From the IMG/VR virus record IMGVR_UViG_3300045988_133230: DNA of 60,892 bases, one strand, 5' to 3'. The notes beneath the pieces are model-generated. The model ran no database searches. It was given only the letters and a program-made list of their open reading frames with translations, and was not told the origin of the DNA. Below, piece after piece: positions 1 to 60,892 of this stretch (positions within the stretch are counted from its first letter, which is position 1; the number at the start of each line of letters is the position of its first letter). The position numbers and the translations under genes were made by a program. Source of the stretch: a virus. Its lineage: Duplodnaviria; Heunggongvirae; Uroviricota; Caudoviricetes.

Positions 1-33
1 TAACCTATCAGGGCTGCAGCAGAAAATGGTGGG

Positions 34-333
34 GTGGACTGCCAGCCGATAGCGGCTGGTTTCAAGGGACTTTTACCACACGGTAAAAAGTCACGTCTCC
101 AGTGTGATGATGATGAAGGCATCATGATAGACGGTTGTGTGGCTCGGTTGCGAAAGTATAAACCAGAGGAATATGAGCTGATCATAGCTCACTTTGTTAT
201 TGGTATCTCATTACGCACTATTGCCAAGAAGAGAAGATGTTCAGATGGCACAATTAGGAAGGAATTGCAGACTGCCATGGGGTTTATCAGCGGTGTAATA
301 ATAACTATAAACCCCATTATGGTAGTTAATTAA
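34..333 (+). CDS. Q-type late antiterminator, C-terminal part (N-terminus unresolved)
   Basis: Translation parallels the C-terminal two-thirds of the Q protein at 43092-43475 (AAGFKGL, CxxC, CSDG motifs). In-frame TAA at 1-3 and GTG at 34, so upstream part is missing or frameshifted. Confidence 0.55.
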   Translation: MDCQPIAAGFKGLLPHGKKSRLQCDDDEGIMIDGCVARLRKYKPEEYELIIAHFVIGISLRTIAKKRRCSDGTIRKELQTAMGFISGVIITINPIMVVN

Positions 334-901
334 TGTGAATCCTATCACCAAGATAGTATAGTCCAAAAAATGTTGAAACAAGCATTTGCCATGTAAGGAA
401 TAAAAAGATAATGATATAGCACCAGTTTGCTATATCATTATTCAGTATGTTTATTAGTGGTGTGATAAAAGCGTTGAAAATCACTATGCATATGCTGAGG
501 GCAGTTAAAAATGAAAATAACATGCACAGAAATAATCTTCTGGTAAGTTTCTCTTGAGTGTCAACAATTCTACCATTTTCTTTTGTTCGTGTAATTTTAA
601 TAAAAGGAGTGCCATTAGTTCCTATCAGAGGGTAGTCAATTTGTTCTCTGTTGAAAGTGGCTATTGCTGCAAGAGCTGCTATATAAAAACCTGGCAGATT
701 TGATACAAATCCAGATATAGACTTAATAAAGCCGCCATCTTTTAGTAGGTCTGATGTAGGTATTTTAAATAAATAAAAGTAAAAAAAAGAAATCACAGCA
801 AGCCCGGCAGGTGCATAAAAATCGTATGCGCACTTACCACTAATTCCCTTAATGAAAAGGTAACCAAACGGTCTAAATAAATGTGAAAATATACTAATCA
901 T
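326..901 (-). CDS. hypothetical 191-aa integral membrane protein (about 4 predicted TM helices)
   Basis: Four hydrophobic stretches with a central charged loop; GAGG RBS 7 nt upstream of ATG, overlapping the stop of the 342-aa gene. Confidence 0.55.
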   Translation of the reverse strand: MISIFSHLFRPFGYLFIKGISGKCAYDFYAPAGLAVISFFYFYLFKIPTSDLLKDGGFIKSISGFVSNLPGFYIAALAAIATFNREQIDYPLIGTNGTPFIKITRTKENGRIVDTQEKLTRRLFLCMLFSFLTALSICIVIFNAFITPLINILNNDIANWCYIIIFLFLTWQMLVSTFFGLYYLGDRIHIN

Positions 902-908
902 ATTAGCC

Positions 909-1937
909 TCACATGACCTCGATAATCTTATTCACAAACTCCATGTTAATACTATCATAAGAATCCTTTAAGCGCGAAGAAAAACCATTTATTACACTCT
1001 TTTTGATAAATGTTTTTTCCAGCCCATCCAGCCTTACATTTGAAGTTTGAAGGTCAACTTGTCTTGTGAATCCTGTCTCTGGCTCTTTGAATTTTATTTT
1101 TATTAAGTCATAACCTCCATTTTTATCTTCTTTAAAGAAGTTTGAGACAGATTTTATCCATCCAAGGACATTGTTGGGGCCATGGTTTGGTACTAAGCGT
1201 AAAGTACTTTCTTTAGGAATAATAGCCGCGTTAACATCTGGCGCATTAATAGTTCTGTATTCATTCTTTACCAAAACGACATCAGAAAGTCCTTCTTTAT
1301 TTATTTTATTGAACAAATCTTCATCTAACTTTCCAGATATATCAAAGACTGGCTTGTATAATACTTTTATTTTTTTCTTTGTTAAACTTGATACTTCATT
1401 TGTTAAAGTGTTACATGAAAAGATATCTTCATTATCTTTGGCTACGTTAAAGAGAACTTTATTCAGGAAACCATTTATTTTTGCTGTGGAAACTCCTGGT
1501 ATTGGCATAAAACTCATGTCATACGTTCGCATATTTCCGTCTAGAGAAATAATCATATGAGAAGAAACTTCGTAACCTTCACCTTCCTCATGTTTTGGTG
1601 ATATTTCGGTGCGAACATCTGTATTAATGTTTTTTAATACAGTAGTGCTTCCATTTTTATCTACAGCATTAATTAAAAGACCAAGATGGCTGGGTTTTTT
1701 ATCGGCTCTGTTTGATAAGAATATTACATCTTGTAAAGTTAAAACTAAGTCTCCTTTTTCATAACTGTGCATCATTGCTTTACAATGTACTATTTTAGAA
1801 GCAAGTTCACGCATTGTTGGTACTGGGCAAACACAGTTCGATCTGATGCTATCATCAATTTTCTGTGTACGGTATTGTGTATCGATCGTAATAGTATGAT
1901 GAGTTATTACTCTACTGAATGCGTCCAGTGTAGCCAT
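909..1937 (-). CDS. hypothetical 342-aa soluble protein, first gene of cargo operon
   Basis: Long ORF in a visibly AT-rich block between Q and the late leader; no catalytic motif recognised; stop overlaps RBS of downstream gene. Confidence 0.6.
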   Translation of the reverse strand: MATLDAFSRVITHHTITIDTQYRTQKIDDSIRSNCVCPVPTMRELASKIVHCKAMMHSYEKGDLVLTLQDVIFLSNRADKKPSHLGLLINAVDKNGSTTVLKNINTDVRTEISPKHEEGEGYEVSSHMIISLDGNMRTYDMSFMPIPGVSTAKINGFLNKVLFNVAKDNEDIFSCNTLTNEVSSLTKKKIKVLYKPVFDISGKLDEDLFNKINKEGLSDVVLVKNEYRTINAPDVNAAIIPKESTLRLVPNHGPNNVLGWIKSVSNFFKEDKNGGYDLIKIKFKEPETGFTRQVDLQTSNVRLDGLEKTFIKKSVINGFSSRLKDSYDSINMEFVNKIIEVM

Positions 1938-1995
1938 TTCAAAATATCCGCTTCTTTGCTGTTTTTATATGGAGAAAGTTTACATAACCACTAAC

Positions 1996-2076
1996 GCGTA
2001 CGCAAAAACTATTGTATCGTGTTAAGAGTGGTTACTTCGCCACACAGCTTAAACCCGCCGTCGAGCGGGTTTTGTC
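1996..2076 (+). promoter_or_regulatory. late-operon leader (pR'/qut-like) with hairpin terminator 2051-2076
   Basis: About 80 bp near-identical to 45118-45196 upstream of the second lysis cassette; GC hairpin aaacccgc/gcgggttt followed by T-rich tract. Confidence 0.6.
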
Positions 2077-2224
2077 GTCTCTGGGGCTGGGGATTCGTTG
2101 GTCCTGGCCTATTCCGCAGTTATCCATTGGCTCGGCTTCTTTGACGTTTCCGCTTCTGATTTGCGGTACATGATGTTCCCTCAATTTGCACCTGCTGTAT
2201 CAGCGAGGTGAGAGATAACTACAA

Positions 2225-2551
2225 ATGCCTCATAACCCAAATACCTGGCTGGAGTTGGTCCAGAGCTGGTGGCGTGGAGACACACCACTGGGCGCAGTGA
2301 TTATGTCGATTGTTATGGCTGGATTGCGTATTGCCTATTTTGGCGGTGGTGGTGGGTGGAAGCGAAAAACGCTCGAGATTTTGCTCTGTGGTGCTCTGAC
2401 GCTGACTTTTGCATCCGCTCTTGAGTATGTCGGATGGCCTAAATCTCTTTCTGTTGCCATTGGTGGCGGTGTTGGGCTGATTGGTGTCGATGCAATTCGT
2501 GGGGCTGCAATGCGAGTAATCGGTAACAAATTTGGTAGCTCGAAGGAGTAA
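2225..2551 (+). CDS. S: holin, lambda S-like
   Basis: 108 aa, hydrophobic helices and charged C-terminus, directly upstream of endolysin. Confidence 0.8.
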   Translation: MPHNPNTWLELVQSWWRGDTPLGAVIMSIVMAGLRIAYFGGGGGWKRKTLEILLCGALTLTFASALEYVGWPKSLSVAIGGGVGLIGVDAIRGAAMRVIGNKFGSSKE

Positions 2552-2554
2552 TTT

Positions 2555-3031
2555 ATGCAGGCACTAAATTCCCAGCGTAAAGCTTTCCTCGATATGGTGG
2601 CATGGTCAGAAGGAACGGATAACGGACGGCAGAAAACCAGAAATCATGGTTATGACGTCATTGTAGGCGGAGAGCTATTTACTGATTACTCCGATCACCC
2701 TCGCAAACTTGTCACGCTAAACCCCAAACTCAAATCAACAGCCGCCGGACGTTATCAGCTTCTTTCACGCTGGTGGGATGCTTACCGTAAACAGCTTGGT
2801 TTGAAAAACTTCTCCCCCAAAAGCCAGGACGCAGTGGCATTGCAGCAGATTAAAGAGCGTGGCGCTTTACCGATGATTGATCGCGGTGATATCCGTCAGG
2901 CTATTGATCGTTGCAGCAATATCTGGGCGTCGTTACCTGGTGCAGGTTACGGTCAGTATGAACATAAAATCGGTGACCTGATTTCCCGGTTTAAAGAGGC
3001 TGGTGGGGTGGTAAATGAAGTTGAGCTATAA
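2555..3031 (+). CDS. R: endolysin, lambda R-like lytic transglycosylase
   Basis: 158 aa; N-terminal MxALNSQRKAFLDMxAWSEGTDNGRQKT matches lambda R from memory. Confidence 0.85.
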   Translation: MQALNSQRKAFLDMVAWSEGTDNGRQKTRNHGYDVIVGGELFTDYSDHPRKLVTLNPKLKSTAAGRYQLLSRWWDAYRKQLGLKNFSPKSQDAVALQQIKERGALPMIDRGDIRQAIDRCSNIWASLPGAGYGQYEHKIGDLISRFKEAGGVVNEVEL

Positions 3032-3449
3032 GCTGGTTATCTCTGCTTTCTTCGTTACTGTCATTGGTTCTTTCATCTGGTCAGCCAACCACTACTACAG
3101 CAAATATCAGTACGAAAAGAAACGTGCTGATGAAGCTGTACAAAATGCCAAATTGGCAACTGCCATTACCAATAACGTCCTGCAATCACTGCAAATTGTC
3201 AATACAGTACTGGAGGCTAACCAGCATGCAAAACAGCAGATCGCACTGGAGTCACAGAGAACCCAGGAAGATATCAAAATGGCTGTTGCGGATGATGATT
3301 GTGCTTCACGTCCTGTGCCTGCTGCCGCTGCTGACCGGTTGCGGAAGTACGCGGACAGTTTACGTAACAGTACCTCCAATTCCGCTTCCAGCTACTCTGA
3401 CTTTGGAAACACCAGTACCGCACATACCCGATACTCTGACCTATGGTGA
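3015..3449 (+). CDS. Rz: i-spanin Rz
   Basis: N-terminal TM then coiled-coil-like sequence; overlaps endolysin stop; contains embedded lipoprotein ORF. Confidence 0.75.
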   Translation: MKLSYKLVISAFFVTVIGSFIWSANHYYSKYQYEKKRADEAVQNAKLATAITNNVLQSLQIVNTVLEANQHAKQQIALESQRTQEDIKMAVADDDCASRPVPAAAADRLRKYADSLRNSTSNSASSYSDFGNTSTAHTRYSDLW

Positions 3450-3540
3450 CAGTCTGGAGTTGAATGTGAGTCTGATGTCAGCGTTGGAACAGTGTAATCT
3501 TGATAAAGCGACAATAAAAAATATCGACGCTAACAAGTAA
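3292..3540 (+). CDS. Rz1: o-spanin Rz1 lipoprotein (overlapping Rz in +1 frame)
   Basis: MMIVLHVLCLLPLLTGC lipobox followed by proline-rich sequence; start assigned by me at 3292. Confidence 0.55.
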   Translation: MMIVLHVLCLLPLLTGCGSTRTVYVTVPPIPLPATLTLETPVPHIPDTLTYGDSLELNVSLMSALEQCNLDKATIKNIDANK

Positions 3541-3602
3541 AAGGGCATGTAATTTCATAGAGATGATTCCATGTTAATATTGCTCTTTTAACTGGAGGTA
3601 TT

Positions 3603-4091
3603 ATGATTGATTGGAATATGTGGTCTGCTATTGGGGCTTGTGGTTCGGCTATCGCGTCTTTGGGGGCGTTGTGTTATGCACGCAAGGCGTTAAACACATG
3701 GAATAGACAAGAGCAATTTAAAGTAAAGTTAGAGTTTAAAAGAGCTTTACTTGAGCTGGAGGATGCCTTTGAGGCAATGCCCGATAATTGGGATTCCACA
3801 CAATATAGAATAGCTAAAACAAGAGTTAAACAGCAGTATAATGCTGTTGTTCACCGAGTTGATGATGAAGCACAACTATATTTCATGAAAGAAAACCTTG
3901 AATCAGCATACCAGAATGCAGTGAGAGCATGGGTTTTATGTGAAGGGGGGATTAAAGATAAAAGTATACATGATGAATGGAGACAACTCAGGACTGATTA
4001 TAGTCAATATATTCTGACTGGTGGAAATAAAAAGTGCTACTTATCAAAAATAGAAAAAATATATTCTAGAATTGTAGTGTTCATAGATTGA
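3603..4091 (+). CDS. hypothetical 162-aa protein with N-terminal membrane anchor
   Basis: AT-rich ORF between lysis and packaging genes; one N-terminal hydrophobic helix then helical soluble region. Confidence 0.5.
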   Translation: MIDWNMWSAIGACGSAIASLGALCYARKALNTWNRQEQFKVKLEFKRALLELEDAFEAMPDNWDSTQYRIAKTRVKQQYNAVVHRVDDEAQLYFMKENLESAYQNAVRAWVLCEGGIKDKSIHDEWRQLRTDYSQYILTGGNKKCYLSKIEKIYSRIVVFID

Positions 4092-4137
4092 TTTTTATAT
4101 GAGAGAGACAAGTACTCTCTCATTATGGATATTTTAC

Positions 4138-4488
4138 ATGCCACCACGAACCCCAAAAGCCTGCCGCGTTCGCGGCTGCCGCGATACCACTACTGATCCG
4201 TCAGGCTATTGCGAAAGCCACAAAAGCGAGGGCTGGAAGCAATACAAGCCAGGACAATCCCGTCATCAGCGCGGTTATGGTTCTAAGTGGGATGTTATTC
4301 GCGTGCGTGTGCTGCAACGTGACAAAGGCCTGTGTCAGTTATGTCTGCGTGCTGGTGTGGTACGTGAGGCGAAAACCGTTGACCACATCATTCCTAAAGC
4401 GCATGGCGGCACAGATGCCGACAGCAATCTGCAGAGTCTGTGCTGGCCGTGCCACAAGGCGAAGACGGCCCGTGAACGGCTAAAGTGA
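4138..4488 (+). CDS. HNH endonuclease (packaging-associated)
   Basis: CxxC...DHIIPKAHGG...N...CWPCH HNH motif; immediately upstream of terminase small subunit. Start taken at ATG 4138 (ORF track 4099). Confidence 0.75.
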   Translation: MPPRTPKACRVRGCRDTTTDPSGYCESHKSEGWKQYKPGQSRHQRGYGSKWDVIRVRVLQRDKGLCQLCLRAGVVREAKTVDHIIPKAHGGTDADSNLQSLCWPCHKAKTARERLK

Positions 4489-4613
4489 TAATAATTCTCA
4501 ACTGTCTGAGGGGAGGGGCGGGTCAAATCTCTGCGGCCTGACGTCTTCCGGACTGCCCGCCCCATCGTTTTTTTATACCCGCGAAAAATGAAATTTAACC
4601 AGGAGTGCCGCAT

Positions 4614-5108
4614 ATGGCTGGAACGGCGGGGCGTTCCGGGCGTCGCCCCAAGCCAACGGCGCGCAAGGCGCTGGCCGGAAACCCCGGCAAGCGAGCCCTG
4701 AATAAAGATGAACCTGTTTTTACGCCCATCAAAGGTGTTGAGCCACCGGAGTGGTTCGCTGAAGAAGATCTCCCTCTCGCCACGATCATGTGGCAACTGA
4801 CAACCAAAGAACTCTGCGGTCAGGGCCTGCTGTGCGTGACTGACCTCGCGGTGCTTGAGCGGTGGTGCGTGGCCTACGAGTTCTGGCGACGTGCCGTGAA
4901 AAATATTGCCATACAGGGCAACACCATCACCGGTGCAATGGGCGGCAGGGTCAAAAATCCGGAGCTGACCGCCAAAAAAGAACAGGAGTCCGAGATGAGC
5001 AGCACGGGGGCAATGCTCGGACTCGACCCCAGCAGCCGCCAGCGTCTGATTGGCCTGGCGGGGCAGAAGAAAGCCACTAACCCGTTTCTGAAAATCATCG
5101 AGTCATGA
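4614..5108 (+). CDS. terminase small subunit (P27-family like)
   Basis: Basic N-terminus [14 protein letters not shown]; AGGAG RBS 9 nt upstream of ATG 4614; overlaps large subunit start. Confidence 0.7.
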
Positions 5109-6838
5109 GCCGGAAATCTTACCCCAACGTAAATGCTGCCAATCAGTATGCCCGTGATGTTGTGCGCGGAAAGATTGTGGCCTGCCAGTTTGTGATTCAG
5201 GCCTGCCAGCGCCATCTTGATGACCTGATGGCGGAAAAAAGTAAGTCGTTTCGTTACCGCTTCGACAAGGACCTGGCTGAACGGGCCGCCAAATTTATTC
5301 AGCTGTTGCCGCACACCAAGGGTGAGTGGGCATTCAAGAGGATGCCCATCACGCTGGAGCCGTGGCAGCTATTTGTGGTCTGCTGTGCGTTTGGCTGGGT
5401 CAATAAAGGGTCCCGGCTGCGCCGCTTCCGGGAGGTGTATACCGAAATCCCCCGTAAGAACGGCAAATCGGCAATCTCTGCCGGTGTTGCCCTGTATTGT
5501 TTTGCCTGTGATAACGAGTTTGGCGCGGAAGTGTATTCCGGTGCCACGACAGAGAAACAGGCGTGGGAAGTCTTTCGCCCGGCGCGACTGATGTGTAAAC
5601 GCACACCCATGCTGACGGAAGCGTTCGGGATTGAGGTTAACGCCTCAAACATGAATCGTCCGGAGGATGGCGCGCGGTTTGAACCGCTGATCGGTAACCC
5701 CGGTGATGGTTCATCACCCCACTGTGCGGTGGTGGATGAATATCACGAGCACGCCACCGATGCGCTTTACACCACGATGCTTACCGGGATGGGGGCGCGA
5801 CGTCAGCCACTGATGTGGGCCATTACTACTGCCGGGTACAACATTGAGGGGCCGTGCTACGACAAGCGACGGGAAGTTATCGAGATGCTCAACGGGTCGG
5901 TACCCAACGATGAACTGTTCGGGATCATCTATACCGTTGACGAAGGCGATGACTGGACCGACCCGCAGGTGCTGGAAAAAGCTAACCCGAATATTGGCGT
6001 GTCGGTTTATCGCGAATTTTTGTTAAGTCAGCAGCAGCGTGCGAAAAATAACGCCCGTCTGGCAAACGTCTTTAAAACAAAACACCTCAATATCTGGGTG
6101 TCGGCGCGTTCGGCGTATTTCAACCTGGTGAGCTGGCAGAGCTGCGAGGATAAATCACTGACTCTTGAGCAGTTCGAGGGGCAGCCGTGCATTCTGGCCT
6201 TTGACCTGGCGCGTAAGCTGGATATGAACAGCATGGCGCGACTTTATACCCGCGAGATTGACGGTAAAACGCATTACTACAGTGTGGCCCCGCGTTTCTG
6301 GGTACCGTATGACACGGTGTACAGCGTCGAGAAAAATGAAGATCGCCGGACAGCCGAACGCTTTCAGAAATGGGTGGAAATGGGCGTTCTGACCGTTACC
6401 GATGGTGCGGAGGTGGATTATCGCTACATCCTCGAGGAGGCCAAAGCGGCGAACAAAATCAGTCCGGTCAGTGAGTCACCCATCGACCCCTTCGGGGCGA
6501 CCGGGTTGTCACATGACCTTGCTGATGAAGACCTGAACCCCATCACTATCATTCAGAACTACACCAACATGTCCGACCCGATGAAAGAGCTGGAAGCGGC
6601 AATTGAATCGGGGCGCTTTCATCATGATGGCAATCCCATCATGACCTGGTGTATTGGCAACGTGGTCGGCAAAACCATTCCGGGTAACGATGATGTGGTG
6701 AAGCCCGTCAAAGAGCAGGCGGAAAACAAAATCGATGGTGCAGTTGCGCTGATTATGGCGGTTGGCAGAGCCATGCTGTACGAGAAAGAAGACACGCTGT
6801 CTGACCACATTGAGTCCTATGGGATCCGCTCGCTTTAA
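5105..6838 (+). CDS. terminase large subunit
   Basis: 577 aa; ATPase and nuclease regions typical of HK97-type large terminases; position between small subunit and portal. Confidence 0.85.
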
Positions 6839-6849
6839 CTGAGGTAATT

Positions 6850-7032
6850 ATGATCATGCTGATTCTCGCGCCTCTGGTGGGCGTGCTGGGGGCGCTTTTG
6901 CTGGCGTATGGTGCCTGGCTGATTTATCCCCCGGCGGGGTTTGTTGTTGCCGGGGCGTTGTGCCTGTTCTGGTCGTGGCTGGTGGCGCGATATCTCGACC
7001 GTACACAGCCGTCTGTCGGCGGAGGTAAATAG
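6850..7032 (+). CDS. small hydrophobic protein
   Basis: 60-aa ORF with two hydrophobic segments between terminase and portal. Confidence 0.35.
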
Positions 7033-8273
7033 TGTTCTTTTCGGGATTATTTCAACGAAAAAGTGACGCACCGGTGACCACGCCAGCAGAGCTGGCGGAT
7101 GCCATCGGGTTGTCCTACGACACCTATACCGGAAAGCAGATCAGCAGTCAGCGGGCCATGCGACTGACGGCGGTTTTTTCCTGCATCAGAGTGCTGGCAG
7201 AGTCGGTCGGGATGTTGCCCTGCAATCTGTATCACCTGAATGGCAGCCTGAAGCAGAGAGCCACCGGCGAACGTCTGCATAAGCTGATCTCCACGCATCC
7301 CAATGGCTATATGACGCCGCAGGAGTTCTGGGAGCTGGTGGTCACCTGTCTGTGCCTGAGGGGAAACTTTTACGCCTACAAAGTGAAAGCATTTGGCGAA
7401 GTGGCTGAACTGCTGCCCGTCGATCCTGGCTGTGTGGTACCGAAGCTTAACAGTAGCTGGGAGCCGGTCTATCAGGTCACATTCCCGGACGGCTCCACGG
7501 ATGTGCTGAGCCAGGAGGATATCTGGCATGTGCGCACGCTGACGCTGGACGGACTGGTGGGGCTGAATCCCATCGCCTATGCCCGCGAGGCAATATCGCT
7601 GGCGGCAGCGACTGAAGAGCACGGGGCCAGACTGTTCAGCAATGGTGCGGTGACGTCGGGTGTGTTGCGTACAGAGCAGACGCTGTCAGATCAGGCTTAT
7701 GAGCGCCTGAAGAAAGATTTTGAGGAGCGTCACACCGGGCTTGGCAATGCTCACCGCCCGATGATCCTTGAGATGGGGCTGGACTGGAAGTCGATGGCGC
7801 TGAACGCCGAGGACAGCCAGTTCCTGGAAACCCGCAAGTTTCAGCTTGAAGAAATCTGTCGTCTGTTCCGGGTACCGTTGCACATGGTGCAGAACACCGA
7901 TCGCGCCACCTTCAACAATATCGAAGAACTGGGGCTCGGATTTATCAACTATTCACTGGTGCCGTATCTGACCCGCATCGAACAGCGGATCAACACCGGA
8001 CTGGTACGAAAAAGTAAGCAGGGCGTTTATTACGCCAAATTTAACGCCGGGGCGTTACTGCGCGGGGATATGAAGTCCCGTTTTGAAGCCTACGCCACCG
8101 GGATCAACTGGGGAATTTACTCTCCCAATGACTGCCGCGACCTGGAAGATATGAATCCGCGTCCCGGTGGTGATGTCTATCTCACACCGATGAACATGAC
8201 CACGAAACCCTCCGATGGCAGTAAAGCCGGTAAGCAGAAGGATAACGCCAATGCAGACGAAACAACGTCTTGA
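7032..8273 (+). CDS. portal protein (HK97 family)
   Basis: 413 aa; gene order terminase-portal-protease-capsid; GTG start after GGAGG. Confidence 0.8.
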   Translation: MFFSGLFQRKSDAPVTTPAELADAIGLSYDTYTGKQISSQRAMRLTAVFSCIRVLAESVGMLPCNLYHLNGSLKQRATGERLHKLISTHPNGYMTPQEFWELVVTCLCLRGNFYAYKVKAFGEVAELLPVDPGCVVPKLNSSWEPVYQVTFPDGSTDVLSQEDIWHVRTLTLDGLVGLNPIAYAREAISLAAATEEHGARLFSNGAVTSGVLRTEQTLSDQAYERLKKDFEERHTGLGNAHRPMILEMGLDWKSMALNAEDSQFLETRKFQLEEICRLFRVPLHMVQNTDRATFNNIEELGLGFINYSLVPYLTRIEQRINTGLVRKSKQGVYYAKFNAGALLRGDMKSRFEAYATGINWGIYSPNDCRDLEDMNPRPGGDVYLTPMNMTTKPSDGSKAGKQKDNANADETTS

Positions 8274-8901
8274 TGTACCGCTGAGTCTGAAATCTGTCAG
8301 TGACTCCGGTGAGTTTGAAGGGTATGGCTCCGTCTTTGGTGTAAAGGACAGCCACGATGATGTGGTGATGTCCGGGGCATTTGCTGCTTCCCTGCGGGCG
8401 TGGAGTGACAGAAAAGCGTTACCTGCGCTGCTCTGGCAGCACCGCATGGATGAACCCATCGGTGTTTACACCGAAATGAAGGAAGACGATGTCGGGCTTT
8501 ACGTCAGGGGACGGTTGCTTATTGATGATGATCCCCTCGCAAAACGCGCACATGCACACATGAAGGCCGGTTCGTTAACCGGCCTTTCTATTGGGTACGT
8601 CCTGAAAGACTGGGAATACGACCGGAGCAAAGAAGCCTTTCTGTTGAAAGAAATCGACCTCTGGGAAGTCAGCCTAGTGACGTTCCCGTCTAACGACGAG
8701 GCGCGGATCAGCGACGTCAAGAACGCACTGGCCCGCGGGGAAATCCCCGAACAGAAAAAAATCGAAAGAGTCCTGCGTGATGTCGGACTCTCCCGTACCC
8801 AGGCCAAAGCATTCATGGCCGGGGGCTATGGCGCACTGTCCCTGCGCGACGCTGAGGATGTGGGCTCTGCACTGAATGCACTGAAAAATCTGAACTTCTA
8901 A
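8251..8901 (+). CDS. prohead protease (HK97 family)
   Basis: Follows portal, precedes capsid; alternative upstream ATG at 8215. Confidence 0.7.
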   Translation: MQTKQRLDVPLSLKSVSDSGEFEGYGSVFGVKDSHDDVVMSGAFAASLRAWSDRKALPALLWQHRMDEPIGVYTEMKEDDVGLYVRGRLLIDDDPLAKRAHAHMKAGSLTGLSIGYVLKDWEYDRSKEAFLLKEIDLWEVSLVTFPSNDEARISDVKNALARGEIPEQKKIERVLRDVGLSRTQAKAFMAGGYGALSLRDAEDVGSALNALKNLNF

Positions 8902-8915
8902 TCAGGAGAAATACG

Positions 8916-10120
8916 ATGGCGGTTGATATTAAAGATGTCGAACAGGTCGCGCAGGAGCTGCAGCAGAAGTTTGACGACTTCAAAGCAAAGAACGACAAGC
9001 GCGTGGATGCGATTGAGCAGGAAAAAGGCAAACTTGCCGGGCAGGTGGAAACCCTGAACGGGAAACTCAGCGAGCTGGAAAACCTCAAAAGCGATCTTGA
9101 AAAAGAGCTGCTTGAGCTGAAACGTCCGGCAGGTGGAGCGCAAAATAAACTGGCCACCGAGCATAAAGAGGCGTTTGTGGGCTTCCTGCGTAAAGGCCGT
9201 GAAGACGGTCTGCGCGATCTGGAGCGTAAGGCATTGCAGGTGGGCACCGATGAAGACGGTGGCTACGCCGTGCCGGAAGAACTGGATCGCAACATTCTTA
9301 ACCTGCTGAAAGATGAAGTGGTGATGCGTCAGGAAGCCACGGTGATCACCGTTGGCGGTTCCGACTACAAAAAACTGGTGAATCTGGGCGGTACGGCTTC
9401 CGGATGGGTGGGGGAAACGGATACGCGATCCCAGACTGCCACCTCCAGACTGGAGCTGATTGAACCTCTCATGGGGGAAATCTACGGCAACCCGCAGGCT
9501 ACCCAGAAAATGCTGGACGATGCCTTCTTCAACGTGGAGGCCTGGATCAACAGCGAGCTGGCAACCGAATTTGCCGAACAGGAAGAAATTGCCTTTACCT
9601 CAGGCGATGGTACCAAGAAGCCGAAGGGTTCCTGGCGTATGAATCCACCGATGAAACCGATAAGGTCCGGGCGTTCGGCAAACTTCAGCATATTGTATCC
9701 GGCGAAGCGACGGGGGTGACCGCAGACGCCATTATCAAACTGATTTACACGCTGCGAAAGGCACACCGCACCGGCGCGAAGTTCATGATGAACAACAACA
9801 GCCTGTTTGCCATCCGTTTGCTGAAAGACACCGAGGGTAACTATCTGTGGCGTCCGGGGCTGGAACTGGGGCAGCCGTCCTCTCTGGCGGGTTACGGTAT
9901 CGCTGAAAACGAACAGATGCCGGATATCGCCGCTGATGCGAAAGCCATTGCATTTGGTAACTTCAAACGGGGTTACACCATCGTTGACCGTATCGGCACC
10001 CGCATTCTGCGCGACCCGTACACCAATAAACCGTTTGTCGGTTTTTATACCACCAAGCGCACCGGCGGGATGCTGGTCGATTCGCAGGCCATCAAACTGC
10101 TGAAGATTGCAGCGGCGTAA
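8916..10120 (+). pseudogene. major capsid protein (HK97 fold) interrupted by a 1-bp frameshift near 9629-9631
   Basis: ORFs 8916-9719 and 9716-10120 form one capsid gene; reading continues in the +1 frame through ggtt/cctgg where ggtttcctgg would keep frame (KKPKGFLAYESTDETDK...). Confidence 0.7.
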
Positions 10121-10168
10121 TCACTCAGGGGCGCTGAACCGCGCCCCTGTTCTGAAGGGTGAAGAATC

Positions 10169-10369
10169 ATGATCCTGAAACAAGATCTGAAATGGTCACC
10201 GGACGGTATGCGTGTTGAGGTCATTCGGGCCGGTGAGTATGACGACGGGGCGCTTCCTGCCCGGGTGCAGGAGATTGCACTTCAGGCCGGGTTAGCAGAG
10301 CGCGGAACCAGTGCAAAAAGCAGTAAAGCGACAAAAGAGAAAAAAGCCACGACCAGTAAAGAGGGCTGA
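10169..10369 (+). CDS. hypothetical small head-module protein
   Basis: 66-aa ORF with RBS between capsid and connector genes. Confidence 0.4.
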   Translation: MILKQDLKWSPDGMRVEVIRAGEYDDGALPARVQEIALQAGLAERGTSAKSSKATKEKKATTSKEG

Positions 10370-10371
10370 GT

Positions 10372-10695
10372 ATGCTTCTGACAATGGAAGAGATTAAAGC
10401 CCAACTCCGGCTGGATGAGGATTTCGATGCTGATGACCGCCATCTGCAACTGCTGGCCTGTGCGGCGCAAAAGCGGACGGAAACGTATCTGAACCGGAAG
10501 CTCTATGCACCGGATGAAACCATTCCGGACAGCGACCCGGACGGACTACACCTGCCGGATGATATTCGTCTGGGGATGCTGATGCTTATCAGCCATTTTT
10601 ACGAAAACCGCTCGTCGGTTACGGAAGTGGAGAAACTCGACATGCCGCAGAGTTTTGGCTGGCTTGTTGGCCCGTACAGGTACTTTCCGCAATGA
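10372..10695 (+). CDS. head-tail connector (gp6-like)
   Basis: 107 aa; position and sequence character typical of head-tail connector proteins. Confidence 0.65.
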   Translation: MLLTMEEIKAQLRLDEDFDADDRHLQLLACAAQKRTETYLNRKLYAPDETIPDSDPDGLHLPDDIRLGMLMLISHFYENRSSVTEVEKLDMPQSFGWLVGPYRYFPQ

Positions 10696-11102
10696 AAATT
10701 CGTCAGGCGCAGACCAGCGCAACCTACATTCTGCCGGACCCCGGCGAACTGAATAAACGCGTCCTGATCCGCCAGCGGGTGGATATGCCCGCGGATAACT
10801 TTGGCGTGGAGCCTCAATACCCGGTTGCGTTCCGGGCATGGGCGAAGGTTGTCCAGACCAGTGCCACCACCTGGCAGGAAACCGCGCAGACCGGAGACGC
10901 CATCACCCATTACATCACCATTCGCTACCGCCGGGGGATCACCGCTGATTATGAGGTGGTCTGCGGTGACAGTGTGTACCGGGTGAAACGTCAGCGCGAT
11001 CTGAACGGTGCGCGGCGCTTTCTGCTGCTGGAGTGTACGGAGCTGGGCGAATTTACGCAGAGTCACGGAGGCAGCAATGGCGACTCCCTTTTTTCACGTT
11101 GA
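10692..11102 (+). CDS. head-tail adaptor / head closure protein
   Basis: 136 aa, overlapping start/stop with neighbours in head-tail joining block. Confidence 0.6.
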   Translation: MKIRQAQTSATYILPDPGELNKRVLIRQRVDMPADNFGVEPQYPVAFRAWAKVVQTSATTWQETAQTGDAITHYITIRYRRGITADYEVVCGDSVYRVKRQRDLNGARRFLLLECTELGEFTQSHGGSNGDSLFSR

Positions 11103-11583
11103 TGTTCAGCAGCCCGCGGAGATGCGCTTTAACCGCGCCCGTGTCCGGCGGGCGTTTGTCACGATTGGGCAGCGTCATATGCGTGATGCTCGTCGGCTGG
11201 TGATGCGCCGTGCGCGGTCGGCACCGGGTGAAAACCCCGGTTATCAGACCGGACGCCTGGCTCGTTCGATTGGTTACATGGTGCCGGGAGCCAGTAAAAA
11301 GCGAGCCGGTTTTATGACACGCATTGCCCCTAACCAGCGCAACGGGAAGGGGAACCGGATGATCTCTGGTGACTTCTATCCGGCGTTTCTGTTTTTTGGT
11401 GTCCGGGGAGGAGCAAAACGTCGTCGTAGTCATCATCGTGGTGCATCCGGTGGCAGCGGCTGGCGGCTGGCTCCACGTAATAACTTTATGGTGGAAACTC
11501 TTGAAAAGAACCGCAGCTGGACACGCTATTTTCTGGCGCGGGAATTACGTAAATCACTGAAGCCGGAGCGACGACGCAGATGA
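11077..11583 (+). CDS. tail completion protein (HK97 gp10-like)
   Basis: Start placed at ATG 11077 preceded by GGAGG; basic C-terminus. Confidence 0.55.
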   Translation: MATPFFHVDVQQPAEMRFNRARVRRAFVTIGQRHMRDARRLVMRRARSAPGENPGYQTGRLARSIGYMVPGASKKRAGFMTRIAPNQRNGKGNRMISGDFYPAFLFFGVRGGAKRRRSHHRGASGGSGWRLAPRNNFMVETLEKNRSWTRYFLARELRKSLKPERRRR

Positions 11584-12140
11584 AACTGACGCCTGTTATT
11601 GCTGCGCTGCGTGCCCGCTGCCCGTATTTTGAAAACCGGGTGGCAGGCGCGGCACAGTTCAAAAATCTGCCGGAGGTCGGAAAGCTGAGACTCCCGGCGG
11701 CGTATGTGGTACCGGGTGATGACTCTCCGGGAGAAAACAAAAGCCAGACCGACTACTGGCAGGAGCTGAAAGAGGGCTTCTCCGTGGTTGTCATACTGAG
11801 TAACGGGCGTGATGAGCGCGGTCAGTTTGCCTCGTATGATGTGGTGGACGATGTCCGGCAGATGCTCTTTAAGGCTCTGCTGGGCTGGAACCCGGAAGCG
11901 TGCGGTAACCCGATTACCTATGACGGCGGCACGCTGCTGGATCTGAATCGTCATGAGCTGATTTATCAGTTCGATTTTTCGATCATCAGCGAGCTGACCG
12001 AAGACGATACCCGCCAGCAGGATGATCTGAACAGTCTGGATGAACTGCAAACGCTGGCGATTGATGTTGATTATCTCGAGCCCGGTAACGGGCCTGACGG
12101 CGATATCGAACATCACACCGAAATAACCCTTCCTTCCTGA
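11580..12140 (+). CDS. tail-associated protein
   Basis: 186 aa between head-tail joining genes and sheath. Confidence 0.55.
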   Translation: MKLTPVIAALRARCPYFENRVAGAAQFKNLPEVGKLRLPAAYVVPGDDSPGENKSQTDYWQELKEGFSVVVILSNGRDERGQFASYDVVDDVRQMLFKALLGWNPEACGNPITYDGGTLLDLNRHELIYQFDFSIISELTEDDTRQQDDLNSLDELQTLAIDVDYLEPGNGPDGDIEHHTEITLPS

Positions 12141-12148
12141 GGATCCTC

Positions 12149-12319
12149 ATGTTTGTCAAACCTGTTAAAGGGCGGTCAGTTCCTGACCCTGCCCGCGGCG
12201 ACCTTTTGCCCGCCGAAGGGCGAAATGTTGACGAGAACAACTACTGGCTGCGCCGTGAAGCAGCGGGTGATATCCGGCGCGTGAATAAAAAGGTGAATAC
12301 CGATGACGATAAGCTTTAA
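12149..12319 (+). CDS. small conserved protein preceding tail sheath
   Basis: 56-aa ORF (MFVKPVKGRSVPDP...) found by me, not in ORF track; GAGGA RBS; overlaps sheath start. Confidence 0.45.
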   Translation: MFVKPVKGRSVPDPARGDLLPAEGRNVDENNYWLRREAAGDIRRVNKKVNTDDDKL

Positions 12320-13799
12320 CACCATTCCGTCGAATACGCTGGTTCCGTTGTTTTATGCGGAAATGGATAACCAGGCGGCGAATACTGCACAGGACAGCGG
12401 GGCATCGTTGCTGATTGGTCACGCCAATAACGGTGCAGAGATTGTTGCCAACAGTCTGGTGTTGATGCCGTCGGCAGACTATGCACGCCAGATTTGTGGT
12501 GCGGGAAGTCAGCTGGCGCGTATGGTCGAGGCTTATCGCCAGACCGACCCGTTTGGCGAGCTGTATGTGATTGCCGTTCCGGAAGCCACAGGCGCGGCGG
12601 CAACGGTTACGCTGACGGTGACCGGAGCAGCAACCGAAACCGGCACGGTGAATGTTTATGTGGGACGTACCCGCGTGCAGGCACCGGTGACTAACGGCGA
12701 TAACGTCACGACGATTGCCAGCAGTATCCAGGATGCCATTAATGCCGTTCCGGCCCTGCCGTTTACGGCCTCATCTTCGGCAGGCGTGGTCACACTGACC
12801 GCGCGTCATAAGGGGCTTTGCGGGAATGAAATTCCTGTCAGCCTCAATTACTACGGCTTCGGTGGGGGCGAAGTGCTGCCAGCGGGCGTACAGATTGCCG
12901 TGGCGACGGGGACCGCCGGAACGGGCGCTCCGGTTCTCACCGGTGCGGTGGCTGCAATGGCGGATGAGCCGTTTGATTATATCGGTCTGCCGTTCAACGA
13001 CACGGCCTCCGTTAACACGCTGGTGACCGAGATGAACGATACCAGCGGTCGCTGGAGCTATGCGCGTCAGCTGTATGGTCATGTGTATACGGCAAAGATC
13101 GGCACGCTGTCAGAACTGGTGACCGCAGGTGACCAGTTTAACCAGCAGCACATCACCCTGGCGGGGTACGAAAAAGAGACCCAGACGCCTGCCGACGAGC
13201 TGGCGGCAAGCCGTACCGCCCGCGCAGCGGTGTTTATCCGCAACGATCCGGCACGTCCCACGCAGACCGGTGAGCTGGTGGGTATGTTGCCTGCGCCGAA
13301 GGGGAAACGGTTCACGATGACCGAACAACAGACCCTGCTGTCTCATGGCGTGGCAACGGCGTATGTCGAAAGCGGGGTACTGCGCATTCAGCGTGATGTC
13401 ACCACGTACAGGAAAAACGCTTACGGGGTTGCGGATAACAGCTACCTCGACAGCGAGACGCTGCATACCAGCGCGTATGTACTGCGCAAACTGAAATCCG
13501 TCATTACCAGTAAGTACGGGCGTCACAAGCTTGCCAGTGACGGTACCCGCTTTGGTCCCGGTCAGGCGATTGTCACCCCGGCGGTGATCAAAGGGGAACT
13601 GCTGGCAACCTACCGTCAGCTCGAGCGTGCGGGGATCGTGGAAAACTACGAACTGTTTAAGCAGTACCTGGTTGTGGAGCGTGATGCCAGCGATCCGAAC
13701 CGCCTGAACACGCTGTTCCCGCCTGACTATGTTAACCAGTTGCGTGTCTTTGCCGTGGTTAACCAGTTCCGTCTTCAGTATTCAGAGGAGTCTGCATAA
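12303..13799 (+). CDS. contractile tail sheath protein (Mu-type)
   Basis: 498 aa, followed by tube, chaperone with frameshift, tape measure: Mu-like tail order. Confidence 0.8.
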   Translation: MTISFNTIPSNTLVPLFYAEMDNQAANTAQDSGASLLIGHANNGAEIVANSLVLMPSADYARQICGAGSQLARMVEAYRQTDPFGELYVIAVPEATGAAATVTLTVTGAATETGTVNVYVGRTRVQAPVTNGDNVTTIASSIQDAINAVPALPFTASSSAGVVTLTARHKGLCGNEIPVSLNYYGFGGGEVLPAGVQIAVATGTAGTGAPVLTGAVAAMADEPFDYIGLPFNDTASVNTLVTEMNDTSGRWSYARQLYGHVYTAKIGTLSELVTAGDQFNQQHITLAGYEKETQTPADELAASRTARAAVFIRNDPARPTQTGELVGMLPAPKGKRFTMTEQQTLLSHGVATAYVESGVLRIQRDVTTYRKNAYGVADNSYLDSETLHTSAYVLRKLKSVITSKYGRHKLASDGTRFGPGQAIVTPAVIKGELLATYRQLERAGIVENYELFKQYLVVERDASDPNRLNTLFPPDYVNQLRVFAVVNQFRLQYSEESA

Positions 13800-14155
13800 T
13801 GGCCCGTATCGGGGGAACCTGTTATTTCAAAATTGACGGTCAGCAGCTATCGCTGACCGGCGGCATTGAGGTGCCCATGAACAGGACGGTCAATGATGAC
13901 ATCATCGGCCTGGACGGTTCAGTGGACCGCAAGGAAACTCACCGTGCGCCCTATGTCAAAGGGACCTTCAAGGTGCCGAAGAATTTTCCGGTGAGCAAAA
14001 TCACCTCGTCTGATGAGATGACCATCACTGCCGAGCTGGCGAACGGTCAGGTCTATGTACTGTCGTCTGCCTGGCTGCACGGCGAAGCGAACCATAATGC
14101 CGAAGAAGGCACGGTCGATCTTGAGTTCCACGGTGAAGAAGGGGATTACCAGTAA
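13799..14155 (+). CDS. tail tube protein
   Basis: 118 aa directly after sheath. Confidence 0.75.
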   Translation: MARIGGTCYFKIDGQQLSLTGGIEVPMNRTVNDDIIGLDGSVDRKETHRAPYVKGTFKVPKNFPVSKITSSDEMTITAELANGQVYVLSSAWLHGEANHNAEEGTVDLEFHGEEGDYQ

Positions 14156-14424
14156 TGAAAGAGCTTGAGTTAAAGAAACCGATTACCGCTCATGGCGAGA
14201 CACTCTCCGTACTGGAGTTTGATGAGCCCACCGGGAAAGATGTCCGCGAGCTGGGGTATCCCTACCAGATGAATCAGGATGAGTCCGTCAGACTTCTGGC
14301 GCATGTGGTATCGAAATACATTGTGCGGCTGGCGAAAGTGCCGCAAAACTCTGTCGACCAGATGTCTCCGGCAGACCTGAATGCAGCGGCGTGGCTTGTG
14401 GCTGGTTTTTTCCTCCAGGCCTGA
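14155..14424 (+). CDS. tail assembly chaperone
   Basis: Short ORF ending at a TTTTTTC slippery heptamer, upstream of tape measure. Confidence 0.6.
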   Translation: MKELELKKPITAHGETLSVLEFDEPTGKDVRELGYPYQMNQDESVRLLAHVVSKYIVRLAKVPQNSVDQMSPADLNAAAWLVAGFFLQA

Positions 14425-14573
14425 CGGCTGAATACCTCACTGATCGCTTCTTTGACTGCGCCAGCTACTGGCGCATTAATCCCTTCGAATTGCTGAATAT
14501 GCCGATCAGTGAAATTCCCTTACTGGTCAGTCAGGCAAACAGGATAGAGCAGGAGAAACGCACACATGGCTGA
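14391..14573 (+). CDS. tail assembly chaperone -1 frameshift extension
   Basis: ORF in the -1 frame relative to 14155-14424, reachable by slip at T_TTT_TTC 14406-14412. Confidence 0.5.
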   Translation: MACGWFFPPGLTAEYLTDRFFDCASYWRINPFELLNMPISEIPLLVSQANRIEQEKRTHG

Positions 14574-16401
14574 ATTTGAGCTTAAGGCGTTGATCACCGG
14601 TGTCGACAGGCTTTCTCCCGCGCTGTCGAAAATGCAAAAGAAAATCCGGGGATTTAAACGCCAGGCGGAAGAAGCGTCACAGGGTGGGCTGGCGCTTGGT
14701 GGCGGACTGGCTGCGGGTCTGACGCTTTCCCTGAAATCTTATGCCGATCAGGAAAACGCCGCCACCGGGCTGAAAGTTGCCATGATGGATGCGAACGGTG
14801 AGGTCGGAAAGCGCTTTCAGGACATCAATAAACTGGCTATTGGCCTGGGTAACCAGCTACCCGGTACAACGGCTGATTTCCAGAACATGATGCAGATGCT
14901 GGTGCGTCAGGGGATCCCGGCAGAAAACATTCTGGGTGGTGTGGGTAAAGCGACAGCCTATCTTGCGGTACAACTGAAAAAAACACCGGAAGCGGCTGCT
15001 GAGTTTGCTGCAAAGATGCAGGATGCTACCGGAACGGCGTCAGAAGACATGATGGGGCTGTTCGACACTATCCAGAAGGCGTTTTATCTGGGCGTTGACG
15101 ATACCAACATGTTGTCCTTCTTCACTAAAACCAGTTCTGTTCTGAAGATGGTGAACAAGGATGGTCTTCAGGCTGCACAGAGCCTTGCCCCCATCAGCGT
15201 CATGATGGATCAGATGGGGATGAACGGGGAGTCGGCAGGTAATGCCCTGCGAAAAGTTATCCAGTCCGGATTAAGCGTTAAGAAAATCAGGGACGTTAAT
15301 AAAGTTATGGCCCGCCAGAAACTCGGAGTGCAGCTCGATTTTACTGACGGCAAAGGGAGTTTTGGCGGTCTTGATAACATGTTCAGGCAACTGGCAAAGC
15401 TGCGAAAACTGACCGACGTTAAGCGAACAGGTGTACTTAAGGCAATATTTGGTGATGATGCCGAAACCCTTCAGGTGGTCAATGCTCTGATCGATAAAGG
15501 GAAGGATGGTTACGATCAGATCCAGCAGAAGATGAATAAACAGGCCAGCCTGAATAAACGTGTTCAGGCACAGCTTGGTACGCTGTCCAACCTGTGGGAG
15601 GCAATGACGGGGACCGCAACTAACGGTCTTGCAGCTATTGGCGGCGCATTTTCTGGTGACGCTAAAAATATCACGCAATGGCTGGGGGAGTTGGGGGAGA
15701 AATTCACGAAGTTTGCGGATGAAAATCCCCGGGTTATTCGCGGCGTCGTCGGGCTTGCTGCCGGTCTTGCGATTCTGAAACTGGGATTGATGGGCGTTGG
15801 CGGTGCCATCAGTATTGTCAGCAGGATCATGTCGATGACGCCGATTGGCATGATTGCGACGGCGATAGCCCTGGCTGCGGGATTAATTATCACTAACTGG
15901 GATGTTGTCGGACCTTATTTTAAGAAACTCTGGGAAACCATTGGTCCTTATTTTGAGGCCGGCTGGGAACTCCTTAAGAAAGTTTTTGCCTGGTCGCCGC
16001 TGGGGATGGTGATCAATAACTGGGGGCCGGTTGTTAAGTGGTTTCAGGATATGTGGGACAAGCTGAAGCCAATTATTGAGTGGTTTACCGACAGTTCCGG
16101 TGACACGGTCGATGCCATTAACTCTGCGCAGTGGGGCGCGGGTGCTTATGATGCTTATGGGACGGGAATACCGGCGCGGGGATACACACCTTATCCGGCG
16201 GTGGATCCGGCTCAGTCAAACAACGCCTCCGATGCCACAGGCCCGAATCCCTTCATGATTAACAAAGCTTCTGCGCCAAAAGTTGATGGTGAGATCAAGG
16301 TCTCTTTTGTGAATTCGCCTCCGGGTATGCGGGTTATGGAAACGCGATCCAGCGGTTTTGATGTCAGCCATGATGTTGGCTATACGCGCTTTGGCAGGTA
16401 A
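14566..16401 (+). CDS. tail tape measure protein
   Basis: 611 aa, Ala/Gly-rich helical protein with central hydrophobic segment. Confidence 0.85.
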   Translation: MAEFELKALITGVDRLSPALSKMQKKIRGFKRQAEEASQGGLALGGGLAAGLTLSLKSYADQENAATGLKVAMMDANGEVGKRFQDINKLAIGLGNQLPGTTADFQNMMQMLVRQGIPAENILGGVGKATAYLAVQLKKTPEAAAEFAAKMQDATGTASEDMMGLFDTIQKAFYLGVDDTNMLSFFTKTSSVLKMVNKDGLQAAQSLAPISVMMDQMGMNGESAGNALRKVIQSGLSVKKIRDVNKVMARQKLGVQLDFTDGKGSFGGLDNMFRQLAKLRKLTDVKRTGVLKAIFGDDAETLQVVNALIDKGKDGYDQIQQKMNKQASLNKRVQAQLGTLSNLWEAMTGTATNGLAAIGGAFSGDAKNITQWLGELGEKFTKFADENPRVIRGVVGLAAGLAILKLGLMGVGGAISIVSRIMSMTPIGMIATAIALAAGLIITNWDVVGPYFKKLWETIGPYFEAGWELLKKVFAWSPLGMVINNWGPVVKWFQDMWDKLKPIIEWFTDSSGDTVDAINSAQWGAGAYDAYGTGIPARGYTPYPAVDPAQSNNASDATGPNPFMINKASAPKVDGEIKVSFVNSPPGMRVMETRSSGFDVSHDVGYTRFGR

Positions 16402-16461
16402 TGAAAAATTAATCTGTTAATGAGTCCCACTCCGGTGGGATTTTTTATGTACGGAGTTTAT

Positions 16462-17790
16462 ATGACGTGGAAAGACAGACTTCAGGACGCGTCATTTCGC
16501 GGTGTGCCGTTTAAGGTTGAAGAAGAAAGTGCGGGAACCGGTCGTCGTGTGGAAACGCACGAATACCCGAACTGCGACAAACCCTATACCGAAGACCTGG
16601 GGAAAATCACTTTCCGCCCGTCCATCACAGCTTATGTGGTGGGAGATGACTGCTTTGACCAGCGCGATCGCCTGATTGACGCGCTGAATAAACCCGGTCC
16701 CGGCACGCTTGTCCATCCGACTTACGGTGAGCTGAAAGTCTGTGTTGACGGAGAAGTTCGGGTCAGCACATCGAAGAGTGAAGGGCGTATTGTCCGCTTT
16801 GACCTGAAGTTTGTCGAAGCGGGAGAACTCTCTTACCCCACTTCAGGTGCGGCGACGGCGCAGACGCTGATGTCATCCTGTTCTGCACTGGATGACTGCA
16901 TCAGTGACAGTTTCAGTGGTTTCAGTATCGATGGCGTGGCGGATTTTGTGCAGAACGACGTCGTCGGTAATGCCAGCACAATGCTTGGGTATGTTTCTGA
17001 TGCGATGAAAGTGGTGGATTCTGCCGTATCGGATGCCGCCAGACTGTTGCAGGGGGATATCTCGGTACTTCTGCCTCCGCCATCGTCAGGCAAAAACTTC
17101 GTTGAGCAGGTGCAAAAAATGTGGCGTACCGGGAAACGCCTTTATGGTAACGCCAGCGACCTGGTCACCATGATCAAAACGCTTTCCGGTGTCAGCCTCG
17201 GCAGCGATCTGCAACCGCGCGGCGTCTGGAAAACGGACAGTAAAACCACCGCCACGGCGACGCAGCAGCGTAACGTGGTTGCCAGCACCCTTCGTACGAC
17301 CGCAATCAGCGAAGCGGCGTATGCCGTCACCCGATTGCCTGCGCCAACAACTTCCGCGGTGATGCAGAATTCCGCAGTGGGGCAGGCAACAACACCCGCG
17401 CAGAGCACTGGCTGGCCTTCCGTCACGCATCCGGCACTGAACAATGCACCGGCGGTGAAAAACACGGTTGACCTGCCGACGTGGGAAGAACTGACTGACA
17501 TTCGCGACACACTGAATACGGCAATTGATAAGGAGTTGTCCCGTACAACCAGCGATGCGCTGTTTCTGGCGCTGCGCCGGGTGAAAGCAGATCTGAATGC
17601 GGATATCAACACGCGCCTTGAACAGTCTGCACGGATCATTCAGCGCACACCGGATGAGGTTTTACCCGCGCTGGTGCTGGCGGCGACCTGGTTTGATAAC
17701 GCGGCGCGTGACGCGGACATTATCCGGCGTAATGCCATTACGCATCCCGGCTTTGTGCCGGTGATCCCTCTGAAGGTGCCAGTGCAATGA
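16462..17790 (+). CDS. DNA circularisation protein (Mu gp43-like)
   Basis: MTWKDRLQDASFRGVPF N-terminus typical of this family; start set at ATG 16462. Confidence 0.7.
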   Translation: MTWKDRLQDASFRGVPFKVEEESAGTGRRVETHEYPNCDKPYTEDLGKITFRPSITAYVVGDDCFDQRDRLIDALNKPGPGTLVHPTYGELKVCVDGEVRVSTSKSEGRIVRFDLKFVEAGELSYPTSGAATAQTLMSSCSALDDCISDSFSGFSIDGVADFVQNDVVGNASTMLGYVSDAMKVVDSAVSDAARLLQGDISVLLPPPSSGKNFVEQVQKMWRTGKRLYGNASDLVTMIKTLSGVSLGSDLQPRGVWKTDSKTTATATQQRNVVASTLRTTAISEAAYAVTRLPAPTTSAVMQNSAVGQATTPAQSTGWPSVTHPALNNAPAVKNTVDLPTWEELTDIRDTLNTAIDKELSRTTSDALFLALRRVKADLNADINTRLEQSARIIQRTPDEVLPALVLAATWFDNAARDADIIRRNAITHPGFVPVIPLKVPVQ

Positions 17791-18866
17791 ACGATAACGT
17801 CACGCTACGGGTAAATGGCCGGGAGTGGAATGGCTGGACATCGGTGCGCATCGGTGCCGGTATTGAACGGCTGGCGCGGGATTTCAGCGTGGAGATCACC
17901 CGCCAGTGGCCGGGAGATGAGGGTATCACCACGCTTCAGCCGCGCATTAAAAATGGTTCAAAAGTGGAAGTGCTGATTGGTTATGAGCTGGTGATCACCG
18001 GCTGGGTGGAGGCGACCCCCGTTCGTTACGATGCCCGTTCGGTCAGCACCGGTATTGCCGGACGTAGTCTGACTGCTGACCTGATTGACTGTGCAGCCGA
18101 ACCGACACAGTTTAACGGACGATCGCTGGTACAGATTGCGCAGGCGCTTGCTGCGCCTTTCGGCATTGAGGTGGTGAACAGCGATGCGCCGTCGGGTGTT
18201 ATTCCGGATGTCCAGCCTGATCACGGTGAAACGGTGATTGAGGTGATCAACAAAATACTCGGTCAGCAGCAGGCGCTGGCTTATGACGACCCGCACGGCA
18301 GGCTGGTGATTGGTGGTATTGGCTCAACGCGGGCACATACCGCGCTGGTACTTGGGGAAAACATCCTTTCCTGTGATACGGAGAAGAGTATCCGGGATCG
18401 GTTTTCAGTTTACCAGGTGGCGGGGCAGCGTGCCGGAAACGACGATGATTTCGGTGAGGCCACCACCACCGCGCTGCGGGCCCGCACAGAGGACGCATTT
18501 ATTGCCCGTTACCGTCCGATGTATATCAGGCAGACAGGGCAGGCTACGGGGGCAGGCTGTATTGCCCGTGCGGACTTTGAAGCCCGGCAACGGGCGGCGC
18601 GGACGGATGAAACCACCTATGTGGTGCAGGGCTGGCGACAGGGTAACGGTACGCTGTGGCAACCCAACCAGCGGGTGATTGTCTTTGATCCGGTCTGTGG
18701 TTTTGACAATACCGAACTGCTTGTTTCGGAAGTCACGTTTACTCAGGACCAGAACGGCACCCTGACGGAAATCCGTGTCGGCCCGCCTGATGCTTATCTG
18801 CCTGAACCTGAAGACCCCGGCGCGCGGAAAAAGAAAAAAGCCAGAGTACAGGAGGACCCGTTCTGA
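17787..18866 (+). CDS. baseplate hub / tail protein (Mu gpP-like)
   Basis: 359 aa in baseplate block. Confidence 0.65.
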   Translation: MNDNVTLRVNGREWNGWTSVRIGAGIERLARDFSVEITRQWPGDEGITTLQPRIKNGSKVEVLIGYELVITGWVEATPVRYDARSVSTGIAGRSLTADLIDCAAEPTQFNGRSLVQIAQALAAPFGIEVVNSDAPSGVIPDVQPDHGETVIEVINKILGQQQALAYDDPHGRLVIGGIGSTRAHTALVLGENILSCDTEKSIRDRFSVYQVAGQRAGNDDDFGEATTTALRARTEDAFIARYRPMYIRQTGQATGAGCIARADFEARQRAARTDETTYVVQGWRQGNGTLWQPNQRVIVFDPVCGFDNTELLVSEVTFTQDQNGTLTEIRVGPPDAYLPEPEDPGARKKKKARVQEDPF

Positions 18867-19414
18867 TGAGGACGATTGAAGCCATGCAGCGACAACTTCT
18901 CGGCCTGATTGGGCGGGCAGTGGTGAAAAGCATCAGTGCCGCCACGAAATGTCAGACCGTGGATGTGTCCCTGATTGCCGGTGAACCCAAAGCCGGGGTT
19001 GAACATCTTGAACCCTACGGTTTTACCGCAAGGGCAAACAGCGGTGCGGAAGCGGTGGTGTTGTTTCCGGATGGCGACCGTTCTCATGCGGTGGTTGTTA
19101 CGGTGTCGGACCGGCGCTACCGCCTGAAAGGGCTGCAGACGGGTGAGGTGGCTGTCTATGACGATCAGGGGCAGTCTGTGACGCTGACCCGGGAGGGGAT
19201 CGTGGTGGACGGTGCAGGTAAAACGATCACGTTTCGCAATGCGCCCAGAGCACGTTTTGAAATGGACCTGGAAGTGACCGGACAGGTGAAAGACCTGTGC
19301 GACTCCGGCGGCACCACCATGTCAGCGATGCGGCTTGCCTATAACGGCCATCGTCACAGAGAGAACGGTCAGGGCAGTAACACCGACAAACCGGATAAAG
19401 CGATGGAGGCATGA
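18866..19414 (+). CDS. baseplate assembly protein V (spike)
   Basis: 182 aa, position upstream of W/J-like genes. Confidence 0.65.
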   Translation: MRTIEAMQRQLLGLIGRAVVKSISAATKCQTVDVSLIAGEPKAGVEHLEPYGFTARANSGAEAVVLFPDGDRSHAVVVTVSDRRYRLKGLQTGEVAVYDDQGQSVTLTREGIVVDGAGKTITFRNAPRARFEMDLEVTGQVKDLCDSGGTTMSAMRLAYNGHRHRENGQGSNTDKPDKAMEA

Positions 19415-19839
19415 TGGAACTGTGGCTGACGGTGAACGGTAAACGCACCTGCGCCAGCGCACCGCTGGATCCGCTGACCCGCGCCGTGGTGATTTCCCTG
19501 TTCACCTGGCGGCGGGCGGAGCCTGATGACAATGCCGACGTCCCGATGGGATGGTGGGGGGATACCTGGCCTGCGGTACAGAATGACCGTTACGGCTCCC
19601 GGCTGTGGCTGCTTCAGCGCGGCAAACTGACCAATCAGCTGGTGCAGACGGTAAGGGGGTATATCCGCGAATGCCTGCAATGGATGATTGATGACGGTGT
19701 GGTGTCCCGTATTGATCTGGATATCCGCCGCACCGGGATTAATGAACTGGGTAACAGTATCACTCTCTGGCGTCGTGACGGACCGGTAATGATTTCTTTT
19801 GATGATCTGTGGAGTGCGATAACGCATGGCGGACAGTGA
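19411..19839 (+). CDS. baseplate protein (gp46 / W-like)
   Basis: 142 aa between V and J homologs. Confidence 0.6.
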   Translation: MMELWLTVNGKRTCASAPLDPLTRAVVISLFTWRRAEPDDNADVPMGWWGDTWPAVQNDRYGSRLWLLQRGKLTNQLVQTVRGYIRECLQWMIDDGVVSRIDLDIRRTGINELGNSITLWRRDGPVMISFDDLWSAITHGGQ

Positions 19840-20884
19840 ATTTCAGCGCCCGACGCTGGCAGAAAATATCAGTATGCTCCGTAACGATTTATTCGCCAGG
19901 CTGGACGTCAGCGACACGCTCCGGCGCATGGATGAAGACGTGCGGGCAAAGGTGTATGCGGCGGCGCTGCATACGGTTTACGGTTACATCGATTATCTGG
20001 CAATGAACATGCTGCCTGACCTGTGCGATGAGTCCTGGCTGGCGCGACATGCTGCGATGAAACGGTGTCCGCGCAAGGGGGCCACGGCTGCCAGCGGGTA
20101 TATGCGCTGGGAAGGTGTCAGCGATGGCCTGAAGGTGACCGCCGGGAGTGTTATTCAGCGCGATGACCTGGTTCAGTACACGGCAACTGCCGATGCAACC
20201 AGCGCCGGTGGTGTCCTGCGCGTGCCGATCGCCTGCTCAAGTGCAGGAGCGGTCGGTAACGCTGACGACGGTACGTCATTAATCCTGGTCACGCCGGTGA
20301 ATGGTCTGCCGTCTTCCGGCGTGGCAGACACTCTGACAGGTGGATTTGATACTGAAGAGCTGGAAACGTGGCGCGCCCGCGTCATTGAGCGGTATTACGG
20401 GACGCCTCAGGGCGGGGCTGACGGGGACTATGTAGTCTGGGCTAAAGAAGTGCCCGGCATTACCCGTGCATGGACATACCGCCACTGGATGGGAACGGGG
20501 ACTGTCGGTGTGATGATTGCCAGCAGTGACCTGATTAATCCCATTCCGGAAGAATCAACGGAAACGGCGGCAAGACAACACATTGAGCCACTGGCCCCGG
20601 TGGCAGGCTCTGATTTGTATGTATTCAGGCCGGTGGCGCATAAAGTGGATTTTCATATCCGCGTGACGCCGGACACACCGGAAATACGGGCTGCCATCAC
20701 CGCCGAGTTGCGTTCGTTCCTGCTGCGTGATGGTTATCCGCAGGGAGAACTGAAGGTGTCGCGTATCAGTGAGGCGATTTCCGGTGCGAACGGGGAATAC
20801 AGCCATCAGTTGCTTGCACCGGCGGACAATATCTCCATTGCAAAAAATGAACTGGCGGTACTGGGGACGATTTCATGGACGTGA
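19826..20884 (+). CDS. baseplate J-like protein
   Basis: 352 aa; corresponds to the e14 jayE region. Confidence 0.75.
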
Positions 20885-21459
20885 CAAACGATGATTACAT
20901 CCATCTGTTGTCGGCACTGTTGCCCCCCGGTCCGGCGTGGTCAGCCAGCGATCCGGCGATTGCCGGTGCGGCACCGTCATTAACCCGCGTTCATCAGCGT
21001 GCGGATGCCCTGATGCGGGAGCTGGATCCGCGCACCACCACCGAACTGATAAATCGCTGGGAGCGTCTGTGCGGCCTGCCGGATGAATGTATTCCCGCAG
21101 GGACACAGACCCTTCGCCAGCGTCAGCAACGACTGGATGCGAAGGTTAACCTGGCGGGCGGCATCAATGAGGATTTTTACCTTGCACAGCTTGCTGCCCT
21201 GGGCAGACCAGACGCCACCATCACGCGATACGACAAAAGCACGTTCACCTGCTCATCGGCCTGTACTGACGCGGTGAATGCGCCGGAATGGCGGTATTAC
21301 TGGCAGGTCGACATGCCAGCCGCCACCAACACCACCTGGATGACATGTGGCGATCCCTGTGATTCCGCACTGCGTATCTGGGGCGACACCGTTGTCGAGT
21401 GTGTGCTTAACAAACTCTGCCCGTCGCATACCTACGTAATTTTTAAATATCCGGAGTAA
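20875..21459 (+). CDS. tail protein (YmfQ / Mu gp48-like)
   Basis: 194 aa preceding tail fibre. Confidence 0.65.
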
Positions 21460-21462
21460 TCC

Positions 21463-22047
21463 ATGCATCGTATAGACACGAAAACCGCGCAGAAGGATAA
21501 GTTCGGCGCGGGTAAGAACGGTTTTACCCGTGGTAACCCCCAGACCGGCACACCTGCCACCGATCTGGATGATGACTACTTTGACATGTTGCAGGAGGAA
21601 CTTTGCAGTGTTGTGGAGGCATCCGGTGCCAGCCTGGAGAAGGGGCGGCATGACCAGCTGCTTACAGCGCTTCGTGCGCTGCTGTTAAGCCGCAAGAATC
21701 CGTTTGGCGATATCAAATCGGATGGCACGGTGAAAACGGCTCTCGAAAACCTTGGTTTGGGAGAAGGTGCTAACTGGGTTATGTTACCTGGAGGAATGAT
21801 AATTCAGCGTGTTTATCTTGGATTTCCTATTGGCACTAATGTAAGACATATAACTTTCCCCCGGTCGTTTACAACAACGAACTATTCCATCTCAATTAAC
21901 TGGAATGATATCGGTACTGTAACAACTGAAACACAATCACCAGCAAATGTGGCGGTTGTTCATCAAACAAAATCATTAACAGGGGCCAGCATCTGGCAGG
22001 CAGGTCCCGGGGGATTTAATGTGGACATTATAGCGGTGGGGTATTGA
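21463..22047 (+). CDS. tail fibre protein (constant N-terminus plus variable tip)
   Basis: 194 aa; contains the gix-like crossover site within ENLGLGEGA coding sequence. Confidence 0.7.
21740..21765. promoter_or_regulatory. candidate Hin/Gin-family crossover site (12-2-12)
   Basis: CTCTCGAAAACC-TT-GGTTTGGGAGAA; both half-sites fit the TTxTCxAAAACC pattern of gix/hix sites. Confidence 0.5.
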
Positions 22048-22048
22048 T

Positions 22049-22477
22049 ATGTACGTATGGAGCGCTAAAGCAAATGGCTTTTTCCCCATATCGGAGAAAG
22101 AAAAATTTGAGGCATCAGGTCTGTGGCCTGATGATGGTGTAATAGTCAGTGAGGAAGAACATAAAAAGTTATTTATGGATATTCCACCAGGAAAACAGAT
22201 TGGAACACTGAATGGAAAACCAGCACTGATAGATATTCCTCAGCCGACCAAAAAGGAATTAATAGCTATTGCTGAAGTTAAAAAATCCCAATTACGGGAA
22301 AAGGCTGACAGTGAAATATCCTGGCGTCAGGATGCTGTTGATGCTGATATCGCAACTGATGAAGAAGCTACAACTCTCACCCAATGGAAGAAATACCGTG
22401 TGCTGCTGATGCGTGTTGATACGTCAACAGCACCCGATATTGAATGGCCTACGCCTCCGGCAGTTCAGGCCAGATGA
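22049..22477 (+). CDS. tail fibre assembly protein
   Basis: 142 aa with C-terminal TSTAPDIEWP motif shared with the convergent copy. Confidence 0.7.
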   Translation: MYVWSAKANGFFPISEKEKFEASGLWPDDGVIVSEEEHKKLFMDIPPGKQIGTLNGKPALIDIPQPTKKELIAIAEVKKSQLREKADSEISWRQDAVDADIATDEEATTLTQWKKYRVLLMRVDTSTAPDIEWPTPPAVQAR

Positions 22478-23042
22478 CATCCGGCGCGGTGCTGGTATCT
22501 GTTGCCGTCACCGCGTCAATGTAATCCAGCACGGCGTTAAGTCGGGTTGTTTCTGCCTGAGTCAGTTTCCGTCCGGCCTGTAATTTCAGCTGAATCAGAC
22601 TAATGGAAGCCATTGCTGCATCAATCAGTGACTGGCGCTGTGCTTCTGCCGCGTCTACTGCGGCACTGTGTTGTGCCTCAGTGTCTGTCACCCATTTCTC
22701 ACCATCCCATTTATCGTATGGCGTTAACGGTGAAAGCGTGACATAACCGTCTTTGATGGCACCGATATAATCCACTGTAACAGCTGCACCATTTTCGATT
22801 GAGTAAACAGTCTCATTGCGATGGTCTTCCTCATGGCTCCATCCCTTACCTGTAAATACCGTCACTCTTCCCAGAATGTTTTCGCCCGGGTCAATACCAG
22901 TTGAACAGGCGGGCATACTTACGCCAGTATTAATATATTCATCAGACCAGCCCGTATACTCAGATGTTTCAGCATCATAATAAAAACAACGCATATCGCC
23001 CGGCACTGTAGCCAGCCCATTTTCATCAAAAACAGGTTTCAT
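22449..23042 (-). CDS. tail fibre assembly protein (alternative, inverted orientation)
   Basis: 197 aa, C-terminal TSTAPDVIWPELP; convergent with 22049-22477. Confidence 0.7.
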   Translation of the reverse strand: MKPVFDENGLATVPGDMRCFYYDAETSEYTGWSDEYINTGVSMPACSTGIDPGENILGRVTVFTGKGWSHEEDHRNETVYSIENGAAVTVDYIGAIKDGYVTLSPLTPYDKWDGEKWVTDTEAQHSAAVDAAEAQRQSLIDAAMASISLIQLKLQAGRKLTQAETTRLNAVLDYIDAVTATDTSTAPDVIWPELPEA

Positions 23043-23524
23043 TATTTAGCCCTCACCAGAAAGTTAAATGCAATATTTCGCGGTCTGACAGCAACAAAAT
23101 TCACACCATCACCCACAGAGTTACTGGTGAAATTAAATCGTGAAAATCCTGGCTGATTTCCGGCGATGCCATCATGAAAGTTAATTGCGTGTCCCGCACC
23201 TTCGCCTATATTCCCGGCAAACTGAGAAAAGTTTGTAGCTGCCTGCCAGCTTAATAATTCGCGACCACCATCTGCACCTCGCCCGTCATCCCAGACACGA
23301 ATGAAATCACCGCGTGCGTCAGGTAATGCCAACGCCGGAAACACTTTCGCCAGCACAGGGTAATCAGTGGCAGAAAATTTCGCCCCGTTGAACTTCAAAA
23401 ACACCATACTGGACCAGCTGTCGATTACAGTATTTGGCATTGCAGCGGACGCCCAGAAGAACGGAACGCCAATAGCTGGAGCACCTTCTCCCAAACTGCG
23501 ATGGCTCACTGCTGATATGTGCAA
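23042..23524 (-). CDS. alternative tail fibre C-terminal segment (promoterless variable tip)
   Basis: Begins ...SLGEGAP matching the junction residues of the plus-strand fibre; inverted 17-bp identity at 23480-23496. Confidence 0.6.
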   Translation of the reverse strand: MHISAVSHRSLGEGAPAIGVPFFWASAAMPNTVIDSWSSMVFLKFNGAKFSATDYPVLAKVFPALALPDARGDFIRVWDDGRGADGGRELLSWQAATNFSQFAGNIGEGAGHAINFHDGIAGNQPGFSRFNFTSNSVGDGVNFVAVRPRNIAFNFLVRAK

Positions 23525-23718
23525 TCGACGGGGAGTTCAGGATCAAGCGATATCGGACTCATCCTCAACACCACCTGATTAATTTGGAGAGCGGGAGAAG
23601 GGAGATGCTACCAGTAGATGATGACGGTTACGGTTCTGCTCCCGCGATATTCGGGGTGATTACTTACATCATTAATGATGCGAGGAACGCGGAGTTTGAT
23701 GATTGTCCGGTGATGTAA

Positions 23719-24387
23719 TCATATTGGCGTTATTAGTTCGGCGCCCTGATTTTTCACATTCCCGACGGCACGCGTTACGGCGTGCCATATAAATTTATCA
23801 GCCGGTACAACACCGTCGGCTGCAATTTCCGCTGCTTCTTTCCCTCCAACATCCTGCCTCATCCATTCACGCGCGGCTTCCGGTAGCAGTACCAGTGGTC
23901 GTCTGTCGTGAATATCAACCAGTCCTTTGTCAGCTGCAGCTGTAACTATCAGGAAACCTTCTGCTTCATCTCCACGTTCGAATGGTGTGCTGCCGATCGC
24001 CGCCATAAAAATCGGCTGACCGTCTGCCCGGTGAATAAAGTAGGGTTGTTTTTGGTCGCCTTCCTTTTTCCACTCATACCATCCATCAGCAAAGCAAATT
24101 GCGCGGCCATGCTGCCAGAGTGGTTTAAACATTCTGCTGGTGGCAGCAGTTTCAGACCGTGCATTAATGAGCGGCGGTTTATCCCACCAACCGGGGGCGT
24201 ATCCCCAGATAACTGGATCAAGATGCAACTGCTCATCACGTTCGCTCAGAAGCAGAACTTTTGTTCCTGGCGCTACGTTGAATCTTCCGATGGGTTCTGG
24301 ATCGTATGGAATATCGCGTTCTGATTCATCAGCGAGAAGGGCAAGATAATCTTCACGGGTCATTGACTGTGAAAAGCGTCCACACAT
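23719..24387 (-). CDS. SOS response-associated peptidase (SRAP/YedK family)
   Basis: 222 aa starting MCGRF with catalytic Cys2; family features recognisable by eye. Confidence 0.8.
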   Translation of the reverse strand: MCGRFSQSMTREDYLALLADESERDIPYDPEPIGRFNVAPGTKVLLLSERDEQLHLDPVIWGYAPGWWDKPPLINARSETAATSRMFKPLWQHGRAICFADGWYEWKKEGDQKQPYFIHRADGQPIFMAAIGSTPFERGDEAEGFLIVTAAADKGLVDIHDRRPLVLLPEAAREWMRQDVGGKEAAEIAADGVVPADKFIWHAVTRAVGNVKNQGAELITPI

Positions 24388-24586
24388 AGAAACCTCCAGC
24401 CGTATGTCAGACTGAAAGTATAGGGCAGTTAGAAAAAGTGGTGCACACCGTTAAAGATTTAAAAGGAGCATGTAAGGTAAATCGGAATGATGGTTTTGTG
24501 AATTGATGAATTCCGAAAGTGAAAAAGATACTTAATCATTGTGTGCTAGCGATACGGGGGCAACATTTGACGGGGTTTTTCCCCTG

Positions 24587-24708
24587 TAATTCCCCATTGC
24601 TTCCCCGTTCAGAAAACAGGCAAAAAAACCAGCCGTAACAGGCTGGTTCTTCGAGGATTTTTGGTCGGCACGAGAGGATTTGAACCTCCGCCCCCCGACA
24701 CCCCATAG
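24587..24708. repeat. 122-bp direct repeat copy 1 (tRNA 3' fragment plus terminator)
   Basis: About 97 percent identical to 25757-25879 by manual alignment. Confidence 0.85.
24662..24708 (-). other. tRNA-Pro-like 3' fragment (att-type remnant, not a complete gene)
   Basis: Reverse complement reads ...GGAGGTTCAAATCCTCTCGTGCCGACCA: T-arm, G72, A73 discriminator, CCA; no D-arm or 5' acceptor strand present. Confidence 0.65.
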
Positions 24709-24784
24709 TGTCGTGCTAATATTCTGATGGCCTATATGCGTCTACAGTAAGTTGATAGCATCATTCGTCGGTCGCTTCGTAGTC

Positions 24785-25600
24785 TCACATACGGATAAAA
24801 TTTTTTCTATTGATTTTGTCTCTATCAGAGCCATAAATGATGGTTGCAAAAAAACGACCTAATTCAAGATGGTGGAAGTGATTATCTTTTGCTTGAACTG
24901 TCATTGAGTCTAATATGTTATAGATGCATTCTATGATATGAATAACTAATAAAGTGCGATAACCAGCAAGCATTTCACTTCTTTTAAGTAAATAATTTAA
25001 ATCCCCTGCAGAGTTTATATGGTTTCTGTCTTCATCATAATATCCAAGCACATAGCATGGCAGTGTTTCACCATAGCTTCGGTATTGCTCGCATTTTTTA
25101 TCAATTATATTTTTTTGTCTTTTTGTTAATATTTTATCGTAAATGCTCTTATCGATTTCATTATACCATTGCTTCATGGGATCATTGTCGTTGTCATTAG
25201 TAATGAAATCAATATTACTATATCTTGATGAATTTGCAAAATTAGTTAACAACTCCATCACTCTGTAGTGAATTTCATTTAAGCCAGAGGGAGAATCAAC
25301 TCTCTCAATGACTAGGTTGAATAACTTGCTTAAGTTATGACCGTAATCTCTTAATTTTTTGCGTGATGTATATTTTCCATTTTTATTATAATCATCAAGC
25401 ATAAGGCAAAGTTTCATAAGCCTTTCTAATCCTAAACTGATGCCGGATAATGCTTGAAAATACAATCCTCTACTTGCAAAATTTGCTTTCCTTAGGGAAG
25501 TGAGCCCTATGCCTAATAATTGTCTTGAAAAGTCAACCTCATCAACAAATCTTCTGTATTTTTCATCCATAAAAACCTCAGTCAGCCAATTAATATTCAA
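24785..25600 (-). CDS. hypothetical 271-aa protein (cargo, possible abortive-infection type)
   Basis: AT-rich ORF lying between the two 122-bp direct repeats; no recognisable motif. Confidence 0.55.
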   Translation of the reverse strand: MNINWLTEVFMDEKYRRFVDEVDFSRQLLGIGLTSLRKANFASRGLYFQALSGISLGLERLMKLCLMLDDYNKNGKYTSRKKLRDYGHNLSKLFNLVIERVDSPSGLNEIHYRVMELLTNFANSSRYSNIDFITNDNDNDPMKQWYNEIDKSIYDKILTKRQKNIIDKKCEQYRSYGETLPCYVLGYYDEDRNHINSAGDLNYLLKRSEMLAGYRTLLVIHIIECIYNILDSMTVQAKDNHFHHLELGRFFATIIYGSDRDKINRKNFIRM

Positions 25601-25756
25601 GAATGATTTCTATAAAGAACTAATCTAGTTAAATCATCTGATGTAATTAGTATTACAATACCATCAGACGACATTGAAGCAGTATTGTGCCTTATCTACC
25701 CTATGTACGTCCATTGATAAAAATCTGCGCTTTTCGCAGTGGGGTCAATCGTAAGC

Positions 25757-25879
25757 TAATTTCCCCATTGCTTCCCCGTTCAGAAAACAGGCAAAAAAAA
25801 CCAGCCGTAACAGGCTGGTTCTTCGAGGATTTTTGGTCAGCACGAGAGGATTTGAACCTCCGCCCCCGACACCCCATAG
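25757..25879. repeat. 122-bp direct repeat copy 2, includes tRNA-Pro-like 3' fragment 25834-25879
   Basis: See copy 1; four point or length differences. Confidence 0.85.
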
Positions 25880-26073
25880 CGGTGATCTACCTTCTCATCA
25901 AGGGTAACCATGTGCCAGAAGCAGCCCTTGCGCACATTGGATGGGTATCAAATAATGAAGTAGGTCAACTTTATTAAATAAAATTGTGTTGGTTCAGATG
26001 ATCGAATGGGAATGAATAGTTTATTACTTTTGGTGACCGCAAGCGCGATCACCTTCGATTTGGTGGCAATTAC

Positions 26074-27042
26074 CTAGAATGATGCACAATCTTTAAGCTC
26101 TTTTTCTAGTTGTTCAACCAAGTCACAGCATTTTTTGATAACATCTTTAACTGACTCTGAATCTAACTTATGAAAATTACCATTTTTTGTTTTACCTGCT
26201 CGATGAACTAAGTCATGCCTAATTAACACGCTTTTATAAACTTCTGTGAAAACAGGGAATTTAATACCAAAGGTATCTCGATACATGCCACTTACTTTTG
26301 GCAGATTATGATAAAGAACACTCTTCATAGACTCTATCGCTTGAGACTCTATTTGTTCATGCCTTATAAATAATTCAGAAAGTAAGAATTTTTCTGTATT
26401 GTAATCTTTGAAGGTTTCAACAAAATTTCTCAAATTAGTTTGGCTACCATGAATTAGGGAAATAAATCTGTCACATAAATATGTTTCCAAGGAAGTTATT
26501 GTATTGGCATATAGCATATACGACATTTGTATTTGTAAAGTGCTATCAATTTTTAACTGAGCATCATTTAGTTTTATGGCGTTCTGCATACTATTTTGGA
26601 ATGTCATATAGACATCTCGTTCAGATAGCGTTCGATCATCAGAGTACTGCATATCAATAACATCTAGAATGCGCTGTTCAATTAATGAAGGTCTATTCAA
26701 CTGTAATATATCTATAGTCGCATGTCCTCGCTCAGTTAAACCTTCTAAATATCCATTTTTATTTTGTTTTATATGTTCTGAAAAACTTTCATTTAAAGGA
26801 TTTAGAAGTAATGGTTTGCCATTTTCATCGAGAGGAAACTGATCTTTTTTAATCATGCTACATGCCTTACAAGCGATGAGCAGGTTGTCTGTAGCATCTT
26901 GGAAGTCAGTATACTTTGATTTTGGGAAAAAACGATCAACATCCGCCATCAATGGTTCATAAAGTTTAGTGCCACAGTAAGCACATTGATGCTTAAACTT
27001 CTCCCATAGTTCAAGTTTAAACGTTTTATAATTCTTATTCAT
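26074..27042 (-). CDS. HNH-domain protein, 322 aa (N-terminal HNH-like nuclease, C-terminal unknown domain)
   Basis: CAYCG...DVDRFFPKSKY...NLLIACKACS resembles a Zn-finger HNH core; AT-rich; located where e14 carries mcrA. Confidence 0.6.
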   Translation of the reverse strand: MNKNYKTFKLELWEKFKHQCAYCGTKLYEPLMADVDRFFPKSKYTDFQDATDNLLIACKACSMIKKDQFPLDENGKPLLLNPLNESFSEHIKQNKNGYLEGLTERGHATIDILQLNRPSLIEQRILDVIDMQYSDDRTLSERDVYMTFQNSMQNAIKLNDAQLKIDSTLQIQMSYMLYANTITSLETYLCDRFISLIHGSQTNLRNFVETFKDYNTEKFLLSELFIRHEQIESQAIESMKSVLYHNLPKVSGMYRDTFGIKFPVFTEVYKSVLIRHDLVHRAGKTKNGNFHKLDSESVKDVIKKCCDLVEQLEKELKDCASF

Positions 27043-27486
27043 TGAATAGTTCCTTTATATTCTTGACTTGATTGTTTGTTTGCCAATTTAAGCCAAAGAC
27101 ACACGACTTTAATTGGGCTTGAATCATAGTTATATGTAATCTATTAAGCAAACACTTTTCATTAATAGCATGAGATAACGCTCAATTCTTTATTTTCCGG
27201 GAGTGTGTAACTTCATATCCACCTCTCACTCACAGCGTACGTTATTGGCGAAAAATTTAGTTAAGCCATTGATAGTTTGTGAAAACACGCATGATTTAAA
27301 ATCCCTTTGCCGTGAAGGGGCTGATAGGTACAGGCACTTGTTTTTGCCCTCTAAAACGGTTATCAAAACCAAAAAACATACATTGATAATCAATAGGTTA
27401 GGGGAAAGATAAAAGCCAGTTGATTTACAATAAAATTATAGGATTATTTTTATTTATCATGCGGTTGTATATGAACCATCTAACTA

Positions 27487-27651
27487 CTGCTGCGCCATAT
27501 GGGCTGGACTGAAGCCGCAGACCTGATTGTTAAAGGTATGGAAGGCGCGATCAACGCGAAAACCGTAACCTATGACTTCGAACGTCTGATGGAAGGCGCT
27601 AAACTGCTGAAATGTTCAGAGTTTGGTGACGCGATCATCAAGAACATGTAA
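27487..27651 (+). pseudogene. icd: icd 3' fragment (duplicated attachment segment, icdC-like)
   Basis: Encodes ...[53 protein letters not shown], the C-terminus of isocitrate dehydrogenase; upstream sequence is unrelated and AT-rich. Confidence 0.85.
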
Positions 27652-27717
27652 TCTCTACATGTGTTAAATATTGAAACGGGCGTATAACACGCCCGTTGTT
27701 TTATGATGATGTAAAAT

Positions 27718-27753
27718 CTTCCCCAAAACTTTCCCCAAAACCCTTCCCCAAAA
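27718..27753. repeat. three tandem TTCCCCAAAAC repeats (candidate integrase arm-type sites)
   Basis: Direct repeats between icd fragment/terminator hairpin (27674-27700) and int stop. Confidence 0.5.
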
Positions 27754-27764
27754 CTGGCTATTTT

Positions 27765-28907
27765 CTATGCTGTTTTGATATCTACGATAATCCAGTCTTT
27801 ACCACGATCATCATTGTATCGGTCGGTCATTTTTCTGGATTTATGGCCTAACAACTTTTGCGTATCCAGACCCTGTTCCCGATATAACCGTTCTGACAGA
27901 GATCGCTGCTCATGAAATGTGGGCGCAGTTCCTTGCTCCCATTTTATGCCACATTTTTCCCTGGCCTTTTTAAAAGCCGTTGTCAGAGTATTCGCAGAAA
28001 CCTGGTCTCCTCTGTTTGCTTGAGAGGTTGTGTGACGGTAATGGACCAGATATTTACTAACAACAGCATCCCTGCACTGAGATATAACTTCACGAAGGGT
28101 AATATTCAGAGCATCGCATTTCAGGTTAAGCGGAATAGCAAGTTTTGAACCGGTTTTTTCCTGAGTAATGTGCAACATGTCGTCCCAGATATCAGAGAAT
28201 TTCAAATTGCAGATATCGCCTAAACGTTGTCCAGTGACAAGAGCAAGTAGCATCCCACATTTTAAATAGGGCTGCCGTCTGCTTACGCTGTCAAATATTG
28301 CCTGCCATTCGGGCAGTGATAATCTTTGGCGGTTTACTCGATTTCGCGGTTGTTTTGTTGCCTGCGCTGGGTTAAATCCTGGCGGAACATGTCCTGCGTG
28401 TTGTGCTTCTTTGAAGACGTCGATTAACACCATTCTCACGACTTGCGCCATCCTGTTATGACCTTCAGCCTTTACAGCATCAATTATTTCGGCAATATCA
28501 AGTGCGGTAATATCCTTGAGGTGTTGCATTCCACAATGCTCACGGAAAAGACGAATGGGTTTGCCTTTTTGCCGATAGGAGTTGGGTCTTAGTTCATTAT
28601 GTTGCAGCCTGTCCTCCTGGATAGAAATATATTTATCAAGCCATTCTGTCACCGTAATGTCTGAGCGCCTGCCTTTCATTCTTTCCAGACGCTCATTGAC
28701 GCTTAATATTTGTCGGGTACGTTGTTCAGCAATAATGATATTTGCTTCAGTAGCAACTTGTTTTGCTTCATTCTCATCAGTTCCTAAGCTATGAAAACGA
28801 CCGGATAGTGGATGTTTGTATTGCCAATATACCTTTCCGGTTCGCTTATCTAATTTGCAATATAAATTGGGTATAGAGATTTTGTGAGATCGGGGTCTAG
28901 CAGCCAT
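27765..28907 (-). CDS. int: tyrosine integrase (e14 IntE-like, icd-targeting)
   Basis: 380 aa with C-terminal R...HxxR...Y catalytic region (LLGHKSRKMTDRY); adjacent to icd fragment. Confidence 0.9.
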   Translation of the reverse strand: MAARPRSHKISIPNLYCKLDKRTGKVYWQYKHPLSGRFHSLGTDENEAKQVATEANIIIAEQRTRQILSVNERLERMKGRRSDITVTEWLDKYISIQEDRLQHNELRPNSYRQKGKPIRLFREHCGMQHLKDITALDIAEIIDAVKAEGHNRMAQVVRMVLIDVFKEAQHAGHVPPGFNPAQATKQPRNRVNRQRLSLPEWQAIFDSVSRRQPYLKCGMLLALVTGQRLGDICNLKFSDIWDDMLHITQEKTGSKLAIPLNLKCDALNITLREVISQCRDAVVSKYLVHYRHTTSQANRGDQVSANTLTTAFKKAREKCGIKWEQGTAPTFHEQRSLSERLYREQGLDTQKLLGHKSRKMTDRYNDDRGKDWIIVDIKTA

Positions 28908-29133
28908 CAGCGATTATCCGTTGGAGTTTTGGGTTTGCGTTTATTGGGAGTTGCGGTTCTGCAAGCGTTCCTACAAAACGGGAATTTCGGTCAATCATCC
29001 AGTAGCGACCAACTTTTATAGCGGGTGGGGCCATCATTTTCCCTTGCGCGTATTTTTTCAGAACTCGCTCACTTGGTGCTAAGTCCCCAAATTCTTCTTT
29101 AGCCCAGTCCTGTAAAGTGATTAGTCGAGACAT
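28897..29133 (-). CDS. xis: excisionase
   Basis: 78 aa, overlaps int start; MSRLITLQDW... Xis-like winged helix. Confidence 0.7.
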   Translation of the reverse strand: MSRLITLQDWAKEEFGDLAPSERVLKKYAQGKMMAPPAIKVGRYWMIDRNSRFVGTLAEPQLPINANPKLQRIIADGC

Positions 29134-29272
29134 TTGTCCTCCTCTTAGCTGCTGAGGGAGTTTGTGACCGATATATCTGACATGATATTAAGCTCATGGC
29201 AGGTACATCTCTTGACTGGTCATAGAGATAAATTTAATGCTGAGAAATGCAGTATTGAATTTATCAATTTTT

Positions 29273-29512
29273 CTATTTCCTGCGTATGGCACGTAACTTC
29301 TTAATGTGTTCTGCCGTTTCGATCTCTTCTGCTATCCGATCTGCATCAGCTTTATTCACAGGTTCAAAGTCATGATTAAAGCGGAACATGCTGGCGATAC
29401 ATGTTCTGCCTTTTCGGATGTAGTGAACTTTGTTGTGGGTAGAACGCAGGATTTTGCAGGGAGTGCCGTGGTGGTCGACGTACCAGGTGTTAGGAAAAAT
29501 GATTCTGAACAT
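29273..29512 (-). CDS. hypothetical protein
   Basis: 79-aa ORF in early-left region. Confidence 0.4.
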   Translation of the reverse strand: MFRIIFPNTWYVDHHGTPCKILRSTHNKVHYIRKGRTCIASMFRFNHDFEPVNKADADRIAEEIETAEHIKKLRAIRRK

Positions 29513-29559
29513 TTTTACACCTCAGTTGGACGATGTTGAAATTTGCTGCTTTGAGGCCA

Positions 29560-29778
29560 TCACAGTCCCCATTGTTTGTTCTTAAGTTCGATCTCCTCCT
29601 GGCAACTTGCACAAGTCCGACAACCCTGAACGGCCAGGCGTCTTCGTTCATCTATCGGATCGCCACACTCACAACAATGAGTGGCAGATATAGCCTGGTG
29701 GTTCAGGCGGCGCATTTTTATTGCTGTGTTGCGCTGTAATTCTTCAATTTCTGATGCTGAATCAATGATGTCTGCCAT
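29560..29778 (-). CDS. TraR/DksA-family C4 zinc-finger protein
   Basis: CCECG...x17...CRTCASC four-Cys motif. Confidence 0.6.
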   Translation of the reverse strand: MADIIDSASEIEELQRNTAIKMRRLNHQAISATHCCECGDPIDERRRLAVQGCRTCASCQEEIELKNKQWGL

Positions 29779-29876
29779 CTTTCATTAATCCCTGAATTGT
29801 TGGTTAATACGCTTGAGGGTGAATGCGAATAATAAAAAAGGAGCCTGTAGCTCCATGATGATTTTGTTTTTCATGT

Positions 29877-30158
29877 TCACCGTTCCTTAAAGACGCCGTT
29901 TAACATGCCGATCGCCAGGCTTAAATGAGTCGGTGTGAATCCCATCAGCGTTACCGTTTCGCGGTGCTTCTTCAGTACGCTACGGCAAATGTCATCGACG
30001 TTTTTATCCGGAAACTGCTGTCTGGCTTTTTTGATTTCATAATTAGCCTGACGGGCAATACTGCGAAGGGCGTTTTCTTGCTGAGGTGTCATTGAACAAG
30101 TCCCATGTCGGCAAGCATAAGCACACAGAATATGAAGCCCGCTGCCAGAAAAATGCAT
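29877..30158 (-). CDS. small early protein (lambda orf61-like); true start possibly ATG at 30092
   Basis: Position and size in lambda b-region equivalent. Confidence 0.45.
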   Translation of the reverse strand: MHFSGSGLHILCAYACRHGTCSMTPQQENALRSIARQANYEIKKARQQFPDKNVDDICRSVLKKHRETVTLMGFTPTHLSLAIGMLNGVFKER

Positions 30159-30168
30159 TCAGTGGTTG

Positions 30169-30360
30169 TCATACCTGGTCTCTCTCATCTGCTTCTGCTT
30201 TCGCCACCATCATTTCCAGCTTTTGTGAAAGGGATGTGGCTAACGTATGAAATTCTTCGTCTGTTTCTACTGGTATTGGCACAAACCTGACTCCAATTTG
30301 AGCGAGGCTATGTGCCATCTCGATACTCGTTCTTAACTCAACGGGAGATGCTTTGTGCAT
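30169..30360 (-). CDS. small early protein (lambda orf63-like)
   Basis: 63 aa [19 protein letters not shown]...; recalled similarity to lambda orf63. Confidence 0.5.
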   Translation of the reverse strand: MHKASPVELRTSIEMAHSLAQIGVRFVPIPVETDEEFHTLATSLSQKLEMMVAKAEADERDQV

Positions 30361-30521
30361 ACAGCCCCTCGTTTATTATTTATCTCCTCAGCCAGCCGCT
30401 GGGCTTTCAGTGGATTTTGGATAACAGAAAGGCCGGGAAATACCCAGCCTCGCTTTGTAACGGAGTAGACGAAAGTGATCGCGCCTACCCGGATATTATC
30501 GTGAGGATGCGTCATCGCCAT
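30333..30521 (-). CDS. small early protein (lambda orf60a-like)
   Basis: 62-aa ORF immediately upstream of exo stop. Confidence 0.4.
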
Positions 30522-31192
30522 TGCTCCCCAAATACAAAACCAATTTCAGCCAGTGCCTCGTCCATTTTTTCGATGAACTCCGGCACCATCTCGTCAAAAC
30601 TCGCCATGTACTTTTCATCCCGCTCAACCACGACATAATGCAGTCCTTCACGCTTCATACGCGGGTCATAGTTGGCAAAGTACCAGGCATCTTTTCGCGT
30701 CACCCACATGCTGTACTGCACCTGGGCCATGTAAGCCGACTTTATGGCCTCGAAACCACCGAGCCGGAACTTCATGAAATCCCGGGAGGTAAACGGGCAT
30801 TTCAGCTCAAGGCCATTGCCGTCACTGCATAAACCATCGGGAGAGCAGGCGGTGCGCATACTTTCGTCGCGATAGATGATCGGGGATTCAGTAACATTCA
30901 CGCCGGAAGTGAATTCAAACAGGGTTCTGGCGTCGTTCTCGTACTGTTTTCCCCAGGCCAGCGCCTTAGCATTAACTTCCGGAGCCACACCGGTGCAAAC
31001 CTCAGCCAGCAGGGTGTGGAAGTAGGACATTTTCATGTCAGGCCACTTCTTTCCTGAGCGGGGCTTTGCTATCACGTTGTGAACTTCTGAAGCGGTGATG
31101 ACGCCGAGCCGTAATTTGTGCCATGCATCATCCCCCTGTTCGACAGCTCTCACGTCGATCCCGGTACGCTGCAGGATAATGTCCGGTATCAT
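30512..31192 (-). CDS. exo: lambda exonuclease (Red alpha)
   Basis: 226 aa, near-identical to lambda Exo as recalled. Confidence 0.95.
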
Positions 31193-31974
31193 GCTGCCGC
31201 CTTCTGCTCAGTGGCTTTCTGTTTCAGGAATCCAAGAGCTTTCACTGCTTCGGCCTGTGTCAGTTCTGACGATGCGCGAATGTCGCGGCGAAATATCTGG
31301 GAACAGAGCGGCAATAAGTCGTCATCCCATGTTTTATCCAGGGCGATCAGCAGAGTGTTAATCTCCTGCATGGTTTCATCGTTAACCGGAGTGATGTCGC
31401 GTTCTGGCTGACGTTCTGCAGTGTATGCAGTATTTTCGACAATGCGCTCGGCTTCATCCTTGTCATAGATACCAGCAAATCCGAAGGCGAGACGGGCACA
31501 CTGAATCATGGCTTTATGCCGTAACATCCGTTTGGGATGCGACTGCCACGGGCCGGTGATTTCTCTGCCTTCGCGGGTTTTGAATGGTTCGCGGCGGCAT
31601 TCATCCATCCACTCGGTAACGCAGATCGGATGATTACGGTCCTTGCGGTAAATCCGGCATGTACAGGATTCATTGTCCTGCTCAAAGTCCATGCCATCAA
31701 ACTGCTGGTTTTCATTGATGATGCGGGACCAGCCATCAACGCCCACCACCGGAACGATGCCGTTCTGCTTATCAGGGAAGGCGTAAATTTCTTTCGTCCA
31801 CGGATTAAGGCCGTACTGGTTGGCGACGATCAACAATGCGATGAACTGCGCATCGCTGGCATCGCCTTTAAATGCTGTCTGGCGAAGAGTGGTGATCAGT
31901 TCCTGTGGGTCGACAGAATCCATGCCGACACGTTCAGCCAGCTTCCCTGCCAGCGTTGCGAGTGCTGTACTCAT
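31189..31974 (-). CDS. bet: Red beta single-strand annealing protein
   Basis: 261 aa, near-identical to lambda Bet as recalled. Confidence 0.95.
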
Positions 31975-31979
31975 CCGTT

Positions 31980-32276
31980 TTATACCTCTGAATCAATATC
32001 AACCTGATGGTGAGCAATGGTTTCAACCATGTACCGGATGTGTTCTGCCATGCGCTCCTGAAACTCAACATCGTCATCAAACGCACGGGTAATGGCTTTT
32101 TTGCTGGCCCCGTGGCGTTGCAAATGATCGATGCAGAGTGATTCAAACAGGTGCTGGGACAGACCCTTTTCCATGTCGTCTGCCAGTTCTGCCTCTTTCT
32201 CTTCACGGGCGATCTGCTGGTAGTGACGTGCCCAGCTCTGAGCCTCAAGACGATCCTGAATGTAATAAGCGTTCAT
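31980..32276 (-). CDS. gam: Gam (RecBCD inhibitor), short form
   Basis: 98 aa [21 protein letters not shown]...; in-frame stop upstream precludes the long form. Confidence 0.9.
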
Positions 32277-32351
32277 GGCTGAACTCCTGAAAATGGCTGT
32301 GAAAATATCGCCCGCGAAATGCCCGGCTGATTAGGAAAACAGGAAAGGGGA

Positions 32352-32762
32352 TTAGTGATTGAGGCCGTTACCGCGTCCGTCGAGAAAAACTTCCACGAGC
32401 AAATCACGGGTATAAGTGCGCTCGATGCCGCGATGCAGATAAAGCCGTCCGCGTAAATTAGCTGATGCAGTCCAGGTACCATCTTTGTGTTTGACCAGCA
32501 TTCCTGGCATGACCGCACCTCGATTAACGGTCTGCGTTCCGTAATGTTGATGAACCATAAAAACTCCTGCCCGTAAGCTGGGCTGCTGAACATATAGAGA
32601 CTTCTGCGCGTATTCAGGCGGTGGATGGCCGCCGGTTGTCATAACTAAGCCGCCTCGTTGAAGCGACTGAGGTATGAGGTGTTGAGTTGATTTCAGCTGG
32701 TCACACCGACGTTCACGCGTCCGCTTCACCCCTCGCACTCCCCGGAGCCTGCTGAAATTCAA
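32352..32762 (-). CDS. hypothetical early-left protein in N position (start uncertain)
   Basis: Frame opens with TTG; first ATG at 32642 (MTTGG...); arginine-rich stretch KRTRERR upstream of that ATG. Confidence 0.4.
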
Positions 32763-33000
32763 GCTGCGGATCTAAGCGGTCATCGCAACGGTGAATCAGG
32801 TGATTGCCGTATCGTTGTGTTGTTGCGACATGGTGATAATAGCTATTGCTATTGACTATATCAATACTTATTGCTATTGATTGATGTGTTTTGATATTAA
32901 CTGTTTGATAGCAAAAAGAATTAATTTTGTGACTTGCATCGCATAGCGATAACTGAAGCGAGGTCGTGGTGGTTTTTTGAACGGTTTATGTGATGAGGGG
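32763..33000. promoter_or_regulatory. OL/pL-type control region
   Basis: Non-coding; three GCTATTG heptamers (32842, 32848, 32873), the same motif as in the cI-cro intergenic region. Confidence 0.5.
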
Positions 33001-33002
33001 AG

Positions 33003-33032
33003 GCAAAAGAAAACCCGGCACGACGGCCGGGG
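33003..33032 (-). terminator. intrinsic terminator after the cI-linked ORF
   Basis: Minus strand CCCGGC-CGTCGT-GCCGGG hairpin followed by TTTTCTTTT. Confidence 0.6.
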
Positions 33033-33035
33033 AAA

Positions 33036-33899
33036 TCATTTCGCATCTACAATAAATAACCTGTTTATCTGGCCTTTTTTAACAGTAGCCTTTGCGGTTA
33101 TAGTGAATACTGCAGATGGATCACCTTTGGTTGATATATATGCACTAAGAGCTCTAATATACGGGTTATTCTTCTTTCCTGCAGCTGGATCGCTAATTTC
33201 AGCAGTGATTCTCTTTTTTGAGTCATCACCATCTAAAATTATTTTAGCTGTCATATTTTGTGCATCAAATTCTGTAAGAAAAGCACGATACTCACGAAGA
33301 CCGAGAACTTCATCATCATCAAGCCTATCAATTTCAGCTTTATCTCTCTCGTTAACTTTTAGAAGGCAGCCGTCAACATTTGTTGCAACACTTATCTGAT
33401 CGCAAGTATTACCAATAGGTGATACTGCCTGCCTTACAGAGGGGCGAAGCTCTACAGCCATTCGGTCAATCAAAGAGATCAACTTATCAATGGTTCCAGC
33501 ATCCTTGTTTCCTAGTGCCTCTATGGCCTTTTCAAGTGACTGCTGCAAAGCTTTCATTTCATCTTTCTTGTTAGAATTTCTCGCAAAAATATATTGTAGT
33601 ATTGCGCCAAGTATAGTTGCGGCGATCCCCGAGAACAACTGGTTCTGAGTGGCGAAGTTAAGAACTGCTTCAAGAGTAAAGCAGTTAGCTTTTGCTTCGC
33701 GTGCGTAAACCTTAACTTCCTGATAATTAATGTATTTACTATATTTTTGTGTAACAGAGAAAGAAGCTGCTGTTGAGAGAACTTTAGAAAAACCCTTTAG
33801 GGATTCTCCTAGGCAGTTCAAATCTATTTCATGATTTAAAGCATCTTTTCCGTCATACCTAAGAGAGATTTTTATATCCTGTAAAGCGTCACAATCCAT
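33036..33899 (-). CDS. hypothetical 287-aa protein downstream of cI (rexAB slot)
   Basis: AT-rich ORF 66 bp downstream of cI stop, same strand, own terminator; one internal hydrophobic segment. Confidence 0.55.
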
Positions 33900-33965
33900 A
33901 AATCGCTCTCGTCTAATTCTAATTAAATTTACTATCCCCTAAACGACTCATCAGCACAGTACTGA

Positions 33966-34658
33966 TTATCCATGTTTCCTGTACGTCTGGGGCATGCTCC
34001 CAATAACCTTACCGAAGATGAACACCCGGTTCATCTCGTCTTTCTCGATCGGGTCCCACGGTGAGTAGCTCTTGTTATCAGAGATAACCAGCAGCTTATC
34101 CTTCATCATTTGCAGGCGCTTTACATGGGCGGTGTCGTCGTACAGAAACGCATAGATGCCATCACCGTCGAAAGATTTAACCGTGATATCAACGAACAGA
34201 AGATCACCAGGTTCAATCGTTCCTGACATGCTGTCACCGCGTACGTTAATGATGCGGATATTTTCTGCCTTCCTACCATCGAACATGTGACGAGCATCGT
34301 CAAACGAGTACTCAACCGAGCGTAGAACTTCTACAAACTCACGGTTGATGACTCCCGGCCCGGCACTCACTTCTATATCAAGAACGTCAATCTTGAAGTA
34401 TTTGGGATGGTTGGCAGTAGGCTTCCCTAATTGTTGACCGTCATTTCTCATCGGGCCTATGCCTGATGAGAGCCACTCTGTTCGAACACCCAATGCATTA
34501 GCTATTTCAACAATTTTTGTTGAGCCGCGCGCGTTGCCGCTTGTCAGTCTCCAGATTGTGGGTTGAGCTACGCCAGACGCCTTTGCAAGAGCGCCTTGAG
34601 ACATTCCAGATTGTTCCATCGCTAGGTTTAAGCGATCAGCAAGAGTTTCTTTTTTCAT
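33966..34658 (-). CDS. cI: CI-type repressor (HTH plus S24 LexA-like peptidase domain)
   Basis: HTH (QGALAKASGVAQPTIWRL), Ser-Lys dyad (GDSM...K); start placed at ATG 34658 (ORF track TTG at 34694). Confidence 0.85.
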   Translation of the reverse strand: MKKETLADRLNLAMEQSGMSQGALAKASGVAQPTIWRLTSGNARGSTKIVEIANALGVRTEWLSSGIGPMRNDGQQLGKPTANHPKYFKIDVLDIEVSAGPGVINREFVEVLRSVEYSFDDARHMFDGRKAENIRIINVRGDSMSGTIEPGDLLFVDITVKSFDGDGIYAFLYDDTAHVKRLQMMKDKLLVISDNKSYSPWDPIEKDEMNRVFIFGKVIGSMPQTYRKHG

Positions 34659-34768
34659 AAGTTTTAATTTATACGCTTGCGTATTGATGGTCAAAACACG
34701 TTTTGCTATTGCTGTGATTAATACGCATTGCTATTATTTATTCATTGTAATACCAATAGGAATTAATA
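34659..34768. promoter_or_regulatory. OR / pRM-pR divergent control region
   Basis: 14-bp perfect palindrome ATACGCTTGCGTAT (34671-34684) and GCTATT(G) repeats at 34705 and 34730 between divergent cI and cro. Confidence 0.6.
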
Positions 34769-34996
34769 ATGACAAATCAAACCATTCAACTCGCAATCAG
34801 TATTACAGGTAGTCAAAAACGACTGGCAGATCTATGCGGTGTAGCCCAGCCCACTGTTTGGCGTTGGCTACACGGTGGCGGAATTGATGCCCGCTATGTA
34901 ATGAAAATTGTCTCAGCCACTGGTGGAAAGATTAAACCAGCAGATATTCGTCCCGACCTCGCACCATTGTTTAACGCGAGTAATTCTGCCGCCTAA
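34769..34996 (+). CDS. cro: Cro-type HTH regulator
   Basis: 75 aa, HTH, divergent from cI. Confidence 0.75.
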   Translation: MTNQTIQLAISITGSQKRLADLCGVAQPTVWRWLHGGGIDARYVMKIVSATGGKIKPADIRPDLAPLFNASNSAA

Positions 34997-35020
34997 TCTG
35001 CGGCGTTAACTGATAAGGCA

Positions 35021-35566
35021 ATGACTATGCAACCACTTACATACCAACAGACTAGCGGATTTAGCCCGACTGCGGTGATAAATCGTTCTCAAACAAAACA
35101 GGCGCCAGGCCACGAAAAAATCCGTGATGCCGTTCGCGCCTGGTCGGCTGCAGATAATCAGGATGTTGTTGCCGCACTCATTGTGAATGAGTATCGGGAG
35201 CAGGGCGGCGGCACCATCGATTTCCCTGATGATGTCAGCCGTGCACGCCAGAAGCTGTTCCGCTTCCTCGATAACAAATTCGATTCTGAAAAATACCGAA
35301 ATAACGTGCGTGAACTGACCCCGGCAATTCTGGCGGTACTACCGCTGGAATATCGCGGCCACCTGGTTGAGCAGGATAGCTTCATGGCTCGGCTGGCTGA
35401 AATGGAAAAGGAACTCAGTGAGGCAAAACAGGCTGTCATTCTCAACGCACCACGCCACCAGAAACTGAAGGAGATGAGTGAAGGCATTGTGTCGATGTTT
35501 CGTGTGGACCCGGATCTGGCTGGTCCACTGATGGCGATGGTCACCACCATGCTGGGGGCAATATGA
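35021..35566 (+). CDS. regulatory protein in cII position (181 aa)
   Basis: Gene order cro - this ORF - O; longer than lambda cII. Confidence 0.5.
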   Translation: MTMQPLTYQQTSGFSPTAVINRSQTKQAPGHEKIRDAVRAWSAADNQDVVAALIVNEYREQGGGTIDFPDDVSRARQKLFRFLDNKFDSEKYRNNVRELTPAILAVLPLEYRGHLVEQDSFMARLAEMEKELSEAKQAVILNAPRHQKLKEMSEGIVSMFRVDPDLAGPLMAMVTTMLGAI

Positions 35567-35652
35567 CAGGTTCGGAAATGGCGAAAGCCGGTCTGCGCGA
35601 ACAGAACCGACTTTCAGGTGCAAATCGTAACACACTCATTGCGGGAGGAATT

Positions 35653-36582
35653 ATGGCAAACACTGCTGAGATATTCAATTTTCCAGTGCCGGATGTGGCA
35701 CAAAAGGAGCCGCGCGTGGCAGATCTCGATGATGGTTATACGCGCATTGCAAATGAGTTGCTGGAAGCTGTGATGCTGGCCGGATTAACACAGCACCAGC
35801 TTCTGGTCTTCCTGGCTGTCATGCGCAAAACATATGGCTTTAATAAAAAACTGGATTGGGTGAGCAACGAGCAACTTTCCGAGTTGACCGGGATATTGCC
35901 GCACAAGTGTTCTGCTGCAAAAAGTGTTCTGATAAAGCGTGGGATTTTTATTCAGAGCGGGCGGAATATCGGCATTAATAATGTGGTCAGTGAATGGTCA
36001 ACATTACCCGAATCAGGTAAGAAAAATAAAGTTTACCTGAAAGAGGTAAATTTACCTGAATCAGGTAAGAAAAGTTTACCCAAATCAGGTAAAGACGTTT
36101 ACCCGAATCAGGTAAACACAAAAGACAAACTAACAAAAGACAATATAAAACCTTTTTCGTCCGAGAATTCTGGCGAATCCTCTGACCAGCCAGAAAACGA
36201 TCTTCCTGTGGTGAAACCGGATGCTGCAATTCAGAGCGGCAGCAAGTGGGGGACAGCAGAAGACCTGACCGCCGCAGAGTGGATGTTTGACATGGTGAAG
36301 ACCATCGCGCCATCAGCCAGAAAACCGAATTTTGCAGGGTGGGCTAACGATATCCGCCTGATGCGTGAACGTGACGGACGTAACCACCGCGACATGTGTG
36401 TACTGTTCCGCTGGGCATGCCAGGACAACTTCTGGTCCGGTAACGTGCTAAGTCCGGCCAAACTCCGCGACAAGTGGACCCAACTCGAAATCAACCGTAA
36501 CAAGCAACAGGCTGGCGTGACAGCCGGAAAATCAAAACTCGACCTGACAAACACTGACTGGATTTATGGGGTGGATTTATGA
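35653..36582 (+). CDS. O: replication initiator O
   Basis: MANTAEIFNF...ADLDDGY resembles lambda O N-terminus; contains iterons; upstream in-frame ATG at 35563 possible. Confidence 0.8.
   Translation: MANTAEIFNFPVPDVAQKEPRVADLDDGYTRIANELLEAVMLAGLTQHQLLVFLAVMRKTYGFNKKLDWVSNEQLSELTGILPHKCSAAKSVLIKRGIFIQSGRNIGINNVVSEWSTLPESGKKNKVYLKEVNLPESGKKSLPKSGKDVYPNQVNTKDKLTKDNIKPFSSENSGESSDQPENDLPVVKPDAAIQSGSKWGTAEDLTAAEWMFDMVKTIAPSARKPNFAGWANDIRLMRERDGRNHRDMCVLFRWACQDNFWSGNVLSPAKLRDKWTQLEINRNKQQAGVTAGKSKLDLTNTDWIYGVDL
36004..36115. repeat. origin iterons (four TTACCCGAATCAGGTAA-type 17-mers plus one degenerate) within O
   Basis: Copies at 36004, 36052, 36076, 36099 (degenerate 36032), followed by an A-rich tract. 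Confidence 0.8.
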
Positions 36583-37280
36583 AAAACATCGCCGCACAGA
36601 TGGTTAACTTTGACCGTGAGCAGATGTGCCGGATCGCCAATAACATGCCGGAACAGTACGACGAAAAGCCGCAGGTACAGCAGGTAGCGCAGATCATCAA
36701 CGGTGTGTTCAGCCAGTTACTGGCAACTTTCCCGGCGAGTCTGGCTAACCGGGACCAGAACGAACTGAACGAAATCCGCCGCCAGTGGGTTCTGGCTTTC
36801 CGGGAAAACGGGATCACCACAATGGAACAGGTTAACGCAGGAATGCGCGTAGCCCGTCGGCAGAATCGACCATTCCTGCCATCACCCGGGCAGTTTGTTG
36901 CCTGGTGTCGGGAAGAAGCATCCGTTACCGCCGGGCTGCCAAACGCCAGCGAGCTGGTTGATATGGTTTACGAGTATTGCCGGAAGCGTGGCCTTTATCC
37001 GGATGCAGAGTCTTATCCATGGAAATCAAACGCGCATTACTGGTTGGTTACCAACCTGTATCAGAACATGCGAGCCAATGCGCTGACTGACGCGGAATTA
37101 CGGCGCAAGGCTGCCGATGAACTGACCTGTATGACAGCGCGAATTAACCGTGGTGAGGCTATACCTGAACCAGTAAAACAAATTCCTGTCATGGGCGGTA
37201 GACCTCTAAATCGTGCACAGGCTCTGGCGAAGATCGCAGAAATCAAAGCTAAGTTTGGGCTGAAAGGAGCAAGAGTATGA
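36579..37280 (+). CDS. P: replication protein P (DnaB loader)
   Basis: 233 aa, near-identical to lambda P as recalled. Confidence 0.9.
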   Translation: MKNIAAQMVNFDREQMCRIANNMPEQYDEKPQVQQVAQIINGVFSQLLATFPASLANRDQNELNEIRRQWVLAFRENGITTMEQVNAGMRVARRQNRPFLPSPGQFVAWCREEASVTAGLPNASELVDMVYEYCRKRGLYPDAESYPWKSNAHYWLVTNLYQNMRANALTDAELRRKAADELTCMTARINRGEAIPEPVKQIPVMGGRPLNRAQALAKIAEIKAKFGLKGARV

Positions 37281-37579
37281 CGGGCAAAGAGGCAATTATT
37301 CATTACCTGGGGACTCATAAGAACTTCTGTGCGCAGGACGTTGCCGCGGTAACAGGCGCAACCGTAACCAGCATAAATCAGGCTGCGGCTAAAATGGCGC
37401 GGGCAGGAATCCTGGTCGTTGATGGTAAGGTCTGGCGAACGGTGTATTATCGGTTCGCTACCAGAGAAGAACGGGAAGGAAAGGTGAGCGCGAATTTGAT
37501 TTTTAAGGAGTGTCGCCAGAGTGCCGCGATGAAACGGGTATTGAGGGTATATAAAAGAACATCAATGGGTACACAATGA
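37277..37579 (+). CDS. ren: Ren
   Basis: MTGKEAIIHYLGTH... matches lambda Ren. Confidence 0.8.
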   Translation: MTGKEAIIHYLGTHKNFCAQDVAAVTGATVTSINQAAAKMARAGILVVDGKVWRTVYYRFATREEREGKVSANLIFKECRQSAAMKRVLRVYKRTSMGTQ

Positions 37580-37646
37580 TGAAACAGGTGAGTTGAGTTC
37601 AAACTGTAGTACAATTCTCTCCAGTTTGAACAGGAAAGAATATGCT

Positions 37647-37979
37647 ATGAACCCTTATATTTATCTTGGTGGTGCAATACTTGCAGAGGTCATTGGTACA
37701 ACCTTAATGAAGTTTTCAGAAGGTTTTACACGGTTATGGCCATCTGTTGGTACAATTATTTGTTATTGTGCATCATTCTGGTTATTAGCTCAGACGCTGG
37801 CTTATATACCTACAGGGATTGCTTATGCTATCTGGTCAGGAGTCGGTATTGTCCTGATTAGCATACTATCATGGGGATTTTTCGGCCAACGGTTGGACCT
37901 GCCAGCCATTATAGGCATGATGTTGATTTGTGCCGGTGTGTTGGTTATTAATTTATTGTCACGAAGCACACCACATTAA
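37647..37979 (+). CDS. emrE: small multidrug resistance efflux protein EmrE
   Basis: 110 aa MNPYIYLGGAILAEVIGTTLMKFSEGF... matches EmrE (a DLP12 prophage gene in K-12); start at internal ATG 37647. Confidence 0.9.
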   Translation: MNPYIYLGGAILAEVIGTTLMKFSEGFTRLWPSVGTIICYCASFWLLAQTLAYIPTGIAYAIWSGVGIVLISILSWGFFGQRLDLPAIIGMMLICAGVLVINLLSRSTPH

Positions 37980-38234
37980 AAATAATTTATTTTTAAACGA
38001 CTAAAATATGGAGGTTCGTATATTTGTATGGGCCTCGTTTTATGCTTTTTGTTAATGTCTTTAGTTTTTATTCATTCTTTTGAACTTTCAAGATTATGGT
38101 GTAAGAAAATTGCAATACGATTATTGTTGTATATTCAAGATAATGTGACCTTAATTGTCTTTTTAAATAAAAATTAAACAAAAATCATATCTCACCACTA
38201 AGGTTTATAAAAGCATACTTTAGCAGGTGTCACC

Positions 38235-39761
38235 ATGAAAAAAGCCATAGCATATATGCGATTTTCATCACCAGGTCAGATGTCTGGTGATTCATTAAAC
38301 CGCCAGAGAAGGCTTATTACTGAATGGCTAAAGGTAAATAGTGATTATTACCTTGATACCGTAACGTATGAAGATTTGGGGTTAAGCGCATTCAATGGAA
38401 AGCATGCACAATCAGGAGCTTTTTCGGAATTTTTAGATGCTATAGAACATGGTTACATATTGCCAGGGACTACATTGTTAGTTGAAAGTCTGGACAGACT
38501 TTCAAGAGAAAAAGTCGGTGAAGCGATTGAGCGTCTGAAATTGATTTTGAATCACGGTATTGATGTTATAACTCTTTGCGATAATACAGTCTATAATATA
38601 GACTCATTGAATGAGCCATATTCATTAATAAAAGCCATACTTATAGCACAAAGGGCAAATGAAGAAAGCGAGATAAAGTCAAGTCGGGTTAAATTATCAT
38701 GGAAGAAAAAACGGCAGGATGCACTGGAATCAGGCACGATTATGACGGCGTCTTGTCCGAGATGGCTCTCATTGGATGACAAAAGAACAGCTTTTATTCC
38801 AGACCCCGACAGGGTGAAAACGATTGAGCTAATTTTTAAACTCAGGATGGAAAGGCGATCATTGAATGCAATAGCTAAGTATTTAAATGATCATGCTGTA
38901 AAAAATTTTTCAGGAAAAGAAAGTGCATGGGGGCCTTCTGTAATTGAAAAATTATTAGCGAATAAAGCTCTGATAGGTATATGCGTACCTTCATATCGTG
39001 CAAGAGGGAAAGGGATAAGTGAAATCGCTGGCTATTATCCCAGAGTCATATCAGATGATTTGTTTTACGCTGTACAGGAAATTCGGTTGGCACCTTTTGG
39101 TATTAGCAATAGTAGCAAGAATCCTATGCTAATAAATCTACTTCGAACAGTTATGAAGTGTGAGGCTTGTGGTAATACCATGATTGTTCATGCGGTATCT
39201 GGACGTTTGCATGGCTATTATGTTTGTCCGATGAGAAGATTACATCGATGTGACAGGCCATCAATAAAAAGAGATTTGGTTGATTATAATATCATTAATG
39301 AATTGCTTTTTAATTGTAGCAAAATTCAACCAGTTGAAAACAAGAAAGATGCTAATGAAACTTTAGAGTTAAAAATTATTGAGCTTCAGATGAAAATTAA
39401 TAATTTAATCGTTGCATTGTCTGTCGCGCCTGAAGTTACCGCTATAGCAGAGAAAATAAGACTATTAGATAAGGAATTACGAAGGGCTTCGGTATCATTA
39501 AAAACTTTGAAGAGTAAAGGGGTGAGTTCACTTGGTGATTTTCATGCTATTGATTTAACTAGTAAAAATGGGCGAGAGCTATGTCGTACACTTGCCTATA
39601 AAATATTCGAAAAAATTATAATTAATACAGATAATAAAACCTGTGATATCTATTTTATGAATGGCATTGTTTTTAAACACTATCCTTTAATGAAAGTAAT
39701 ATCCGCCCAGCAGGCGATAAGCACTCTTAAATATATGGTTGATGGTGAGATTTATTTTTGA
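38235..39761 (+). CDS. ybcK: large serine recombinase (YbcK-like)
   Basis: Resolvase N-terminal catalytic region (YMRFSSPGQ...SLDRLSR), Cys-rich zinc ribbon; AT-rich. Confidence 0.75.
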   Translation: MKKAIAYMRFSSPGQMSGDSLNRQRRLITEWLKVNSDYYLDTVTYEDLGLSAFNGKHAQSGAFSEFLDAIEHGYILPGTTLLVESLDRLSREKVGEAIERLKLILNHGIDVITLCDNTVYNIDSLNEPYSLIKAILIAQRANEESEIKSSRVKLSWKKKRQDALESGTIMTASCPRWLSLDDKRTAFIPDPDRVKTIELIFKLRMERRSLNAIAKYLNDHAVKNFSGKESAWGPSVIEKLLANKALIGICVPSYRARGKGISEIAGYYPRVISDDLFYAVQEIRLAPFGISNSSKNPMLINLLRTVMKCEACGNTMIVHAVSGRLHGYYVCPMRRLHRCDRPSIKRDLVDYNIINELLFNCSKIQPVENKKDANETLELKIIELQMKINNLIVALSVAPEVTAIAEKIRLLDKELRRASVSLKTLKSKGVSSLGDFHAIDLTSKNGRELCRTLAYKIFEKIIINTDNKTCDIYFMNGIVFKHYPLMKVISAQQAISTLKYMVDGEIYF

Positions 39762-40110
39762 GTAATAATCACTTTTTCAACCGTGCTATGGTATGAAAGT
39801 AAAGTAACTACTATGATATTAACTATCTTGAACGAAGCGCCCTGAGCTATAGTTTTACTATAGGCACTGCCACTGGATGTTGGCATTCTCGCTCTAGTAG
39901 CTCAACAATACCCAATCACAAAACAATTCACTGATAACAAACTTTGTGCACGTGCTTAGTTATGGCGAACAGGTGATGTTAACCTCCTGCCAGAATGCCA
40001 CTCCACTTCATTAAGTATCTGAGCACCGAGAGGCTGGTCACGCCCCCATTAAAAATAATTTCTTTTGAATCGAGTGAAATAGGTTAGCCCGCATAAGTGC
40101 GGGCTGCTTT

Positions 40111-41154
40111 TTACAGGTCAGCGTTTGTTTTTTGTTGTTGGGTAGCGGTTTTTATGGGGGTTCCCAGGTTTTTAGTAAACCACTCAACAACTCTGTTTAT
40201 AATAATTGGCTGATACCATGTATTATCACCATGCTCAGCCCCTTCTACCAGAACGTACTCAGCGTTATCGCCGTTCTTCTTCAACATCCTGAATAGTTTG
40301 GCGCTTTGCTCAGGTGAAACCAGAGTGTCTTTGCTACCATGCATAATAAGAAATGGGGGTTTTACTCCTTTCATATGTCCGATTGGACTGGCGTTTAGCG
40401 CTTTTTCTTTTGACGCTGTGATGGGGGCTCCCGCAAAATTTCTGAATGCAGGGCCATTGATCATTAAGGCTTCGGTTACGGCAGGAGAGCGATGAACCTC
40501 CTGCACTGATTCAGGGAACCCCTCGCCAATATTCAACAAGTCAGAAATCCCATAAAGTGTGGCAACTGCCTGAACATCTGAGGATTGCTGAAGAAAGTCA
40601 CCTTTATCAAAGGTTTTGTCACCATTTGTAGTTCCCATCATCTGAGCAAGCCATCCACCGGCAGAGTCACCCAGAACTCCGATTCTTTGAGGATCAATCC
40701 CATAATTGCTGGCATGCTCTCTCAGGTAACGTATTGCAGCTTTTCCATCCTCAACTGGTGCTGGAAATGTATCAGGAATTGTTCTGTATTCTACAGCGGC
40801 CACAACAAAACCAGCTTCTGCCAGAGCCATTCTCATTTCAATAAATTTGTCATGTTCAGAAGACATGAATCCGCCGCCGGGATAATAAATAATGGCTGGT
40901 TTTAAATCATTTGTTCGCGGGACAAGAACTGACATGTGAAGCTGTCTGACAGAACGAGTTCCTTTTATCTGGGAATAAACAACATCACCAATGAGATCGA
41001 CCTGGTTTCTGGTCGGTGAAACACTAATGATATCTGCACCCGGGGTGTAACCAGGAAGATTAGTCTGGACAGGTGTTGCACAACTCCCGACCGACATGGC
41101 CATTGACATACCATACAATAGTGTTGCAGATGATAATATCTTGTTAATTTTCAT
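40111..41154 (-). CDS. alpha/beta-hydrolase esterase/lipase, predicted lipoprotein
   Basis: Signal peptide ending VGSC, oxyanion motif YPGGGF, nucleophile elbow GDSAGG. Confidence 0.7.
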   Translation of the reverse strand: MKINKILSSATLLYGMSMAMSVGSCATPVQTNLPGYTPGADIISVSPTRNQVDLIGDVVYSQIKGTRSVRQLHMSVLVPRTNDLKPAIIYYPGGGFMSSEHDKFIEMRMALAEAGFVVAAVEYRTIPDTFPAPVEDGKAAIRYLREHASNYGIDPQRIGVLGDSAGGWLAQMMGTTNGDKTFDKGDFLQQSSDVQAVATLYGISDLLNIGEGFPESVQEVHRSPAVTEALMINGPAFRNFAGAPITASKEKALNASPIGHMKGVKPPFLIMHGSKDTLVSPEQSAKLFRMLKKNGDNAEYVLVEGAEHGDNTWYQPIIINRVVEWFTKNLGTPIKTATQQQKTNADL

Positions 41155-41601
41155 GTTTTACATGCCTTGACTTATCGGATGAAATTCTCTTACTGAATTT
41201 AACGGCAGTTTAATAGCCGTACAACTCGTGGTAGCCAGGGAAATATCCCAGTCGTGGTTAAGGTTGTACTTGACGGCTATTATTTCAACAATGCTTAAAG
41301 TGAGAGCTTAAGGTTATGCGTATGTTTTACAGTCCGAGTAGATTCTGACCAATAGCTTCTTTGTATAATTCTGTCAGAAATAAATCTTGGCTTGCATGAA
41401 GTTTGAGACCTTATCTTGTTTGATTATGAATAATCAATTCGCCATAATTGTATCACCGGAGCCTGAACAACTCCGGTGACTTCTGCGCTAAACGGGGACG
41501 TTTATGCGCACACACAATCCAAACTCTCTTCTCCCTTCACAGATGCAGAAATGCACCTGCGTTTTTTTGCATCCAGCGTCTGACCTCTGTGGAGGTGAAG
41601 C

Positions 41602-42057
41602 GTGAACCTACCACAAGATGGCATCAAACTGCATCGCGGTAACTTCATCGCTATCGGCCAGCAGATCCAGCCTTATCTGGAGAACGGAAAATGCTTTCGC
41701 ATGGTGCTTAAACCGTGGCGTGAGAAACGCAGTCTTTCCCAGAATGCACTCAGCCACATGTGGTACAGCGAAATCAGTGAATACCTCATCAGCAGGGGGA
41801 AATCGTTCGCTACCGCAGCATGGGTAAAAGATGCTCTCAAACACACATACCTCGGTTATGAAACCAAGGACCTGGTTGATGTCGTAACCGGCGAAATCAC
41901 TACTATCCAGTCGTTACGCCATACCTCCGATCTCGATACCGGAGAGATGTATGTCTTCCTGTGTAAGGTTGAAGCCTGGGCGGTGAATATTGGCTGCCAC
42001 CTGACTATTCCGCAGAGCTGCGAGTTCCAGCTGCTGCGCGACAAGCCGGAGGCGTAA
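41602..42057 (+). CDS. ybcN: YbcN-like nin-region protein
   Basis: 151 aa in nin region upstream of ninE. Confidence 0.6.
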
Positions 42058-42228
42058 TGGCTACACCGCTTATTCGTGTCATGAACGGACACATCTACAG
42101 AGTACCAAATCGTCGTAAGCGTAAGCCTGAGCTGAAACCATCCGAAATACCAACACTGCTCGGATATACCGCCAGCCTGGTTGATAAAAAATGGTTGCGA
42201 CTGGCAGCAAGGAGGAATCATGGCTGAT
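42058..42228 (+). CDS. ninE: NinE
   Basis: 56-aa [27 protein letters not shown]... found by me (below ORF-track size cutoff). Confidence 0.6.
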
Positions 42229-42510
42229 TTGAGAAAAGCAGCACGTGGTCGGGAATGCCAGGTAAGAATCCCTGGCGTATGTAATGGCAATCCTGAAACG
42301 TCAGTACTGGCACATATCCGGCTGGCTGGATTGTGCGGCACCGGTATTAAACCGCCAGACCTTATTGCCACCATTGCATGTTCTGACTGTCACGACGAGA
42401 TCGACCGTCGCACGCATTTTGTTGACGCTGGATATGCAAAAGAATGCGCGCTGGAAGGTATGGCGAGAACGCAGGTTATCTGGCTGAAAGAGGGGGTAAT
42501 TAAGGCGTGA
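42220..42510 (+). CDS. ybcO: YbcO-like Cys-rich nin-region protein
   Basis: 96 aa from ATG 42220; Cys/His cluster. Confidence 0.65.
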
Positions 42511-42869
42511 ATACTTACCATATCACACTACCCTGGCCGCCGAGCAATAATCGCTATTACCGCCATAATCGTGGGCGCACGCACGTCAGCGCAGAGGGGC
42601 AAGCATACCGCGATAATGTCGCCCGAATCATTAAAAACGCAATGCTGGATATCGGCCTGGCTATTCCTGTGAAAATCAGCATTGAGTGCCACATGCCGGA
42701 TCGCCGTCGCCGTGACCTTGATAATCTGCAAAAGGCCGCTTTTGACGCACTCACCAAAGCAGGTTTCTGGCTGGATGATGCTCAGGTCGTTGATTACCGC
42801 GTTGTGAAGATGCCCGTTACCAAAGGTGGGAAGCTGGAGCTGACCATCACCGAAATGGGGAATGAATGA
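42507..42869 (+). CDS. rusA: Holliday junction resolvase RusA
   Basis: 120 aa [18 protein letters not shown]... Confidence 0.9.
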
Positions 42870-43006
42870 TATTTGAGTTTTATATGGCAGAACGTCTTCG
42901 CCACCGCTGGATGCGCCTGCGCTTATATCGTTTTCCTGGTTCTGTTTTGGCCGATTACCGGATACTGAAGAATTACGCCAAAACACTGAAAGGAGCATGT
43001 GTATGA
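42866..43006 (+). CDS. ylcG: YlcG-like small protein
   Basis: 46-aa ORF overlapping rusA stop (ATGA). Confidence 0.45.
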
Positions 43007-43091
43007 AGTCAGAGATAACAATCGACTAATACTGTTTTGTTGATTTTTGCTTGTAATTGGCGTTCTGGCCTAATTTTTGTGGAGTAAGTTG

Positions 43092-43475
43092 ATGCGTGAT
43101 GTTCAGATGGTTCTTGAGCGTTGGGGGGCGTGGGCAGCTAATAATCATGAAGATGTGACCTGGTCGTCCATTGCTGCCGGTTTTAAGGGATTAATTCCTT
43201 CAAAAGTAAAATCTCGCCCGCAATGTTGTGACGATGACGCGATGATCATTTGCGGGTGCATGGCCCGTCTGAAAAAGAACAACAGCGATTTACACGATTT
43301 ATTAGTAGATTATTATGTATGTGGTATGACATTCATGTCACTGGCAAGTAAGCATTGCTGCTCGGATGGTTATATCGGGAAAAGGTTACAGAAGGCTGAG
43401 GGCATAATTGAAGGGATGTTAATGGCATTAGATATCCGGTTAGATATGGATATCGTTGCTAATAATTCTAATTGA
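43092..43475 (+). CDS. Q: late antiterminator Q (QuuD-like)
   Basis: 127 aa from ATG 43092 with GGAG RBS; Cys-rich zinc-binding region. Confidence 0.85.
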
Positions 43476-43612
43476 TATGCAATTGTTTACTAAAAGTTAT
43501 TAAAAATGGGGCGTGGAAACGCCCCCAAAATAAAGGGTAATATATAACAGAAGGTTTATATAGTAAGAAGCAAGGTAGTGCTTCTAAAGGAAGTGGCTTG
43601 AGGGCTCCACTT

Positions 43613-43655
43613 ATATGTTGCGGAGGCAAAGCCTCCCGCAACATATCTTTTTCGT
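43613..43655 (+). terminator. intrinsic terminator downstream of Q
   Basis: TGTTGCGGAGGC-AAA-GCCTCCCGCAACA hairpin followed by TATCTTTTTCG. Confidence 0.6.
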
Positions 43656-43663
43656 AAGTCAGA

Positions 43664-44746
43664 TTAGAACTGATAAACCAGACCTACAGCGACGATGTCG
43701 TCGGTATCAATACCAGCTGTTTTGGTAAACTTACTATCGTCAATTAAGTTGATTTTGTAATCAACAAAAGTGGACATGTTTTTATTAAAGTAGTAAGTAG
43801 CACCGACATCGACATACTTGACTAAGTCTCGGTCACCATGAACACCAAGGTCTTTACCTTTTGACTGAAGGTAAGCAACAGATGGGCGCAGACCGAAGTC
43901 AAACTGATATTGTGCTACTGCTTCAAAGTTTTGTGCTTTGTTTGCAATATGGTTATTACCAAAAACGGTCATATTCTGAGTTTCAGAATATGTGGTAGCC
44001 AGATAGATATTGTTCGCATCATATTTCAGGCCTGCAGCCCATACTTCCGCATTTTTGCCGGAGGCATTGAATTTGCTCTTACCATAGGCGACCTGACCGT
44101 CAGTGCGATCTGATTTAGCATAGGTTGCACCCACGCCGAATCCTTCATACTCATAAGTAGTGGAGAAACCGAAACCATCACCATTGGCTTCAGTTACGTC
44201 AGTGCGGTCATTTTTACCCTGATACTGAGCAGCAAAGTTCAGGCCATCGACCAGACCAAAGAAGTCGTTGTTACGATAAGTTGCAACACCAGTAGTGCGA
44301 CCAGTCATGAACACATCTGTTTGGGTCCAGGTATCACCACCGAATTCTGGCAGAACGTCAGTCCACGCACCGATGTCGTATGCTACACCGTAGTTACGGC
44401 CGTAATCGATTGAGCCGTAATCACCAAATTTCAGGCCTGCAAATGCAAGACGGGTTTTGTCTTTGGAAGAACCTTGAGATTCAGCACGGTTGCCTTTGAA
44501 TTCATATTCCCACTGACCGAAACCAGTCAGTTGATCGTTGATTTGGGTTTCACCTTTGAAGCCAAGACGGGCATAAGTAGTATCACCATCATCTGCATCA
44601 TTAGAGGAGAAGTAGTGCTTGGCATTAACTTTCCCGTATAGATCCAGCTTGTTACTGTCTTTATTATAAATTTCAGCTGCCTGAGCAGACATCGCCATCA
44701 GTACTGATGCAGCTACAGCAGAAATTGCCACTGTTAATTTTTTCAT
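43664..44746 (-). CDS. outer-membrane porin (OmpC/NmpC/Lc family)
   Basis: Signal peptide [23 protein letters not shown], beta-barrel porin sequence ending ...GLVYQF; start at ATG 44746. Confidence 0.85.
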
Positions 44747-45117
44747 TGTACGCCCTTTTTTTGAACTATTATTAAAAAATGATGTCACTGCGCGATAAAT
44801 ATTCATCTAATCAATGTGATTATTTCAAGATGTAAGTTTTAGTTTCTCATTTAATTTGTGAAGTAGATCTCTATTTTTATCTGAACCTTTTCTATCTAAT
44901 CCTATTCATGGCTCTTGTTTGAACGAAAATAAATCTATTAGCTAATTTATATTAATGGCACTTATTTATAAGCGCTCTATAATTCTTTAGCTTAATTTAA
45001 ACAAACTAAAAATAACATCGGAAATTATTCATTGGTTATTTGTTGAAGTTTTCTTATGTATTTGTGGTGGTGTTTTGAACACTCGGTGGCATTCTCACAA
45101 ATATCATTTAGTAGTTT

Positions 45118-45206
45118 ACGTACGTAAAAAATTGGTTATGCTGTTAAGAGTGGTTACTTCGTCACACAGCTTAAACCCGCCGTCGAGCGGGTTTTTCCAT
45201 TTTTTG
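45118..45206 (+). promoter_or_regulatory. late-operon leader (pR'/qut-like) with tR' hairpin 45173-45206
   Basis: Near-identical to 1996-2076; hairpin followed by T-run. Confidence 0.65.
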
Positions 45207-45334
45207 AGTCTCGATATTAGCTGATAACCCAATACCTGAGTTATTCACTGACTCCGAATCTGTTACGTTTCTGCCTTTATTGCGATACGTAGTATCCCCT
45301 TAATTTACACCCGCTTTGTCTGCGAGGTGGGGTT

Positions 45335-45550
45335 ATGAAATCCATGGATAAGTTAACAACGGGTGTCGCCTATGGTACCTCAGCAGGTAGTGCCGGGTAC
45401 TGGTTTTTACAGTTGCTCGATAAAGTCACGCCCTCACAGTGGGCGGCAATAGGTGTGCTGGGTAGTCTGGTATTTGGCTTGCTGACGTATCTGACAAACC
45501 TTTATTTCAAGATTAAAGAAGATAAGCGTAAGGCTGCGAGAGGTGAATAA
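45335..45550 (+). CDS. pinholin (phage 21 S-type) with dual start
   Basis: 71 aa [26 protein letters not shown]...; Met1 and Met4 starts. Confidence 0.85.
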
Positions 45551-46047
45551 TGTCGCCATCATTACGCAAGGCTATTGCTGCTGCTATTGGTGGTGGGGCT
45601 GTTGCCATAGCGTCTGTGCTCATCACTGGTCCGAGTGGTGACGATGGCCTGGAAGGTGTCAGCTACATACCATACAAAGATATCGTTGGCGTATGGACTG
45701 TATGTCACGGACACACCGGAAAAGACATCATGCTCGGTAAAACGTATACCGAAGCAGAATGCAAAGCCCTCCTGAATAAAGACCTTGCCACTGTCGCCAG
45801 ACAAATTAACCCGTACATCAAAGTCGATATACCGGAAACAACGCGCGGCGCTCTTTACTCGTTCGTTTACAACGTGGGCGCTGGCAATTTCAGAACATCG
45901 ACGCTTCTTCGCAAAATAAACCAGGGCGATATCAAAGGCGCATGTGATCAGCTACGGCGCTGGACATACGCTGGCGGTAAGCAATGGAAAGGGCTGATGA
46001 CTCGCCGTGAGATTGAGCGTGAAGTCTGTTTGTGGGGGCAACAATGA
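45550..46047 (+). CDS. SAR endolysin (T4-lysozyme-like muramidase)
   Basis: N-terminal signal-anchor-release segment then lysozyme catalytic region; overlaps pinholin stop. Confidence 0.85.
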
Positions 46048-46487
46048 GCAGAGTAACCGCGATTATCTCCGCTCTGGTTATCTGCATCATCGTCTGCCTG
46101 TCATGGGCTGTTAATCATTACCGTGATAACGCCATCGCCTACAAAGAGCAGCGCGACAAAGCCGCATCTACTATCGCTGACATGCAGAAGCGTCAACGTG
46201 ATGTAGCAGAACTCGACGCCAGATACACAAAGGAGCTTGCTGATGCTAACGCGACTATCGAAAGTCTACGTGCTGATGTTTTTGCTGGTCGTAAGTGGCT
46301 GCGCGTCAAAGCAGTCTGTCCGGACATGCATAAAACCACCGCCGCCTCCGGCGTGGATGATGGTGCCAGCCCCAGACTTACTGACACCGCTCAACGGGAT
46401 TATTTCGTTCTCAGAGAGCGCATCGAAACCGTAACTAACCAATTGAATGGTCTGCAAGAGTATGTGAGATCACAGTGTTCATATTAG
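46044..46487 (+). CDS. Rz: i-spanin Rz
   Basis: [30 protein letters not shown]... matches lambda Rz. Confidence 0.85.
46237..46434 (+). CDS. Rz1: o-spanin Rz1 (embedded in Rz)
   Basis: Lipobox LVVSGC followed by PPPPPAW proline tract, as in lambda Rz1. Confidence 0.75.
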
Positions 46488-46525
46488 AAAAGTCTTATCA
46501 TAAGATTTTTGTATATGGATGCATT

Positions 46526-46900
46526 ATGTCTCAATACGCTCAAGCCGCTTTAAATGCTTATCAATTGGTTGCTCATAACTCAATGTCTCCTCGTGATGCA
46601 TGGGAGGCTGCTGTCGCTGAGGTTACAGAAAGCGAATCGGCAAGAAAGAAGGGATGCCCAAGGGCAACGTTTCTCGCTCTGGCGGATAGCGGTTATCTGA
46701 AGAATGTAAAACAACATCATGGGGAGAAAAAGATCGGTAAGTTGTACCAAAGGGCAATTGAAGTTGCGAATCTGATTCTTGATTTACCCGGAATTAGCAA
46801 AGCTGAGCTAGTTGATAAAACTTGCTATAAAGACAGGCAAGGATCTTATGACATTGCTCTAACTCTCGCTCAGCACGGATTACTCCAGCGTCCTCAATAA
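46526..46900 (+). CDS. hypothetical protein
   Basis: ORF after lysis cassette; start chosen at ATG 46526. Confidence 0.45.
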   Translation: MSQYAQAALNAYQLVAHNSMSPRDAWEAAVAEVTESESARKKGCPRATFLALADSGYLKNVKQHHGEKKIGKLYQRAIEVANLILDLPGISKAELVDKTCYKDRQGSYDIALTLAQHGLLQRPQ

Positions 46901-46998
46901 GATATTAAGTGATTTATGGCCTCGCTTTTAGCGGGGCTTTTTCATATCTGAATCTCACCATGCATATCATCACCTGACTGGAACGTCAGGAGAATTCG

Positions 46999-47250
46999 TT
47001 ACCGGGATTCGATAAAGGTATTCAAGCCTGACACATTATGCGCTGTATCGTCGCCGTATTCCTGCATTAACCATGACCGTAGCCCGACGGGGAATTCCTT
47101 CTGCGCGAGTGTGCGGGAATAATCAAAAACGATGCACACCGGGTTTTTACCGCGTTTATTATTCGCGGGTTTGTCCCTCATGCTCGCCAGTCCTGTGCGG
47201 GGGTGGAAGAAACAGGACGTGTATTCAGGTCTGTCAGATATTGAATTCAT
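46999..47250 (-). CDS. hypothetical protein
   Basis: 83-aa ORF between lysis genes and cos. Confidence 0.35.
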   Translation of the reverse strand: MNSISDRPEYTSCFFHPRTGLASMRDKPANNKRGKNPVCIVFDYSRTLAQKEFPVGLRSWLMQEYGDDTAHNVSGLNTFIESR

Positions 47251-47269
47251 TGCGAATAAACCAGAACGC

Positions 47270-47490
47270 CTGCGGGTCCTTTCCGGCGATCCGACAGGTT
47301 ACGGGGCGGCGACCTCGCGGGTTTTCGCTATTTATGAAAATTTTCCGGTTTAAGGCGTTTCCGTTCTTCTTCGCCGTAACTTAATGTTTTTATTTAAAAC
47401 ACTCCCTGAAAAGAAAGGAAACGACAGGTGCTGAAAACGGGCTTTTTGGCCTCTGTCGTTTCCTTTCTCTGTTTTTGTCCGTGGAATGAA
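47270..47490. other. cos site (cosN 47304-47315 GGGCGGCGACCT, plus cosB region)
   Basis: Sequence ...GTTACGGGGCGGCGACCTCGCGGGTTTTCGCTATTTATGAAAATTTTCCGG matches lambda cos as recalled; directly upstream of Nu1. Confidence 0.85.
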
Positions 47491-47492
47491 CA

Positions 47493-48012
47493 ATGGAAGT
47501 CAACAAAAAGCAGCTGGCTGACATTTTCGGCGCGAGTATCCGTACTATTCAGAACTGGCAGGAGCAGGGAATGCCCGTTCTGCGAGGCGGTGGGAAGGGT
47601 AATGAGGTGCTTTATGACTCTGCCGACGTCATAAAATGGTATGCCGAAAGGGATGCTGAAATTGAGAACGAAAAGCTGCGCCGGGAGGTTGAAGAACTGC
47701 GACAGGCCAGCGAGACAGATCTCCAGCCAGGGACTATTGAGTACGAACGCCATCGACTTACGCGTGCGCAGGCCGACGCACAGGAGCTGAAAAATGCCAG
47801 AGACTCCGCTGAAGTGGTGGAAACCGCATTCTGTACTTTCGTGCTGTCGCGGATCGCAGGTGAAATTGCCAGTATTCTCGACGGGATCCCCCTGTCGGTG
47901 CAGCGGCGTTTTCCGGAACTGGAAAACCGACATGTTGATTTCCTGAAACGGGATATCATCAAAGCCATGAACAAAGCAGCCGCGCTGGATGAACTGATAC
48001 CGGGGTTGCTGA

Positions 48013-48038
<26 letters not shown>
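47493..48038 (+). CDS. nu1: terminase small subunit Nu1
   Basis: MEVNKKQLADIFGASIRTIQNWQEQGMPV... matches lambda Nu1. Confidence 0.95.
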
Positions 48039-51719
<3,681 letters not shown>

Positions 51720-51739
<20 letters not shown>

Positions 51740-53051
51740 TCTCCCGCATATTGCCAGCATGGCCTTTAATGAGCCGCTGATGCTTGAACCCGCCTATGCG
51801 CGGGTTTTCTTTTGTGCGCTTGCAGGCCAGCTTGGGATCAGCCGCCTGACGGATGCGGTGTCCGGCGACAGCCTGACTGCCCAGGAGGCACTCGCGACGC
51901 TGGCATTATCCGGTGATGATGACGGACCACGACAGGCCCGCAGTTATCAGGTCATGAACGGCATCGCCGTGCTGCCGGTGTCCGGCACGCTGGTCAGCCG
52001 GACGCGGGCGCTGCAGCCGTACTCGGGGATGACCGGTTACAACGGCATTATCGCCCGTCTGCAACAGGCTGCCAGCGACCCGATGGTGGACGGCATTCTG
52101 CTCGATATGGACACGCCAGGCGGAATGGTGGCGGGAGCATTTGACTGCGCTGACATCATCGCCCGTGTGCGTGACATAAAGCCGGTATGGGCGCTGGCCA
52201 ACGACATGAACTGCAGTGCAGGTCAACTGCTTGCCAGCGCCGCCTCCCGACGTCTGGTCACGCAGACCGCCCGGACAGGCTCCATCGGCGTCATGATGGC
52301 TCACAGTAATTACGGCACTGCGCTGGAGAAACAGGGCGTGGAAATCACGCTGATTTACAGCGGCAGCCATAAGGTGGATGGCAACCCCTACAGCCATCTA
52401 CCGGATGATGTCCGGGAAACACTGCAGTCCCGGATGGATGCAACCCGCCGGATGTTTGCGCAGAAGGTGTCGGCATATACCGGCCTGTCCGTGCAGGCTG
52501 TGCTGGATACCGAGGCAGCAGTGTACAGCGGTCAGGAGGCCATTGATGCCGGACTGGCTGATGAACTTGTTAACAGCACCGATGCGATCACCGTCATGCG
52601 TGATGCACTGGATGCACGTAAATCCCGTCTCTCAGGAGGGCGAATGACCAAAGAGACCCAATCAACAACTGTTTCAGCCACTGCTTCGCAGGCTGACGTT
52701 ACTGACGTGGTGCCAGCGACGGAGGGCGAAAACGCCAGCGCGGCGCAGCCGGACGTGAACGCGCAGATCACCGCAGCGGTTGCGGCAGAAAACAGCCGCA
52801 TTATGGGGATCCTCAACTGTGAGGAGGCTCACGGACGCGAAGAACAGGCGCGCGTTCTGGCAGAAACCCCCGGAATGACCGTGGAAACGGCCCGCCGCAT
52901 TCTGGCTGCAGCACCACAGAGTGCACAGGCGCGCAGTGACACTGCGCTGGATCGTCTGATGCAGGGTGCACCGGCACCGCTGGCTGCAGGTAACCTGGCA
53001 TCTGATACCAATAAAGAATTACTTAATACACCTGAAGCTTTACCGGTATAA
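51720..53051 (+). CDS. C: capsid assembly protease gpC (with nested scaffold Nu3)
   Basis: TAELRNLPHIASMAFNEPL... matches lambda C; GTG start at 51720 assumed. Confidence 0.85.
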
Positions 53052-53060
53052 GAGGCAGTT

Positions 53061-53393
53061 ATGGCGACAAAAGAAGAGTTTAACCATTACCAGCCGCTGG
53101 GTAACAGTGATCCGGCTCATACAGCAATTGCGCCTGGCGGATTGAGTGCGAAAACGCCTGCAATGACCCCGCTGATGCTGGATGGCACTACCCGTAAGCT
53201 GGTTGTGTGGGATGGCACCACCGACGGTGCAGCCGTTGGCATTCTGGCGGTTGCTGCTGACCAGACCAGCACCACACTGACGTTCTACAAGTCCGGCTCG
53301 TTCCGTTATGAGGATGTGCTCTGGCCGGAGGCTGCCAGCGACGAGACTAAAAAACGGACCGCGTTTGCCGGAACGGCAATCAGCATCGTTTAA
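53061..53393 (+). CDS. D: head decoration protein gpD
   Basis: 110 aa lambda D-like. Confidence 0.95.
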
Positions 53394-53448
53394 TCTTCCC
53401 CTTCATCAACAAAGGCCGCCTGTGCGGCTTTTTTTATGGAAATAATTT

Positions 53449-54474
53449 ATGTCTGTATATACAACCGCAGAATTACTGGCATCGACCCAGCATCACTTTA
53501 AGTTCGATCCGCTGTTTCTGCGCCTGTTTTTCCGTGAAACCTATCCTTTCACCACGGAAAAAGTCTATCTCTCACAAATTCCGGGACTGGTAAACATGGC
53601 GCTGTACGTTTCGCCGATTGTTTCCGGTGAGGTTATCCGATCCCGTGGCGGCTCCACCTCTGAATTTACGCCGGGTTATGTCAAACCCAAGCATGAGGTG
53701 AATCCGCAGATGACCCTGCGTCGCCTGCCGGATGAAGATCCGCAGAACCTGGCTGACCCGGCTTACCGTCGTCGCCGTATTATTCGGCAGAATATGCTGG
53801 ATGAAAATCTGGCGATTGCCCAGGTCGAAGAGATGCAGGCAGTTTCTGCCGTGCTTAAGGGCAAATATACCATGACCGGTGAAGCCTTCGATCCGGTTGA
53901 GGTGGATATGGGCCGCAGTGAGGCGAATAACATCACGCAGTCCGGCGGCACGGAGTGGAGCAAGCGTGACAAGTCCACGTATGACCCGACCGACGATATC
54001 GAAGCCTACGCGCTGAACGCCAGCGGTGTGGTGAATATCATCGTGTTTGATCCGAAAGGCTGGGCGCTGTTCCGTTCCTTCAAAGCCGTCAAGGAGAAGC
54101 TGGATACCCGTCGCGGCTCTCATTCCGAGCTGGAGACAGCGGTAAAAGACCTGGGCAAAGCGGTGTCCTATAAGGGAATGTATGGCGATGTGGCCATCGT
54201 CGTGTATTCCGGACAGTACGTGGAAAACGGCGTCAAAAAGAACTTCCTGCCGGACAACACGATGGTGCTGGGGAACACTCAGGCTCGCGGTCTGCGCACC
54301 TATGGCTGCATTCAGGATGCGGACGCACAGCGCGAAGGCATTAACGCCTCTGCCCGTTACCCGAAAAACTGGGTGACCACCGGCGATCCGGCGCGTGAGT
54401 TCACCATGATTCAGTCAGCACCGCTGATGCTGCTGGCTGATCCTGATGAGTTCGTGTCCGTACAACTGGCGTAA
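53449..54474 (+). CDS. E: major capsid protein gpE
   Basis: 341 aa lambda E-like. Confidence 0.95.
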   Translation: MSVYTTAELLASTQHHFKFDPLFLRLFFRETYPFTTEKVYLSQIPGLVNMALYVSPIVSGEVIRSRGGSTSEFTPGYVKPKHEVNPQMTLRRLPDEDPQNLADPAYRRRRIIRQNMLDENLAIAQVEEMQAVSAVLKGKYTMTGEAFDPVEVDMGRSEANNITQSGGTEWSKRDKSTYDPTDDIEAYALNASGVVNIIVFDPKGWALFRSFKAVKEKLDTRRGSHSELETAVKDLGKAVSYKGMYGDVAIVVYSGQYVENGVKKNFLPDNTMVLGNTQARGLRTYGCIQDADAQREGINASARYPKNWVTTGDPAREFTMIQSAPLMLLADPDEFVSVQLA

Positions 54475-54514
54475 TCATGGCCCTTCGGGGCCATTTCTCT
54501 CGGTGGAGGAGTCC

Positions 54515-54910
54515 ATGACGAAAGATGAACTGATTGCCCGTCTCCGCTCGCTGGGTGAACAACTGAACCGTGATGTCAGCCTGACGGGGACGAAAGAAGA
54601 ACTGGCGCTCCGTGTGGCAGAGCTGGAAGAGGAGCTTGATGACACGGATGACGCTGCCGGTCAGGACACATCTGTCAGCCCGGAAAATGCGCTGACCGGA
54701 CATGAAAATGAGGTGGTATCAGCGCAGCCGGATACCGTGACTGATACGGCTGATCTGGTCACGGTTGTGGCACTGGTGACGCTGCATACTGATGCACTTC
54801 ACGCCACGCGGGATGAACCTGTGGCATTTGTGCTGCCGGGAACGGCGTTCCGTGTCTCTGCCGGTGTGGCAGCTGAAATGACAGAGCGCGGCCTGGCCAG
54901 AATGCAATAA
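54515..54910 (+). CDS. FI: DNA packaging protein FI
   Basis: MTKDELIARLRSLGEQLN... ; start at ATG 54515. Confidence 0.85.
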   Translation: MTKDELIARLRSLGEQLNRDVSLTGTKEELALRVAELEEELDDTDDAAGQDTSVSPENALTGHENEVVSAQPDTVTDTADLVTVVALVTLHTDALHATRDEPVAFVLPGTAFRVSAGVAAEMTERGLARMQ

Positions 54911-54921
54911 CGGGAGGCGCT

Positions 54922-55275
54922 GTGGCTGATTTCGATAACCTGTTCGATGCTGCCATTGCCCGCGCCGATGAAACGATACGCGGGTACATGGGAACGTCAG
55001 CCACCATGACATCCGGTGAGCAGTCCGGTGCTGTGATACGTGGTGTTTTTGATGACCCTGAAAATATCAGCTATGCCGGACAGGGCGTGCGCGTTGAAGG
55101 CTCCAGCCCGTCCCTGTTTGTCCGGACTGATGATGTGCGGCAGCTGCGGCGCGGCGACACGCTGACCATCGGTGAGGAAAACTTCTGGATAGACCGGATT
55201 TCGCCGGATGATGGCGGAAGCTGTCATCTCTGGCTTGGGCGGGGCGTACCGCCTGCCGTTAACCGTCGCCGCTGA
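54922..55275 (+). CDS. FII: head-tail connector FII
   Basis: 117 aa lambda FII-like. Confidence 0.9.
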   Translation: MADFDNLFDAAIARADETIRGYMGTSATMTSGEQSGAVIRGVFDDPENISYAGQGVRVEGSSPSLFVRTDDVRQLRRGDTLTIGEENFWIDRISPDDGGSCHLWLGRGVPPAVNRRR

Positions 55276-55286
55276 AAGGGGGATGT

Positions 55287-55865
55287 ATGGCCATAAAAGG
55301 TCTTGAGCAGGCCGTTGAAAACCTCAGCCGTATCAGCAGAACGGCGGTGCCCGGTGCCGCCGCAATGGCCATTAACCGCGTTGCTTCATCCGCGATATCG
55401 CAGTCGGCGTCACAGGTTGCCCGTGAGACAAAGGTACGCCGGAAACTGGCAAAGGAAAGGGCCAGGCTGAAAAGGGCCACGGTCAAAAATCCGCAGGCCA
55501 GAATCAAGGTTAACCGGGGGGATTTGCCCGTAATCAGGCTGGGTAACGCGCGGGTTGTCCTGTCCCGACGCAGGCGTCGTAAAAAGGGGCAGCGTTCATC
55601 CCTGAAAGGTGGCGACAGCGTGCTTGTGGTGGGAAACCGTCGTATTCCCGGCGCGTTTATTCAGCAACTGAAAAATGGCCGGTGGCATGTCATGCAGCGT
55701 GTGGCCGGGAAAAACCGTTACCCCATTGATGTGGTGAAAATCCCGATGGCAGTGCCGCTGACCACGGCGTTTAAACAGAATATTGAGCGGATACGGCGTG
55801 AACGTCTTCCGAAAGAGCTGGGCTATGCGCTGCAGCATCAACTGAGGATGGTAATAAAGCGATGA
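55287..55865 (+). CDS. Z: minor tail protein Z
   Basis: 192 aa lambda Z-like. Confidence 0.9.
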   Translation: MAIKGLEQAVENLSRISRTAVPGAAAMAINRVASSAISQSASQVARETKVRRKLAKERARLKRATVKNPQARIKVNRGDLPVIRLGNARVVLSRRRRRKKGQRSSLKGGDSVLVVGNRRIPGAFIQQLKNGRWHVMQRVAGKNRYPIDVVKIPMAVPLTTAFKQNIERIRRERLPKELGYALQHQLRMVIKR

Positions 55866-56257
55866 AACATACAGAACTCCGTGCAGCCGTACTGGATGCA
55901 CTGGAAAAACATGACACCGGGGCGACGCTTTTTGATGGTCGCCCCGCTGTTTTTGATGAGGAGGATTTTCCGGCAGTTGCCGTTTATCTCACCGGCGCTG
56001 AATACACGGGCGAAGAGCTGGACAGCGATACCTGGCAGGCGGAGCTGCATATTGAAGTTTTCCTGCCTGCTCAGGTGCCGGATTCAGAGCTGGATTCGTG
56101 GATGGAGTCCCGGATTTATCCGGTGATGAGCGATGTCCCGGCACTGTCAGATTTGATCACCAGTATGGTGGCCAGTGGCTATGACTACCGGCGCGACGAT
56201 GATGCGGGCCTGTGGAGTTCAGCCGATCTGACTTATGTCATTACCTATGAAATGTGA
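55862..56257 (+). CDS. U: tail terminator protein U
   Basis: 131 aa lambda U-like. Confidence 0.9.
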
Positions 56258-56264
56258 GGACGAT

Positions 56265-57005
56265 ATGCCTGTACCAAATCCAGTAATGCCGGTGAAAGGG
56301 GCCGGGACCACACTGTGGGTTTATAAGGGGAACGGTGACCCTTATGCGAACCCGCTTTCAGACGTTGACTGGTCGCGTCTGGCTAAAGTTAAAGACCTGA
56401 CGCCCGGCGAACTGACCGCTGAGTCCTATGACGACAGCTATCTCGATGATGAAGATGCGGACTGGACTGCGACCGGGCAGGGGCAGAAATCTGCCGGAGA
56501 TACCAGCTTCACGCTGGCGTGGATGCCCGGAGAGCAGGGGCAGCAGGCGCTGCTGGCGTGGTTTAATGAAGGGGATACCCGTGCCTATAAAATCCGCTTC
56601 CCGAACGGCACGGTCGATGTGTTCCGCGGCTGGGTCAGCAGTATCGGTAAGGCGGTGACGGCGAAGGAAGTGATCACCCGCACGGTGAAAGTCACCAACG
56701 TGGGACGTCCGTCGATGGCAGAAGATCGCAGCACGGTGACGGCGACAACCGGCATGACGGTGACACCCGCCAGTGCTTCCGTAGTGAAAGGGCAGAGCAC
56801 TACGCTGACCGTGGCATTCCAGCCGGAGGGCGCAACCGACAAGAGCTTCCGTGCGGTGTCTGCGGATAAAACAAAAGCCACCGTGTCGGTCAGCGGTATG
56901 ACCATCACCGTGAACGGCGTTGCTGCAGGCAAGGTCAACATTCCGGTTGTATCCGGTAATGGTGAGTTTGCTGCGGTTGCAGAAATCACCGTCACCGCCA
57001 GTTAA
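56265..57005 (+). CDS. V: major tail tube protein V
   Basis: [22 protein letters not shown]...; start at ATG 56265. Confidence 0.9.
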
Positions 57006-57020
57006 TCCGGAGAGTCAGCG

Positions 57021-57443
57021 ATGTTCCTGAAAACCGAATCATTTGAATATAACGGCGTGACCGTCACGCTTTCTGAACTGTCAGCCCTGCAGCGTATTGA
57101 GCATCTTGCCCTGATGAAACGGCAGGCAGAACCGGCGGGATCCGACAGCAACCGGCAGGTTACTGTGGAAGACGTCATCAGAACCGGCGCGTTTCTGGTG
57201 GCGATGTCCCTGTGGCATAACCATCCGAAGAAGACGCAGATGCCGTCCATGAATGAAGCCGTTAAACAGATTGAGCAGGAAGTGCTTACCACCTGGCCCA
57301 CAGAGGCAATTTCTCATGCTGAAAACGTGGTGTACCGGCTGTCCGGTATGTATGAGTTTGTGGTGAATAATGCCCCCGAACAGGCAGAGGACGCCGGGCC
57401 TGCAGAGCCTGTTTCTGCGGGAAAGTGTTCGACGGTGAGCTGA
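57021..57443 (+). CDS. G: tail assembly chaperone G
   Basis: 140 aa; ends just after GGGAAAG slippery site. Confidence 0.9.
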   Translation: MFLKTESFEYNGVTVTLSELSALQRIEHLALMKRQAEPAGSDSNRQVTVEDVIRTGAFLVAMSLWHNHPKKTQMPSMNEAVKQIEQEVLTTWPTEAISHAENVVYRLSGMYEFVVNNAPEQAEDAGPAEPVSAGKCSTVS

Positions 57444-57859
57444 GTTTTGCCCTGAAACTGGCGCGTGAGATGGGGCGACCCGACTGGCGCGCCATGCTTG
57501 CCGGGATGTCATCCACGGAGTATGCCGACTGGCACCGCTTTTACAGTACCCATTATTTTCATGATGTTCTGCTGGATATGCACTTTTCCGGGCTGACGTA
57601 CACCGTGCTCAGCCTGTTTTTCAGCGATCCGGATATGCATCCGCTGGATTTCAGTCTGCTGAACCGGTGTGAGGCTGACGAAGAGCCTGAAGGTGATGTG
57701 CTGATGCAGAAAGCGGCAGGGCTTGCCGGAGGTGTTCGTTTTGGTCCGGACGGGAATGAAGTTATCCCCGCCTCCCCGGATGTGGCGGACATGACGGAGG
57801 ATGACGTAATGCTGATGACAGTATCAGAAGGGATCGCAGGAGGAGTCCGGTATGGCTGA
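57425..57859 (+). CDS. T: tail assembly chaperone T segment (expressed as G-T by -1 frameshift)
   Basis: ORF in -1 frame; slippery heptamer G_GGA_AAG at 57419-57425. Confidence 0.8.
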   Translation: MFDGELSFALKLAREMGRPDWRAMLAGMSSTEYADWHRFYSTHYFHDVLLDMHFSGLTYTVLSLFFSDPDMHPLDFSLLNRCEADEEPEGDVLMQKAAGLAGGVRFGPDGNEVIPASPDVADMTEDDVMLMTVSEGIAGGVRYG

Positions 57860-60413
57860 ACCGGTAGGCGATCTGGTCGTTGATTTAAGTCTGGATGCGG
57901 CCAGATTTGACGAGCAGATGGCCAGAGTCAGGCGTCATTTTTCCGGTACGGAAAGTGATGCGAAAAAAACAGCGGCAGTCGTTGAACAGTCAATGAACCG
58001 ACAGGCGCTGGCTGCACAGAAAGCGGGGATTTCCGTCGGGCAGTATAAAGCCGCCATGCGTATGCTGCCTGCACAGTTCACCGACGTGGCCACGCAGCTT
58101 GCAGGCGGGCAAAGCCCGTGGCTGATCCTGCTGCAACAGGGTGGTCAGGTTAAGGACTCCTTCGGCGGGATGATCCCCATGTTCCGGGGGCTTGCCGGTG
58201 CGATCACCCTGCCGATGGTCGGGGCCACCTCGCTGGCGGTGGCGACCGGTGCGCTGGCGTATGCCTGGTATCAGGGTAACTCAACCCTGTCCGATTTCAA
58301 CAAAACGCTGGTCCTTTCCGGTCATCAGTCGGGTCTGACGGCAGATCGTATGCTGGTCCTGTCCAGAGCCGGGCAGGCGGCAGGGCTGACGTTTAACCAG
58401 ACCAGCGAGTCACTCAGTGCACTGGTTAAGGCGGGGGTAAGCGGTGAGGCTCAGATTGCGTCCATCAGCCAGAGTGTGGCGCGTTTCTCCTCTGCATCCG
58501 GCGTGGAGGTGGACAAGGTCGCTGAAGCCTTCAGGAAGCTGACCACTGACCCGACGTCGGGGCTGACGGCGATGGCGCGCCAGTTCCATAACGTAACGGC
58601 GGAGCAGATTGCGTATGTTGCTCAGTTGCAGCGTTCCGGCGATGAATCCGGGGCATTGCAGGCGGCGAACGAGGCCGCAACGAAAGGGTTTGATGACCAG
58701 ACCCGACGCCTGAAAGAGAACATGGGCACGCTGGAAACCTGGGCAGACAGGACAGCACGGGCATTCAAATCCATGTGGGATGCGGTGCTGGATATTGGTC
58801 GTCCTGATACCGCTCAGGAGATGCTGATTAAGGCAGAGGCTGCGTTTAAGAAAGCGGACGACATCTGGAATCTGCGCAAGGATGATTATTTTGTTAACGA
58901 TGAAGCGCGGGCGCGTTACTGGGATGATCGTGAAAAGGCCCGTCTTGCGCTTGAAGCCGCCCGAAAGAAGGCTGAACAGCAGAGTCAACAGGACAAAAAT
59001 GCGCAGCAGCAGAGCGATACCGAAGCATCACGGCTGAAATATACCGAAGAGGCGCAGAAGGCTTACGAACGGCTGCAGACACCGCTGGAGAAATATACCG
59101 CCCGTCAGGAAGAACTGAACAAGGCACTGAAAGACGGGAAAATCCTGCAGGCAGATTACAACACGCTGATGGCGGCGGCGAAAAAGGATTATGAAGCGAC
59201 GCTGAAAAAGCCGAAACAGTCCGGCGTGAAGGTGTCTGCGGGCGATCGTCAGGAAGACAGTGCTCATGCTGCCCTGCTGACGCTTCAGGCTGAACTCCGG
59301 ACGCTGGAGAAGCATGCCGGAGCAAATGAGAAAATCAGCCAGCAGCGCCGGGATTTGTGGAAGGCGGAGAGTCAGTTCGCGGTACTGGAGGAGGCGGCGC
59401 AACGTCGACAGCTGTCTGCACAGGAGAAATCCCTGCTGGCGCATAAAGATGAGACGCTGGAGTACAAACGCCAGCTGGCTGCACTTGGCGACAAGGTTAC
59501 GTATCAGGAGCGCCTGAACGCGCTGGCGCAGCAGGCGGATAAATTCGCACAGCAGCAACGGGCAAAACGGGCCGCTATTGATGCGAAAAGCCGGGGGCTG
59601 ACTGACCGGCAGGCAGAACGGGAAGCCACGGAACAGCGCCTGAAGGAACAGTATGGCGATAATCCTCTGGCGCTGAATAACGTCATGTCAGAGCAGAAAA
59701 AGACCTGGGCGGCTGAAGACCTGCTTCGCGGGAACTGGATGGCAGGCCTCAGGTCCGGCTGGAGCGAGTGGAAAGAGAGTGCCACGGACAGTATGTCGCA
59801 GGTTAAAAGTGCTGCCACGCAGACCTTTGATGGTATTGCGCAGAATATGGCGGCGATGCTGACCGGCAGTGAACAGAACTGGCGCAGCTTCACCCGTTCC
59901 GTGCTGTCCATGATGACAGAAATTCTGCTTAAGCAGGCAATGGTGGGGATTGTCGGGAGTATCGGCAGCGCTATTGGCGGGGCTGTTGGTGGCGGCGCAT
60001 CCGCGTCAGGCGGTACAGCCATTCAGGCCGCTGCGGCGAAACTCCATTTTGCAACCGGAGGATTTACGGGAACCGGCGGCAAATATGAGCCAGCGGGGAT
60101 TGTTCACCGTGGTGAATTTGTCTTCACGAAGGAGGCAACCAGCCGGATTGGCGTGGGAAATCTCTACCGGCTGATGCGCGGCTATGCCACCGGCGGTTAT
60201 GTCGGTGGCACCGGAAGTCCGGCGCAAATGCGGCGTTCAGAGGGTATCAGGTTTGAGCAGAACAACAACGTGGTGATTCAGAACGACGGTACGAATGGTC
60301 TGCCAGGTCCACAGATGATGAAGGCGGTGTATGACATGGCCCGCAAGGGTGCCCGTGATGAAATCCAGGCACAGATGCGCGATGGTGGTCTGTTCTCCGG
60401 AGGTGGACGATGA
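57852..60413 (+). CDS. H: tail tape measure protein H
   Basis: 853 aa lambda H-like. Confidence 0.95.
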   Translation: MAEPVGDLVVDLSLDAARFDEQMARVRRHFSGTESDAKKTAAVVEQSMNRQALAAQKAGISVGQYKAAMRMLPAQFTDVATQLAGGQSPWLILLQQGGQVKDSFGGMIPMFRGLAGAITLPMVGATSLAVATGALAYAWYQGNSTLSDFNKTLVLSGHQSGLTADRMLVLSRAGQAAGLTFNQTSESLSALVKAGVSGEAQIASISQSVARFSSASGVEVDKVAEAFRKLTTDPTSGLTAMARQFHNVTAEQIAYVAQLQRSGDESGALQAANEAATKGFDDQTRRLKENMGTLETWADRTARAFKSMWDAVLDIGRPDTAQEMLIKAEAAFKKADDIWNLRKDDYFVNDEARARYWDDREKARLALEAARKKAEQQSQQDKNAQQQSDTEASRLKYTEEAQKAYERLQTPLEKYTARQEELNKALKDGKILQADYNTLMAAAKKDYEATLKKPKQSGVKVSAGDRQEDSAHAALLTLQAELRTLEKHAGANEKISQQRRDLWKAESQFAVLEEAAQRRQLSAQEKSLLAHKDETLEYKRQLAALGDKVTYQERLNALAQQADKFAQQQRAKRAAIDAKSRGLTDRQAEREATEQRLKEQYGDNPLALNNVMSEQKKTWAAEDLLRGNWMAGLRSGWSEWKESATDSMSQVKSAATQTFDGIAQNMAAMLTGSEQNWRSFTRSVLSMMTEILLKQAMVGIVGSIGSAIGGAVGGGASASGGTAIQAAAAKLHFATGGFTGTGGKYEPAGIVHRGEFVFTKEATSRIGVGNLYRLMRGYATGGYVGGTGSPAQMRRSEGIRFEQNNNVVIQNDGTNGLPGPQMMKAVYDMARKGARDEIQAQMRDGGLFSGGGR

Positions 60414-60739
60414 AAACCTTCCGCTGGAAAGTGAAACCCGGGATGGATGTGACATCGGCTCCTTCCGTCAGGGAGGTGCGCTTTGGTGATGGCTATTCCC
60501 AGCGTGCGCCTGCCGGGCTGAACGCTGACCTGAAAACGTACAGCGTGACGCTGTCTGTCTCCCGTGAGGAGGCCACGGCGCTGGAGTCGTTTCTGGCTGA
60601 GCACGGGGGCTGGAAGGCCTTTCTGTGGACGCCGCCTTATGGTTACAGGCAGATAAAGGTGACCTGCGCAAAATGGTCGTCGCAGGTCAGTATGTTGCGT
60701 GTTGAGTTCAGCGCAGAGTTTAAACAGGTGGTGAACTGA
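60410..60739 (+). CDS. M: minor tail protein M
   Basis: 109 aa lambda M-like. Confidence 0.9.
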   Translation: MKTFRWKVKPGMDVTSAPSVREVRFGDGYSQRAPAGLNADLKTYSVTLSVSREEATALESFLAEHGGWKAFLWTPPYGYRQIKVTCAKWSSQVSMLRVEFSAEFKQVVN

Positions 60740-60892
60740 TGCAGGATATCCGGCAGGAAACACTGAATGAATGCACCCGTGCGGAGCAGTCGGCCAGCGT
60801 GGTGCTCTGGGAAATCGATCTGACAGAGGTCGGTGGAGAACGTTATTTTTTCTGTAATGAGCAGAACGAAAAAGGTGAGCCGGTCACCTGGC
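60739..60892 (+). CDS. L: minor tail protein L (3' truncated by window end)
   Basis: MQDIRQETLNECTRAEQSASVVLWEIDLTEVGGERYFFCNEQNEKGEPVTW... Confidence 0.85.
   Translation, partial: MQDIRQETLNECTRAEQSASVVLWEIDLTEVGGERYFFCNEQNEKGEPVTW

Follow-up and report, generated by a model that had tools for sequence, protein, structure and literature searches.

What is a pair of coupled minus-strand genes doing in the gap between the antiterminator Q and the late leader of a phage? The window—by which we mean the whole stretch of 60,892 nucleotides that was analysed—poses this question in its first two thousand positions, where the carrier is an SfII-like lambdoid prophage of Escherichia coli and where the two genes, which we call A and B, fill the slot between Q and the conserved late leader. 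A first-pass annotation of this DNA had been reminded by the pair of the RexA/RexB exclusion genes and of Kiwa and had assumed that it was looking at something new. In other words, is this a defence module, is it of a kind already known, and does its place beside Q say anything about what it does?

The slot between Q and the late leader

Both genes lie on the minus strand, are translationally coupled and stand in DNA of about 32% GC (0.30–0.35 over about positions 150–1950, vs 0.47–0.59 in the flanks), and in these respects—reading frames, coordinates and base composition alike—the locus is as first described (Table 1). The same holds for the junction, at which the TGA stop of A (911–909) is overlapped by a GAGG Shine–Dalgarno sequence (910–907), followed by a 7-nt spacer and then by the ATG of B (901). 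Nearly all enterobacterial copies have this 7-nt spacing, and junctions in the family as a whole lie mostly between −4 and +16 nt. At the other end, B and Q converge, their stops overlapping by 8 nt; this Q matches the Q of Stx1a phages and is named "antiterminator Q family protein" in the annotation of E. coli genomes.

Table 1. Features of the locus, by position in the window
Feature	Position	Strand	Remarks
Q antiterminator gene, 3' part	34..333	+	left edge of the slot; convergent with B
Gene B (PDC-M53B, putative RexB-like effector)	326..901	-	191-aa ORF; predicted four-TM inner-membrane protein
Inverted repeat in the B coding sequence	408..441		14-bp perfect arms, 6-nt loop
A/B junction	902..911	-	read directly: ...ATG TGA GGC TAA T ATG
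Gene A (PDC-M53A, putative RexA-like sensor and DNA binder)	909..1937	-	342-aa soluble ORF
Candidate sigma-70 promoter of the operon	1977..2005	-	-35 TTGCGT (2005-2000), 17-nt spacer, -10 TAAACT (1982-1977)
Conserved late leader	about 1997..2076	+	right edge of the slot; intrinsic-terminator-like GC hairpin and T-run at 2051-2073
S holin	2225..2551		right flank, beyond the leader
R lysin	2555..3031		right flank, after the S holin

The edges of the slot are shared by other phages, and its contents are not. A copy of the late leader, 88% identical, stands at 45119–45195 in the second prophage of the window, the leader is also kept in SfII, and positions 1981–2073 are 94.6% identical in Stx2a phages. 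In the second prophage a homologous Q (43077..43475, plus strand) is followed by a minus-strand gene for a 380-aa porin of the OmpC/NmpC type (43664..44806), just as the first-pass annotation had said; in Stx2a phages the slot holds a two-gene module that is unrelated to ours and PADLOC-negative and yet has the same architecture, which is a new point.

How might the pair be transcribed? It had been argued that, being antisense, it is shielded from late transcription, an argument that is probably unnecessary, because the module precedes the conserved leader and terminator and would thus be outside the late transcript if, as lambdoid organisation makes most likely, that block holds the late promoter. 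A scan upstream of A for a consensus promoter gave no site matching at 9 or more of 12 positions and none that was convincing. In nine copies whose A proteins are 52–100% identical, the TTGCGT of the candidate promoter and the T, A and T of its TAnnnT are nevertheless invariant; this phylogenetic footprint, in a block that doubles as the plus-strand late leader, suggests that the operon promoter may lie here, and we infer that the pair is expressed in the lysogen. The coding sequence of B also contains an inverted repeat longer than chance would give (0 of 500 shuffles exceeded 11 bp), which is retained in two other loci, L016 and L017, by way of a compensatory change.

Two proteins and one widespread family

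Searches with the sequences of A and B in Pfam, NCBIfam and the PDB returned no matches, and PHROGs returned families of unknown function only (phrog_8257 for B). PADLOC, which had been proposed as a check on the locus, was more generous. Protein A matches PDC-M53A (PDLC04696, E=2e-31), its residues 8–340 falling on profile positions 5–316 of 320, and is matched by three further PDC-M53A HMMs as well; protein B matches PDC-M53B (PDLC04699, E=1.7e-54), its residues 4–190 falling on positions 2–186 of 188. Both matches are thus full length, and the two genes are adjacent and co-oriented. PDC-M53 entered PADLOC-DB v2 in 2023 and is itself a computational candidate without a description; this entry, together with a paper of 2026 on Pseudomonas putida to which we turn below, takes away the novelty that had been assumed for the pair.

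No segment of protein A is hydrophobic (maximum KD19 0.7). RefSeq/PGAP annotates it as a protein of 301 aa, 41 N-terminal residues shorter than ours; we hold the 342-aa form to be correct because those extra residues are strongly conserved, with M1, A6, R9, T12, H13, H14, D19 and R23 invariant in 28 sequences. The best fold matches of the A model are RdgC and RexA, nothing in a Foldseek search of the PDB reaching significance, and on the strength of the model we assign A a predicted fold of the RexA/RdgC class.

The four hydrophobic helices that had been read from the sequence of B return as four long helices (H23–44, H58–82, H121–153 and H156–187) in its AlphaFold (AF2) model, which has a pLDDT of 90 and a pTM of 0.85. 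A four-TM inner-membrane protein encoded by the second gene is a feature of RexAB-type systems, and B is modelled as just such a protein. Its central loop (residues 84–122, charges +8/−5) is rich in K and R, includes a beta-hairpin in the model and ends in the invariant R121 and R122; by the positive-inside rule, we infer a topology with both termini inside and the central loop in the cytoplasm. In a Foldseek search of BFVD the B model found nothing significant, RexB being absent from the list, and the best near-full-length match was a 165-aa protein of phage Sbash (TM 0.41/0.45, E=1.5).

The pair belongs to a family that is spread across the gamma-, beta- and alpha-proteobacteria, in which A precedes B on the same strand in every one of 111 loci and in which all 80 of 80 diverse A proteins match PDC-M53A. 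Many residues are invariant. B has changed less than A in 74 of 78 distinct pairs, which fits a fast-evolving sensor coupled to a conserved effector. We sought a conserved third gene among the loci and found none; the recurrent upstream neighbours are CI-type repressors (HTH_3 plus Peptidase_S24, on the same strand, in 11 loci) or restriction–modification enzymes, and loci other than those 11 adjoin Type ISP or Type I restriction–modification enzymes, MADS or AbiEii-like genes.

Likeness to RexABpp, to lambda Rex and to Kiwa

What gives this anonymous family a function is, we think, a member studied by experiment. The genes PP_5643 and PP_5644 of prophage P1 in P. putida form RexABpp, a validated RexAB-type anti-phage system that needs both genes and acts against heterologous phages; RexApp binds DNA, its overexpression leads to membrane permeabilisation and growth arrest that depend on RexBpp, and the toxicity lies with RexBpp, the effector in the membrane (Rosendahl et al., Sci Rep 2026, PMC12894663). 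The same authors detected no interaction between RexApp and RexBpp by BACTH in P. putida, and they counted "only five" RexAB-like systems (PMC12894663). RexApp has been modelled as a clamp and RexBpp as a pentamer.

We derived the termini of both proteins from the primers in Supplementary Table 2 of PMC12894663 and compared them with the PDC-M53 pair of Pseudomonas sp. 286 (L091). L091 A begins with all 8 residues of the RexApp N-terminus, MHRTATFV, and L091 B ends with all 10 of the RexBpp C-terminus, LYYLGYKLQE*; at the N-terminus RexBpp reads MLIGQLANP and L091 B MLISQLTKP. The A/B spacer is 2 nt in both pairs, RexApp-His has 37.5 kDa where L091 A with a His6 tag would have 37,534 Da, and of the 7 residues reported for RexBpp 5 agree with L091 numbering. 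Of 118 B proteins, 78 carry the C-terminal motif, which none of 6382 other ORFs has. From these termini, sizes and spacings of PP_5643/PP_5644 we conclude that, by our analysis, PDC-M53 and RexABpp are the same family, a new point; and since the primer-derived termini match a Pseudomonas PDC-M53 pair, the family includes an experimentally validated RexAB-type system. A literature search for "PDC-M53" found no paper using the term, one for the protein accessions of E. coli and SfII brought up no study of function, and the identity of PDC-M53 with RexABpp is not previously stated in the searchable literature.

How near does the window pair stand to this relative? Over its full length, protein B shares 40% identity with L091 B (E=6e-30), and it has near its C-terminus the invariant GLYYLG motif that it shares with RexBpp, so that, indirectly, by way of L091 B, B appears to be homologous to RexBpp. 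The route from A to RexApp is also indirect and is weaker: window A is 20% identical to L091 A (pairwise E=0.016), and a profile built from enterobacterial A proteins only does not match L091 A; the same profile does match two Pseudomonas A proteins of the MHRTATFY type, L071 (E=2e-13) and P0279 (E=3.6e-16), and L091 A itself matches the family HMM (E=2e-73). Through L091 A and the family profiles, A too would then be a homologue of RexApp. Both pairs are borne by prophages, and in both the soluble gene is followed by the four-TM gene; they differ in that RexABpp lies downstream of a CI-type repressor and the window pair between Q and the late leader, and in that a RexApp-like A is only about 20% identical to window A.

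In sequence, we found no likeness to lambda itself. Pfam RexA (PF15969) matches neither A nor any of 80 family members, hhalign of the A family with RexA gives probabilities of 0.1–0.8%, a RexA HMM run against 244 A-family sequences was negative, and hhalign of the B family gives 0.6% with lambda RexB and 0.2% with an 18-sequence RexB family. We discount these negative tests as evidence against homology, because the PP_5643-like subfamily, which in published HHpred work matches RexA at 98%, is also negative against our own RexA profile. By sequence the window pair is not a member of the lambda RexA or RexB families, profile tests of this kind having low power for distant homology. In organisation there is a resemblance: a two-gene operon carried by a prophage, the soluble protein first and the four-TM protein second, and, in the 11 PDC-M53 loci with a CI-type repressor upstream, an arrangement that recalls lambda cI-rexA-rexB. 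Window A and B are larger than their lambda counterparts (342 vs 279 aa for RexA, 191 vs 144 aa for RexB), B differs from RexB in the beta-hairpin of a longer central loop, and the window copy lies in the Q-to-leader slot, away from the immunity region and the repressor that RexAB-type genes adjoin or are co-transcribed with. Adjacency to a repressor is not universal among accepted Rex-like systems, the Rex-like genes of Sbash having been displaced from theirs.

The actinophage systems, Sbash gp30/gp31 and CarolAnn gp44/gp43, also join a soluble protein to a four-TM one, for which a sensor-activated depolarisation of the membrane has been proposed, and the central cytoplasmic loop of their membrane protein is functionally important; that of window B has the invariant R121/R122. 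They occur in other phyla and have no shown sequence relationship to the window pair, and Sbash gp30 carries the RexA-type DUF4747 motif that window A lacks.

Could the pair be Kiwa-like instead, that is, a KwaA-type membrane sensor with a KwaB-type DNA-binding effector that blocks replication and leaves the membrane undamaged? At a glance it could, since Kiwa too combines a four-TM protein (about 190 aa here) with a partner that is soluble, of similar size (about 320–340 aa in this family) and likely to bind DNA. The likeness is superficial. Neither the window proteins nor 80 family members match PADLOC KwaA or KwaB or contain DUF4868, which in KwaB accompanies a Rossmann-like domain; the membrane gene comes first in Kiwa and the soluble gene in 111 of 111 PDC-M53 loci; no Kiwa chain appears among the top 60 fold matches of A, of which RdgC and RexA are the nearest; and the roles of sensor and effector are assigned the other way, the membrane protein being the toxic effector in the validated member. 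We have rejected this identity, to which we give next to no credence, and the Kiwa alternative of the first-pass annotation falls with it.

Defence, phage life cycle or passenger?

The other half of that early impression has fared much better. Full-length PDC-M53A and PDC-M53B matches, a predicted RexA/RdgC-class fold for A, unbroken A-then-B coupling and a validated relative in the family all point the same way, and because the P. putida member has been shown to be a RexAB-type anti-phage system, we read the window module as a defence module of essentially known kind: it is, as judged from sequence, a new enterobacterial member of the RexAB-type family. We consider it probable that the locus is an operon for two-component defence by abortive infection or growth arrest, of the PDC-M53/RexABpp family, and, by analogy, expect the E. 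coli copy to work as the P. putida member does. Protein A, soluble and of RexA/RdgC fold, would be a non-specific DNA-binding clamp, probably dimeric, that registers infection by another phage, with intermediates of replication or recombination as a possible cue. Once activated, A would trigger B, a four-TM protein of the inner membrane that is probably oligomeric, and B would then impair the integrity or potential of the membrane, with the result that growth stops and the infection is aborted. The tight translational coupling would set the stoichiometry of A to B.

Is the pair perhaps a mere passenger, decaying or functionally unrelated (a membrane protein with its private regulator, for example), that rides along in a permissive slot? 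Few E. coli genomes carry it (15 of 5426 complete ones), A is frameshifted in L036 and L037, B stands without a recognisable A in three loci, and the promoter scan found no strong consensus site. Yet in all 15 of those E. coli genomes both ORFs are intact, at 99.4% DNA identity or more; the coupled unit has been kept across three proteobacterial classes with its many invariant residues; and one family member has a demonstrated defence phenotype. We think a passenger of this sort quite improbable.

A more serious rival accepts the family and moves the job: the main role of the module could be in the life cycle of its own prophage, in the late switch, in decisions between lysis and lysogeny, or in addiction and stabilisation. 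One Q family adjoins B in 38 of 40 enterobacterial loci, also where A is down to 52% identity, so that the module is a fixed partner of this Q family among enterobacterial phages, a new point; in a comparison with SfV and SfI, Q, B and A set SfII apart as a block; the candidate promoter and the late leader stand back-to-back; lambda RexA biases the bistable cI/Cro switch independently of RexB; and deletions in P. putida P1 provoke loss of the prophage. Against all this, phages of the same Q family hold unrelated genes in the slot—the porin of the second prophage, the pair of Stx2a phages—so that the slot behaves as a hotspot rather than as one unit of function with Q; beyond Enterobacterales the module is found with no Q at all, next to restriction–modification enzymes or CI repressors; and the P. 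putida member defends against phages other than its own. We regard a main role in the life cycle as unlikely. The word "cargo," which the first-pass annotation had used, does scant justice to how stably the module stands beside one Q family.

One may also try to have everything at once. PDC-M53/RexABpp would then be a very large branch of Rex (more than 300 clusters at 50% identity in Proteobacteria, vs five systems), its placement in the enterobacterial Q slot would reflect functional coupling, and the gap between Q and the leader would be a dedicated hotspot for interchangeable modules of a soluble sensor and a four-TM effector, the Stx2a pair included. Under the coupling part, the RexA-like A would also act on the late switch of the phage that carries it, or else Q or late-promoter activity would switch the module. 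As a whole, we hold this to be doubtful.

If the copy in E. coli and Shigella does work as its P. putida relative does, then, on our preferred reading of a RexAB-type defence operon, SfII-type prophages confer a Rex-like abortive or growth-arrest defence, which would be relevant for phage therapy and for phage typing of E. coli and of Shigella flexneri 2a. Through the equation of PDC-M53 with RexABpp, hundreds of "hypothetical" pairs of genes in the Proteobacteria would acquire a function, and Rex-type systems would be far commoner than the five on record. K-12 genetics and large panels of coliphages are at hand for the E. coli copy, which would be a tractable model in which one might address a question that is 70 years old: what do RexA-like sensors detect, and how do RexB-like effectors open?

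Two genes in a phage slot

The first-pass annotation described two coupled minus-strand genes in the slot between an antiterminator Q gene and the late leader, and we found both exactly there: A, encoding a soluble protein, and B, encoding one with four transmembrane helices. Its account of the slot was accurate as well, because the second prophage has a homologous Q, a minus-strand porin (without a PADLOC match) and a similar leader. B's GAGG Shine-Dalgarno overlaps A's TGA stop and stands 7 nt from B's ATG; GC content is 30-35% over about 150-1950 and 47-59% nearby; and right of the leader come the S holin, R lysin and Rz genes, in that order. How long is A? RefSeq/PGAP starts it too late (301 aa, WP_227898986.1; also at 9610-10515 of comparative locus L002), and since the 41 N-terminal residues thus omitted are among the best conserved of the A family, 342 aa is correct.

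Module and equivalent slots in the window
Feature	Coordinates	Strand	Remarks
Antiterminator Q gene, 3' end	34..333	+	Left of B, convergent; stop overlap with B 8 nt
B	326..901	-	191-aa ORF
A	909..1937	-	342-aa ORF
Conserved leader	1997-2073	+	GC hairpin and T-run inside; right of module
Second prophage Q, homologous	43077..43475	+	
Second prophage porin	43664..44806	-	OmpC/NmpC-type, 380 aa, signal peptide; in equivalent Q-to-leader slot
Second prophage leader	45119-45195		88% identical to first prophage's leader

Other features of the window deserve a word. Inside B, about 75 nt past the convergent Q stop, lies a perfect 14-bp inverted repeat with a 6-nt loop (408-441; none of 500 shuffles exceeded 11 bp). 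It might serve as an mRNA element or, hidden in the gene, terminate rightward Q transcription. Loci L016 and L017 retain it through a compensatory change (T-A to C-G), L019-L021 have another hairpin, of 13 bp and some 64 nt off (again with compensatory changes), and the copy in Shigella phage SfII has no such hairpin. A 162-aa plus-strand ORF with a hydrophobic N-terminus (3603-4091, 37-40% GC, no PADLOC match), between the Rz/Rz1 spanin and HNH/terminase genes, may be another accessory gene. Finally, a 74-nt direct repeat (24622-24695 and 25794-25867; 99% identical, 1172 nt apart), which takes in a hairpin of terminator type and a stretch like the 3' end of a tRNA, could mark an attachment-site or tRNA duplication at a prophage boundary.

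Probable kinship with RexABpp of Pseudomonas putida

What, then, are A and B? Neither has a match in Pfam, NCBIfam or PDB sequences, and PHROGs places both in families of unknown function, but in PADLOC-DB both match, at full length, the candidate defence system PDC-M53 (A, E=2e-31; B, E=1.7e-54). A word-indexed search gave 34 clusters for A, from Enterobacterales-type hosts only and 340-342 aa long, and a broader 609 matches for B, spread over Vibrio, Shewanella, Halomonas, and beta- and alpha-proteobacteria; an exhaustive profile search raised A to 311 clusters (50% identity), nearly all of 315-335 aa and matched at full length. All 80 sampled A-family members match PDC-M53A, and none matches the RexA, RdgC or DUF4868 models. 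H127 is the sole residue of A invariant across the family, with R9, L88, G121, S125 and D234 at least 90% conserved and a motif GEGxxxSxH. Homologs of B also occur in two 13-15 kb Vibrio cyclitrophicus "PE001" elements, Salmonella phage F1055 and Moraxella phage Mcat23 (PQ189345.1, PQ189338.1, OP745618.1, KR093647.1).

RexABpp is the pair PP_5643/PP_5644 of P. putida prophage P1 (Rosendahl et al., Sci Rep 2026, PMC12894663); its defence needs both genes, and when RexApp is overexpressed, growth stops and the membrane becomes permeable, both effects depending on RexBpp (PMC12894663). That paper makes no mention of PADLOC. We translated the gene-specific parts of its primers (Supplementary Table 2, PMC12894663) and set them beside L091, the PDC-M53 pair of Pseudomonas sp. 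286; RexABpp was compared through primer-derived termini, sizes and spacer.

RexABpp ends from primers beside L091
Element	Primers	L091	Agreement
RexApp N-terminus	MHRTATFV	MHRTATFVDIK...	8/8 identical
RexApp C-terminus	...RLMV*	...FALMV	
RexBpp N-terminus	MLIGQLANP	MLISQLTKP	
RexBpp C-terminus	LYYLGYKLQE*	GLYYLGYKLQE*	10/10 identical
A stop to B start	2 nt	2 nt	

Among 118 B proteins, 78 carry the motif seen at RexBpp's C-terminus; among 6382 other ORFs, none does. The published sizes (RexApp-His of 37.5 kDa; RexBpp mutations reaching Y181; PMC12894663) fit the Pseudomonas PDC-M53 proteins (330 and 188 aa), not lambda RexA/RexB. Judged by termini, sizes and spacer, RexABpp very probably belongs to the PDC-M53 family. 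The window's B is 40% identical to that of L091 (E=6e-30) and its A 20% identical, and a profile built only from enterobacterial A proteins matches Pseudomonas proteins of MHRTATFY type, close relatives of the L091 A protein (E=2e-13 to 3.6e-16).

Predicted folds and the lambda Rex proteins

The predicted structure of A finds its fold matches in E. coli RdgC (7.8) and lambda RexA (8TWQ; 7.7), followed by CHL4 (6.8), CENP-N (6.7, 6.3 and 6.2) and IML3 (5.7). B is modelled confidently (pLDDT 90, pTM 0.85) as four long helices (23-44, 58-82, 121-153 and 156-187) with a beta-hairpin in a K/R-rich central loop, at the end of which R121 and R122 are invariant; the positive-inside rule suggests an N-in/C-in topology. 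The sole near-full-length viral structural match of the B model is BFVD A0A0A7RXT6 (TM 0.41/0.45 over 181 columns, E-value 1.5), a 165-aa protein of Mycobacterium phage Sbash; that phage carries a validated Rex-like pair, gp30/gp31, and the entry could be gp31.

Is the pair, in other words, lambda Rex under another name? Profile comparison gave probabilities of only 0.1-0.8% for the A family against RexA and 0.2-0.6% for the B family against RexB, and a RexA HMM found none of 244 A-family sequences. The RexA profile test was also negative for the Pseudomonas subfamily that includes PP_5643, a published HHpred 98% match to RexA (PMC12894663); these tests lack power because the RexA profile was narrow and no secondary-structure term was used. 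As far as such tests reach, the pair would lie outside the lambda RexA/RexB sequence families, with room left for distant homology. The layout offers a likeness: lambda's cI-rexA-rexB order is matched by 11 family loci of non-enterobacterial hosts, in which a co-oriented CI-type repressor gene (HTH_3 + Peptidase_S24) precedes the pair.

The pair across genomes and its possible workings

A precedes B on the same strand in all 111 loci with both genes detectable, mostly with gaps of -4 to +16 nt, and within these the pairing is seen in 73 of the 80 genomes that were anchored only by B. Of the seven remaining, "B-only" cases, four sit at contig edges and three have no recognisable A. Those three (L059, a Bathymodiolus symbiont; L062, Marinobacterium; L088, Pinirhizobacter) may reflect a swapped partner or decay; A's position holds an unrelated 330-aa ORF in L059 and ORFs of 140 and 211 aa in L062. 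In 74 of 78 distinct pairs, B has diverged less than A (median identity 37% versus 21% in distant pairs, 64% versus 58% in enterics).

In 101 of 101 loci the GC content of the module falls below that of its flanks, by 13.7 points on average; this holds even where the host has 60-69% GC (0.44 versus 0.63 in Oceanicaulis). The cause could be recent horizontal transfer everywhere, a compositional constraint or selection for xenogeneic silencing of a toxic module. The same Q family adjoins it in 38 of 40 enterobacterial-phage loci, down to 52% A identity, and Q is absent beside it in non-enterobacterial hosts. The SfII copy, in the same slot, is 58% (A) and 64% (B) identical to the window's; the SfII genome paper calls Q, SfII_49 and SfII_50 jointly unique to that phage. 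Alpha-proteobacterial copies follow a Type ISP restriction enzyme at a distance of 18-19 nt, Marinobacter copies adjoin HsdR, and further neighbours are Type I R-M subunits, MADS, AbiEii-like ATPases, ArdC and UmuCD. Among 5426 complete E. coli genomes, 15 carry the window's version (at least 99.4% DNA identity), always annotated hypothetical.

Stx2a-converting phages 1447 and WGPS2, which share the Q family and late leader, hold between Q and leader a minus-strand pair of like architecture but unrelated sequence (L147, AP012536.1 13770-15333). Its first gene encodes a soluble protein of 343 aa and its second, overlapping the first by 8 nt, one of 179 aa with some four hydrophobic segments; GC content is 38% in the pair and 53% in the flank. 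The pair has no PADLOC, Pfam or PDB match, is not similar to A, B or RexA, and may be a further defence pair, Rex-like or analogous, in O157:H7 Stx phages.

A consensus promoter scan upstream of A found no strong site. On the minus strand, however, nine copies (52-100% A identity) all keep TTGCGT (2005-2000) and, after a 17-nt spacer, TAnnnT (1982-1977), a candidate promoter that would stand back-to-back with the late leader; the footprint is ambiguous, because the block is also kept as leader in phages without the module. On the plus strand the leader and its terminator come after the module, and phage 1447 has Q stop, two-gene slot and leader in identical arrangement. Late transcription thus probably begins past the module, so the earlier argument that antisense placement insulates the pair from it is unneeded.

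Our literature search found no statement that PDC-M53 is RexABpp, nor any on the family's breadth, its fixed Q-family association or the sequence-unrelated module of like architecture in the Stx2a slot. The system itself is already known, from its PADLOC listing (2023) and a validated family member (2026), and the first-pass reading of the pair as Rex-like was right. By homology, A would be a RexA-like, probably dimeric DNA-binding sensor, and B a membrane effector that, triggered by A, would compromise membrane integrity, arrest growth and abort infection; translational coupling would fix the ratio of A to B, a quantity of importance in Rex systems (PMC12894663). Our analysis shows the fold class, gene anatomy, family membership, pairing and context, and the phenotypes come from published work on the P. 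putida member; we infer that the E. coli copy behaves likewise, and we also infer the trigger, B's topology, the promoter and expression in the lysogen. The enterobacterial copy is a new, putatively defensive member of an already known kind of system.

Follow-up and report, generated by a model that had tools for sequence, protein, structure and literature searches.

A putative late-gene control module for short QuuD-like Q proteins, repeated in two adjacent lambda-like prophages

The stretch of DNA analyzed here (henceforth the window; 60,892 nucleotides) contains two adjacent lambda-like prophages, A and B, which share a near-identical segment upstream of their lysis genes. We regard each copy as probably being a late-gene control module, composed of a pR'-type promoter, a short leader and a tR'-type terminator, that serves short QuuD-like Q antiterminators of the PF06530 family. 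According to this model, host RNA polymerase would start at an A-rich upstream tract, a weak -35 element and a TAnnnT hexamer and, without Q, would make a leader of ~47 nt before stopping at a hairpin and U tract, so that the terminated leader keeps holin, endolysin and other late genes off. A cognate Q would recognize a palindromic box between or over the -35 element, the end of which is 11 bp away from the hexamer. It would join the polymerase while sigma is still on the -10-like element, and then carry the polymerase through the terminator. The box would be specific to the Q type and travel with the Q gene even past inserted cargo, while the leader from hexamer to terminator would be common to all Q types and act as a crossover point at which Q, lysis and structural modules are reshuffled. 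A leader common to all Q types would account for the near-identity in the two prophages. Since lambdoid prophages are mosaics, a late leader shared between two of them is expected; what is modestly new is that the module seems to divide cleanly into a box tied to the Q type and a leader common to all types, and that it apparently has no separate sigma pause element.

Two prophages and their shared late leader

Prophage A, inside whose Q gene the window starts, continues with two minus-strand genes, the leader, a lambda-S-type holin gene, endolysin, Rz, HNH and terminase genes, and structural genes that include a Mu-like baseplate. Prophage B is a full-length DLP12-like element with the order int, exo/bet/gam, repressor, O/P, emrE, ybcK, ybcN, ninE, ybcO, rusA, ylcG, quuD, porin, leader, S21-type pinholin, endolysin, Rz and a nohD-like terminase gene. 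A search for a tRNA at the prophage junction found none. The genes around the two leaders are the following.

1–333, plus strand: Q-A, PF06530 antiterminator of prophage A, 5'-truncated in the window (Pfam and comparison with intact genes)
326–1937, minus strand: cargo between Q-A and leader A, two genes (326–901 and 909–1937) matching PADLOC PDC-M53 B and A
2225–3449, plus strand: lysis cassette A, with lambda-S-type holin (2225–2551), endolysin (2555–3031) and Rz (3015–3449)
43092–43475, plus strand: Q-B, PF06530 antiterminator of the DLP12-like prophage B, QuuD-like and intact, 127 aa from MRDVQ
43664–44746, minus strand: cargo between Q-B and leader B, an nmpC/lc/ompC-type porin gene
45335–46487, plus strand: lysis cassette B, with S21-type pinholin (45335–45550), SAR-type endolysin (45550–46047) and Rz (46032–46487)

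Both Q genes lie upstream of the lysis genes and share the strand of the late genes. PF06530 scores 180 bits for Q-B and 114 bits for the Q-A fragment (E 1.5e-53 and 5e-33), the cut-off being 26 bits. Homology of Q-A to intact genes begins at base 11, and bases 1–3 read TAA in frame; Q-A lacks the invariant N-terminal MRD...RWGAW and has C in place of one conserved W. As the first-pass annotation had noted, the lysis cassettes are of different types, and cargo separates Q from the leader in both prophages. The holin is of PF05106 (lambda-S type) in A and of PF04971 (S21 pinholin) in B, and the two holin genes do not permit any alignment. This cargo consists of two minus-strand PDC-M53-like genes in A, PDC-M53 being a candidate defence system in PADLOC, and of the porin gene in B.

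A repeat search of the window reported a single direct-repeat family, pairing 1997–2073 with 45119–45195 over 77 nt at 88% identity without gaps, which bears out the earlier claim of a near-identical late leader in both prophages. A distance of 43,122 bp separates the two copies. Their core (2020–2073 versus 45142–45195), which starts at the last base of the -10-like hexamer, is identical at 53/54 positions, the lone mismatch being C2040 versus T45162, and contains a longest perfect run of 33 nt (2041–2073). Identity declines in steps away from the core. From the end of the hexamer to the T tract (2021–2073), 52/53 positions agree with copy B; in the hexamer itself (2015–2020) 4/6 do; and in box and spacer (1996–2014) 15/19 do when gaps are allowed, against 12/19 without gaps by a hand count. 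The 60 nt upstream of the module are no more alike than shuffled sequence. On the other side, the stretch from the terminator to the holin start codon agrees at 95/151 positions (63%; shuffled sequence, 85.9 +/- 2.9 of 151), and BLAST aligns copy A with phages of the copy B type across 1997–2210 of the window at ~74% (E 4e-25). The homology of this stretch is weak but real, and in copy A it takes the following place.

2074–2224, plus strand: diverged 5' untranslated region of copy A, up to the holin start; identity to copy B, 63%

A generic origin of the repeat, as a terminator hairpin or REP-like element unrelated to late control, was considered, given that the hairpin alone resembles many terminators and has weak Rfam matches to unrelated small RNAs. 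This explanation is refuted. Identity is not limited to the hairpin and reaches 31 nt upstream of it, and the 53/54 agreement is not attained by chance: allowing up to 3 mismatches, the 54-nt core occurs exactly twice in the window and had 0 matches in 100 shuffles. Both occurrences lie between a Q and a holin gene, a context that recurs in hundreds of phages. The repeat is thus real, and the module is an ordinary and extremely widespread one.

Box, Q type and leader across phages

The copy B type was found in 360 phage records (PA-2, 434B and many lambdoids) and in 2661/5426 complete E. coli genomes, including the DLP12 prophage of K-12; a 281-nt query of copy B is 94.7% identical to PA-2, 90.7% to 434B, and 100% to Nissle 1917 and ATCC 11775. 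The copy A type is present in SfII and SfIV, and its promoter-leader part alone in the Stx2a phages 1447 and WGPS2. In phage 1447, Q and two minus-strand genes precede the module, repeating the two-gene cargo layout of prophage A in size and strand, and a methylase gene, three tRNAs and stx2 follow it. Judged by this layout and the BLAST match, a copy-A-type module stands between Q and stx2 in both Stx2a phages. A scan seeded on the Q protein, with one genome per species, recovered the same architecture in Xenorhabdus, Photorhabdus, Proteus, Providencia, Yersinia, Pantoea, Erwinia, Citrobacter, Trabulsiella and others, many of the Enterobacterales thus having the module.

We assembled three independent collections of loci, seeded on the leader, on the class A box and on the Q protein, and found the same order of elements in all of them (217 loci from many genera). 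An A-rich tract is followed by yTAnCG or TTTACG, a short palindromic box (8–14 bp across the module family), an A/T tract and the TAnnnT hexamer; then come G-n-TAAG-n-n-T-G, about 20 variable nt, CTTA, and a hairpin with a T tract. In the window, these elements and the predicted transcript are placed as listed below.

1991–1996, plus strand: putative -35-like hexamer CTAACG of copy A, 18 nt upstream of the TAnnnT hexamer; weak, 3/6
1996–2008, plus strand: class A palindromic box GCGTACGC (1996–2003) and A tract (2004–2008); putative binding element for Q of the Q-A type
2015–2020, plus strand: universal TAnnnT hexamer TATCGT of copy A; best -10 candidate or, alternatively, a sigma-dependent pause element
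2021–2031, plus strand: G-n-TAAG-nn-T-G-G box of copy A, with TAAGAGT at 2023–2029; the predicted start, ~A2027, lies inside
2027–2073, plus strand: predicted leader RNA of copy A, ~47 nt, with 5' hairpin, CTTA and terminator
2051–2078, plus strand: tR'-type intrinsic terminator of copy A, AAACCCGC (2051–2058), loop CGTCGA, GCGGGTTT (2065–2072), then TGTCGT
45115–45131, plus strand: class B box, a 14-bp palindrome TTTACGTACGTAAA (45115–45128) with core ACGTACGT (45118–45125), running into an A tract
45137–45142, plus strand: universal TAnnnT hexamer TATGCT of copy B
45143–45153, plus strand: G-n-TAAG-nn-T-G-G box of copy B, with TAAGAGT at 45145–45151; predicted start ~A45149
45173–45202, plus strand: tR'-type intrinsic terminator of copy B, AAACCCGC (45173–45180), loop CGTCGA, GCGGGTTT (45187–45194), then TTCCATTTTTT

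The distance from the end of the palindromic box to the hexamer is 11 nt in 217/217 loci. The box sequence itself falls into four classes, and box class matches the Q cluster in 139/139 distinct Q proteins without a single mixed class. The predicted recognition helix of Q is likewise class-specific, and the helices of Q-A and Q-B differ, as do the box cores of the two copies (GCGTACGC in A, ACGTACGT in B), which have only the centre CGTACG in common.

Class A: box GCGTACGC; predicted recognition helix SDGTIRKELQ
Class B: box (TTT)ACG(T/A)(A/T)CGT(AAA); predicted recognition helix SDG(H/Y)IGK(K/R)LQ
Class III: box GCGG-T-CCGC; predicted recognition helix (D/S)EKxIRIE(I/M)Q
Class IV: box (TT)GTAATTAC(AA)

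The association of Q and box is strong and persists across 0.5–3 kb of differing cargo between them, and despite downstream genes that are shuffled among classes. Inserted cargo at other loci varies in kind and is always found upstream of the box, and related loci without cargo have the Q stop codon 9–70 nt from the hexamer, which is the canonical adjacency of Q and pR'. These patterns make the palindromic box a putative Q-specific recognition element, with the reservation that the association could partly reflect linkage instead of recognition.

The part downstream of the box behaves differently from it. The same first late genes occur with boxes of classes A and III, and recombinant contigs join a class A box to a copy-B-type leader variant with its downstream sequence, or a class B box to another downstream sequence. 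Evidently, the leader is a mosaic joint across phages. The single C/T difference in the leader core of the window is class-typical, with T in 71/71 class B loci and mostly C in class A, and it therefore does not suggest that one copy was recently converted by the other.

Promoter and transcription start

In the preferred layout, to which we assign the greater part of our confidence in the control-module explanation, the hexamer serves as the -10 element and transcription would start at ~A2027 in copy A and ~A45149 in copy B, as estimated from the position of the hexamer. Positions 2 (A) and 6 (T) of the hexamer are fixed and the others vary (TATCGT, TATGCT, TAATCT, TACTGT, CAGTAT and others), and in a sigma-70 weight-matrix scan the hexamer scores best in classes A, B and III. 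Upstream, all genera seen with class B share TTTACG-16 nt-TAnnnT, preceded by an A tract; in the window, the left arm of the palindrome (TTTACG, 45115–45120) is the -35-like hexamer of this class, with the same 16-nt spacing. In class IV, by our own reading, TTGTGT or TTGCGT stands at a spacing of 17 nt. The A tract is placed where a proximal UP element would be. Weak -35 elements speak against this layout, as does the fact that their distance from the hexamer differs by class (16 nt in B, 18 in A, 19 in III). As other -10 candidates, TATTGT (2010–2015) and AAnTAT (2007–2012) were rejected, being unconserved in classes B and III and without a -35 element.

A further point against the preferred layout is that the transcribed leader would then contain no conserved TAnnnT-type, -10-like sigma pause element. 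To our knowledge, every studied Q requires a sigma-dependent pause element. The sequence TAAGnnT sits just 8 bp downstream of the hexamer and spans the predicted start. Phage 21 offers a layout that would supply the missing element. Its promoter has the -35 element TTGACA and, between -35 and -10, a Q binding element (QBE) of two direct TGAGCA subsites 8 bp apart (annotated genome; PMC6606751; bioRxiv 10.1101/651190). Transcription starts at an A, the pause element (SDPE) TAAGCT occupies +2 to +7, and the terminator stem begins inside this pause element, giving a leader of ~45 nt (PMC6606751; bioRxiv 10.1101/651190). Transferred to the window, the hexamer would be the sigma pause element at +2 to +7, the start would lie at ~G2014 or 45135–45136, the -10 element would be the A/T tract after the box (CAAAAA or TAAAAA), the leader would measure ~60 nt, and pausing would take place at the TAAG..TGG box.

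Several correspondences favor this transfer. By our own count, the 15.5 bp from box centre to hexamer equal the distance in phage 21 from the centre of the downstream TGAGCA subsite (QBEd) to the SDPE. A G always follows the hexamer, as in TAAGCTG of phage 21, and one relative has TAAGCT at this place; by our own alignment, the leader agrees with that of phage 21 at T2, A3, T7, G8 and AGTG at +14 to +17. In the A/T tract, the base at -11 is an invariant A and the other bases are A or T. The proposed -10 element, however, lacks the critical final T in most members, scores 0.1–1.8 bits against 2.2–7.6 bits for the hexamer in the weight-matrix scan, and has no -35-like sequence 17 bp upstream in classes B and III; in many genera, the would-be -35 is covered by the Q coding region. 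We consider the phage-21 layout unlikely, though it is the strongest competitor of the layout with the hexamer as -10.

Alternatively, the conserved segment might be an attenuator only, inside a longer transcript whose promoter lies elsewhere: by Q, before the cargo, or at an RpoE-dependent start in DLP12. A consensus promoter scan found no canonical promoter at either copy. In addition, the lysis-cassette start of Rueggeberg 2015, which is attributed to RpoE, corresponds to K-12 position 576,874 according to the primers and numbering given in PMC7918800. Reconstructed from these primer coordinates, this position equals ~44794 of the window, 343 nt upstream of the hexamer, which is too far for the published start to be the promoter described here. 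An attenuator without its own promoter is nevertheless very improbable. The conserved block always starts ~40 nt upstream of the hexamer amid unrelated flanks, and where Q abuts this block, no space is left for another promoter. A promoter on the Q side would have to read antisense through 1–3 kb of minus-strand cargo, and the pattern in the hexamer, with A at position 2 and T at position 6 fixed and the rest free, is the signature of a sigma-70 -10 element. Among external sources, the Cappable-seq and 3'-end-mapping supplements for K-12 have no entry for 577,1xx–577,3xx or essD, the annotation of phage 434B has no annotated pR', and a literature search on quuD/ybcQ and essD found nothing about a binding site. 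None of the sources searched gave an experimental start site or RNA end for the module, which counts against the control-module reading.

Terminator, leader RNA and action of Q

Both copies have a hairpin followed by a T tract, in agreement with the tR'-type terminator initially assigned to the leader. The two hairpins fold at z -2.2 to -2.8. In a terminator scan, copy B passes and copy A fails, the latter because only TTTT precedes a G; this short U tract counts against the control-module reading. Across phages, a hairpin with a T tract ends 55–75 nt past the hexamer in 94/130 distinct leaders and is built from 36 different stems. Structure that is kept while sequence is free is the mark of a working terminator.

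Upstream of the terminator, the leader of copy A can form a small 5' hairpin from GUGG (2028–2031) and CCAC (2040–2043) and contains the conserved CTTA at 2048–2051. A pairing of TAAG with CTTA would be consistent with TAGG being accompanied by CCTA in 3/3 cases, beside one apparent case of TAAG with CCTA. The region of the TAAG:CTTA pairing and the GUGG:CCAC hairpin is only as stable as shuffled sequence (mean z -0.2), and a mutual-information scan of it gave no clean helix.

These features raise the question of whether the leader is conserved through a second job as a trans-acting small RNA. There are precedents in StxS of Stx phages and IsrK of Gifsy-1, short terminated transcripts of the pR' type that act as small RNAs (PMC7547250; PMC4825925) and whose terminators lie right after Q or before late or cargo genes, the same genomic situation as that of the window leaders. 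Conservation is much higher in the leader than in the promoter or past the terminator, the blocks GGTyAC, CAC and CTTA are not accounted for by the terminator, and small RNAs typically have the shape suggested here, with a possible 5' hairpin and then a terminator. In Rfam, on the other hand, no family reaches its gathering threshold anywhere in the window; the best sub-threshold matches reach 11–20 bits against thresholds of 37–108. Permissive matches to isrK, isrJ, P9 and the Trp leader were rejected as due to the terminator hairpin and an A run, those to isrK (RF01394) and isrJ (RF01393) scoring ~13 bits against thresholds of 50 and 37. The IsrK sequence itself, taken from the supplement of the paper, is unrelated to the window leader, and the Q that accompanies StxS has 144 aa and is of another type (PMC7547250), as opposed to the PF06530 type of 113–127 aa; we take both RNAs as analogues in function rather than relatives. 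Apart from the terminator, no stable conserved fold is seen, with the first hairpin region at the mean z given above, and the middle of the leader varies freely outside E. coli. Searches for expression data on the leader found none. A small-RNA function as the cause of leader conservation appears rather improbable to us.

Under the preferred reading, the overall logic is that of the lambda paradigm, in which a constitutive promoter with a Q site makes a short terminated leader and Q-modified polymerase reads through tR' into S, R and Rz (PMC6606751, PMC9388147). The arrangement pR'-qut-6S RNA-tR' of lambda differs from the window module in that lambda Q belongs to an unrelated family, not PF06530, and in having a clear pause element at +1 to +6 and a -35-like element, neither of which is evident here. 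The lambda leader is 194 nt long.

The closer relative is phage 21. Its Q21 is of the same Pfam family as the window Q proteins (PF06530), with a match to PDB 6P18/6JNX at E 4e-8 and an hhalign probability of 97% over residues 6–87; the short Qs align over their first ~85 residues only, and the alignment ends at residue ~87–93. In both systems, a Q-specific DNA element, putative in the window, stands just upstream of a TAnnnT-G hexamer, and a very short leader (~45–47 nt) ends at an intrinsic terminator before a lysis cassette of the S21 or another type. The element of the present family is a short palindrome (GCGTACGC, TTTACGTACGTAAA, GCGG-T-CCGC or GTAATTAC) and not a pair of direct TGAGCA repeats, a sequence that is absent from copies A and B. 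A consensus -35 and an evident separate pause element are both lacking, an interval of 11 nt separates the box from the sole good -10-like hexamer, and cargo often intervenes between Q and the promoter. The short Qs have 113–127 aa, 35–50 residues fewer than Q21 (162 aa), with an ordinary turn in place of the long minor-groove loop in the helix-turn[loop]-helix of Q21, and without its C-terminal tail. Since they lack this loop and align over the N-terminal part only, the DNA-binding mode of Q21 is not simply transferable to them. The window elements are thus assigned broadly to the Q21 family, but within it to a distinct short subfamily with a different type of putative site.

How such a short Q might load is a matter for a more tentative proposal, which we favor less than its opposite. 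The short QuuD-like Qs may use a compressed form of Q loading, with a type-specific palindrome over the -35 element, the hexamer as promoter -10, at the distance that separates QBE and pause element in phage 21, and no separate pause element. Q would then board with sigma region 2 still on the -10 element or on the overlapping TAAGnnT, 8 bp further downstream, and would push sigma region 4 off that half of the palindrome which forms the -35; the universal leader would serve as an escape and pause platform for all Q types. The four box classes, the fixed 11-nt spacing and the apparently missing pause element provide natural variants for studying how short proteins of the Q21 family load.

For the two prophages of the window, the split between box and leader bears on an earlier expectation, namely that Q proteins with a common qut/pR' region should agree in specificity and might cross-activate. 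The specificity claim is not supported: the shared part is the universal leader, box and recognition helices differ, and the two Q proteins, of which Q-A is 5'-truncated, are just 43% identical. Because the leader is common to all Q types and the box differs, Q specificity is not readable from the shared leader. Cross-activation is still possible, but it is not implied by this leader; the box and the recognition helix of Q are the places to look for it. With the 5' end of Q-A lost, the late genes of prophage A would be expressible only through a Q-B that acts across classes, which the data make less likely.

The view of the leader as a ready substrate for recombination between the prophages is reasonable, given the 33-nt perfect run in direct repeats and the role of the leader as a mosaic joint across phages. 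As these repeats lie 43,122 bp apart, an exchange between them would delete everything in between.

Copy B is also the counterpart of a known locus. It corresponds to the DLP12 (qsr') region of K-12, with QuuD, the nmpC/lc porin, the leader and essD in the same arrangement, and the box, hexamer, leader and terminator of copy B all recur in K-12 DLP12. Control of the DLP12 lysis cassette by an antiterminator of the Q type is reported in work cited in PMC7918800. In the literature searched, we found no published dissection of the DLP12 box, hexamer or leader. Copy B is accordingly the essD control region of DLP12, which is present in about half of complete E. coli genomes.

Palindromic boxes and the leader upstream of the lysis genes

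All four classes of the putative Q-binding box, a short element that tracks Q type, are palindromic (window 1996-2003 and 45115-45128; loci L270, L288 and L299 from other genomes), whereas the Q protein of phage 21 binds direct repeats:

Class A: GCGTACGC
Class B: TTTACG(T/A)(A/T)CGTAAA
Class III: GCGG-T-CCGC
Class IV: (TT)GTAATTAC(AA)

Photorhabdus and Xenorhabdus are the only genera in which the class IV box was observed, and the accompanying Q proteins are 45-55% identical to the query. Downstream of the box, both leader copies carry a pair of short motifs:

2023-2026 and 2048-2051: TAAG and CTTA, copy A
45145-45148 and 45170-45173: TAAG and CTTA, copy B

The two motifs, separated by 21 nt, are near-invariant. 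In the three relatives that carry TAGG in place of TAAG, the partner is CCTA in every case, a pattern for which no stable RNA hairpin accounts. The literature start site of the DLP12 lysis cassette (-121..+650 amplicon) corresponds to window position ~44794 (K-12 576,874, placed from primer coordinates in PMC7918800), 343 nt upstream of the leader and adjoining the porin promoter, which is divergent. Any transcript initiated there would need to cross the terminator at 45173-45196.

Truncated antiterminator and cargo of prophage A

The antiterminator gene of prophage A, Q-A, lacks its 5' end (window 1-40). From base 11 onward the sequence is homologous to intact Q genes; bases 1-10 (TAACCTATCA) are unrelated to them, and an in-frame TAA occupies bases 1-3. 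At least 14 N-terminal codons are lost, the invariant RWGAW among them, and C stands in place of a conserved W. The partner of the truncation junction lies outside the window. Between Q-A and the leader of prophage A lies the following cargo:

326-1937, minus strand: two cargo genes

Neither gene has a match in Pfam or NCBIfam; both match PDC-M53, a candidate anti-phage system in PADLOC (A, E 2e-31; B, E 1.7e-54). In Stx2a phage 1447, a two-gene cargo that agrees with that of prophage A in size and strand occupies the equivalent position.

Repeats, prophage B content and module exchange

Near the end of prophage A, a direct repeat of ~106 nt is present in two copies, 99-100% identical and 1.17 kb apart:

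24590-24695: first copy
25761-25867: second copy

The repeat looks like a tRNA 3' end or att-type sequence; ARAGORN found zero tRNAs across the window. When 27765-47000 was compared with E. coli 82.0311 (L231), prophage B was found, unlike K-12 DLP12, to retain an integrase, genes for recombination, the immunity region and O/P. Its additional cargo comprises emrE, the ybcK recombinase and a hydrolase:

40111-41154, minus strand: alpha/beta hydrolase

The sequenced phage 434B stock (OL657227; locus L001 / L230) carries a substitution derived from K-12 DLP12 that contains the ylcG crossover, Q, the IS5-disrupted porin, the leader and S21-type lysis genes, a laboratory case of exchange involving the Q/leader/lysis module.

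Follow-up and report, generated by a model that had tools for sequence, protein, structure and literature searches.

A 162-residue PHROG 6169 protein as the very probable moron payload at the lysis-packaging boundary of an SfV/SfII-like E. coli prophage

Between the spanin genes and the HNH-terminase block of a temperate prophage lies an open reading frame (ORF) whose base composition differs from that of its surroundings, raising the questions of what kind of gene it is, how it might be expressed and what its product might do. We analyzed this locus within a stretch of 60,892 nt, referred to in full as the window. Judged by sequence similarity, the window is an E. coli-like chromosome with an SfV/SfII/SfI-like temperate prophage, the structural region of which is 97% identical to SfV/SfII/SfI-like phages. 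The ORF at 3603-4091 is very probably the payload of a moron in this prophage. Morons are horizontally acquired, independently transcribed accessory cassettes. In the summary given in PMC3594210, they are described as additions with deviant GC content and a promoter and terminator of their own, allowing expression from repressed prophages.

As read directly from the sequence, the ORF lies on the + strand, starts with ATG at 3603, ends with TGA at 4089-4091 and encodes 162 amino acids. Its GC content is 0.37, as compared to 0.45 in the 2 kb upstream and 0.55 in the 2 kb downstream, so that the single AT-rich ORF described in the initial annotation is confirmed. The gene, its cassette and its neighbours are as follows:

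2225-2551, upstream of the 162-aa gene: lambda-family holin
2555-3031, upstream of the 162-aa gene: GH24-type endolysin
3015-3449, upstream of the 162-aa gene: Rz-like i-spanin
ending at 3540, upstream of the 162-aa gene: Rz1/LysC frame embedded in Rz
3510..4133, no strand assigned: replaceable cargo cassette, bounded by breaks in similarity and comprising the 3' end of Rz1, the intergenic region, the ORF and the downstream hairpin
3594..3598, + strand: Shine-Dalgarno (SD) sequence GGAGG, read directly from the sequence
3603..4091, + strand: protein-coding gene for 162 aa, PHROG 6169 family
4138 (start taken from annotated relatives) to 4488, downstream of the 162-aa gene: HNH endonuclease
4605-5108, downstream of HNH: P27-family small terminase (TerS)
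5105-6838, downstream of TerS: large terminase (TerL)

The mechanically called HNH ORF begins at 4099, within the hairpin; its start in RefSeq relatives is equivalent to 4138. As the end of the SfII genome maps to window position 4489, cos lies directly after HNH. Elsewhere in the window, the right part (about 40000-60892) contains ompC and the head region of a second, lambda-like prophage, with a gpA-type large terminase at about 48013-49938 and a portal and an S49 peptidase in the same region; no second PHROG 6169 member was found anywhere in the 60,892 nt. Upstream of the lysis genes, two AT-rich genes on the - strand (326-901 and 909-1937) lie between a Q-like gene and the holin. Their products, a 191-aa multi-TM protein and a 342-aa protein, match the PADLOC candidate defence system PDC-M53 (M53B, E 1.7e-54; M53A, E 2e-31), as well as PHROGs 8257 and 9879. 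In relatives, this Q-holin slot instead carries a DNA methyltransferase, a nucleoid-associated protein or an ATP-binding protein.

The ORF is a real gene and not a chance reading frame. When compared with its 82%-identical allele in E. coli BCE049 (L002), it gave a dN/dS of 0.33 overall, of 0.16 over codons 1-72 (dS 0.22) and of 0.33 from codon 73 to the end (dS up to 1.0). This purifying selection (dN/dS 0.16-0.33), the GGAGG ribosome-binding site, the existence of homologues and a confident AlphaFold2 (AF2) model together establish that the gene is real. The gene is also dispensable and decaying in some prophages, as copies among the IMG/VR and genome loci are frameshifted or split (L026, L077 and L090).

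The bounds of the cassette follow from comparison with relatives that carry other cargo, to which similarity ends near 3509 and is restored at about 4119-4133. The close relatives SfII and vB_EcoM-689R6 have unrelated genes in the slot, and the cargo in other relatives may be a DUF2441 gene, the trypsin-like SfII_57, phrog_5789, a GrlR-family regulator or none. The distribution of the cargo is patchy: the target allele was found in 9 of 5426 complete E. coli genomes and a 184-aa homologue (28% identity, E 8e-18) in the same slot in 27 E. coli genomes, as compared to approximately 830-1175 of the E. coli genomes with the flanking HNH/Rz sequences. In E. coli FT130 (NZ_CP040090.1), both the target allele and the 184-aa homologue are present, each in a prophage of its own. 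The prophage with the target allele (L001) is, among E. coli sequences, the nearest to the region; it is degraded, with IS1 upstream of the holin and TerS followed directly by the tape-measure gene, and the ORF in it is still intact.

For the family-wide analysis, we used 73 IMG/VR loci, four genome loci and the loci from contig look-ups, which form 39 groups at 90% protein identity. Over 40 non-redundant loci, the median GC content of the gene was 0.38, as compared to 0.49 and 0.50 in the flanks, and the gene was AT-rich relative to its flanks in every locus examined. When the three ORFs upstream of the gene were considered in each locus (111 in total), 19 matched endolysin families and others matched spanin or holin families, several unrelated types being represented. 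Among the next three ORFs downstream (107 in total), 26 matched small-terminase families (Terminase_4, 9; DUF1441, 7; Terminase_2, 7; Nu1, 2; Sf6-type, 1) and 8 matched HNH. The usual position is thus lysis, then the gene, then packaging, whatever the type of module. A 138-aa subgroup is found between TerL and the portal (L097-L099 and gp03 of phage CobraSix). The slot between Rz and Nu1, which in lambda is occupied by bor, is exactly where family members are found in lambda-like relatives, and the earlier proposal of a moron in the bor position is thus upheld: the gene is accessory, compositionally foreign and placed in a variable slot. Slot neighbours seen in family loci include Acb2/Tad1-hairpin proteins, a protein kinase, colicin/pyocin immunity proteins, the IraP anti-adaptor, Mom, Rha regulators and trypsin-like peptidases, and the slot is thus seen to be a general accessory-gene hotspot.

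Should the cassette be an independently transcribed unit, signals for the start and end of transcription would be expected around the gene. A simple promoter scan revealed no + strand promoter near the gene in the window, and the candidate signals of the window copy are the following:

3552..3580, + strand: weak sigma-70 promoter-like site (score 8 of 13, not above shuffles in the window copy)
4090..4133, + strand: post-stop stem-loop with core ATGAGAGAG-N7-CTCTCTCAT at 4099-4123, terminator-like with a poor U tract

The promoter-like site consists of a -35-like ATTTCA at 3552-3557 (3/6), a 17-nt spacer and an extended -10, TGtTAATAT, at 3572-3580 (4/6 plus TGn), and its position matches that of a -10-like hexamer found throughout the family. 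Defined as a match of at least 5/6 to TATAAT with A2 and T6 required, 12-45 nt upstream of the start, this hexamer is present in 36 of the 40 family loci, as compared to 16 of 172 control genes, namely other gene starts within the same loci (Fisher 1e-23), and 7 of 37 AT-rich controls. Within the family, the clade of the window copy and a single further locus form the exceptions. The distance of the hexamer from the start has a mode of 25-27 nt, its T, A, A and T positions (TA..AT) are at least 90% conserved in the leader alignment, and a GTGnCn element recurs 17 nt upstream of it in family leaders. An intrinsic terminator, defined as a GC-rich hairpin with a T-run within 110 nt of the stop, was found in 20 of 39 family loci and in 26 of 173 controls (p 4.5e-6). 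The stem-loop of the window copy is stable (dG -14.1 kcal/mol, z -3.35, with 1 of 200 shuffles equally stable) and passes only relaxed terminator criteria. Other cargo cassettes in the same slot have a hairpin and T-run of their own. The case for a moron is strong at the family level, and the window copy looks partly degenerate. In a subset of family leaders (L010:2460-2500, L030, L041, L083, L087, L100, L071 and L096, among others), a palindrome, CAGGCA-N9-TGCCTG, followed by TGTGATAATGC, overlaps the -35 position. The window copy does not have this palindrome, which could act as an operator for some regulator.

The family leaders share a further feature. A pyrimidine-rich arm (CCTC, CTCAT, CGCCTC and others) follows the -10-like hexamer by 1-4 nt and pairs with the SD arm, the loop between the two being rich in A and U. 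In the window copy, the 5' arm of the corresponding stem overlaps the -10-like element:

3567..3597, + strand: predicted SD-pairing stem UUCCA.GUUAA / UUAAC UGGAG (MFE -6.8 kcal/mol, z -1.3)

Relative to shuffles, leaders of 40 nt fold more stably in the family than in controls (median z -1.23 vs 0.12, MWU 6e-6). RNAalifold predicted no structure on the MAFFT leader alignment, in which the stems are out of register, and the helix was assessed by counts of the named structure and by a covariance model. For the 6-bp helix, 71% of cells pair in the MAFFT alignment, as compared to 64.2 +/- 2.1 in shuffles (1/500) and 39-59% in slid registers, and 75.2% pair in the covariance-model alignment, as compared to 65.9 in shuffles (0/500) and 36-57% in slid registers; as the family leaders are related sequences, these shuffle counts overstate independence and should not be read as probabilities. 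UA/CG exchanges are seen at the central pairs of the helix, and the covariance model matches only family leaders in 417 kb.

We also calculated how much free energy is needed to open the SD 5-mer, comparing a long RNA that extends 70 nt upstream with a short one that begins at the predicted transcription start. For the family, the cost was 6.09 kcal/mol in the long and 1.98 kcal/mol in the short RNA (n=37, median difference 4.72), while for control genes, the values were 3.30 and 2.40 kcal/mol (n=172, median difference 0.43; MWU 4.7e-8). The effect is small in the window copy (1.54 vs 0.92 kcal/mol) and large in its close relatives (11.3 vs 3.1 in L001 and 6.8 vs 0.5 in L002). As transcription is predicted to start about 7 nt after the -10, the short transcript would be without most of the 5' arm. 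We thus infer a two-transcript gate, in which the cassette's own mRNA, given this predicted start, would be translatable, while the late read-through mRNA would be translated poorly. In phage T4, the SD sequences of genes e and soc are sequestered in a longer early transcript and free in a transcript started inside the hairpin. The likeness lies in a promoter placed such that the gene's own transcript lacks the anti-SD arm, while the longer RNA is occluded. The direction is, however, reversed, in that it is the late read-through RNA of the PHROG 6169 cassette that would be silent.

Residues 1-161 of the product match positions 4-164 of the 165-position PHROG 6169 profile (E 2e-67), a family annotated as of unknown function. 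No match was obtained in Pfam or NCBIfam, among PADLOC-DB 2.0 system components at E <= 1 (library from 2023), in a profile search of PDB sequences or among holin families. When 1.84 billion representatives were searched exhaustively with a profile, 45 proteins passed a cutoff of E <= 1e-3, and 27 of these also passed E <= 1e-10; almost all have a length of 138-220 aa. A second, word-indexed profile search added no members. All 45 come from Enterobacterales prophages or temperate phages, with named members in Salmonella, E. coli, Shigella, Citrobacter, Enterobacter, Serratia, Yersinia, Pantoea and Atlantibacter. Among 50,697 phage records, the family occurs in only two, namely Salmonella phage 118970_sal3 and Enterobacter phage CobraSix. 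The latter, in which gp03 is the family member, has a temperate gene set (integrase, excisionase and CI/Cro/CII). The family was thus seen only in prophages and in these two temperate phages, and never in a lytic phage. Conservation in strictly lytic relatives, named initially as the observation that would refute the moron reading, was therefore not seen. The family is small, narrow and uncharacterised, and we found no literature on its accessions or on PHROG 6169. DUF4760, a UniRef label on some cluster members, was rejected, as none of 31 family members matched the Pfam model at E <= 1; the literature found on DUF4760 has no bearing on the family.

The family alignment contains a hydrophobic segment, a juxtamembrane A..AL.TW..QE..K.K.EFK motif, MP..W, W[VI].[CT]E.LF, a Trp, a Tyr and a C-terminal FVF. 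Many members also have an acidic N-terminal tail (MDADLISYE...), which the window clade does not. The initial annotation saw no recognisable motif in the protein, which holds for Pfam, NCBIfam, PADLOC and PDB but not for the PHROG 6169 family, with its conserved motifs. Direct profile comparison revealed no homology to lambda Bor (hhalign probability 0.2%), lambda SieB (0.2%), P22 SieA (0.6%) or HK97 gp15/YebO (0.2%), and no Pfam match to Bor or SieB was obtained for the family either.

The protein is likely to be a membrane-anchored helical bundle. The three parts that will be referred to are the following:

3618..3680, + strand: N-terminal hydrophobic segment, residues ~6-26, predicted membrane anchor, N-out (from hydropathy and charge bias)
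3603..3790, + strand: conserved N-terminal module, anchor and juxtamembrane helix with AL.TW..QE..K.K.EFK and MP..W
3791..4088, + strand: divergent C-terminal part of the four-helix bundle, 52-72% DNA identity to L002

The hydrophobic segment is uncharged, and in the window copy it is marginal as a transmembrane (TM) helix: its mean Kyte-Doolittle hydropathy (KD) over 19 aa is 1.47, below the usual threshold, its summed Hessa dG is +2.9 kcal/mol, and 68% of its residues are Gly, Ala, Ser, Thr or Cys. Over the 40 non-redundant loci, the segment is clearly TM-like, with a median KD of 1.88 and a Hessa dG of +0.56. The single N-terminal TM helix proposed initially is thus clearly predicted for the family and only marginally for the window copy. 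A releasable anchor of the SAR type was considered for the Gly/Ala/Ser-rich segment and set aside; other family members present ordinary TM hydrophobicity. A lipoprotein reading of IGAC (residues 10-13) was rejected, as a basic n-region is missing and the family does not conserve Cys13.

On the N-terminal side of the segment, net charge is zero or negative in 40 of 40 loci, while the 15 residues after it are net positive in 35 of 40, a bias that, by the positive-inside rule, places the N-terminus outside and the bundle in the cytoplasm. We consider this N-out/C-in topology, predicted from charge bias, to be somewhat more probable than not. It argues against a Bor-like protein of the outer envelope; with no Bor homology, no credible lipoprotein signal and a helical domain predicted to be cytoplasmic, a Bor-like envelope reading is not supported. 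AF2, run with a 31-sequence alignment, returned a model with a pLDDT of 86.8 and a pTM of 0.74. The model comprises a long helix (2-58), which includes the hydrophobic segment, and helices at 65-77, 91-116, 120-139 and 144-156, arranged as a four-helix bundle, the first helix of which runs on without a break from the hydrophobic N-terminal segment. Fold searches with the model returned only generic four-helix bundles with non-significant scores. Remote homology search and structure prediction thus led to PHROG 6169 only, to a four-helix model and to generic fold matches.

The two parts of the gene differ in how they vary. The N-terminal module is 90-98% identical to L002 at the DNA level and holds invariant or near-invariant columns in the family alignment. 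From about 3790 to about 4114, DNA identity between the window and L002 drops to 52-72%, after which it is again 90%. The C-terminal part of the bundle has thus apparently been exchanged between alleles by recombination, with a breakpoint near 3790, while the anchor module was kept. Diverged copies can also be stacked. In an Enterobacter prophage (L025/L045), two paralogues that are 29% identical (1839-2360 and 3995-4555 of that locus) share one lysis-terminase slot, with a phrog_6581 gene between them, a Rha-like regulator upstream and HNH downstream. In another locus, a 190-aa phrog_16957 protein (L018:5626-6198, + strand) is encoded immediately downstream of a family member and has in common with the family only the acidic N-tail and TM module (hhalign 96.8%, 44 columns). 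Its C-terminal domain is unrelated to that of the family, and the anchor would thus seem to be a module that can move between proteins.

These observations can be assembled into one explanation, to which, taken as a whole (moron, bitopic protein, two-transcript gate and protective role), we assign a probability of about 0.35. The ORF would be the payload of a cassette inserted at the boundary between lysis and packaging (HNH, cos, terminase) of an SfV/SfII-like temperate prophage, and its product a 162-aa bitopic inner-membrane protein with a short acidic N-terminus facing the periplasm. One weakly hydrophobic helix, rich in small residues, would span the membrane and run on into the cytoplasm, where it would form the first of the four helices of the bundle. 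Family leaders would have a sigma-70 -10 element some 25 nt ahead of the start codon, followed directly by the anti-SD arm. Transcripts from the cassette promoter, being without this arm, would be translated, for example in the lysogen, while late read-through transcripts, which contain it, would be translated poorly. Of the roles considered, the most likely for the product would be protection, with expression from the prophage and action at the cytoplasmic face of the inner membrane, by superinfection exclusion or by abortive defence. The N-terminal anchor, which is conserved, would then be constant, and specificity would reside in the C-terminal bundle, which can be swapped.

The component of this explanation that concerns function, namely exclusion or defence, is by itself possible rather than likely. 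The constant anchor with a variable domain, the stacked paralogues and the temperate-only range would fit phage-phage conflict. It should be noted, however, that position in the slot does not imply defence, as the slot also carries genes for Acb2/Tad1, IraP and GrlR, and that we found no homology to proteins of known function that links PHROG 6169 to any role. The most specific form of the proposal, namely that PHROG 6169 is a new single-gene family of inner-membrane exclusion or abortive-infection proteins with a swappable cytoplasmic specificity domain, restricted to lysogeny by the gate, is more doubtful still.

Other explanations should be considered against the same data. The one that survives best, although we regard it as unlikely, is that the protein is a conversion or counter-defence factor and not an exclusion protein, one that modulates envelope stress, signalling or fitness of the host or blocks a membrane-associated defence. 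The moron architecture would be the same under this explanation, the slot is also home to GrlR-family, IraP, Acb2/Tad1 and colicin immunity genes, and a TM segment joined to a four-helix bundle resembles, if only generically, the sensor domains of Tar, NarX and QseE. Homology to any such factor is, however, absent, the gene occurs in phage contexts only, none of the loci examined containing a chromosomal homologue outside a prophage, and rapid allele diversification together with the stacking of paralogues is more typical of phage-phage conflict.

Less probable again is an auxiliary lysis protein, made late, that would tune holin triggering or the timing of lysis as an antiholin-like protein or regulator. 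In most loci, the gene does lie directly downstream of the spanin genes and on the same strand, the ORFs upstream match endolysin, spanin and holin families, and the membrane segment of the window clade is rich in small residues. Yet most phages whose lysis genes (S/R/Rz) are nearly identical do without the gene. It is found with at least four unrelated holin and endolysin types and, in one subgroup, lies between TerL and the portal. It has a -10-like element and terminator of its own, the hairpin is predicted to cut translation from late read-through RNA, and two diverged copies can occupy one slot. The patchy presence, the independence of holin type, the separate signals and the TerL-portal position thus make a role tied to lysis unlikely. 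Finally, that there is no functional gene here, but only a chance ORF or decaying remnant within AT-rich filler DNA, is very improbable, since the frameshifted family members and the weak expression signals of the window copy are set against dN/dS values of 0.16-0.33 at dS of up to 1.0, full-length conservation with invariant motifs over 39 clusters at <90% identity, the pLDDT of 86.8 and the strong SD.

At present, the gene is one more uncharacterised moron, with the arrangement of promoter and SD hairpin as the most noteworthy by-product of the analysis. This -10/anti-SD/SD arrangement would be a simple means by which a moron located within a late operon is translated in lysogens and not during lytic growth, and it could help to recognise other lysogen-expressed cargo. 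The gate, if true, would keep the factor from disturbing the phage's own lytic cycle. Should exclusion or abortion prove to be the function, the family would represent a compact single-gene membrane defence in Salmonella, E. coli and Shigella prophages, and its natural allele series, with a conserved anchor, swapped bundles and stacked paralogues, is well suited to the mapping of specificity.

How the cassette compares with known systems should be judged at several levels. As architecture, it can be set beside the lambdoid morons defined for HK97 and HK022 (Juhala et al. 2000, in the summary given by PMC3594210). Like these, it is an extra gene relative to close relatives, of low GC content, located between late genes and in late-gene orientation, with promoter-like and terminator signals of its own across the family; the difference is that these signals are weak in the window copy. 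With lambda Bor, which is expressed in lysogens (PMC7067206), the gene has in common its accessory nature and, in lambda-like relatives, the same slot between Rz and cos. It differs in that bor is on the opposite strand, while the PHROG 6169 gene is on the late-gene strand, and in that Bor is an outer-membrane lipoprotein, while the soluble domain of the PHROG 6169 protein is predicted to be cytoplasmic. P22 SieA and lambda/P22 SieB are likewise membrane-associated prophage proteins of similar size (163-184 aa) from enterobacterial lambdoid phages, although they are located in the immI and pL regions and have no detectable homology to the family. HK97 gp15, a moron-encoded superinfection exclusion protein of the inner membrane (PMC3594210), differs in being a YebO-related protein of 62 aa, as compared to the 162-aa four-helix bundle protein of PHROG 6169, to which it has no sequence relationship. 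It is, nonetheless, a small moron protein that is predicted to insert into the inner membrane and is encoded in late-gene orientation ahead of a terminator, and with this likeness in mind, its block of DNA entry could serve as a working model for the mechanism of the PHROG 6169 protein.

Follow-up and report, generated by a model that had tools for sequence, protein, structure and literature searches.

The ST64B prophage of Salmonella Typhimurium, present in strains SL1344, 14028S and D23580, is defective through a single frameshift in the tail gene SB21; the frameshift is common to related strains and inherited within the lineage, and no infectious particles are formed (PMC3853940, PMC7067206). 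The Shigella flexneri phage SfI is inducible and plaque-forming, with heads of 55 nm, and its morphogenesis genes have been described as homologous to those of e14 (PMC3636060).

We compared these and other described systems with an element found in a stretch of DNA of 60,892 nucleotides, referred to here as the window (that is, the whole stretch that was analysed). It is highly probable that the major capsid gene of this e14-family prophage was inactivated by a genuine deletion of one nucleotide, which would be recent and vertically inherited. ST64B is a member of the same family of phages, with 91.5% DNA identity to the window in the capsid gene, and it shares with the window element the pattern of one frameshift in one essential morphogenesis gene within an otherwise complete late operon. 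The two differ in the gene that is broken and in its effect: ST64B is broken in a tail gene and would make tailless heads, whereas in the window the capsid gene is affected and no heads would be expected. They differ also in host and attachment site, ST64B residing in Salmonella at a tRNA gene and the window element in E. coli at icd.

The prophage and its relatives

The element is a prophage of the e14/SfI/SfII/SfV/ST64B family, with a P27-type terminase, an HK97-type head and a Mu-like contractile tail, and its host is a gut E. coli. Across positions 1–25000 of the window, 69–76% aligns at 96.6–97.6% identity to SfII, SfI and vB_EcoM-689R6, and the late operon is collinear with, and highly identical to, those of induced members of the family. 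With SfI, SfII, SfIV and SfV of Shigella flexneri, and with the induced E. coli phages vB_EcoM-689R6 and phi467, the element has in common the order of the late genes and 96–98% DNA identity from the terminase to the baseplate; these phages have HK97-type heads and contractile tails, as is predicted for the window element. All of them differ from it in having an uninterrupted capsid gene of 1206 nt, which in SfI and SfII is a single gene for 401 amino acids, and the uninterrupted SfI gene is 98% identical to the window's. The integration site of the Shigella phages is moreover tRNA-thrW, and gtr O-antigen genes are part of their cargo; the window element, by contrast, ends in an icd' fragment and has other cargo.

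With e14 of E. coli K-12 the element shares the attachment site, with its icd duplication, and family genes, namely ymfR, ymfQ, tfaE and an stfE-type fibre cassette. e14 is a heavily deleted remnant, whereas in the window element the late operon is complete but for one point lesion, so that it would stand at the very beginning of the decay that e14 has undergone. As in HK97, the capsid gene adjoins those for the portal and the S78 prohead protease; unlike other members of the HK97-fold family (PF05065, 6TB9), its domain is split between two frames.

The late operon was compared protein by protein with that of SfII. Of the 23 SfII late proteins between TerS and the gp48-like baseplate protein, both included, the capsid is the one exception: the other 22 have gap-free matches in the window, at 92–100% amino acid identity; 21 of these matches are full length and the remaining one, Neck1, covers residues 1–164 of 168. 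The initial annotation had described the neighbouring genes as apparently intact, and these 22 gap-free matches agree with it. On the plus strand, tblastn against SfII places the small terminase of P27 type at 4614–5108, the large terminase at 5105–6838, a YmfR-like protein of 60 aa at 6850–7032, the portal (PF04860) at 7032–8273 and the S78 prohead protease of the HK97 family (PF04586) at 8251–8901, so that TerS, TerL, portal, protease and capsid follow one another in the order of a head module. These upstream head and packaging genes (4614..8901) are full-length and gap-free relative to the SfII proteins, at 98–100% identity. The downstream morphogenesis genes, at 10169..21459 on the plus strand, are likewise intact, at 92–100% amino acid identity to SfII, and comprise the head-tail connector and closure proteins, the tail terminator, the sheath (12303–13799), the tube, the tail assembly chaperone, the tape measure, the DNA circulation protein and a Mu-like baseplate up to the YmfQ/gp48-like protein. 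The contig starts inside the Q antiterminator region (window 52–318), with the early genes for integrase, repressor and replication lying beyond its edge, and the statement of intactness covers the late region. A second Q-like gene, quuD of the neighbouring prophage (43092–43472), is probably the cause of the assembly break at window 1–45.

Downstream of the baseplate genes, the fibre region at 21463–23524 has a layout like that of an invertible host-range cassette: a tail fibre (21463–22047) and a fibre assembly protein (22049–22477) are encoded on the plus strand, and an inverted fibre assembly protein (22449–23042) and an inverted fibre C-terminus (23042–23524) on the minus strand. A pinE-type invertase, such as stands at the matching position in E. 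coli 82.0311, gave no tblastn match anywhere in the window. At the cargo site that follows (23719–27042, minus strand) are encoded a SRAP peptidase (23719–24387; PF02586, E = 7e-51), a 271-aa protein with no match in Pfam or PADLOC (24785–25600), and a 322-aa protein whose N-terminus resembles the PtuB-type HNH nucleases of Septu (26074–27042; PADLOC, E = 1e-23); no PtuA ATPase adjoins the PtuB-like ORF. E. coli 82.0311 has at this site instead pinE, a LEM-3-like GIY-YIG protein and an mcrA fragment.

On its right the prophage ends at the icd' fragment (27484..27648, plus strand), a C-terminal duplication of isocitrate dehydrogenase which marks the e14-type attachment site. Right after this fragment a second prophage stands in tandem (window 27484–60892). 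It is lambdoid and DLP12-like, starts with its integrase (27765–28907, minus strand), and carries exo/bet/gam, emrE, ybcK and quuD, an nmpC/ompC-type porin gene (43667–44746) and genes for lysis; it also has its own head module of lambda type, with a separate capsid gene (53449–54471). Its lysozyme gene (45550–46047) is intact, whereas the annotation of E. coli 82.0311 has it frameshifted, and every gene checked in the lambdoid prophage is full length.

A capsid gene in two pieces

The capsid gene lies on the plus strand at 8916–10120, where it spans 1205 nt in place of the 1206 nt of the intact gene, and it is read in two frames. The 5' part, ORF1 (8916..9719, plus strand; 267 aa), was recovered from the ORF list, by profile match and by tblastn; its first 238 residues are native and comprise a scaffolding-like coiled coil at the N-terminus, followed by half of the HK97 fold, after which 29 residues are read out of frame (SWRMNPPMKPIRSGRSANFSILYPAKRRG) up to a TGA stop at 9717–9719. 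The 3' part (9626..10120, plus strand) encodes residues 239–401 of the intact protein and the stop. Its frame is open from 9464 and native from 9626, and passes from codon phase 0 to phase 2 relative to ORF1; the continuation, first described as lying in the +1 frame, is therefore in the -1 frame. Gene callers render the 3' part as a 134-aa ORF starting with GTG (9716–10120).

Both pieces score above the curated cut-off (24.2 bits) of the Pfam profile PF05065 (Phage_capsid): residues 115–238 of ORF1 match positions 1–126 of 280 (E = 1.4e-30, 107 bits) and the second frame matches positions 132–280 of 280 (E = 4.4e-42, 145 bits), while the repaired or intact capsid protein matches positions 1–280 in one piece (265 bits, E = 8.8e-79). 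Because the two pieces match complementary halves of a profile that the intact ortholog matches as a whole, a chance pattern of ORFs is excluded. No single ORF encodes the whole domain, which is divided between the frames at profile positions 126/132, and tblastn with the SfII major capsid protein finds residues 1–238 (100%) and 234–401 in different frames of the window. The closest solved structure is the HK97-fold capsid protein of the Rhodobacter capsulatus gene transfer agent (6TB9, E = 1e-75), and since this alignment spans residues 31–400, the lost C-terminal part belongs to the fold. The split of the capsid gene is confirmed as real and falls mid-domain. The identification of the gene as an HK97-type major capsid gene, made in the initial annotation, is upheld by the complementary PF05065 halves and the 6TB9 match, and on its sequence the locus is a pseudogene of the HK97-fold family, a member predicted to be non-working.

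As reference for the lesion we used E. coli strain C1 (NZ_CP010116), the best match among complete E. coli genomes, whose capsid gene is identical to the window's at 1205 of 1205 aligned bases and has one base in addition (1206 nt). A 1-bp frameshift had been proposed within 9600–9720, and one base is indeed missing there relative to C1. The lost base is one A of a run of three: the window has AA at 9624..9625 (plus strand) where every intact ortholog has AAA (capsid nt 707–709), giving CCGAAGGG in place of the intact CCGAAAGGG. In the alignment against C1 the intact gene runs CCGAAAGGGTTCC and the window CCGAAGGGTTCC, and the intact reading AAG AAG CCG AAA GGG TTC CTG (K K P K G F L) becomes AAGAAGCCGAAGGGTTCCTG in the window. 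The comparison with orthologous capsid genes, which had been suggested as a check, thus separates intact orthologs of 1206 nt with AAA from a window copy of 1205 nt with AA. All 26 of 26 phage records, along with the listed E. coli matches, span 1206 nt, one more than the 1205 of the window copy; among the listed matches, each one of full length bears a single major capsid or head annotation.

The base and its site had originally been read otherwise, as a missing T in ggtt/cctgg at 9629–9631. Inserting a T there does yield the roughly 400-aa protein that had been foreseen, in fact one of 401 aa, and it is the same protein as that obtained by inserting an A. As the two insertions give identical proteins, site and base are inseparable from the sequence alone; the orthologous DNA, however, is recreated by the A insertion only, which restores in silico the 1206-nt DNA of C1 exactly. 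The missing T was dropped for this reason, and the lesion is placed about 5 nt upstream, at 9624–9625, with A as the lost base. The string ggtttcctgg, which had been expected as the intact reading, is present in no ortholog, the intact allele being ccgaaagggttcctgg.

Interruption of this gene is not peculiar to the window. The collection has the identical 134-aa C-terminal ORF indexed in 166 blocks, and an identical 134-aa product is recorded for E. coli HVH 188 (EQT64656.1). Ten of the places were examined, and the lesions upstream of the ORF are not the same in them. Three of these (L007, L012 and L014) have lost one G from a G5 run at capsid nt 558–562 and by coincidence also have a first ORF of 267 aa, so that an ORF of this length was rejected as a marker of the window lesion; another (L010) has gained one G in the same run. 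In L008, L011 and L016 there is no indel, and we infer that their short first ORFs (263, 209 and 209 aa, respectively) result from substitutions making stop codons, while L013 has an internal deletion in the capsid gene. L015 (GCA_974496745.1, 2890–2940) carries a 95.9%-identical allele which has lost one base at the CCGAAAGGG spot and reads CCAAAGGG; its capsid gene has two 1-nt losses, the second of which shifts the frame within a run of five A (A5), the genes next to it are split as well, and it represents either an independent event at the same site or an error-rich assembly. The G5 run (GGGGG, window 9473–9477), which is intact here and was hit independently in L007, L012 and L014, whose alleles are different, and in L010, looks like the main indel hotspot of the capsid gene or of its sequencing. 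Repeated and unrelated capsid knockouts of this kind are the ordinary picture of prophage decay.

Recurrence of the deletion and its possible readings

The window is a SPAdes-style contig (NODE_106 of ENA ERZ1745613) at 27x coverage, in which the base call is backed indirectly, by agreement among assemblies, and the lesion lies in a short homopolymer context (AAAGGG) of a gene otherwise identical to the intact allele. On these grounds it could be supposed that the genome truly reads AAA and that an error in base calling or in the consensus removed one A, a reading we regard as highly doubtful, since the same deletion recurs under other accessions and pipelines. A 312-kb scaffold (L002, ENA ERZ28568594) has it, with no gaps over 19.7 kb and three mismatches; these stand at window positions 28, 33 and 42, all at the contig edge, and with its differences so confined the scaffold could have been assembled anew from the sample that gave the window. 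The deletion is present as well in L003, the Logan assembly of SRR31283963, with no gaps over 16.8 kb and one SNP of its own at window position 10626, and an IMG/VR contig from metagenome 3300039322 (L064) is 100% identical to the window over 1317 nt, a stretch in which the deletion lies. Indel noise as a general trait of the contig was ruled out: over 17–20 kb there is no other indel relative to L002 or L003, and the lysozyme gene of the neighbouring lambdoid prophage is intact. The exact truncated product of 267 aa is encoded on 10 contigs in the public collection. Assembly of the same locus in its intact form is also common. The deletion junction was found in none of 5,426 complete E. coli genomes, which places the source strain outside that set, whereas the local sequence is present in 149 records (147 genomes), all below 99% identity to the 70-nt query, and the listed complete-genome matches to the lesion region have 71 nt each against 70 in the window. 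No JGI metagenome contig has the deletion junction, whereas the control with the intact junction returned 47 contigs; among IMG/VR contigs at least 120 have the intact junction and one has that of the deletion. A run of three bases is not an error-prone context for short reads, and a loss in such a run, seen in several assemblies of which one is distinguishable by a SNP, is unlike a random consensus error. The homopolymer sequencing error that the initial annotation had offered as an alternative is left unsupported by the identical deletion in L002, L003 and L064, and an assembly error would appear very unlikely.

A real deletion need not silence the gene if the two ORFs were joined into a full-length capsid protein by a programmed -1 ribosomal frameshift or other recoding: the frames overlap from 9464 to 9716, where a -1 slip would fuse both, and certain structural genes of phages do use programmed frameshifts. 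The chance of this is nonetheless negligible. A heptamer scan found no in-frame slippery heptamer (X XXY YYZ) anywhere in ORF1, and no stimulatory RNA structure was seen downstream, in the 99 nt of 9632–9730, whose folding energy of -25.8 kcal/mol indicates less stability than the mean of -29.6 for shuffled sequence (z = +1.13), 179 of 200 shuffles being equally or more stable; a programmed frameshift was discarded on these two negative results. Nor is the two-frame arrangement conserved among orthologs, since the phage records and the listed E. coli matches have one frame, as do all lesion-free orthologs examined, including that of the inducible SfI, and the split is limited to copies 100% identical to the window or 1–3 bases apart. 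A shell moreover requires hundreds of subunits, a demand that would lie beyond background slippage. The lesion could also have been put to use, the truncated fragment being kept as a poison for the capsid assembly of superinfecting relatives, or the locked-in prophage being kept for its cargo. This we consider a remote prospect, as is its more specific form, in which the 267-aa fragment would be expressed as a dominant-negative decoy against e14/SfV-like capsid assembly and which we deem most improbable; if it were true, capsid truncation would be a selected route to phage defence and not neutral decay. Persistence of the lesion across several samples, the cargo ORFs at the prophage end (SRAP, the PtuB-like HNH protein and the 271-aa protein) and the independent inactivation of the capsid gene in many other assemblies are all compatible with such a use. 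There is, however, no sign of selection, for with zero substitutions relative to the intact allele the event is too recent to judge, and varied independent lesions are expected from neutral decay across very many assemblies; recurrent independent truncations fit a decoy, but they fit neutral decay equally well.

Age, inheritance and consequences of the deletion

The preferred reading is therefore a genuine deletion that inactivates the capsid gene. The absence of any substitution relative to the intact allele, together with the intact state of the neighbouring late genes, indicates that the deletion took place very recently. By itself, a phage that lacks a capsid would be unable to spread horizontally, and the lesion-bearing copies found, all of them 100% identical or 1–3 bases different, fit vertical inheritance within one E. 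coli clone. With one knockout, its other late genes intact and inheritance in a lineage, the element has the features of a single-lesion defective prophage of the ST64B type. The other alternative offered in the initial annotation, a defective prophage with intact neighbours, accordingly gains support from the recurrence of the deletion and from the state of the late genes, as far as sequence can tell.

With the loss of one A from the A3 run, translation would yield 238 native residues and then 29 aberrant ones before it stops. The protein would lack its last 163 residues (PF05065 positions 132–280), and neither a capsid shell nor a procapsid would be expected. On induction the other late genes might still be expressed, infectious particles would not be expected to appear, and we infer a loss of particle production. 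The element would be locked into vertical inheritance as a passenger. Rescue might come from reversion, from recombination with a related phage, or from a compensating insertion, as a +1 insertion within 9464–9716 could restore the frame in the window prophage; the ST64B prophage can reportedly be resuscitated, going by the title of a 2004 study by Figueroa-Bossi and Bossi. Complementation in trans by an intact related capsid gene elsewhere in the genome could also occur, and some E. coli carry up to four related capsid gene copies per genome.

The lesion would represent ordinary prophage decay at its first step, with little importance beyond annotation. There, one capsid pseudogene is due where public gene calls now give two capsid-family genes, and although the prophage looks complete, a score of probably non-infectious is appropriate, a point of relevance to prediction tools in which gene content decides the rating of intactness. 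The deletion junction may serve as a handy clonal marker for the host E. coli lineage in gut metagenomes, and the locus would offer a clean natural example of the first step by which a complete e14-family prophage turns into a remnant like the e14 of K-12.

Follow-up and report, generated by a model that had tools for sequence, protein, structure and literature searches.

The window analysed here is the whole 60.9-kb stretch of DNA (60,892 nucleotides), whose list of open reading frames includes, at positions 21463-23524, a four-gene tail fibre cassette composed of stf, tfa, a convergent tfa' and a start-less stf'. The features of the cassette and its surroundings are listed below, with the evidence for each in brackets.

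20875-21459, plus strand: ymfQ/Mu gp48-like baseplate gene (Pfam Phage_Mu_Gp48, E 2e-26)
21463-22047, plus strand: stf, the expressed tail fibre gene, 194 aa (ORF list)
21740-21765, plus strand: pixL, the intact left recombination site, 26 bp (12-2-12 consensus match)
21755-21771, no strand assigned: left arm of an inverted repeat (perfect 17-bp repeat)
22049-22477, plus strand: tfaP-type fibre assembly chaperone, co-expressed with the StfP tip (Pfam Caudo_TAP, E 7e-33)
22449-23042, minus strand: tfaE-type chaperone, convergent and silent in the present orientation (Pfam Caudo_TAP, E 4e-27)
23042-23479 (ORF to 23524), minus strand: start-less StfE-type tip, silent and intact, 145 codons plus stop (ORF list)
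23480-23496, no strand assigned: right arm of the inverted repeat (perfect 17-bp repeat)
23496-23497, no strand assigned: deletion junction, 1,503 bp lost, with a 1-bp microhomology (C) (BLAST against fEC.1 and CDF6; junction sequences; sibling annotation)
23497-23718, plus strand: C-terminal remnant of a umuD-like S24 peptidase pseudogene, 73 codons (sibling DNA match)
23719-24387, minus strand: SRAP (YedK-like) SOS-response-associated peptidase, an intact cargo gene beyond the right edge of the deletion (Pfam SRAP, E 7e-51)

The window belongs to a group of near-identical E. coli prophages that also includes those of strains fEC.1, CDF6 and AH01 (referred to below as the siblings), whose DNA is 99-99.9% identical to it and which share its fibre tips, chaperones and cargo. 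Positions 4135-27704 are collinear with the ~40-kb fEC.1 prophage at icd, and we found both an icd 3' end with an icd' duplicate (27499-27651, also annotated in the siblings) and a Mu-like baseplate module with ymfQ-stf at its end, as is characteristic of the e14/SfV family. Judged by these sequence features, the cassette is the host-range switch known as the invertible P segment, carried by an e14/SfV-family myovirus prophage that is of full length and sits at icd. As in e14, the baseplate gene directly precedes the fibre gene; it is labelled YmfQ in the siblings and in K-12. The fibre gene itself consists of a constant N-terminal part (21463-21751), a repeat-encoded LGLGEGA stretch reaching to 21771 and a StfP-type tip (21772-22047); its product differs from that of fEC.1 by one amino acid and has no internal stops, both chaperones are identical to their fEC.1 counterparts, and the StfE-type tip has neither amino acid differences nor stops. 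Pfam matches to the two fibre tips are weak (Gp53-like_C at 24.3 bits, with a cutoff of 24.9, and Collar at E 0.0016). The split fibre gene typical of Din-family segments is thus found here, with the N-terminus outside and two convergent pairs of tip and Tfa inside, and all four reading frames of the earlier note, which likened their arrangement to the Mu G and e14 P segments, are present.

Among the closest described systems is the P segment of the cryptic prophage e14 in K-12, which has the same gene order (ymfQ-stfP-tfaP-tfaE-stfE'), the same icd location and the same icd' duplicate, and whose PinE is 87% identical to the sibling Pin. Its left 26-bp site and the inner half of its right site are identical to those of the window, so that the alignment to e14 proposed in the earlier note recovers both the gene order and the left site. 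In contrast to the window, however, e14 in K-12 has kept pinE as well as the core and outer half of the right site; its fibre tips and most of its tfa sequence are different alleles, the DNA homology ending at 21773 and continuing only in short patches; its cargo is mcrA, as opposed to dinI/umuD'/SRAP/HNH; and it is a 15-kb remnant, while the prophage here is of full length. The serotype-converting Shigella phages SfII, SfI, SfV and SfIV carry a ~97% identical virion module, which spans the genes from the terminase up to and including the constant fibre part. The homology of SfII, SfI and SfV to the window ends at the pix site, at 21766-21773, which is also where the K-12 stfP homology ends and marks the boundary between the constant and variable parts; SfIV additionally matches patches that reach 22730.

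When the whole 60.9-kb window was scanned with the Gin/Pin 12-2-12 consensus, allowing at most 3 mismatches, pixL was the sole match, with none in 100 shuffles, which bears out the earlier description of a 26-bp site at 21740-21765. This site is composed of an outer half (21740-21751), a TT crossover dinucleotide (21752-21753) and an inner half (21754-21765), and reads CTCTCGAAAACC TT GGTTTGGGAGAA, the same as the left site of K-12 e14, where the right site reads TTCTCCCAAACC AA CGTTTATGAAAA. No second full 12-2-12 site was found in the window by the consensus scan, whereas fEC.1, CDF6 and AH01 each have two inverted 26-bp sites. What is present on the right is a perfect inverted copy of 21755-21771 at 23480-23496, confirming the 17-bp stretch noticed earlier; in the intact siblings this repeat is 20 bp long (left arm 21752-21771). 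Of the inner half-site of the right recombination site, pixR, 11 of 12 nucleotides are kept, at 23486-23496 (TTCTCCCAAAC). Scored with a position weight matrix, the inner half of the resulting hybrid site reaches 12.8 bits and the new sequence in the place of the outer half -13.0, compared to 11.4-16.7 for real halves.

These half-site scores, together with the junction sequences, confirm that the outer half-site is missing, but the right partner is not degenerate, as had been proposed: it is truncated by a deletion of 1,503 bp that becomes evident by comparison with the siblings. A BLAST search with the window showed that fEC.1 and CDF6 have an additional 1,503 bases placed exactly at 23496|23497, with identities of 99.8% (fEC.1) and 98.6% (CDF6) over window positions 21000-23496 and of 99.9% and 99.8%, respectively, over 23496-24800. 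In fEC.1 this extra stretch opens as ...TTCTCCCAAAC|C AA CGTTTATGAAAA, so that what the window lacks is the final base of the inner half-site together with the AA core and the whole outer half-site CGTTTATGAAAA. Also gone are pin (183 aa) and dinI, a small pseudogene, and the initial 308 nt of the umuD-like pseudogene. Because sibling identity breaks off sharply at 23496 and is found again 1,503 bp beyond it, the right partner is a normal pixR cut short after 11 nucleotides of its inner half by a deletion, and not by mutational decay. The four reading frames are intact and nearly identical to those of the siblings; the deletion is therefore recent, and the silent tip shows no decay.

The junction at 23496|23497 was found in none of 5,426 complete E. 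coli genomes, and neither in GTDB species representatives nor in metagenome contigs. Its absence from all other genomes and metagenomes searched would be expected if it were an artefact of assembly or of a chimeric read, with the true genome keeping pixR and pin intact, and assemblers are known to struggle with invertible segments that have repeats at their ends. However, the join is unlike a repeat collapse, as a 1-bp overlap links unique sequences that lie 1.5 kb apart on the same strand, and both flanks are otherwise clean and collinear with fEC.1; we therefore regard an artefact as very improbable.

The sequence to the right of the junction accounts for a second element of the cassette, a short ORF (23584/23606-23718) for which an origin as the remnant of a third fibre tip had been put forward. 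While this reading frame does exist, it falls inside the segment 23497-23718, whose DNA is 99.9% identical to the 3' part of the fEC.1 gene annotated as 'S24 family peptidase (frameshifted)' and which reads, in frame from 23497, CDGSLLICAIDGEFRIKRY...DDCPVM. Because the window from 23497 onwards continues the S24 pseudogene of the siblings, the short ORF is assigned to the 3' end of a umuD-like gene. The full sibling reading frame matches Pfam Peptidase_S24 (PF00717) with an E-value of 3e-7, although the sibling gene is itself frameshifted; the 73-codon remnant alone has no Pfam match and does not present an S24 profile with the catalytic serine and lysine. By its sequence, the piece in the window is a pseudogene fragment of the S24 family and not a functional member, and should be labelled in annotation as a umuD-like pseudogene fragment. 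The SRAP gene that follows is also present in the siblings.

In line with the earlier note, we found no invertase gene. A search for pin/gin/hin homologs within the 60.9-kb window gave a best E-value of 0.14 by tblastn with the sibling Pin and of 0.43 (5.5 bits) with a Pin/PinE/Gin profile run against all six-frame ORFs, and the window lacks the adjacent serine invertase gene with Resolvase and HTH_7 domains that accompanies such segments. In the siblings, Pin (183 aa) sits precisely at the deleted position, matches Resolvase (E 3e-50) and HTH_7 (E 3e-14), and shows 87% identity to PinE and 75% identity to Mu Gin. In the Hin system the enhancer is located some 100 bp away from hixL (PMC3798978). 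By analogy with hin and gin, the 5' part of pin is presumed to have held a Fis-dependent cis enhancer, which would have gone with the deletion; a crude scan for Fis motifs in the sibling pin, K-12 pinE and Mu gin yielded no discriminating signal. A loss of pin by another route, truncation by IS26, was observed in strain I4.

The intact form of the switch is functional, since AH01 carries the identical segment precisely inverted. In this otherwise same prophage the inversion lies exactly between both sites, pixL being the left boundary of the inversion that separates AH01 from fEC.1, with the outer half-sites unmoved and the inner sequences swapped, and the fibre is a protein of 248 aa composed of the constant part and the StfE tip, followed by tfaE. 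Inverting the window virtually produces a 248-aa fibre that is one residue off the actual fused fibre of AH01. Both orientations thus occur among near-identical prophages (fEC.1 and CDF6 versus AH01), and the two fusion junctions were found in other complete genomes as well, 23 and 236 respectively. Phase variation of the e14 P segment has been shown in culture (PMC4272514), and PinE, PinQ and PinR each invert it at TTGGTTTGGGAGAAGG / CCTTCTCCCAAACCAA (PMC12529663). A metagenome census for non-canonical junctions, run with a 15-mer of the inner half-site, tallied 117 matches of the class 'other' against 3 canonical left sites, almost all of them due to chance, and a real StfE-tip context at 5 loci only.

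By these comparisons, Pin in intact relatives exchanges strands at two inverted 26-bp sites, one within the fibre gene and one just upstream of pin, flipping ~1.75 kb and thereby joining the first ~97 constant fibre codons either to StfP (with TfaP) or to StfE (with TfaE). In the window, the 1,503-bp deletion has taken the right core and the outer half-site, along with pin and dinI and the 5' end of the umuD-like pseudogene, and the loss of core, outer half-site and pin leaves StfP/TfaP on and StfE/TfaE silent for good. Of the earlier statement that the switch is frozen unless an invertase acts in trans, the first part stands, as the half-site and pin are gone, while the escape clause concedes too much. 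Rescue by an invertase in trans appears unlikely because the hybrid right site offers neither a core nor an outer-half-like sequence (12.8 versus -13.0 bits), because the cis enhancer, by analogy with hin, would have lain in the deleted pin, and because of the behaviour of deletions in K-12, where removal of stfP or stfE, each of which takes one repeat, abolishes the effect of PinQ in trans, and where a pinE deletion leaves the segment locked though pinQ remains (PMC12529663).

The same evidence bears on the combination of claims with which the earlier note had explained the locus, namely a degenerate right site, taken here as decay by point mutation, a short ORF that may derive from a third fibre tip and a switch that a trans-acting invertase could still flip. 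Its starting points, the repeat of 17 bp and the lack of an outer half-site on the right, are real, and Pin paralogs acting in trans do flip the e14 segment in K-12 (PMC12529663). Against it stand the break in sibling identity at 23496 and its resumption 1,503 bp on, which indicate a deletion, the identity of the short ORF as the 3' end of an S24/umuD-like pseudogene, the hybrid right site with neither core nor outer half, and the locking of the K-12 segment by loss of one repeat or of pinE (PMC12529663), so that we give this explanation hardly any credence. We instead favour, with a probability of about 0.9, an e14-type P segment locked by deletion with StfP/TfaP on and with rescue by an invertase elsewhere unlikely. 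The cassette is accordingly an ordinary decayed copy of an already described system, the e14 P segment, held in a deletion-locked state.

How the deletion arose is a separate matter. On the left it begins 1-2 bp short of the AA crossover dinucleotide of pixR, and serine invertases make a staggered cut at the core dinucleotide. Conservative recombination by Pin between pixR and a quasi-site was considered and is ruled out: the far end of the deletion, within the umuD-like pseudogene, is not pix-like, ranking at ~1,000-3,500 of 5,274 positions scored with the pix/gix matrix and hence no better than random, and a conservative exchange would not have left the junction 1 base out of register. A literature search for deletions at Cin quasi-sites gave no relevant paper.

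Two origins are then to be weighed. The deletion may be a chance event of replication slippage or microhomology in non-essential cargo, unrelated to the invertase, to which we would give about even odds. The 1-bp microhomology (C) at the junction and the distal end that is not site-like both speak for it, as does the loss of pin by other means elsewhere, e.g., the IS26 truncation in strain I4; on the other hand, roughly 0.2-1% of random deletions should have an end this close (2 bp or less) to the cleavage position, a rough estimate, not computed, that assumes a dispensable stretch of ~2.2 kb. Somewhat less probable, though a serious candidate, is that Pin made an abortive cut at its own right site, whose bottom-strand cleavage position is 1-2 bp from the deletion edge, followed by illegitimate joining to a position 1.5 kb away, which would have deleted pin itself. 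If this tentative scenario were true, it would represent an error mode by which a serine invertase turns a reversible switch into a fixed allele, with the host range locked. That the deletion edge coincides with the cleavage point gives, in this respect, a small hint as to how invertible switches vanish.

Other members of the wider group, Mu G/Gin, P1 C/Cin and Salmonella Hin, also have 12-2-12 sites and an invertase gene beside the right site, as in the intact cassette. The Mu G segment follows the same logic, with a constant fibre N-terminus outside and two convergent pairs of tip and chaperone inside, but the fibres here are shorter (194 or 248 aa, as compared to 504 aa for Mu S, encoded by a 1,515-bp CDS) and the system of the window is incomplete. 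Laboratory strains equivalent to the locked state are the Keio delta-pinE, delta-stfP and delta-stfE mutants of K-12, whose P segment is locked because either pinE or one of the repeats is missing (PMC12529663); in contrast to these engineered mutants, a single natural deletion here takes both pin and half of the right site.

On the favoured reading of a segment locked by deletion, the prophage can show only the StfP-type fibre tip, a consequence that is slight beyond correct annotation. The e14 P segment has been tied to phage defence through chimeric fibre proteins made by inversion (PMC12529663); a naturally locked allele should be without an inversion-dependent defence phenotype and would thus provide a ready natural control. 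In the neighbouring cargo, PADLOC gave no match for the SRAP gene or for a 271-aa ORF, and the HNH protein matches PtuB-like models.

Virion-module homology to the K-12 e14 prophage and to SfII, SfI and SfV ends at 21766-21773, at the recombination site or the repeat, so that the pix site within stf is also a mosaic boundary for the exchange of fibre tips between phages. Two fibre genes of relatives carry the RefSeq label 'integrase', namely a fused 248-aa tail fibre in E. coli AH01, consisting of the constant part and the StfE tip (L003, the AH01 sequence, 2849-3595; NZ_CP055251.1 1881848-1882594), and the start-less StfE tip of strain I4; both are apparent mis-annotations.

The cargo region of the first prophage contains a repeat-flanked ORF and a nuclease gene:

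24587-24708 and 25757-25879, direct repeat of ~122 bp, copies 97% identical
24785-25600, minus strand, 271-aa ORF between the two copies
26074-27042, minus strand, 322-aa HNH endonuclease

Each copy of the repeat includes a 3' fragment of tRNA-Pro together with its terminator, and ARAGORN detected no intact tRNA. The ORF between them had no matches in Pfam or PADLOC, and the same repeat-ORF-repeat arrangement is found in the sibling prophages of E. coli fEC.1, CDF6 and AH01. The repeats look like att-site scars of a small element integrated within the cargo region. The HNH endonuclease occupies the position of mcrA in K-12 e14. In PADLOC it hits models of PtuB (Septu), with E = 1e-23, and one of a type IV methyl-directed restriction enzyme, with E = 2e-11. 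Since the adjacent ORFs show no evident PtuA partner, the protein probably acts in defence as a solitary nuclease.

At the far end of this prophage, a fragment of icd is directly followed by another integrase and then by a second prophage:

27499-27651, icd' fragment, end of the first prophage
27765-28907, minus strand, lambda-type integrase, 380 aa

In contrast, the siblings have iraM in place of this integrase and prophage, and fEC.1 homology to the window stops at 27704. From this arrangement, two prophages appear to lie in tandem at icd. The two prophage regions share a repeat, and the second includes an ORF with a signal peptide:

1997-2073 and 45119-45195, direct repeat of 79 bp, 90% identical, common to both regions
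43664-44806, minus strand, 380-aa ORF

The latter looks like a prophage-borne porin gene, given an OmpC/NmpC-like N-terminus, a likeness judged by eye on the N-terminal sequence only.

Follow-up and report, generated by a model that had tools for sequence, protein, structure and literature searches.

Why does a prophage integrated at the icd gene carry, close to its right end, two copies of the 3' part of a tRNA-Pro gene with one AT-rich gene between them? The question is raised by a viral DNA stretch of 60,892 nt (IMG/VR record IMGVR_UViG_3300045988_133230), which is called the window here at its full length. The answer depends on where the repeats come from, on what the gene between them is, and on whether the unit moves.

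The window has one strong internal repeat, found both by repeat finding and by self-BLAST. Positions 24590-24708 pair with 25761-25879 at 97.5% identity over 120 columns (E = 3.6e-50), and the two direct repeats flanking an AT-rich, one-ORF segment that had been described from the sequence alone are confirmed. The DNA between them is 1.05 kb long, with 31-34% GC against about 50% in the phage body. Repeat 1 covers 24587..24708 and repeat 2 covers 25757..25879, both on the minus strand. A single substitution (GCCGACCA vs GCTGACCA) and two homopolymer indels of 1 nt separate them. On the minus strand, each repeat begins with tRNA-Pro(GGG) from the anticodon loop through the CCA end, which amounts to 44-45 nt (24706-24662 in repeat 1, with 45 nt, and 25877-25834 in repeat 2). 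The tRNA part of both repeats equals K-12 proL except at one variable-loop position, and that of repeat 2 lacks one G and has a C replaced by T in the acceptor stem. An intrinsic terminator follows at 24652-24623 in repeat 1, and the same terminator lies at about 25824-25795 in repeat 2. It is composed of a GC-rich hairpin, AACCAGCC-TGTTAC-GGCTGGTT, and a run of 7-8 T. Folding of repeat 1 exceeds that of shuffled sequence (z = -3.8). Both repeats then contain two GGGGAA motifs resembling arm-type sites, after which repeat 2 diverges.

Neither repeat completes a functional tRNA gene, and both are internal to the icd prophage. ARAGORN detected no tRNA gene in the window, and an Rfam scan of positions 22000-29000 (E <= 1) returned neither a tRNA nor any other family at the repeats. 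A blastn alignment of repeat 2 and its flank with the whole tRNA-Pro gene has 81% identity. The 5' flank of each core was compared with the tRNA 5' half in a shuffle test, which gave p = 0.17 for repeat 2, p = 0.37 for repeat 1, and p = 0.0135 for the corresponding core of strain S88 described below. A decayed tRNA 5' half beside each core was dropped as a candidate, as the flank similarity is not significant. The proL match, ARAGORN and the shuffle test together agree with the earlier view of the repeats as att-type remnants of tRNA-Pro with a terminator and no tRNA 5' half.

Repeats 1 and 2 are each other's closest relatives, the next nearest arm being 94-95% identical. Compared with the nearest other arms, they have six derived states in common and therefore have a single source or have been homogenised. 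Gene conversion, instead of a recent common source, could account for their near-identity. In two carrier genomes, a fourth place matching the repeat is reported but was not located.

The intact tRNA-Pro locus expected for the repeat is proL, but the sequence downstream of the tRNA part is of phage type and not native. When the repeat is aligned with the unoccupied proL locus of K-12, the similarity drops quickly past the tRNA. Strains LP50-1, 100181 and UTAK-5 have an e14-like prophage directly at proL, and the post-tRNA sequence there is 94-95% identical to the repeat. In these strains and at repeat 1 alike, the arm leads within about 200 nt to an SRAP (YedK-like) gene and then to the tail-fibre region. 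This colinearity identifies repeat 1 and its left flank as the P' arm of a proL-integrating phage. The rest of the arm (24388..24586, minus strand) contains a third GGGGAA and is colinear with the proL-integrated relatives up to the SRAP gene (23719..24387, minus strand), which is conserved across these phages as the final gene ahead of the P' arm. In phage Flotzy, the same core and P' arm directly adjoin a 396-aa integrase, which shares 77% identity with the one encoded at the distal end of the proL prophage of strain 100181. The proL core and P' arm of the repeat match the attP of phages that use proL, namely Flotzy and the prophages of the three strains.

The P' arm comprises three tandem GGGGAA-type repeats at a spacing of about 11 bp. 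The triplet is kept in Flotzy, Gifsy-2, S88 and repeat 1, and repeat 2 retains two of the three. By the lambda paradigm, these are probably integrase arm-binding sites. Judged by its sequence, the repeat is the phage-side att arm of e14-like proL phages, and not the bacterial sequence downstream of proL. The suggestion that the repeats had been captured into the prophage terminus is not upheld, as the proL-type arm is native to the phage lineage and repeat 1 is colinear with SRAP. A literature search gave no relevant result on proL as an integration site of coliphages.

The present address of the prophage is icd, as the sequence-only reading had proposed. The complete prophage of strain C1 has the order icd, a hypothetical gene, intE, xisE, early genes, late genes, tail and pin, and continues through SRAP, the 261-aa cargo ORF (ORF261), an HNH gene and an icd 3' fragment into the chromosome. 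The right end in the window is the same, and the layout of strain C1 and the icd 3' fragment both bear out the integration site. The icd-type att arm (27269-27498) and the icd 3' fragment (27499-27651) occupy 27269..27651 on the plus strand and form the real right end of the first prophage. About 212 nt before the icd fragment are common to an otherwise different, unrelated icd prophage; this defines the icd-type arm and delimits a lineage-specific cargo block of about 24587-27268. The integrase and excisionase of a second prophage follow directly after the icd fragment in the window, and this strain therefore has tandem lysogens at icd. What varies is the part of the phage backbone left of the unit. 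In the window, the pin-DinI-UmuD segment is missing and the SRAP gene is intact; the eight complete carrier genomes have the pin-DinI-UmuD genes and an IS421 inserted in SRAP.

The cargo block contains a second gene at 26074..27042 (minus strand), which encodes a PtuB-like HNH nuclease with a HEPN-like C-terminal half. It always accompanies the gene between the repeats, and no relatedness was found between the HNH/HEPN-like protein and the HEPN-fold protein encoded there. The spacer between the HNH gene and the repeat 2 core, here called Py (25880..26073, minus strand), is weakly similar to the equivalent flank in S88.

No integrase fitting the repeats accompanies them. A tblastn search with two proL-type integrases matched the icd-type integrase alone, at 25-29% identity, and the window has no proL-type integrase or integrase remnant. 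Chromosomal proL is unoccupied in one carrier strain, Ecol_545, where the order is yejM, tRNA-Pro, yejO. The integrase search and the empty locus indicate that the proL-type att copies have no cognate recombinase in cis, nor at proL in Ecol_545.

Internal att cores of the same type are found independently in other elements. E. coli S88 and many B2 strains have an e14-like prophage with an internal proL-type core and P' arm. The core is followed by GIY-YIG and PD-(D/E)XK nuclease genes and then by a 46-nt ssrA core, the whole array being anchored at ssrA next to a P2-like prophage. Gifsy-2 of Salmonella has the order truncated SRAP, P' arm, proL-type core, gtgE, msgA and prophage end, and its gtgE is recognised by the Pfam GtgE model (E = 3e-110). 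A tRNA fragment beside gtgE is not mentioned in two open papers. The proL phage of strain 100181 carries two small cargo genes on the tRNA strand, the same orientation as in the window; they separate the integrase from the att core, and one of them is RelA/SpoT-like. The layouts of S88, Gifsy-2 and strain 100181 indicate that cargo beside the att core is normal in this phage group. The internal cores are most simply read as the result of an exchange of the integration module for one of the icd, ssrA or another type, which left the old att site and its cargo behind. Tandem arrays at proL also occur. In UTAK-5, yejM and proL are followed by a satellite that carries an integrase of its own, and then by a truncated core with P' arm, SRAP and the phage.

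The gene between the repeats (24785..25570, minus strand) encodes a stand-alone HEPN-fold protein. A single ORF of 271 aa, read from TTG 25600, had been reported there. The single ORF stands, but a product of 261 aa from ATG 25570 is more likely, because a GAGG ribosome-binding site precedes this ATG and because the RefSeq annotation and the length of all homologs agree with it. The protein is an up-down helical bundle of the HEPN fold, and the earlier guess of a HEPN/Abi-like protein is thus correct at the level of the fold. Among 53 diverse family members, E11, G22, G47, R50, F111, R116, Y117 and W135 are invariant, and E49, K53, H78 and N119 are nearly so. The canonical Rx4-6H motif is absent. 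The HEPN model PF05168 gives E = 0.17 and 12.5 bits with the window protein, against a gathering threshold of 22 bits, and matches 9 of 23 family members (best E = 1.6e-5). The protein has no significant match in Pfam, PADLOC, PHROGs or NCBIfam. A sequence-profile search of the PDB returned nothing, and Foldseek gave no significant match in PDB or BFVD. The close family comprises 26 clusters from Enterobacterales, Aeromonas and Pasteurellaceae. An exhaustive profile search yielded 1,132 cluster representatives of about 260-280 aa, and ten sampled members of this wider family have no Pfam or PADLOC match. The cargo gene thus belongs to a sizeable, uncurated HEPN-fold family, with more than 1,100 cluster representatives that lack a Pfam or PADLOC model.

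Homologs with 77-81% protein identity are found at P2-like, P4-like, island and Xenorhabdus loci. They are located in the S-V slot of a P2-like Klebsiella prophage, in the ogr-to-end slot of a P2-like Proteus prophage, in P4-like satellites, in a CP4-type island adjoining an AAA_21 ATPase gene, and at a Xenorhabdus locus near HicAB. The fetched flanks of these homologs contain no proL core. No conserved partner gene was found, as the neighbours in the five contexts are mutually unrelated and absent from the window. DNA homology between the window and the homologs in other contexts (76-78%) is limited to a portable module at 24783..25647 (minus strand), which comprises the ORF and about 45-75 nt upstream. 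The unrelated neighbours, the lack of proL cores and the limits of this homology show that the cargo gene is a stand-alone portable gene. On either side of the module are spacers known from this arrangement only. Px (24709..24784, minus strand) is 76 nt long, extends from the cargo stop codon to the repeat 1 core and has no GGGGAA. A 109-nt spacer (25648..25756, minus strand) separates repeat 2 from the module and includes a small hairpin and T-run at 25739-25725 (minus strand).

The gene has the features of a moron, namely its low GC content, a terminator downstream, and absence from related proL prophages. No promoter was convincingly identified for it. The P2 S-V slot of S88 contains an AIPR abortive-infection gene, and slots of this kind are known as reservoirs of anti-phage genes (PMC9122126). 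The HEPN-fold protein is plausibly an anti-phage or toxin-type effector. As it recurs in phage and satellite slots, its gene is a reasonable candidate for a single-gene anti-phage system.

The unit is invariant wherever it occurs. Among 5,426 complete E. coli genomes, 8 have the HEPN-fold and HNH genes, and wherever one of the two is present the other accompanies it in an unchanged order. The arrangement recurs in ten additional contigs, in three from IMG/VR and in one metagenome contig, which gives 22 or more independent records that agree. No presence/absence polymorphism of the 1.2-kb unit, the comparison proposed earlier, was seen. An empty site, defined as a full P' arm, one core and the HNH-side flank, has no match in IMG/VR and the JGI metagenomes, and none was found in the complete E. 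coli genomes. The patterns of Px, Py and the 109-nt spacer occur nowhere outside the same arrangement. Species-representative genomes contain a single distant Gallibacterium locus and therefore have no comparative power. The unit is probably a fixed, immobile scar of earlier integrations and not an active mobile cassette.

The duplication of the proL att site is best explained, with a probability of about 0.6, as the remnant of a tandem integration followed by deletion in a phage that switched to icd. The scar of tandem tRNA-targeting islands named by the sequence-only reading is accordingly the best-supported origin. Each repeat consists of the 45-nt proL core and the first 76 nt of the phage P' arm, a stretch that includes the terminator of the arm and two of the three GGGGAA motifs. 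Under this explanation, the prophage would descend from the proL-integrating e14-like group, and it would since have acquired the icd arm with the e14-type integrase and excisionase. Because the icd-type module is now carried, the proL att site appears as an internal fossil, with the HNH cargo between it and the working att site. In a first step, recombination at the att core by means of a proL-type integrase would have brought in another proL-targeting element, or a near-identical phage as a tandem lysogen. In a second step, a deletion would have extended from the 76th nucleotide of the P' arm of this newcomer to about 110 nt upstream of its att-adjacent cargo gene. The first 76 nt of that arm, the HEPN gene, Px and a core would remain. 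The repeat copies could then serve as terminators of the cargo upstream of them, repeat 2 for the HNH gene and repeat 1 for the HEPN gene.

The boundaries of the repeats bear on this scheme. Their identity starts at the anticodon loop, which is the start of attP/attB identity in all relatives and is the boundary predicted by site-specific recombination. The identity ends inside the P' arm, past the second GGGGAA, at a point that resembles the endpoint of a deletion or the limit of homology. No larger element between the cores was found, nor a proL phage with the cargo gene beside its att site. As such intermediates were not seen, tandem integration and deletion is a reconstruction. The GGGGAA-containing P-arm motifs common to Flotzy and the strain 100181 phage are missing from Px and Py, and neither repeat therefore looks like a complete attP.

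The main rival dispenses with the integrase. Two related phages that had the 122-nt att arm in common but different att-adjacent cargo would have been joined unequally, by homologous or illegitimate recombination. The genomes of lambdoid phages are highly mosaic, a near-identical stretch of 122 nt suffices for exchange of the RecA or Red type, and the second prophage in the window has RecT/YqaJ-type recombination genes. The 3' boundary of the repeat, which lies within the P' arm and not at an att boundary, also fits such an exchange. The 5' boundary does not, because in every relative it falls where the att core begins, which random unequal exchange does not predict. This origin is possible, but clearly less probable than integrase-driven duplication. 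The small integrative cassette of the sequence-only reading is improbable to a much greater degree. It would be a 1.17-kb circle of the gene and one att site that re-inserts at proL-type cores, with an integrase supplied in trans by a co-resident phage or satellite. Both ends are indeed att cores with part of the P' arm, the boundary of the repeat is at the core, and proL-targeting phages and satellites that integrate at this arm circulate in E. coli. Against it, neither an empty site nor a circle nor another location turned up in the collections searched, the gene's homologs move without repeats, neither core is flanked by P-arm motifs, and the cores are mutated relative to the tRNA. The missing proL-type integrase in the window and the unoccupied proL in the carrier strain count against it as well.

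The repeat may have been kept and copied for its present role as a portable 3' module, in which a tRNA-like T-arm and a strong terminator would end and stabilise the cargo transcripts. Each copy is directly downstream of a same-strand cargo gene, the same element follows gtgE in Gifsy-2, the hairpin is strong, and repeat 1 folds better than shuffled sequence. This reading would be compatible with either origin discussed before it. It is unlikely, since no Rfam RNA family is found here and since the att origin fully explains the conservation of the tRNA part. It is also doubtful that the retained proL-type core is a working landing pad, an attB mimic for proL-targeting satellites and phages. 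If that were true, decayed insertions would load defence or virulence genes beside the prophage end, which would be a general integrase-driven route of moron acquisition and would account for the layouts of the icd phage, the S88 ssrA phage and Gifsy-2 with gtgE.

Tandem integration followed by deletion remains the preferred origin of the pair. The locus shows a temperate phage that has changed its chromosomal address and kept its old attachment site, and it shows cargo genes accumulating between the old and the new attachment sites. The fossil proL site is a useful landmark for cargo slots of this phage group, because it adjoins the Salmonella virulence gene gtgE and the nuclease genes of ExPEC strains.

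The cargo protein is comparable to AbiV, HepT/HepN toxins and the HEPN domain of Csm6. It differs from them in the lack of Rx4-6H and of an antitoxin or partner gene, in an extra helical region of about 130 residues, and in having no curated model match. Integron gene cassettes are similar in that a single promoter-poor gene is located between recombination sites. In contrast, there is no attC structure and no integron integrase here, the sites are tRNA-derived phage att copies, and homologs of the gene travel without them. The gene also resembles the cargo genes of P2 and P4 slots. It is AT-rich and stand-alone, with its own upstream region and a terminator, and its homologs are found in slots of P2-like prophages and P4-like satellites. 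The slots concerned are P2 S-V, P2 ogr-to-end and the lambdoid att-adjacent position, and not the published gpA-gpQ hotspot.

The right end of Gifsy-2 resembles the locus in its truncated SRAP gene, P' arm, proL-type core, same-strand cargo and true prophage end. It differs in having a single att copy, the virulence protease GtgE as cargo, and another integration site. The e14 element of E. coli K-12 has the same icd integration site and layout. From icd it continues with the integrase and excisionase genes, the phage body, the tail fibre genes, a gene for an HNH-type nuclease and the icd 3' fragment; mcrA holds the position of the HNH gene here, next to the duplicated icd 3' end. The HNH protein of the window is PtuB-like with a HEPN-like C-terminus, and not McrA. 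The e14 element is not known to have proL-type att copies.

Duplications of tRNA-derived att sites, including tandem arrays, are a well-known class that marks the boundaries of integrative elements, such as phages, satellites and islands at tRNA or tmRNA genes (PMC7192596). The repeats described here are like them in that they are direct repeats of the tRNA 3' part from the anticodon loop and mark element boundaries; one such site can take up several stacked elements, as the proL array of UTAK-5 shows. They differ in that neither copy is on a functional tRNA gene, that no integrase is located between or beside them, and that the pair lies inside a prophage at the protein-coding icd gene. The locus does not overturn current understanding. 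It is distinctive as a repeat pair in an icd prophage, without a cognate integrase, that encloses an element reduced to one gene.

The repeat unit, in which two proL-type att copies of about 120 nt (24587-24708 and 25757-25879) bracket the HEPN-fold cargo gene (24785-25570, minus strand), is constant while the phage backbone around it differs. When compared to two related loci (L001 and L012), the window has no pinE-DinI-UmuD' segment at 22400-24400, and its gene for SRAP, a YedK-like protein, is intact. The eight complete genomes with the repeat unit carry the pinE-DinI-UmuD' segment, and their SRAP gene is interrupted by an IS421 insertion. A tail-fibre assembly gene of the window contains, at 22245-22428 (plus strand), a match to Rfam IS009 of 47.8 bits (E = 7.6e-9), which is below the gathering score of 117. 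Two of the carrier genomes, NZ_CP018976.1 and NZ_CP010116.1, have four repeat-matching places by BLAST. Three of these are the two repeat copies and the native proL, and the fourth could be a further prophage that carries a fossil arm of proL type.

The e14-like prophage 1 ends with an icd 3' fragment (from 27499), and a second lambdoid prophage occupies the remainder of the window. The integrase (27765-28907) and excisionase of the second prophage start within about 115 nt of this fragment, so that icd in the strain of the window holds two lysogens in tandem. Elsewhere among the carriers, iraM or IS200C comes after this icd fragment in place of the second prophage. Both prophages of the window have in common a stretch of about 215 nt, 74% identical (1997-2210 and 45119-45329), which lies just upstream of the lysis and late genes and is probably a late-promoter or Q-utilisation region.

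Two AT-rich, function-unassigned ORFs on the minus strand of the window (326-1937) separate the antiterminator-Q region from the lysis genes; they encode 342 aa (phrog_9879) and a membrane-like product of 191 aa (phrog_8257). In relatives, this position holds TIR and caspase-like genes (strain 100181, L011 20326-21703) or an ATP-binding protein (L012), and it probably serves as a further slot for cargo or defence genes. The cargo of the second prophage (38235-44806) comprises a large serine recombinase of 508 aa (38235-39761), an esterase of the BD-FAE type (40111-41154), and a porin carried by the phage (43664-44806).

At the real proL site, E. coli UTAK-5 has a satellite-like element of about 11 kb between the tRNA and an e14-like phage, with an integrase, a primase, SSB, a capsid-protease fusion, and a small terminase. 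At the junction with the phage arm, the tRNA is reduced to roughly its final 20 nt; judged from this junction, the satellite seems to use a shorter att core than the e14-like phage. The proL-integrating phage of strain 100181 has att-adjacent cargo (L011 32079-33206) that encodes one protein of 118 aa and another of 256 aa, the latter RelA/SpoT-like (Pfam E = 6e-6). The two might act as a toxSAS-type toxin or defence pair.

The proL-type core also occurs at other positions. In Gifsy-2 (L032 4372-6037), the att core, terminator, and P' arm (the phage-side att arm) lie directly downstream of the virulence gene gtgE on the same strand, and a truncated SRAP gene adjoins them. No mention of a proL-type core beside gtgE was found in the open papers examined. 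E. coli S88 has an e14-like prophage at ssrA, in tandem with a P2-like prophage and with an internal proL-type core. GIY-YIG and PD-(D/E)XK nuclease genes are located between this core and a 46-nt ssrA core (L006 6001-9036). The S88-type junction is also found in many B2/ExPEC genomes, including UTI89, APEC O1, and NU14.

Beside the repeat unit, prophage 1 has a gene for a 322-aa HNH protein (26074-27042, minus strand), which is found only together with the HEPN-fold gene, in 8 of 5,426 complete E. coli genomes. The N-terminus resembles the PtuB HNH nuclease (PADLOC PtuB, E = 1e-23), and the C-terminal half has a weak resemblance to RiboL-PSP-type HEPN. The gene is solitary, with no PtuA partner, and its slot is the one that mcrA fills in e14.
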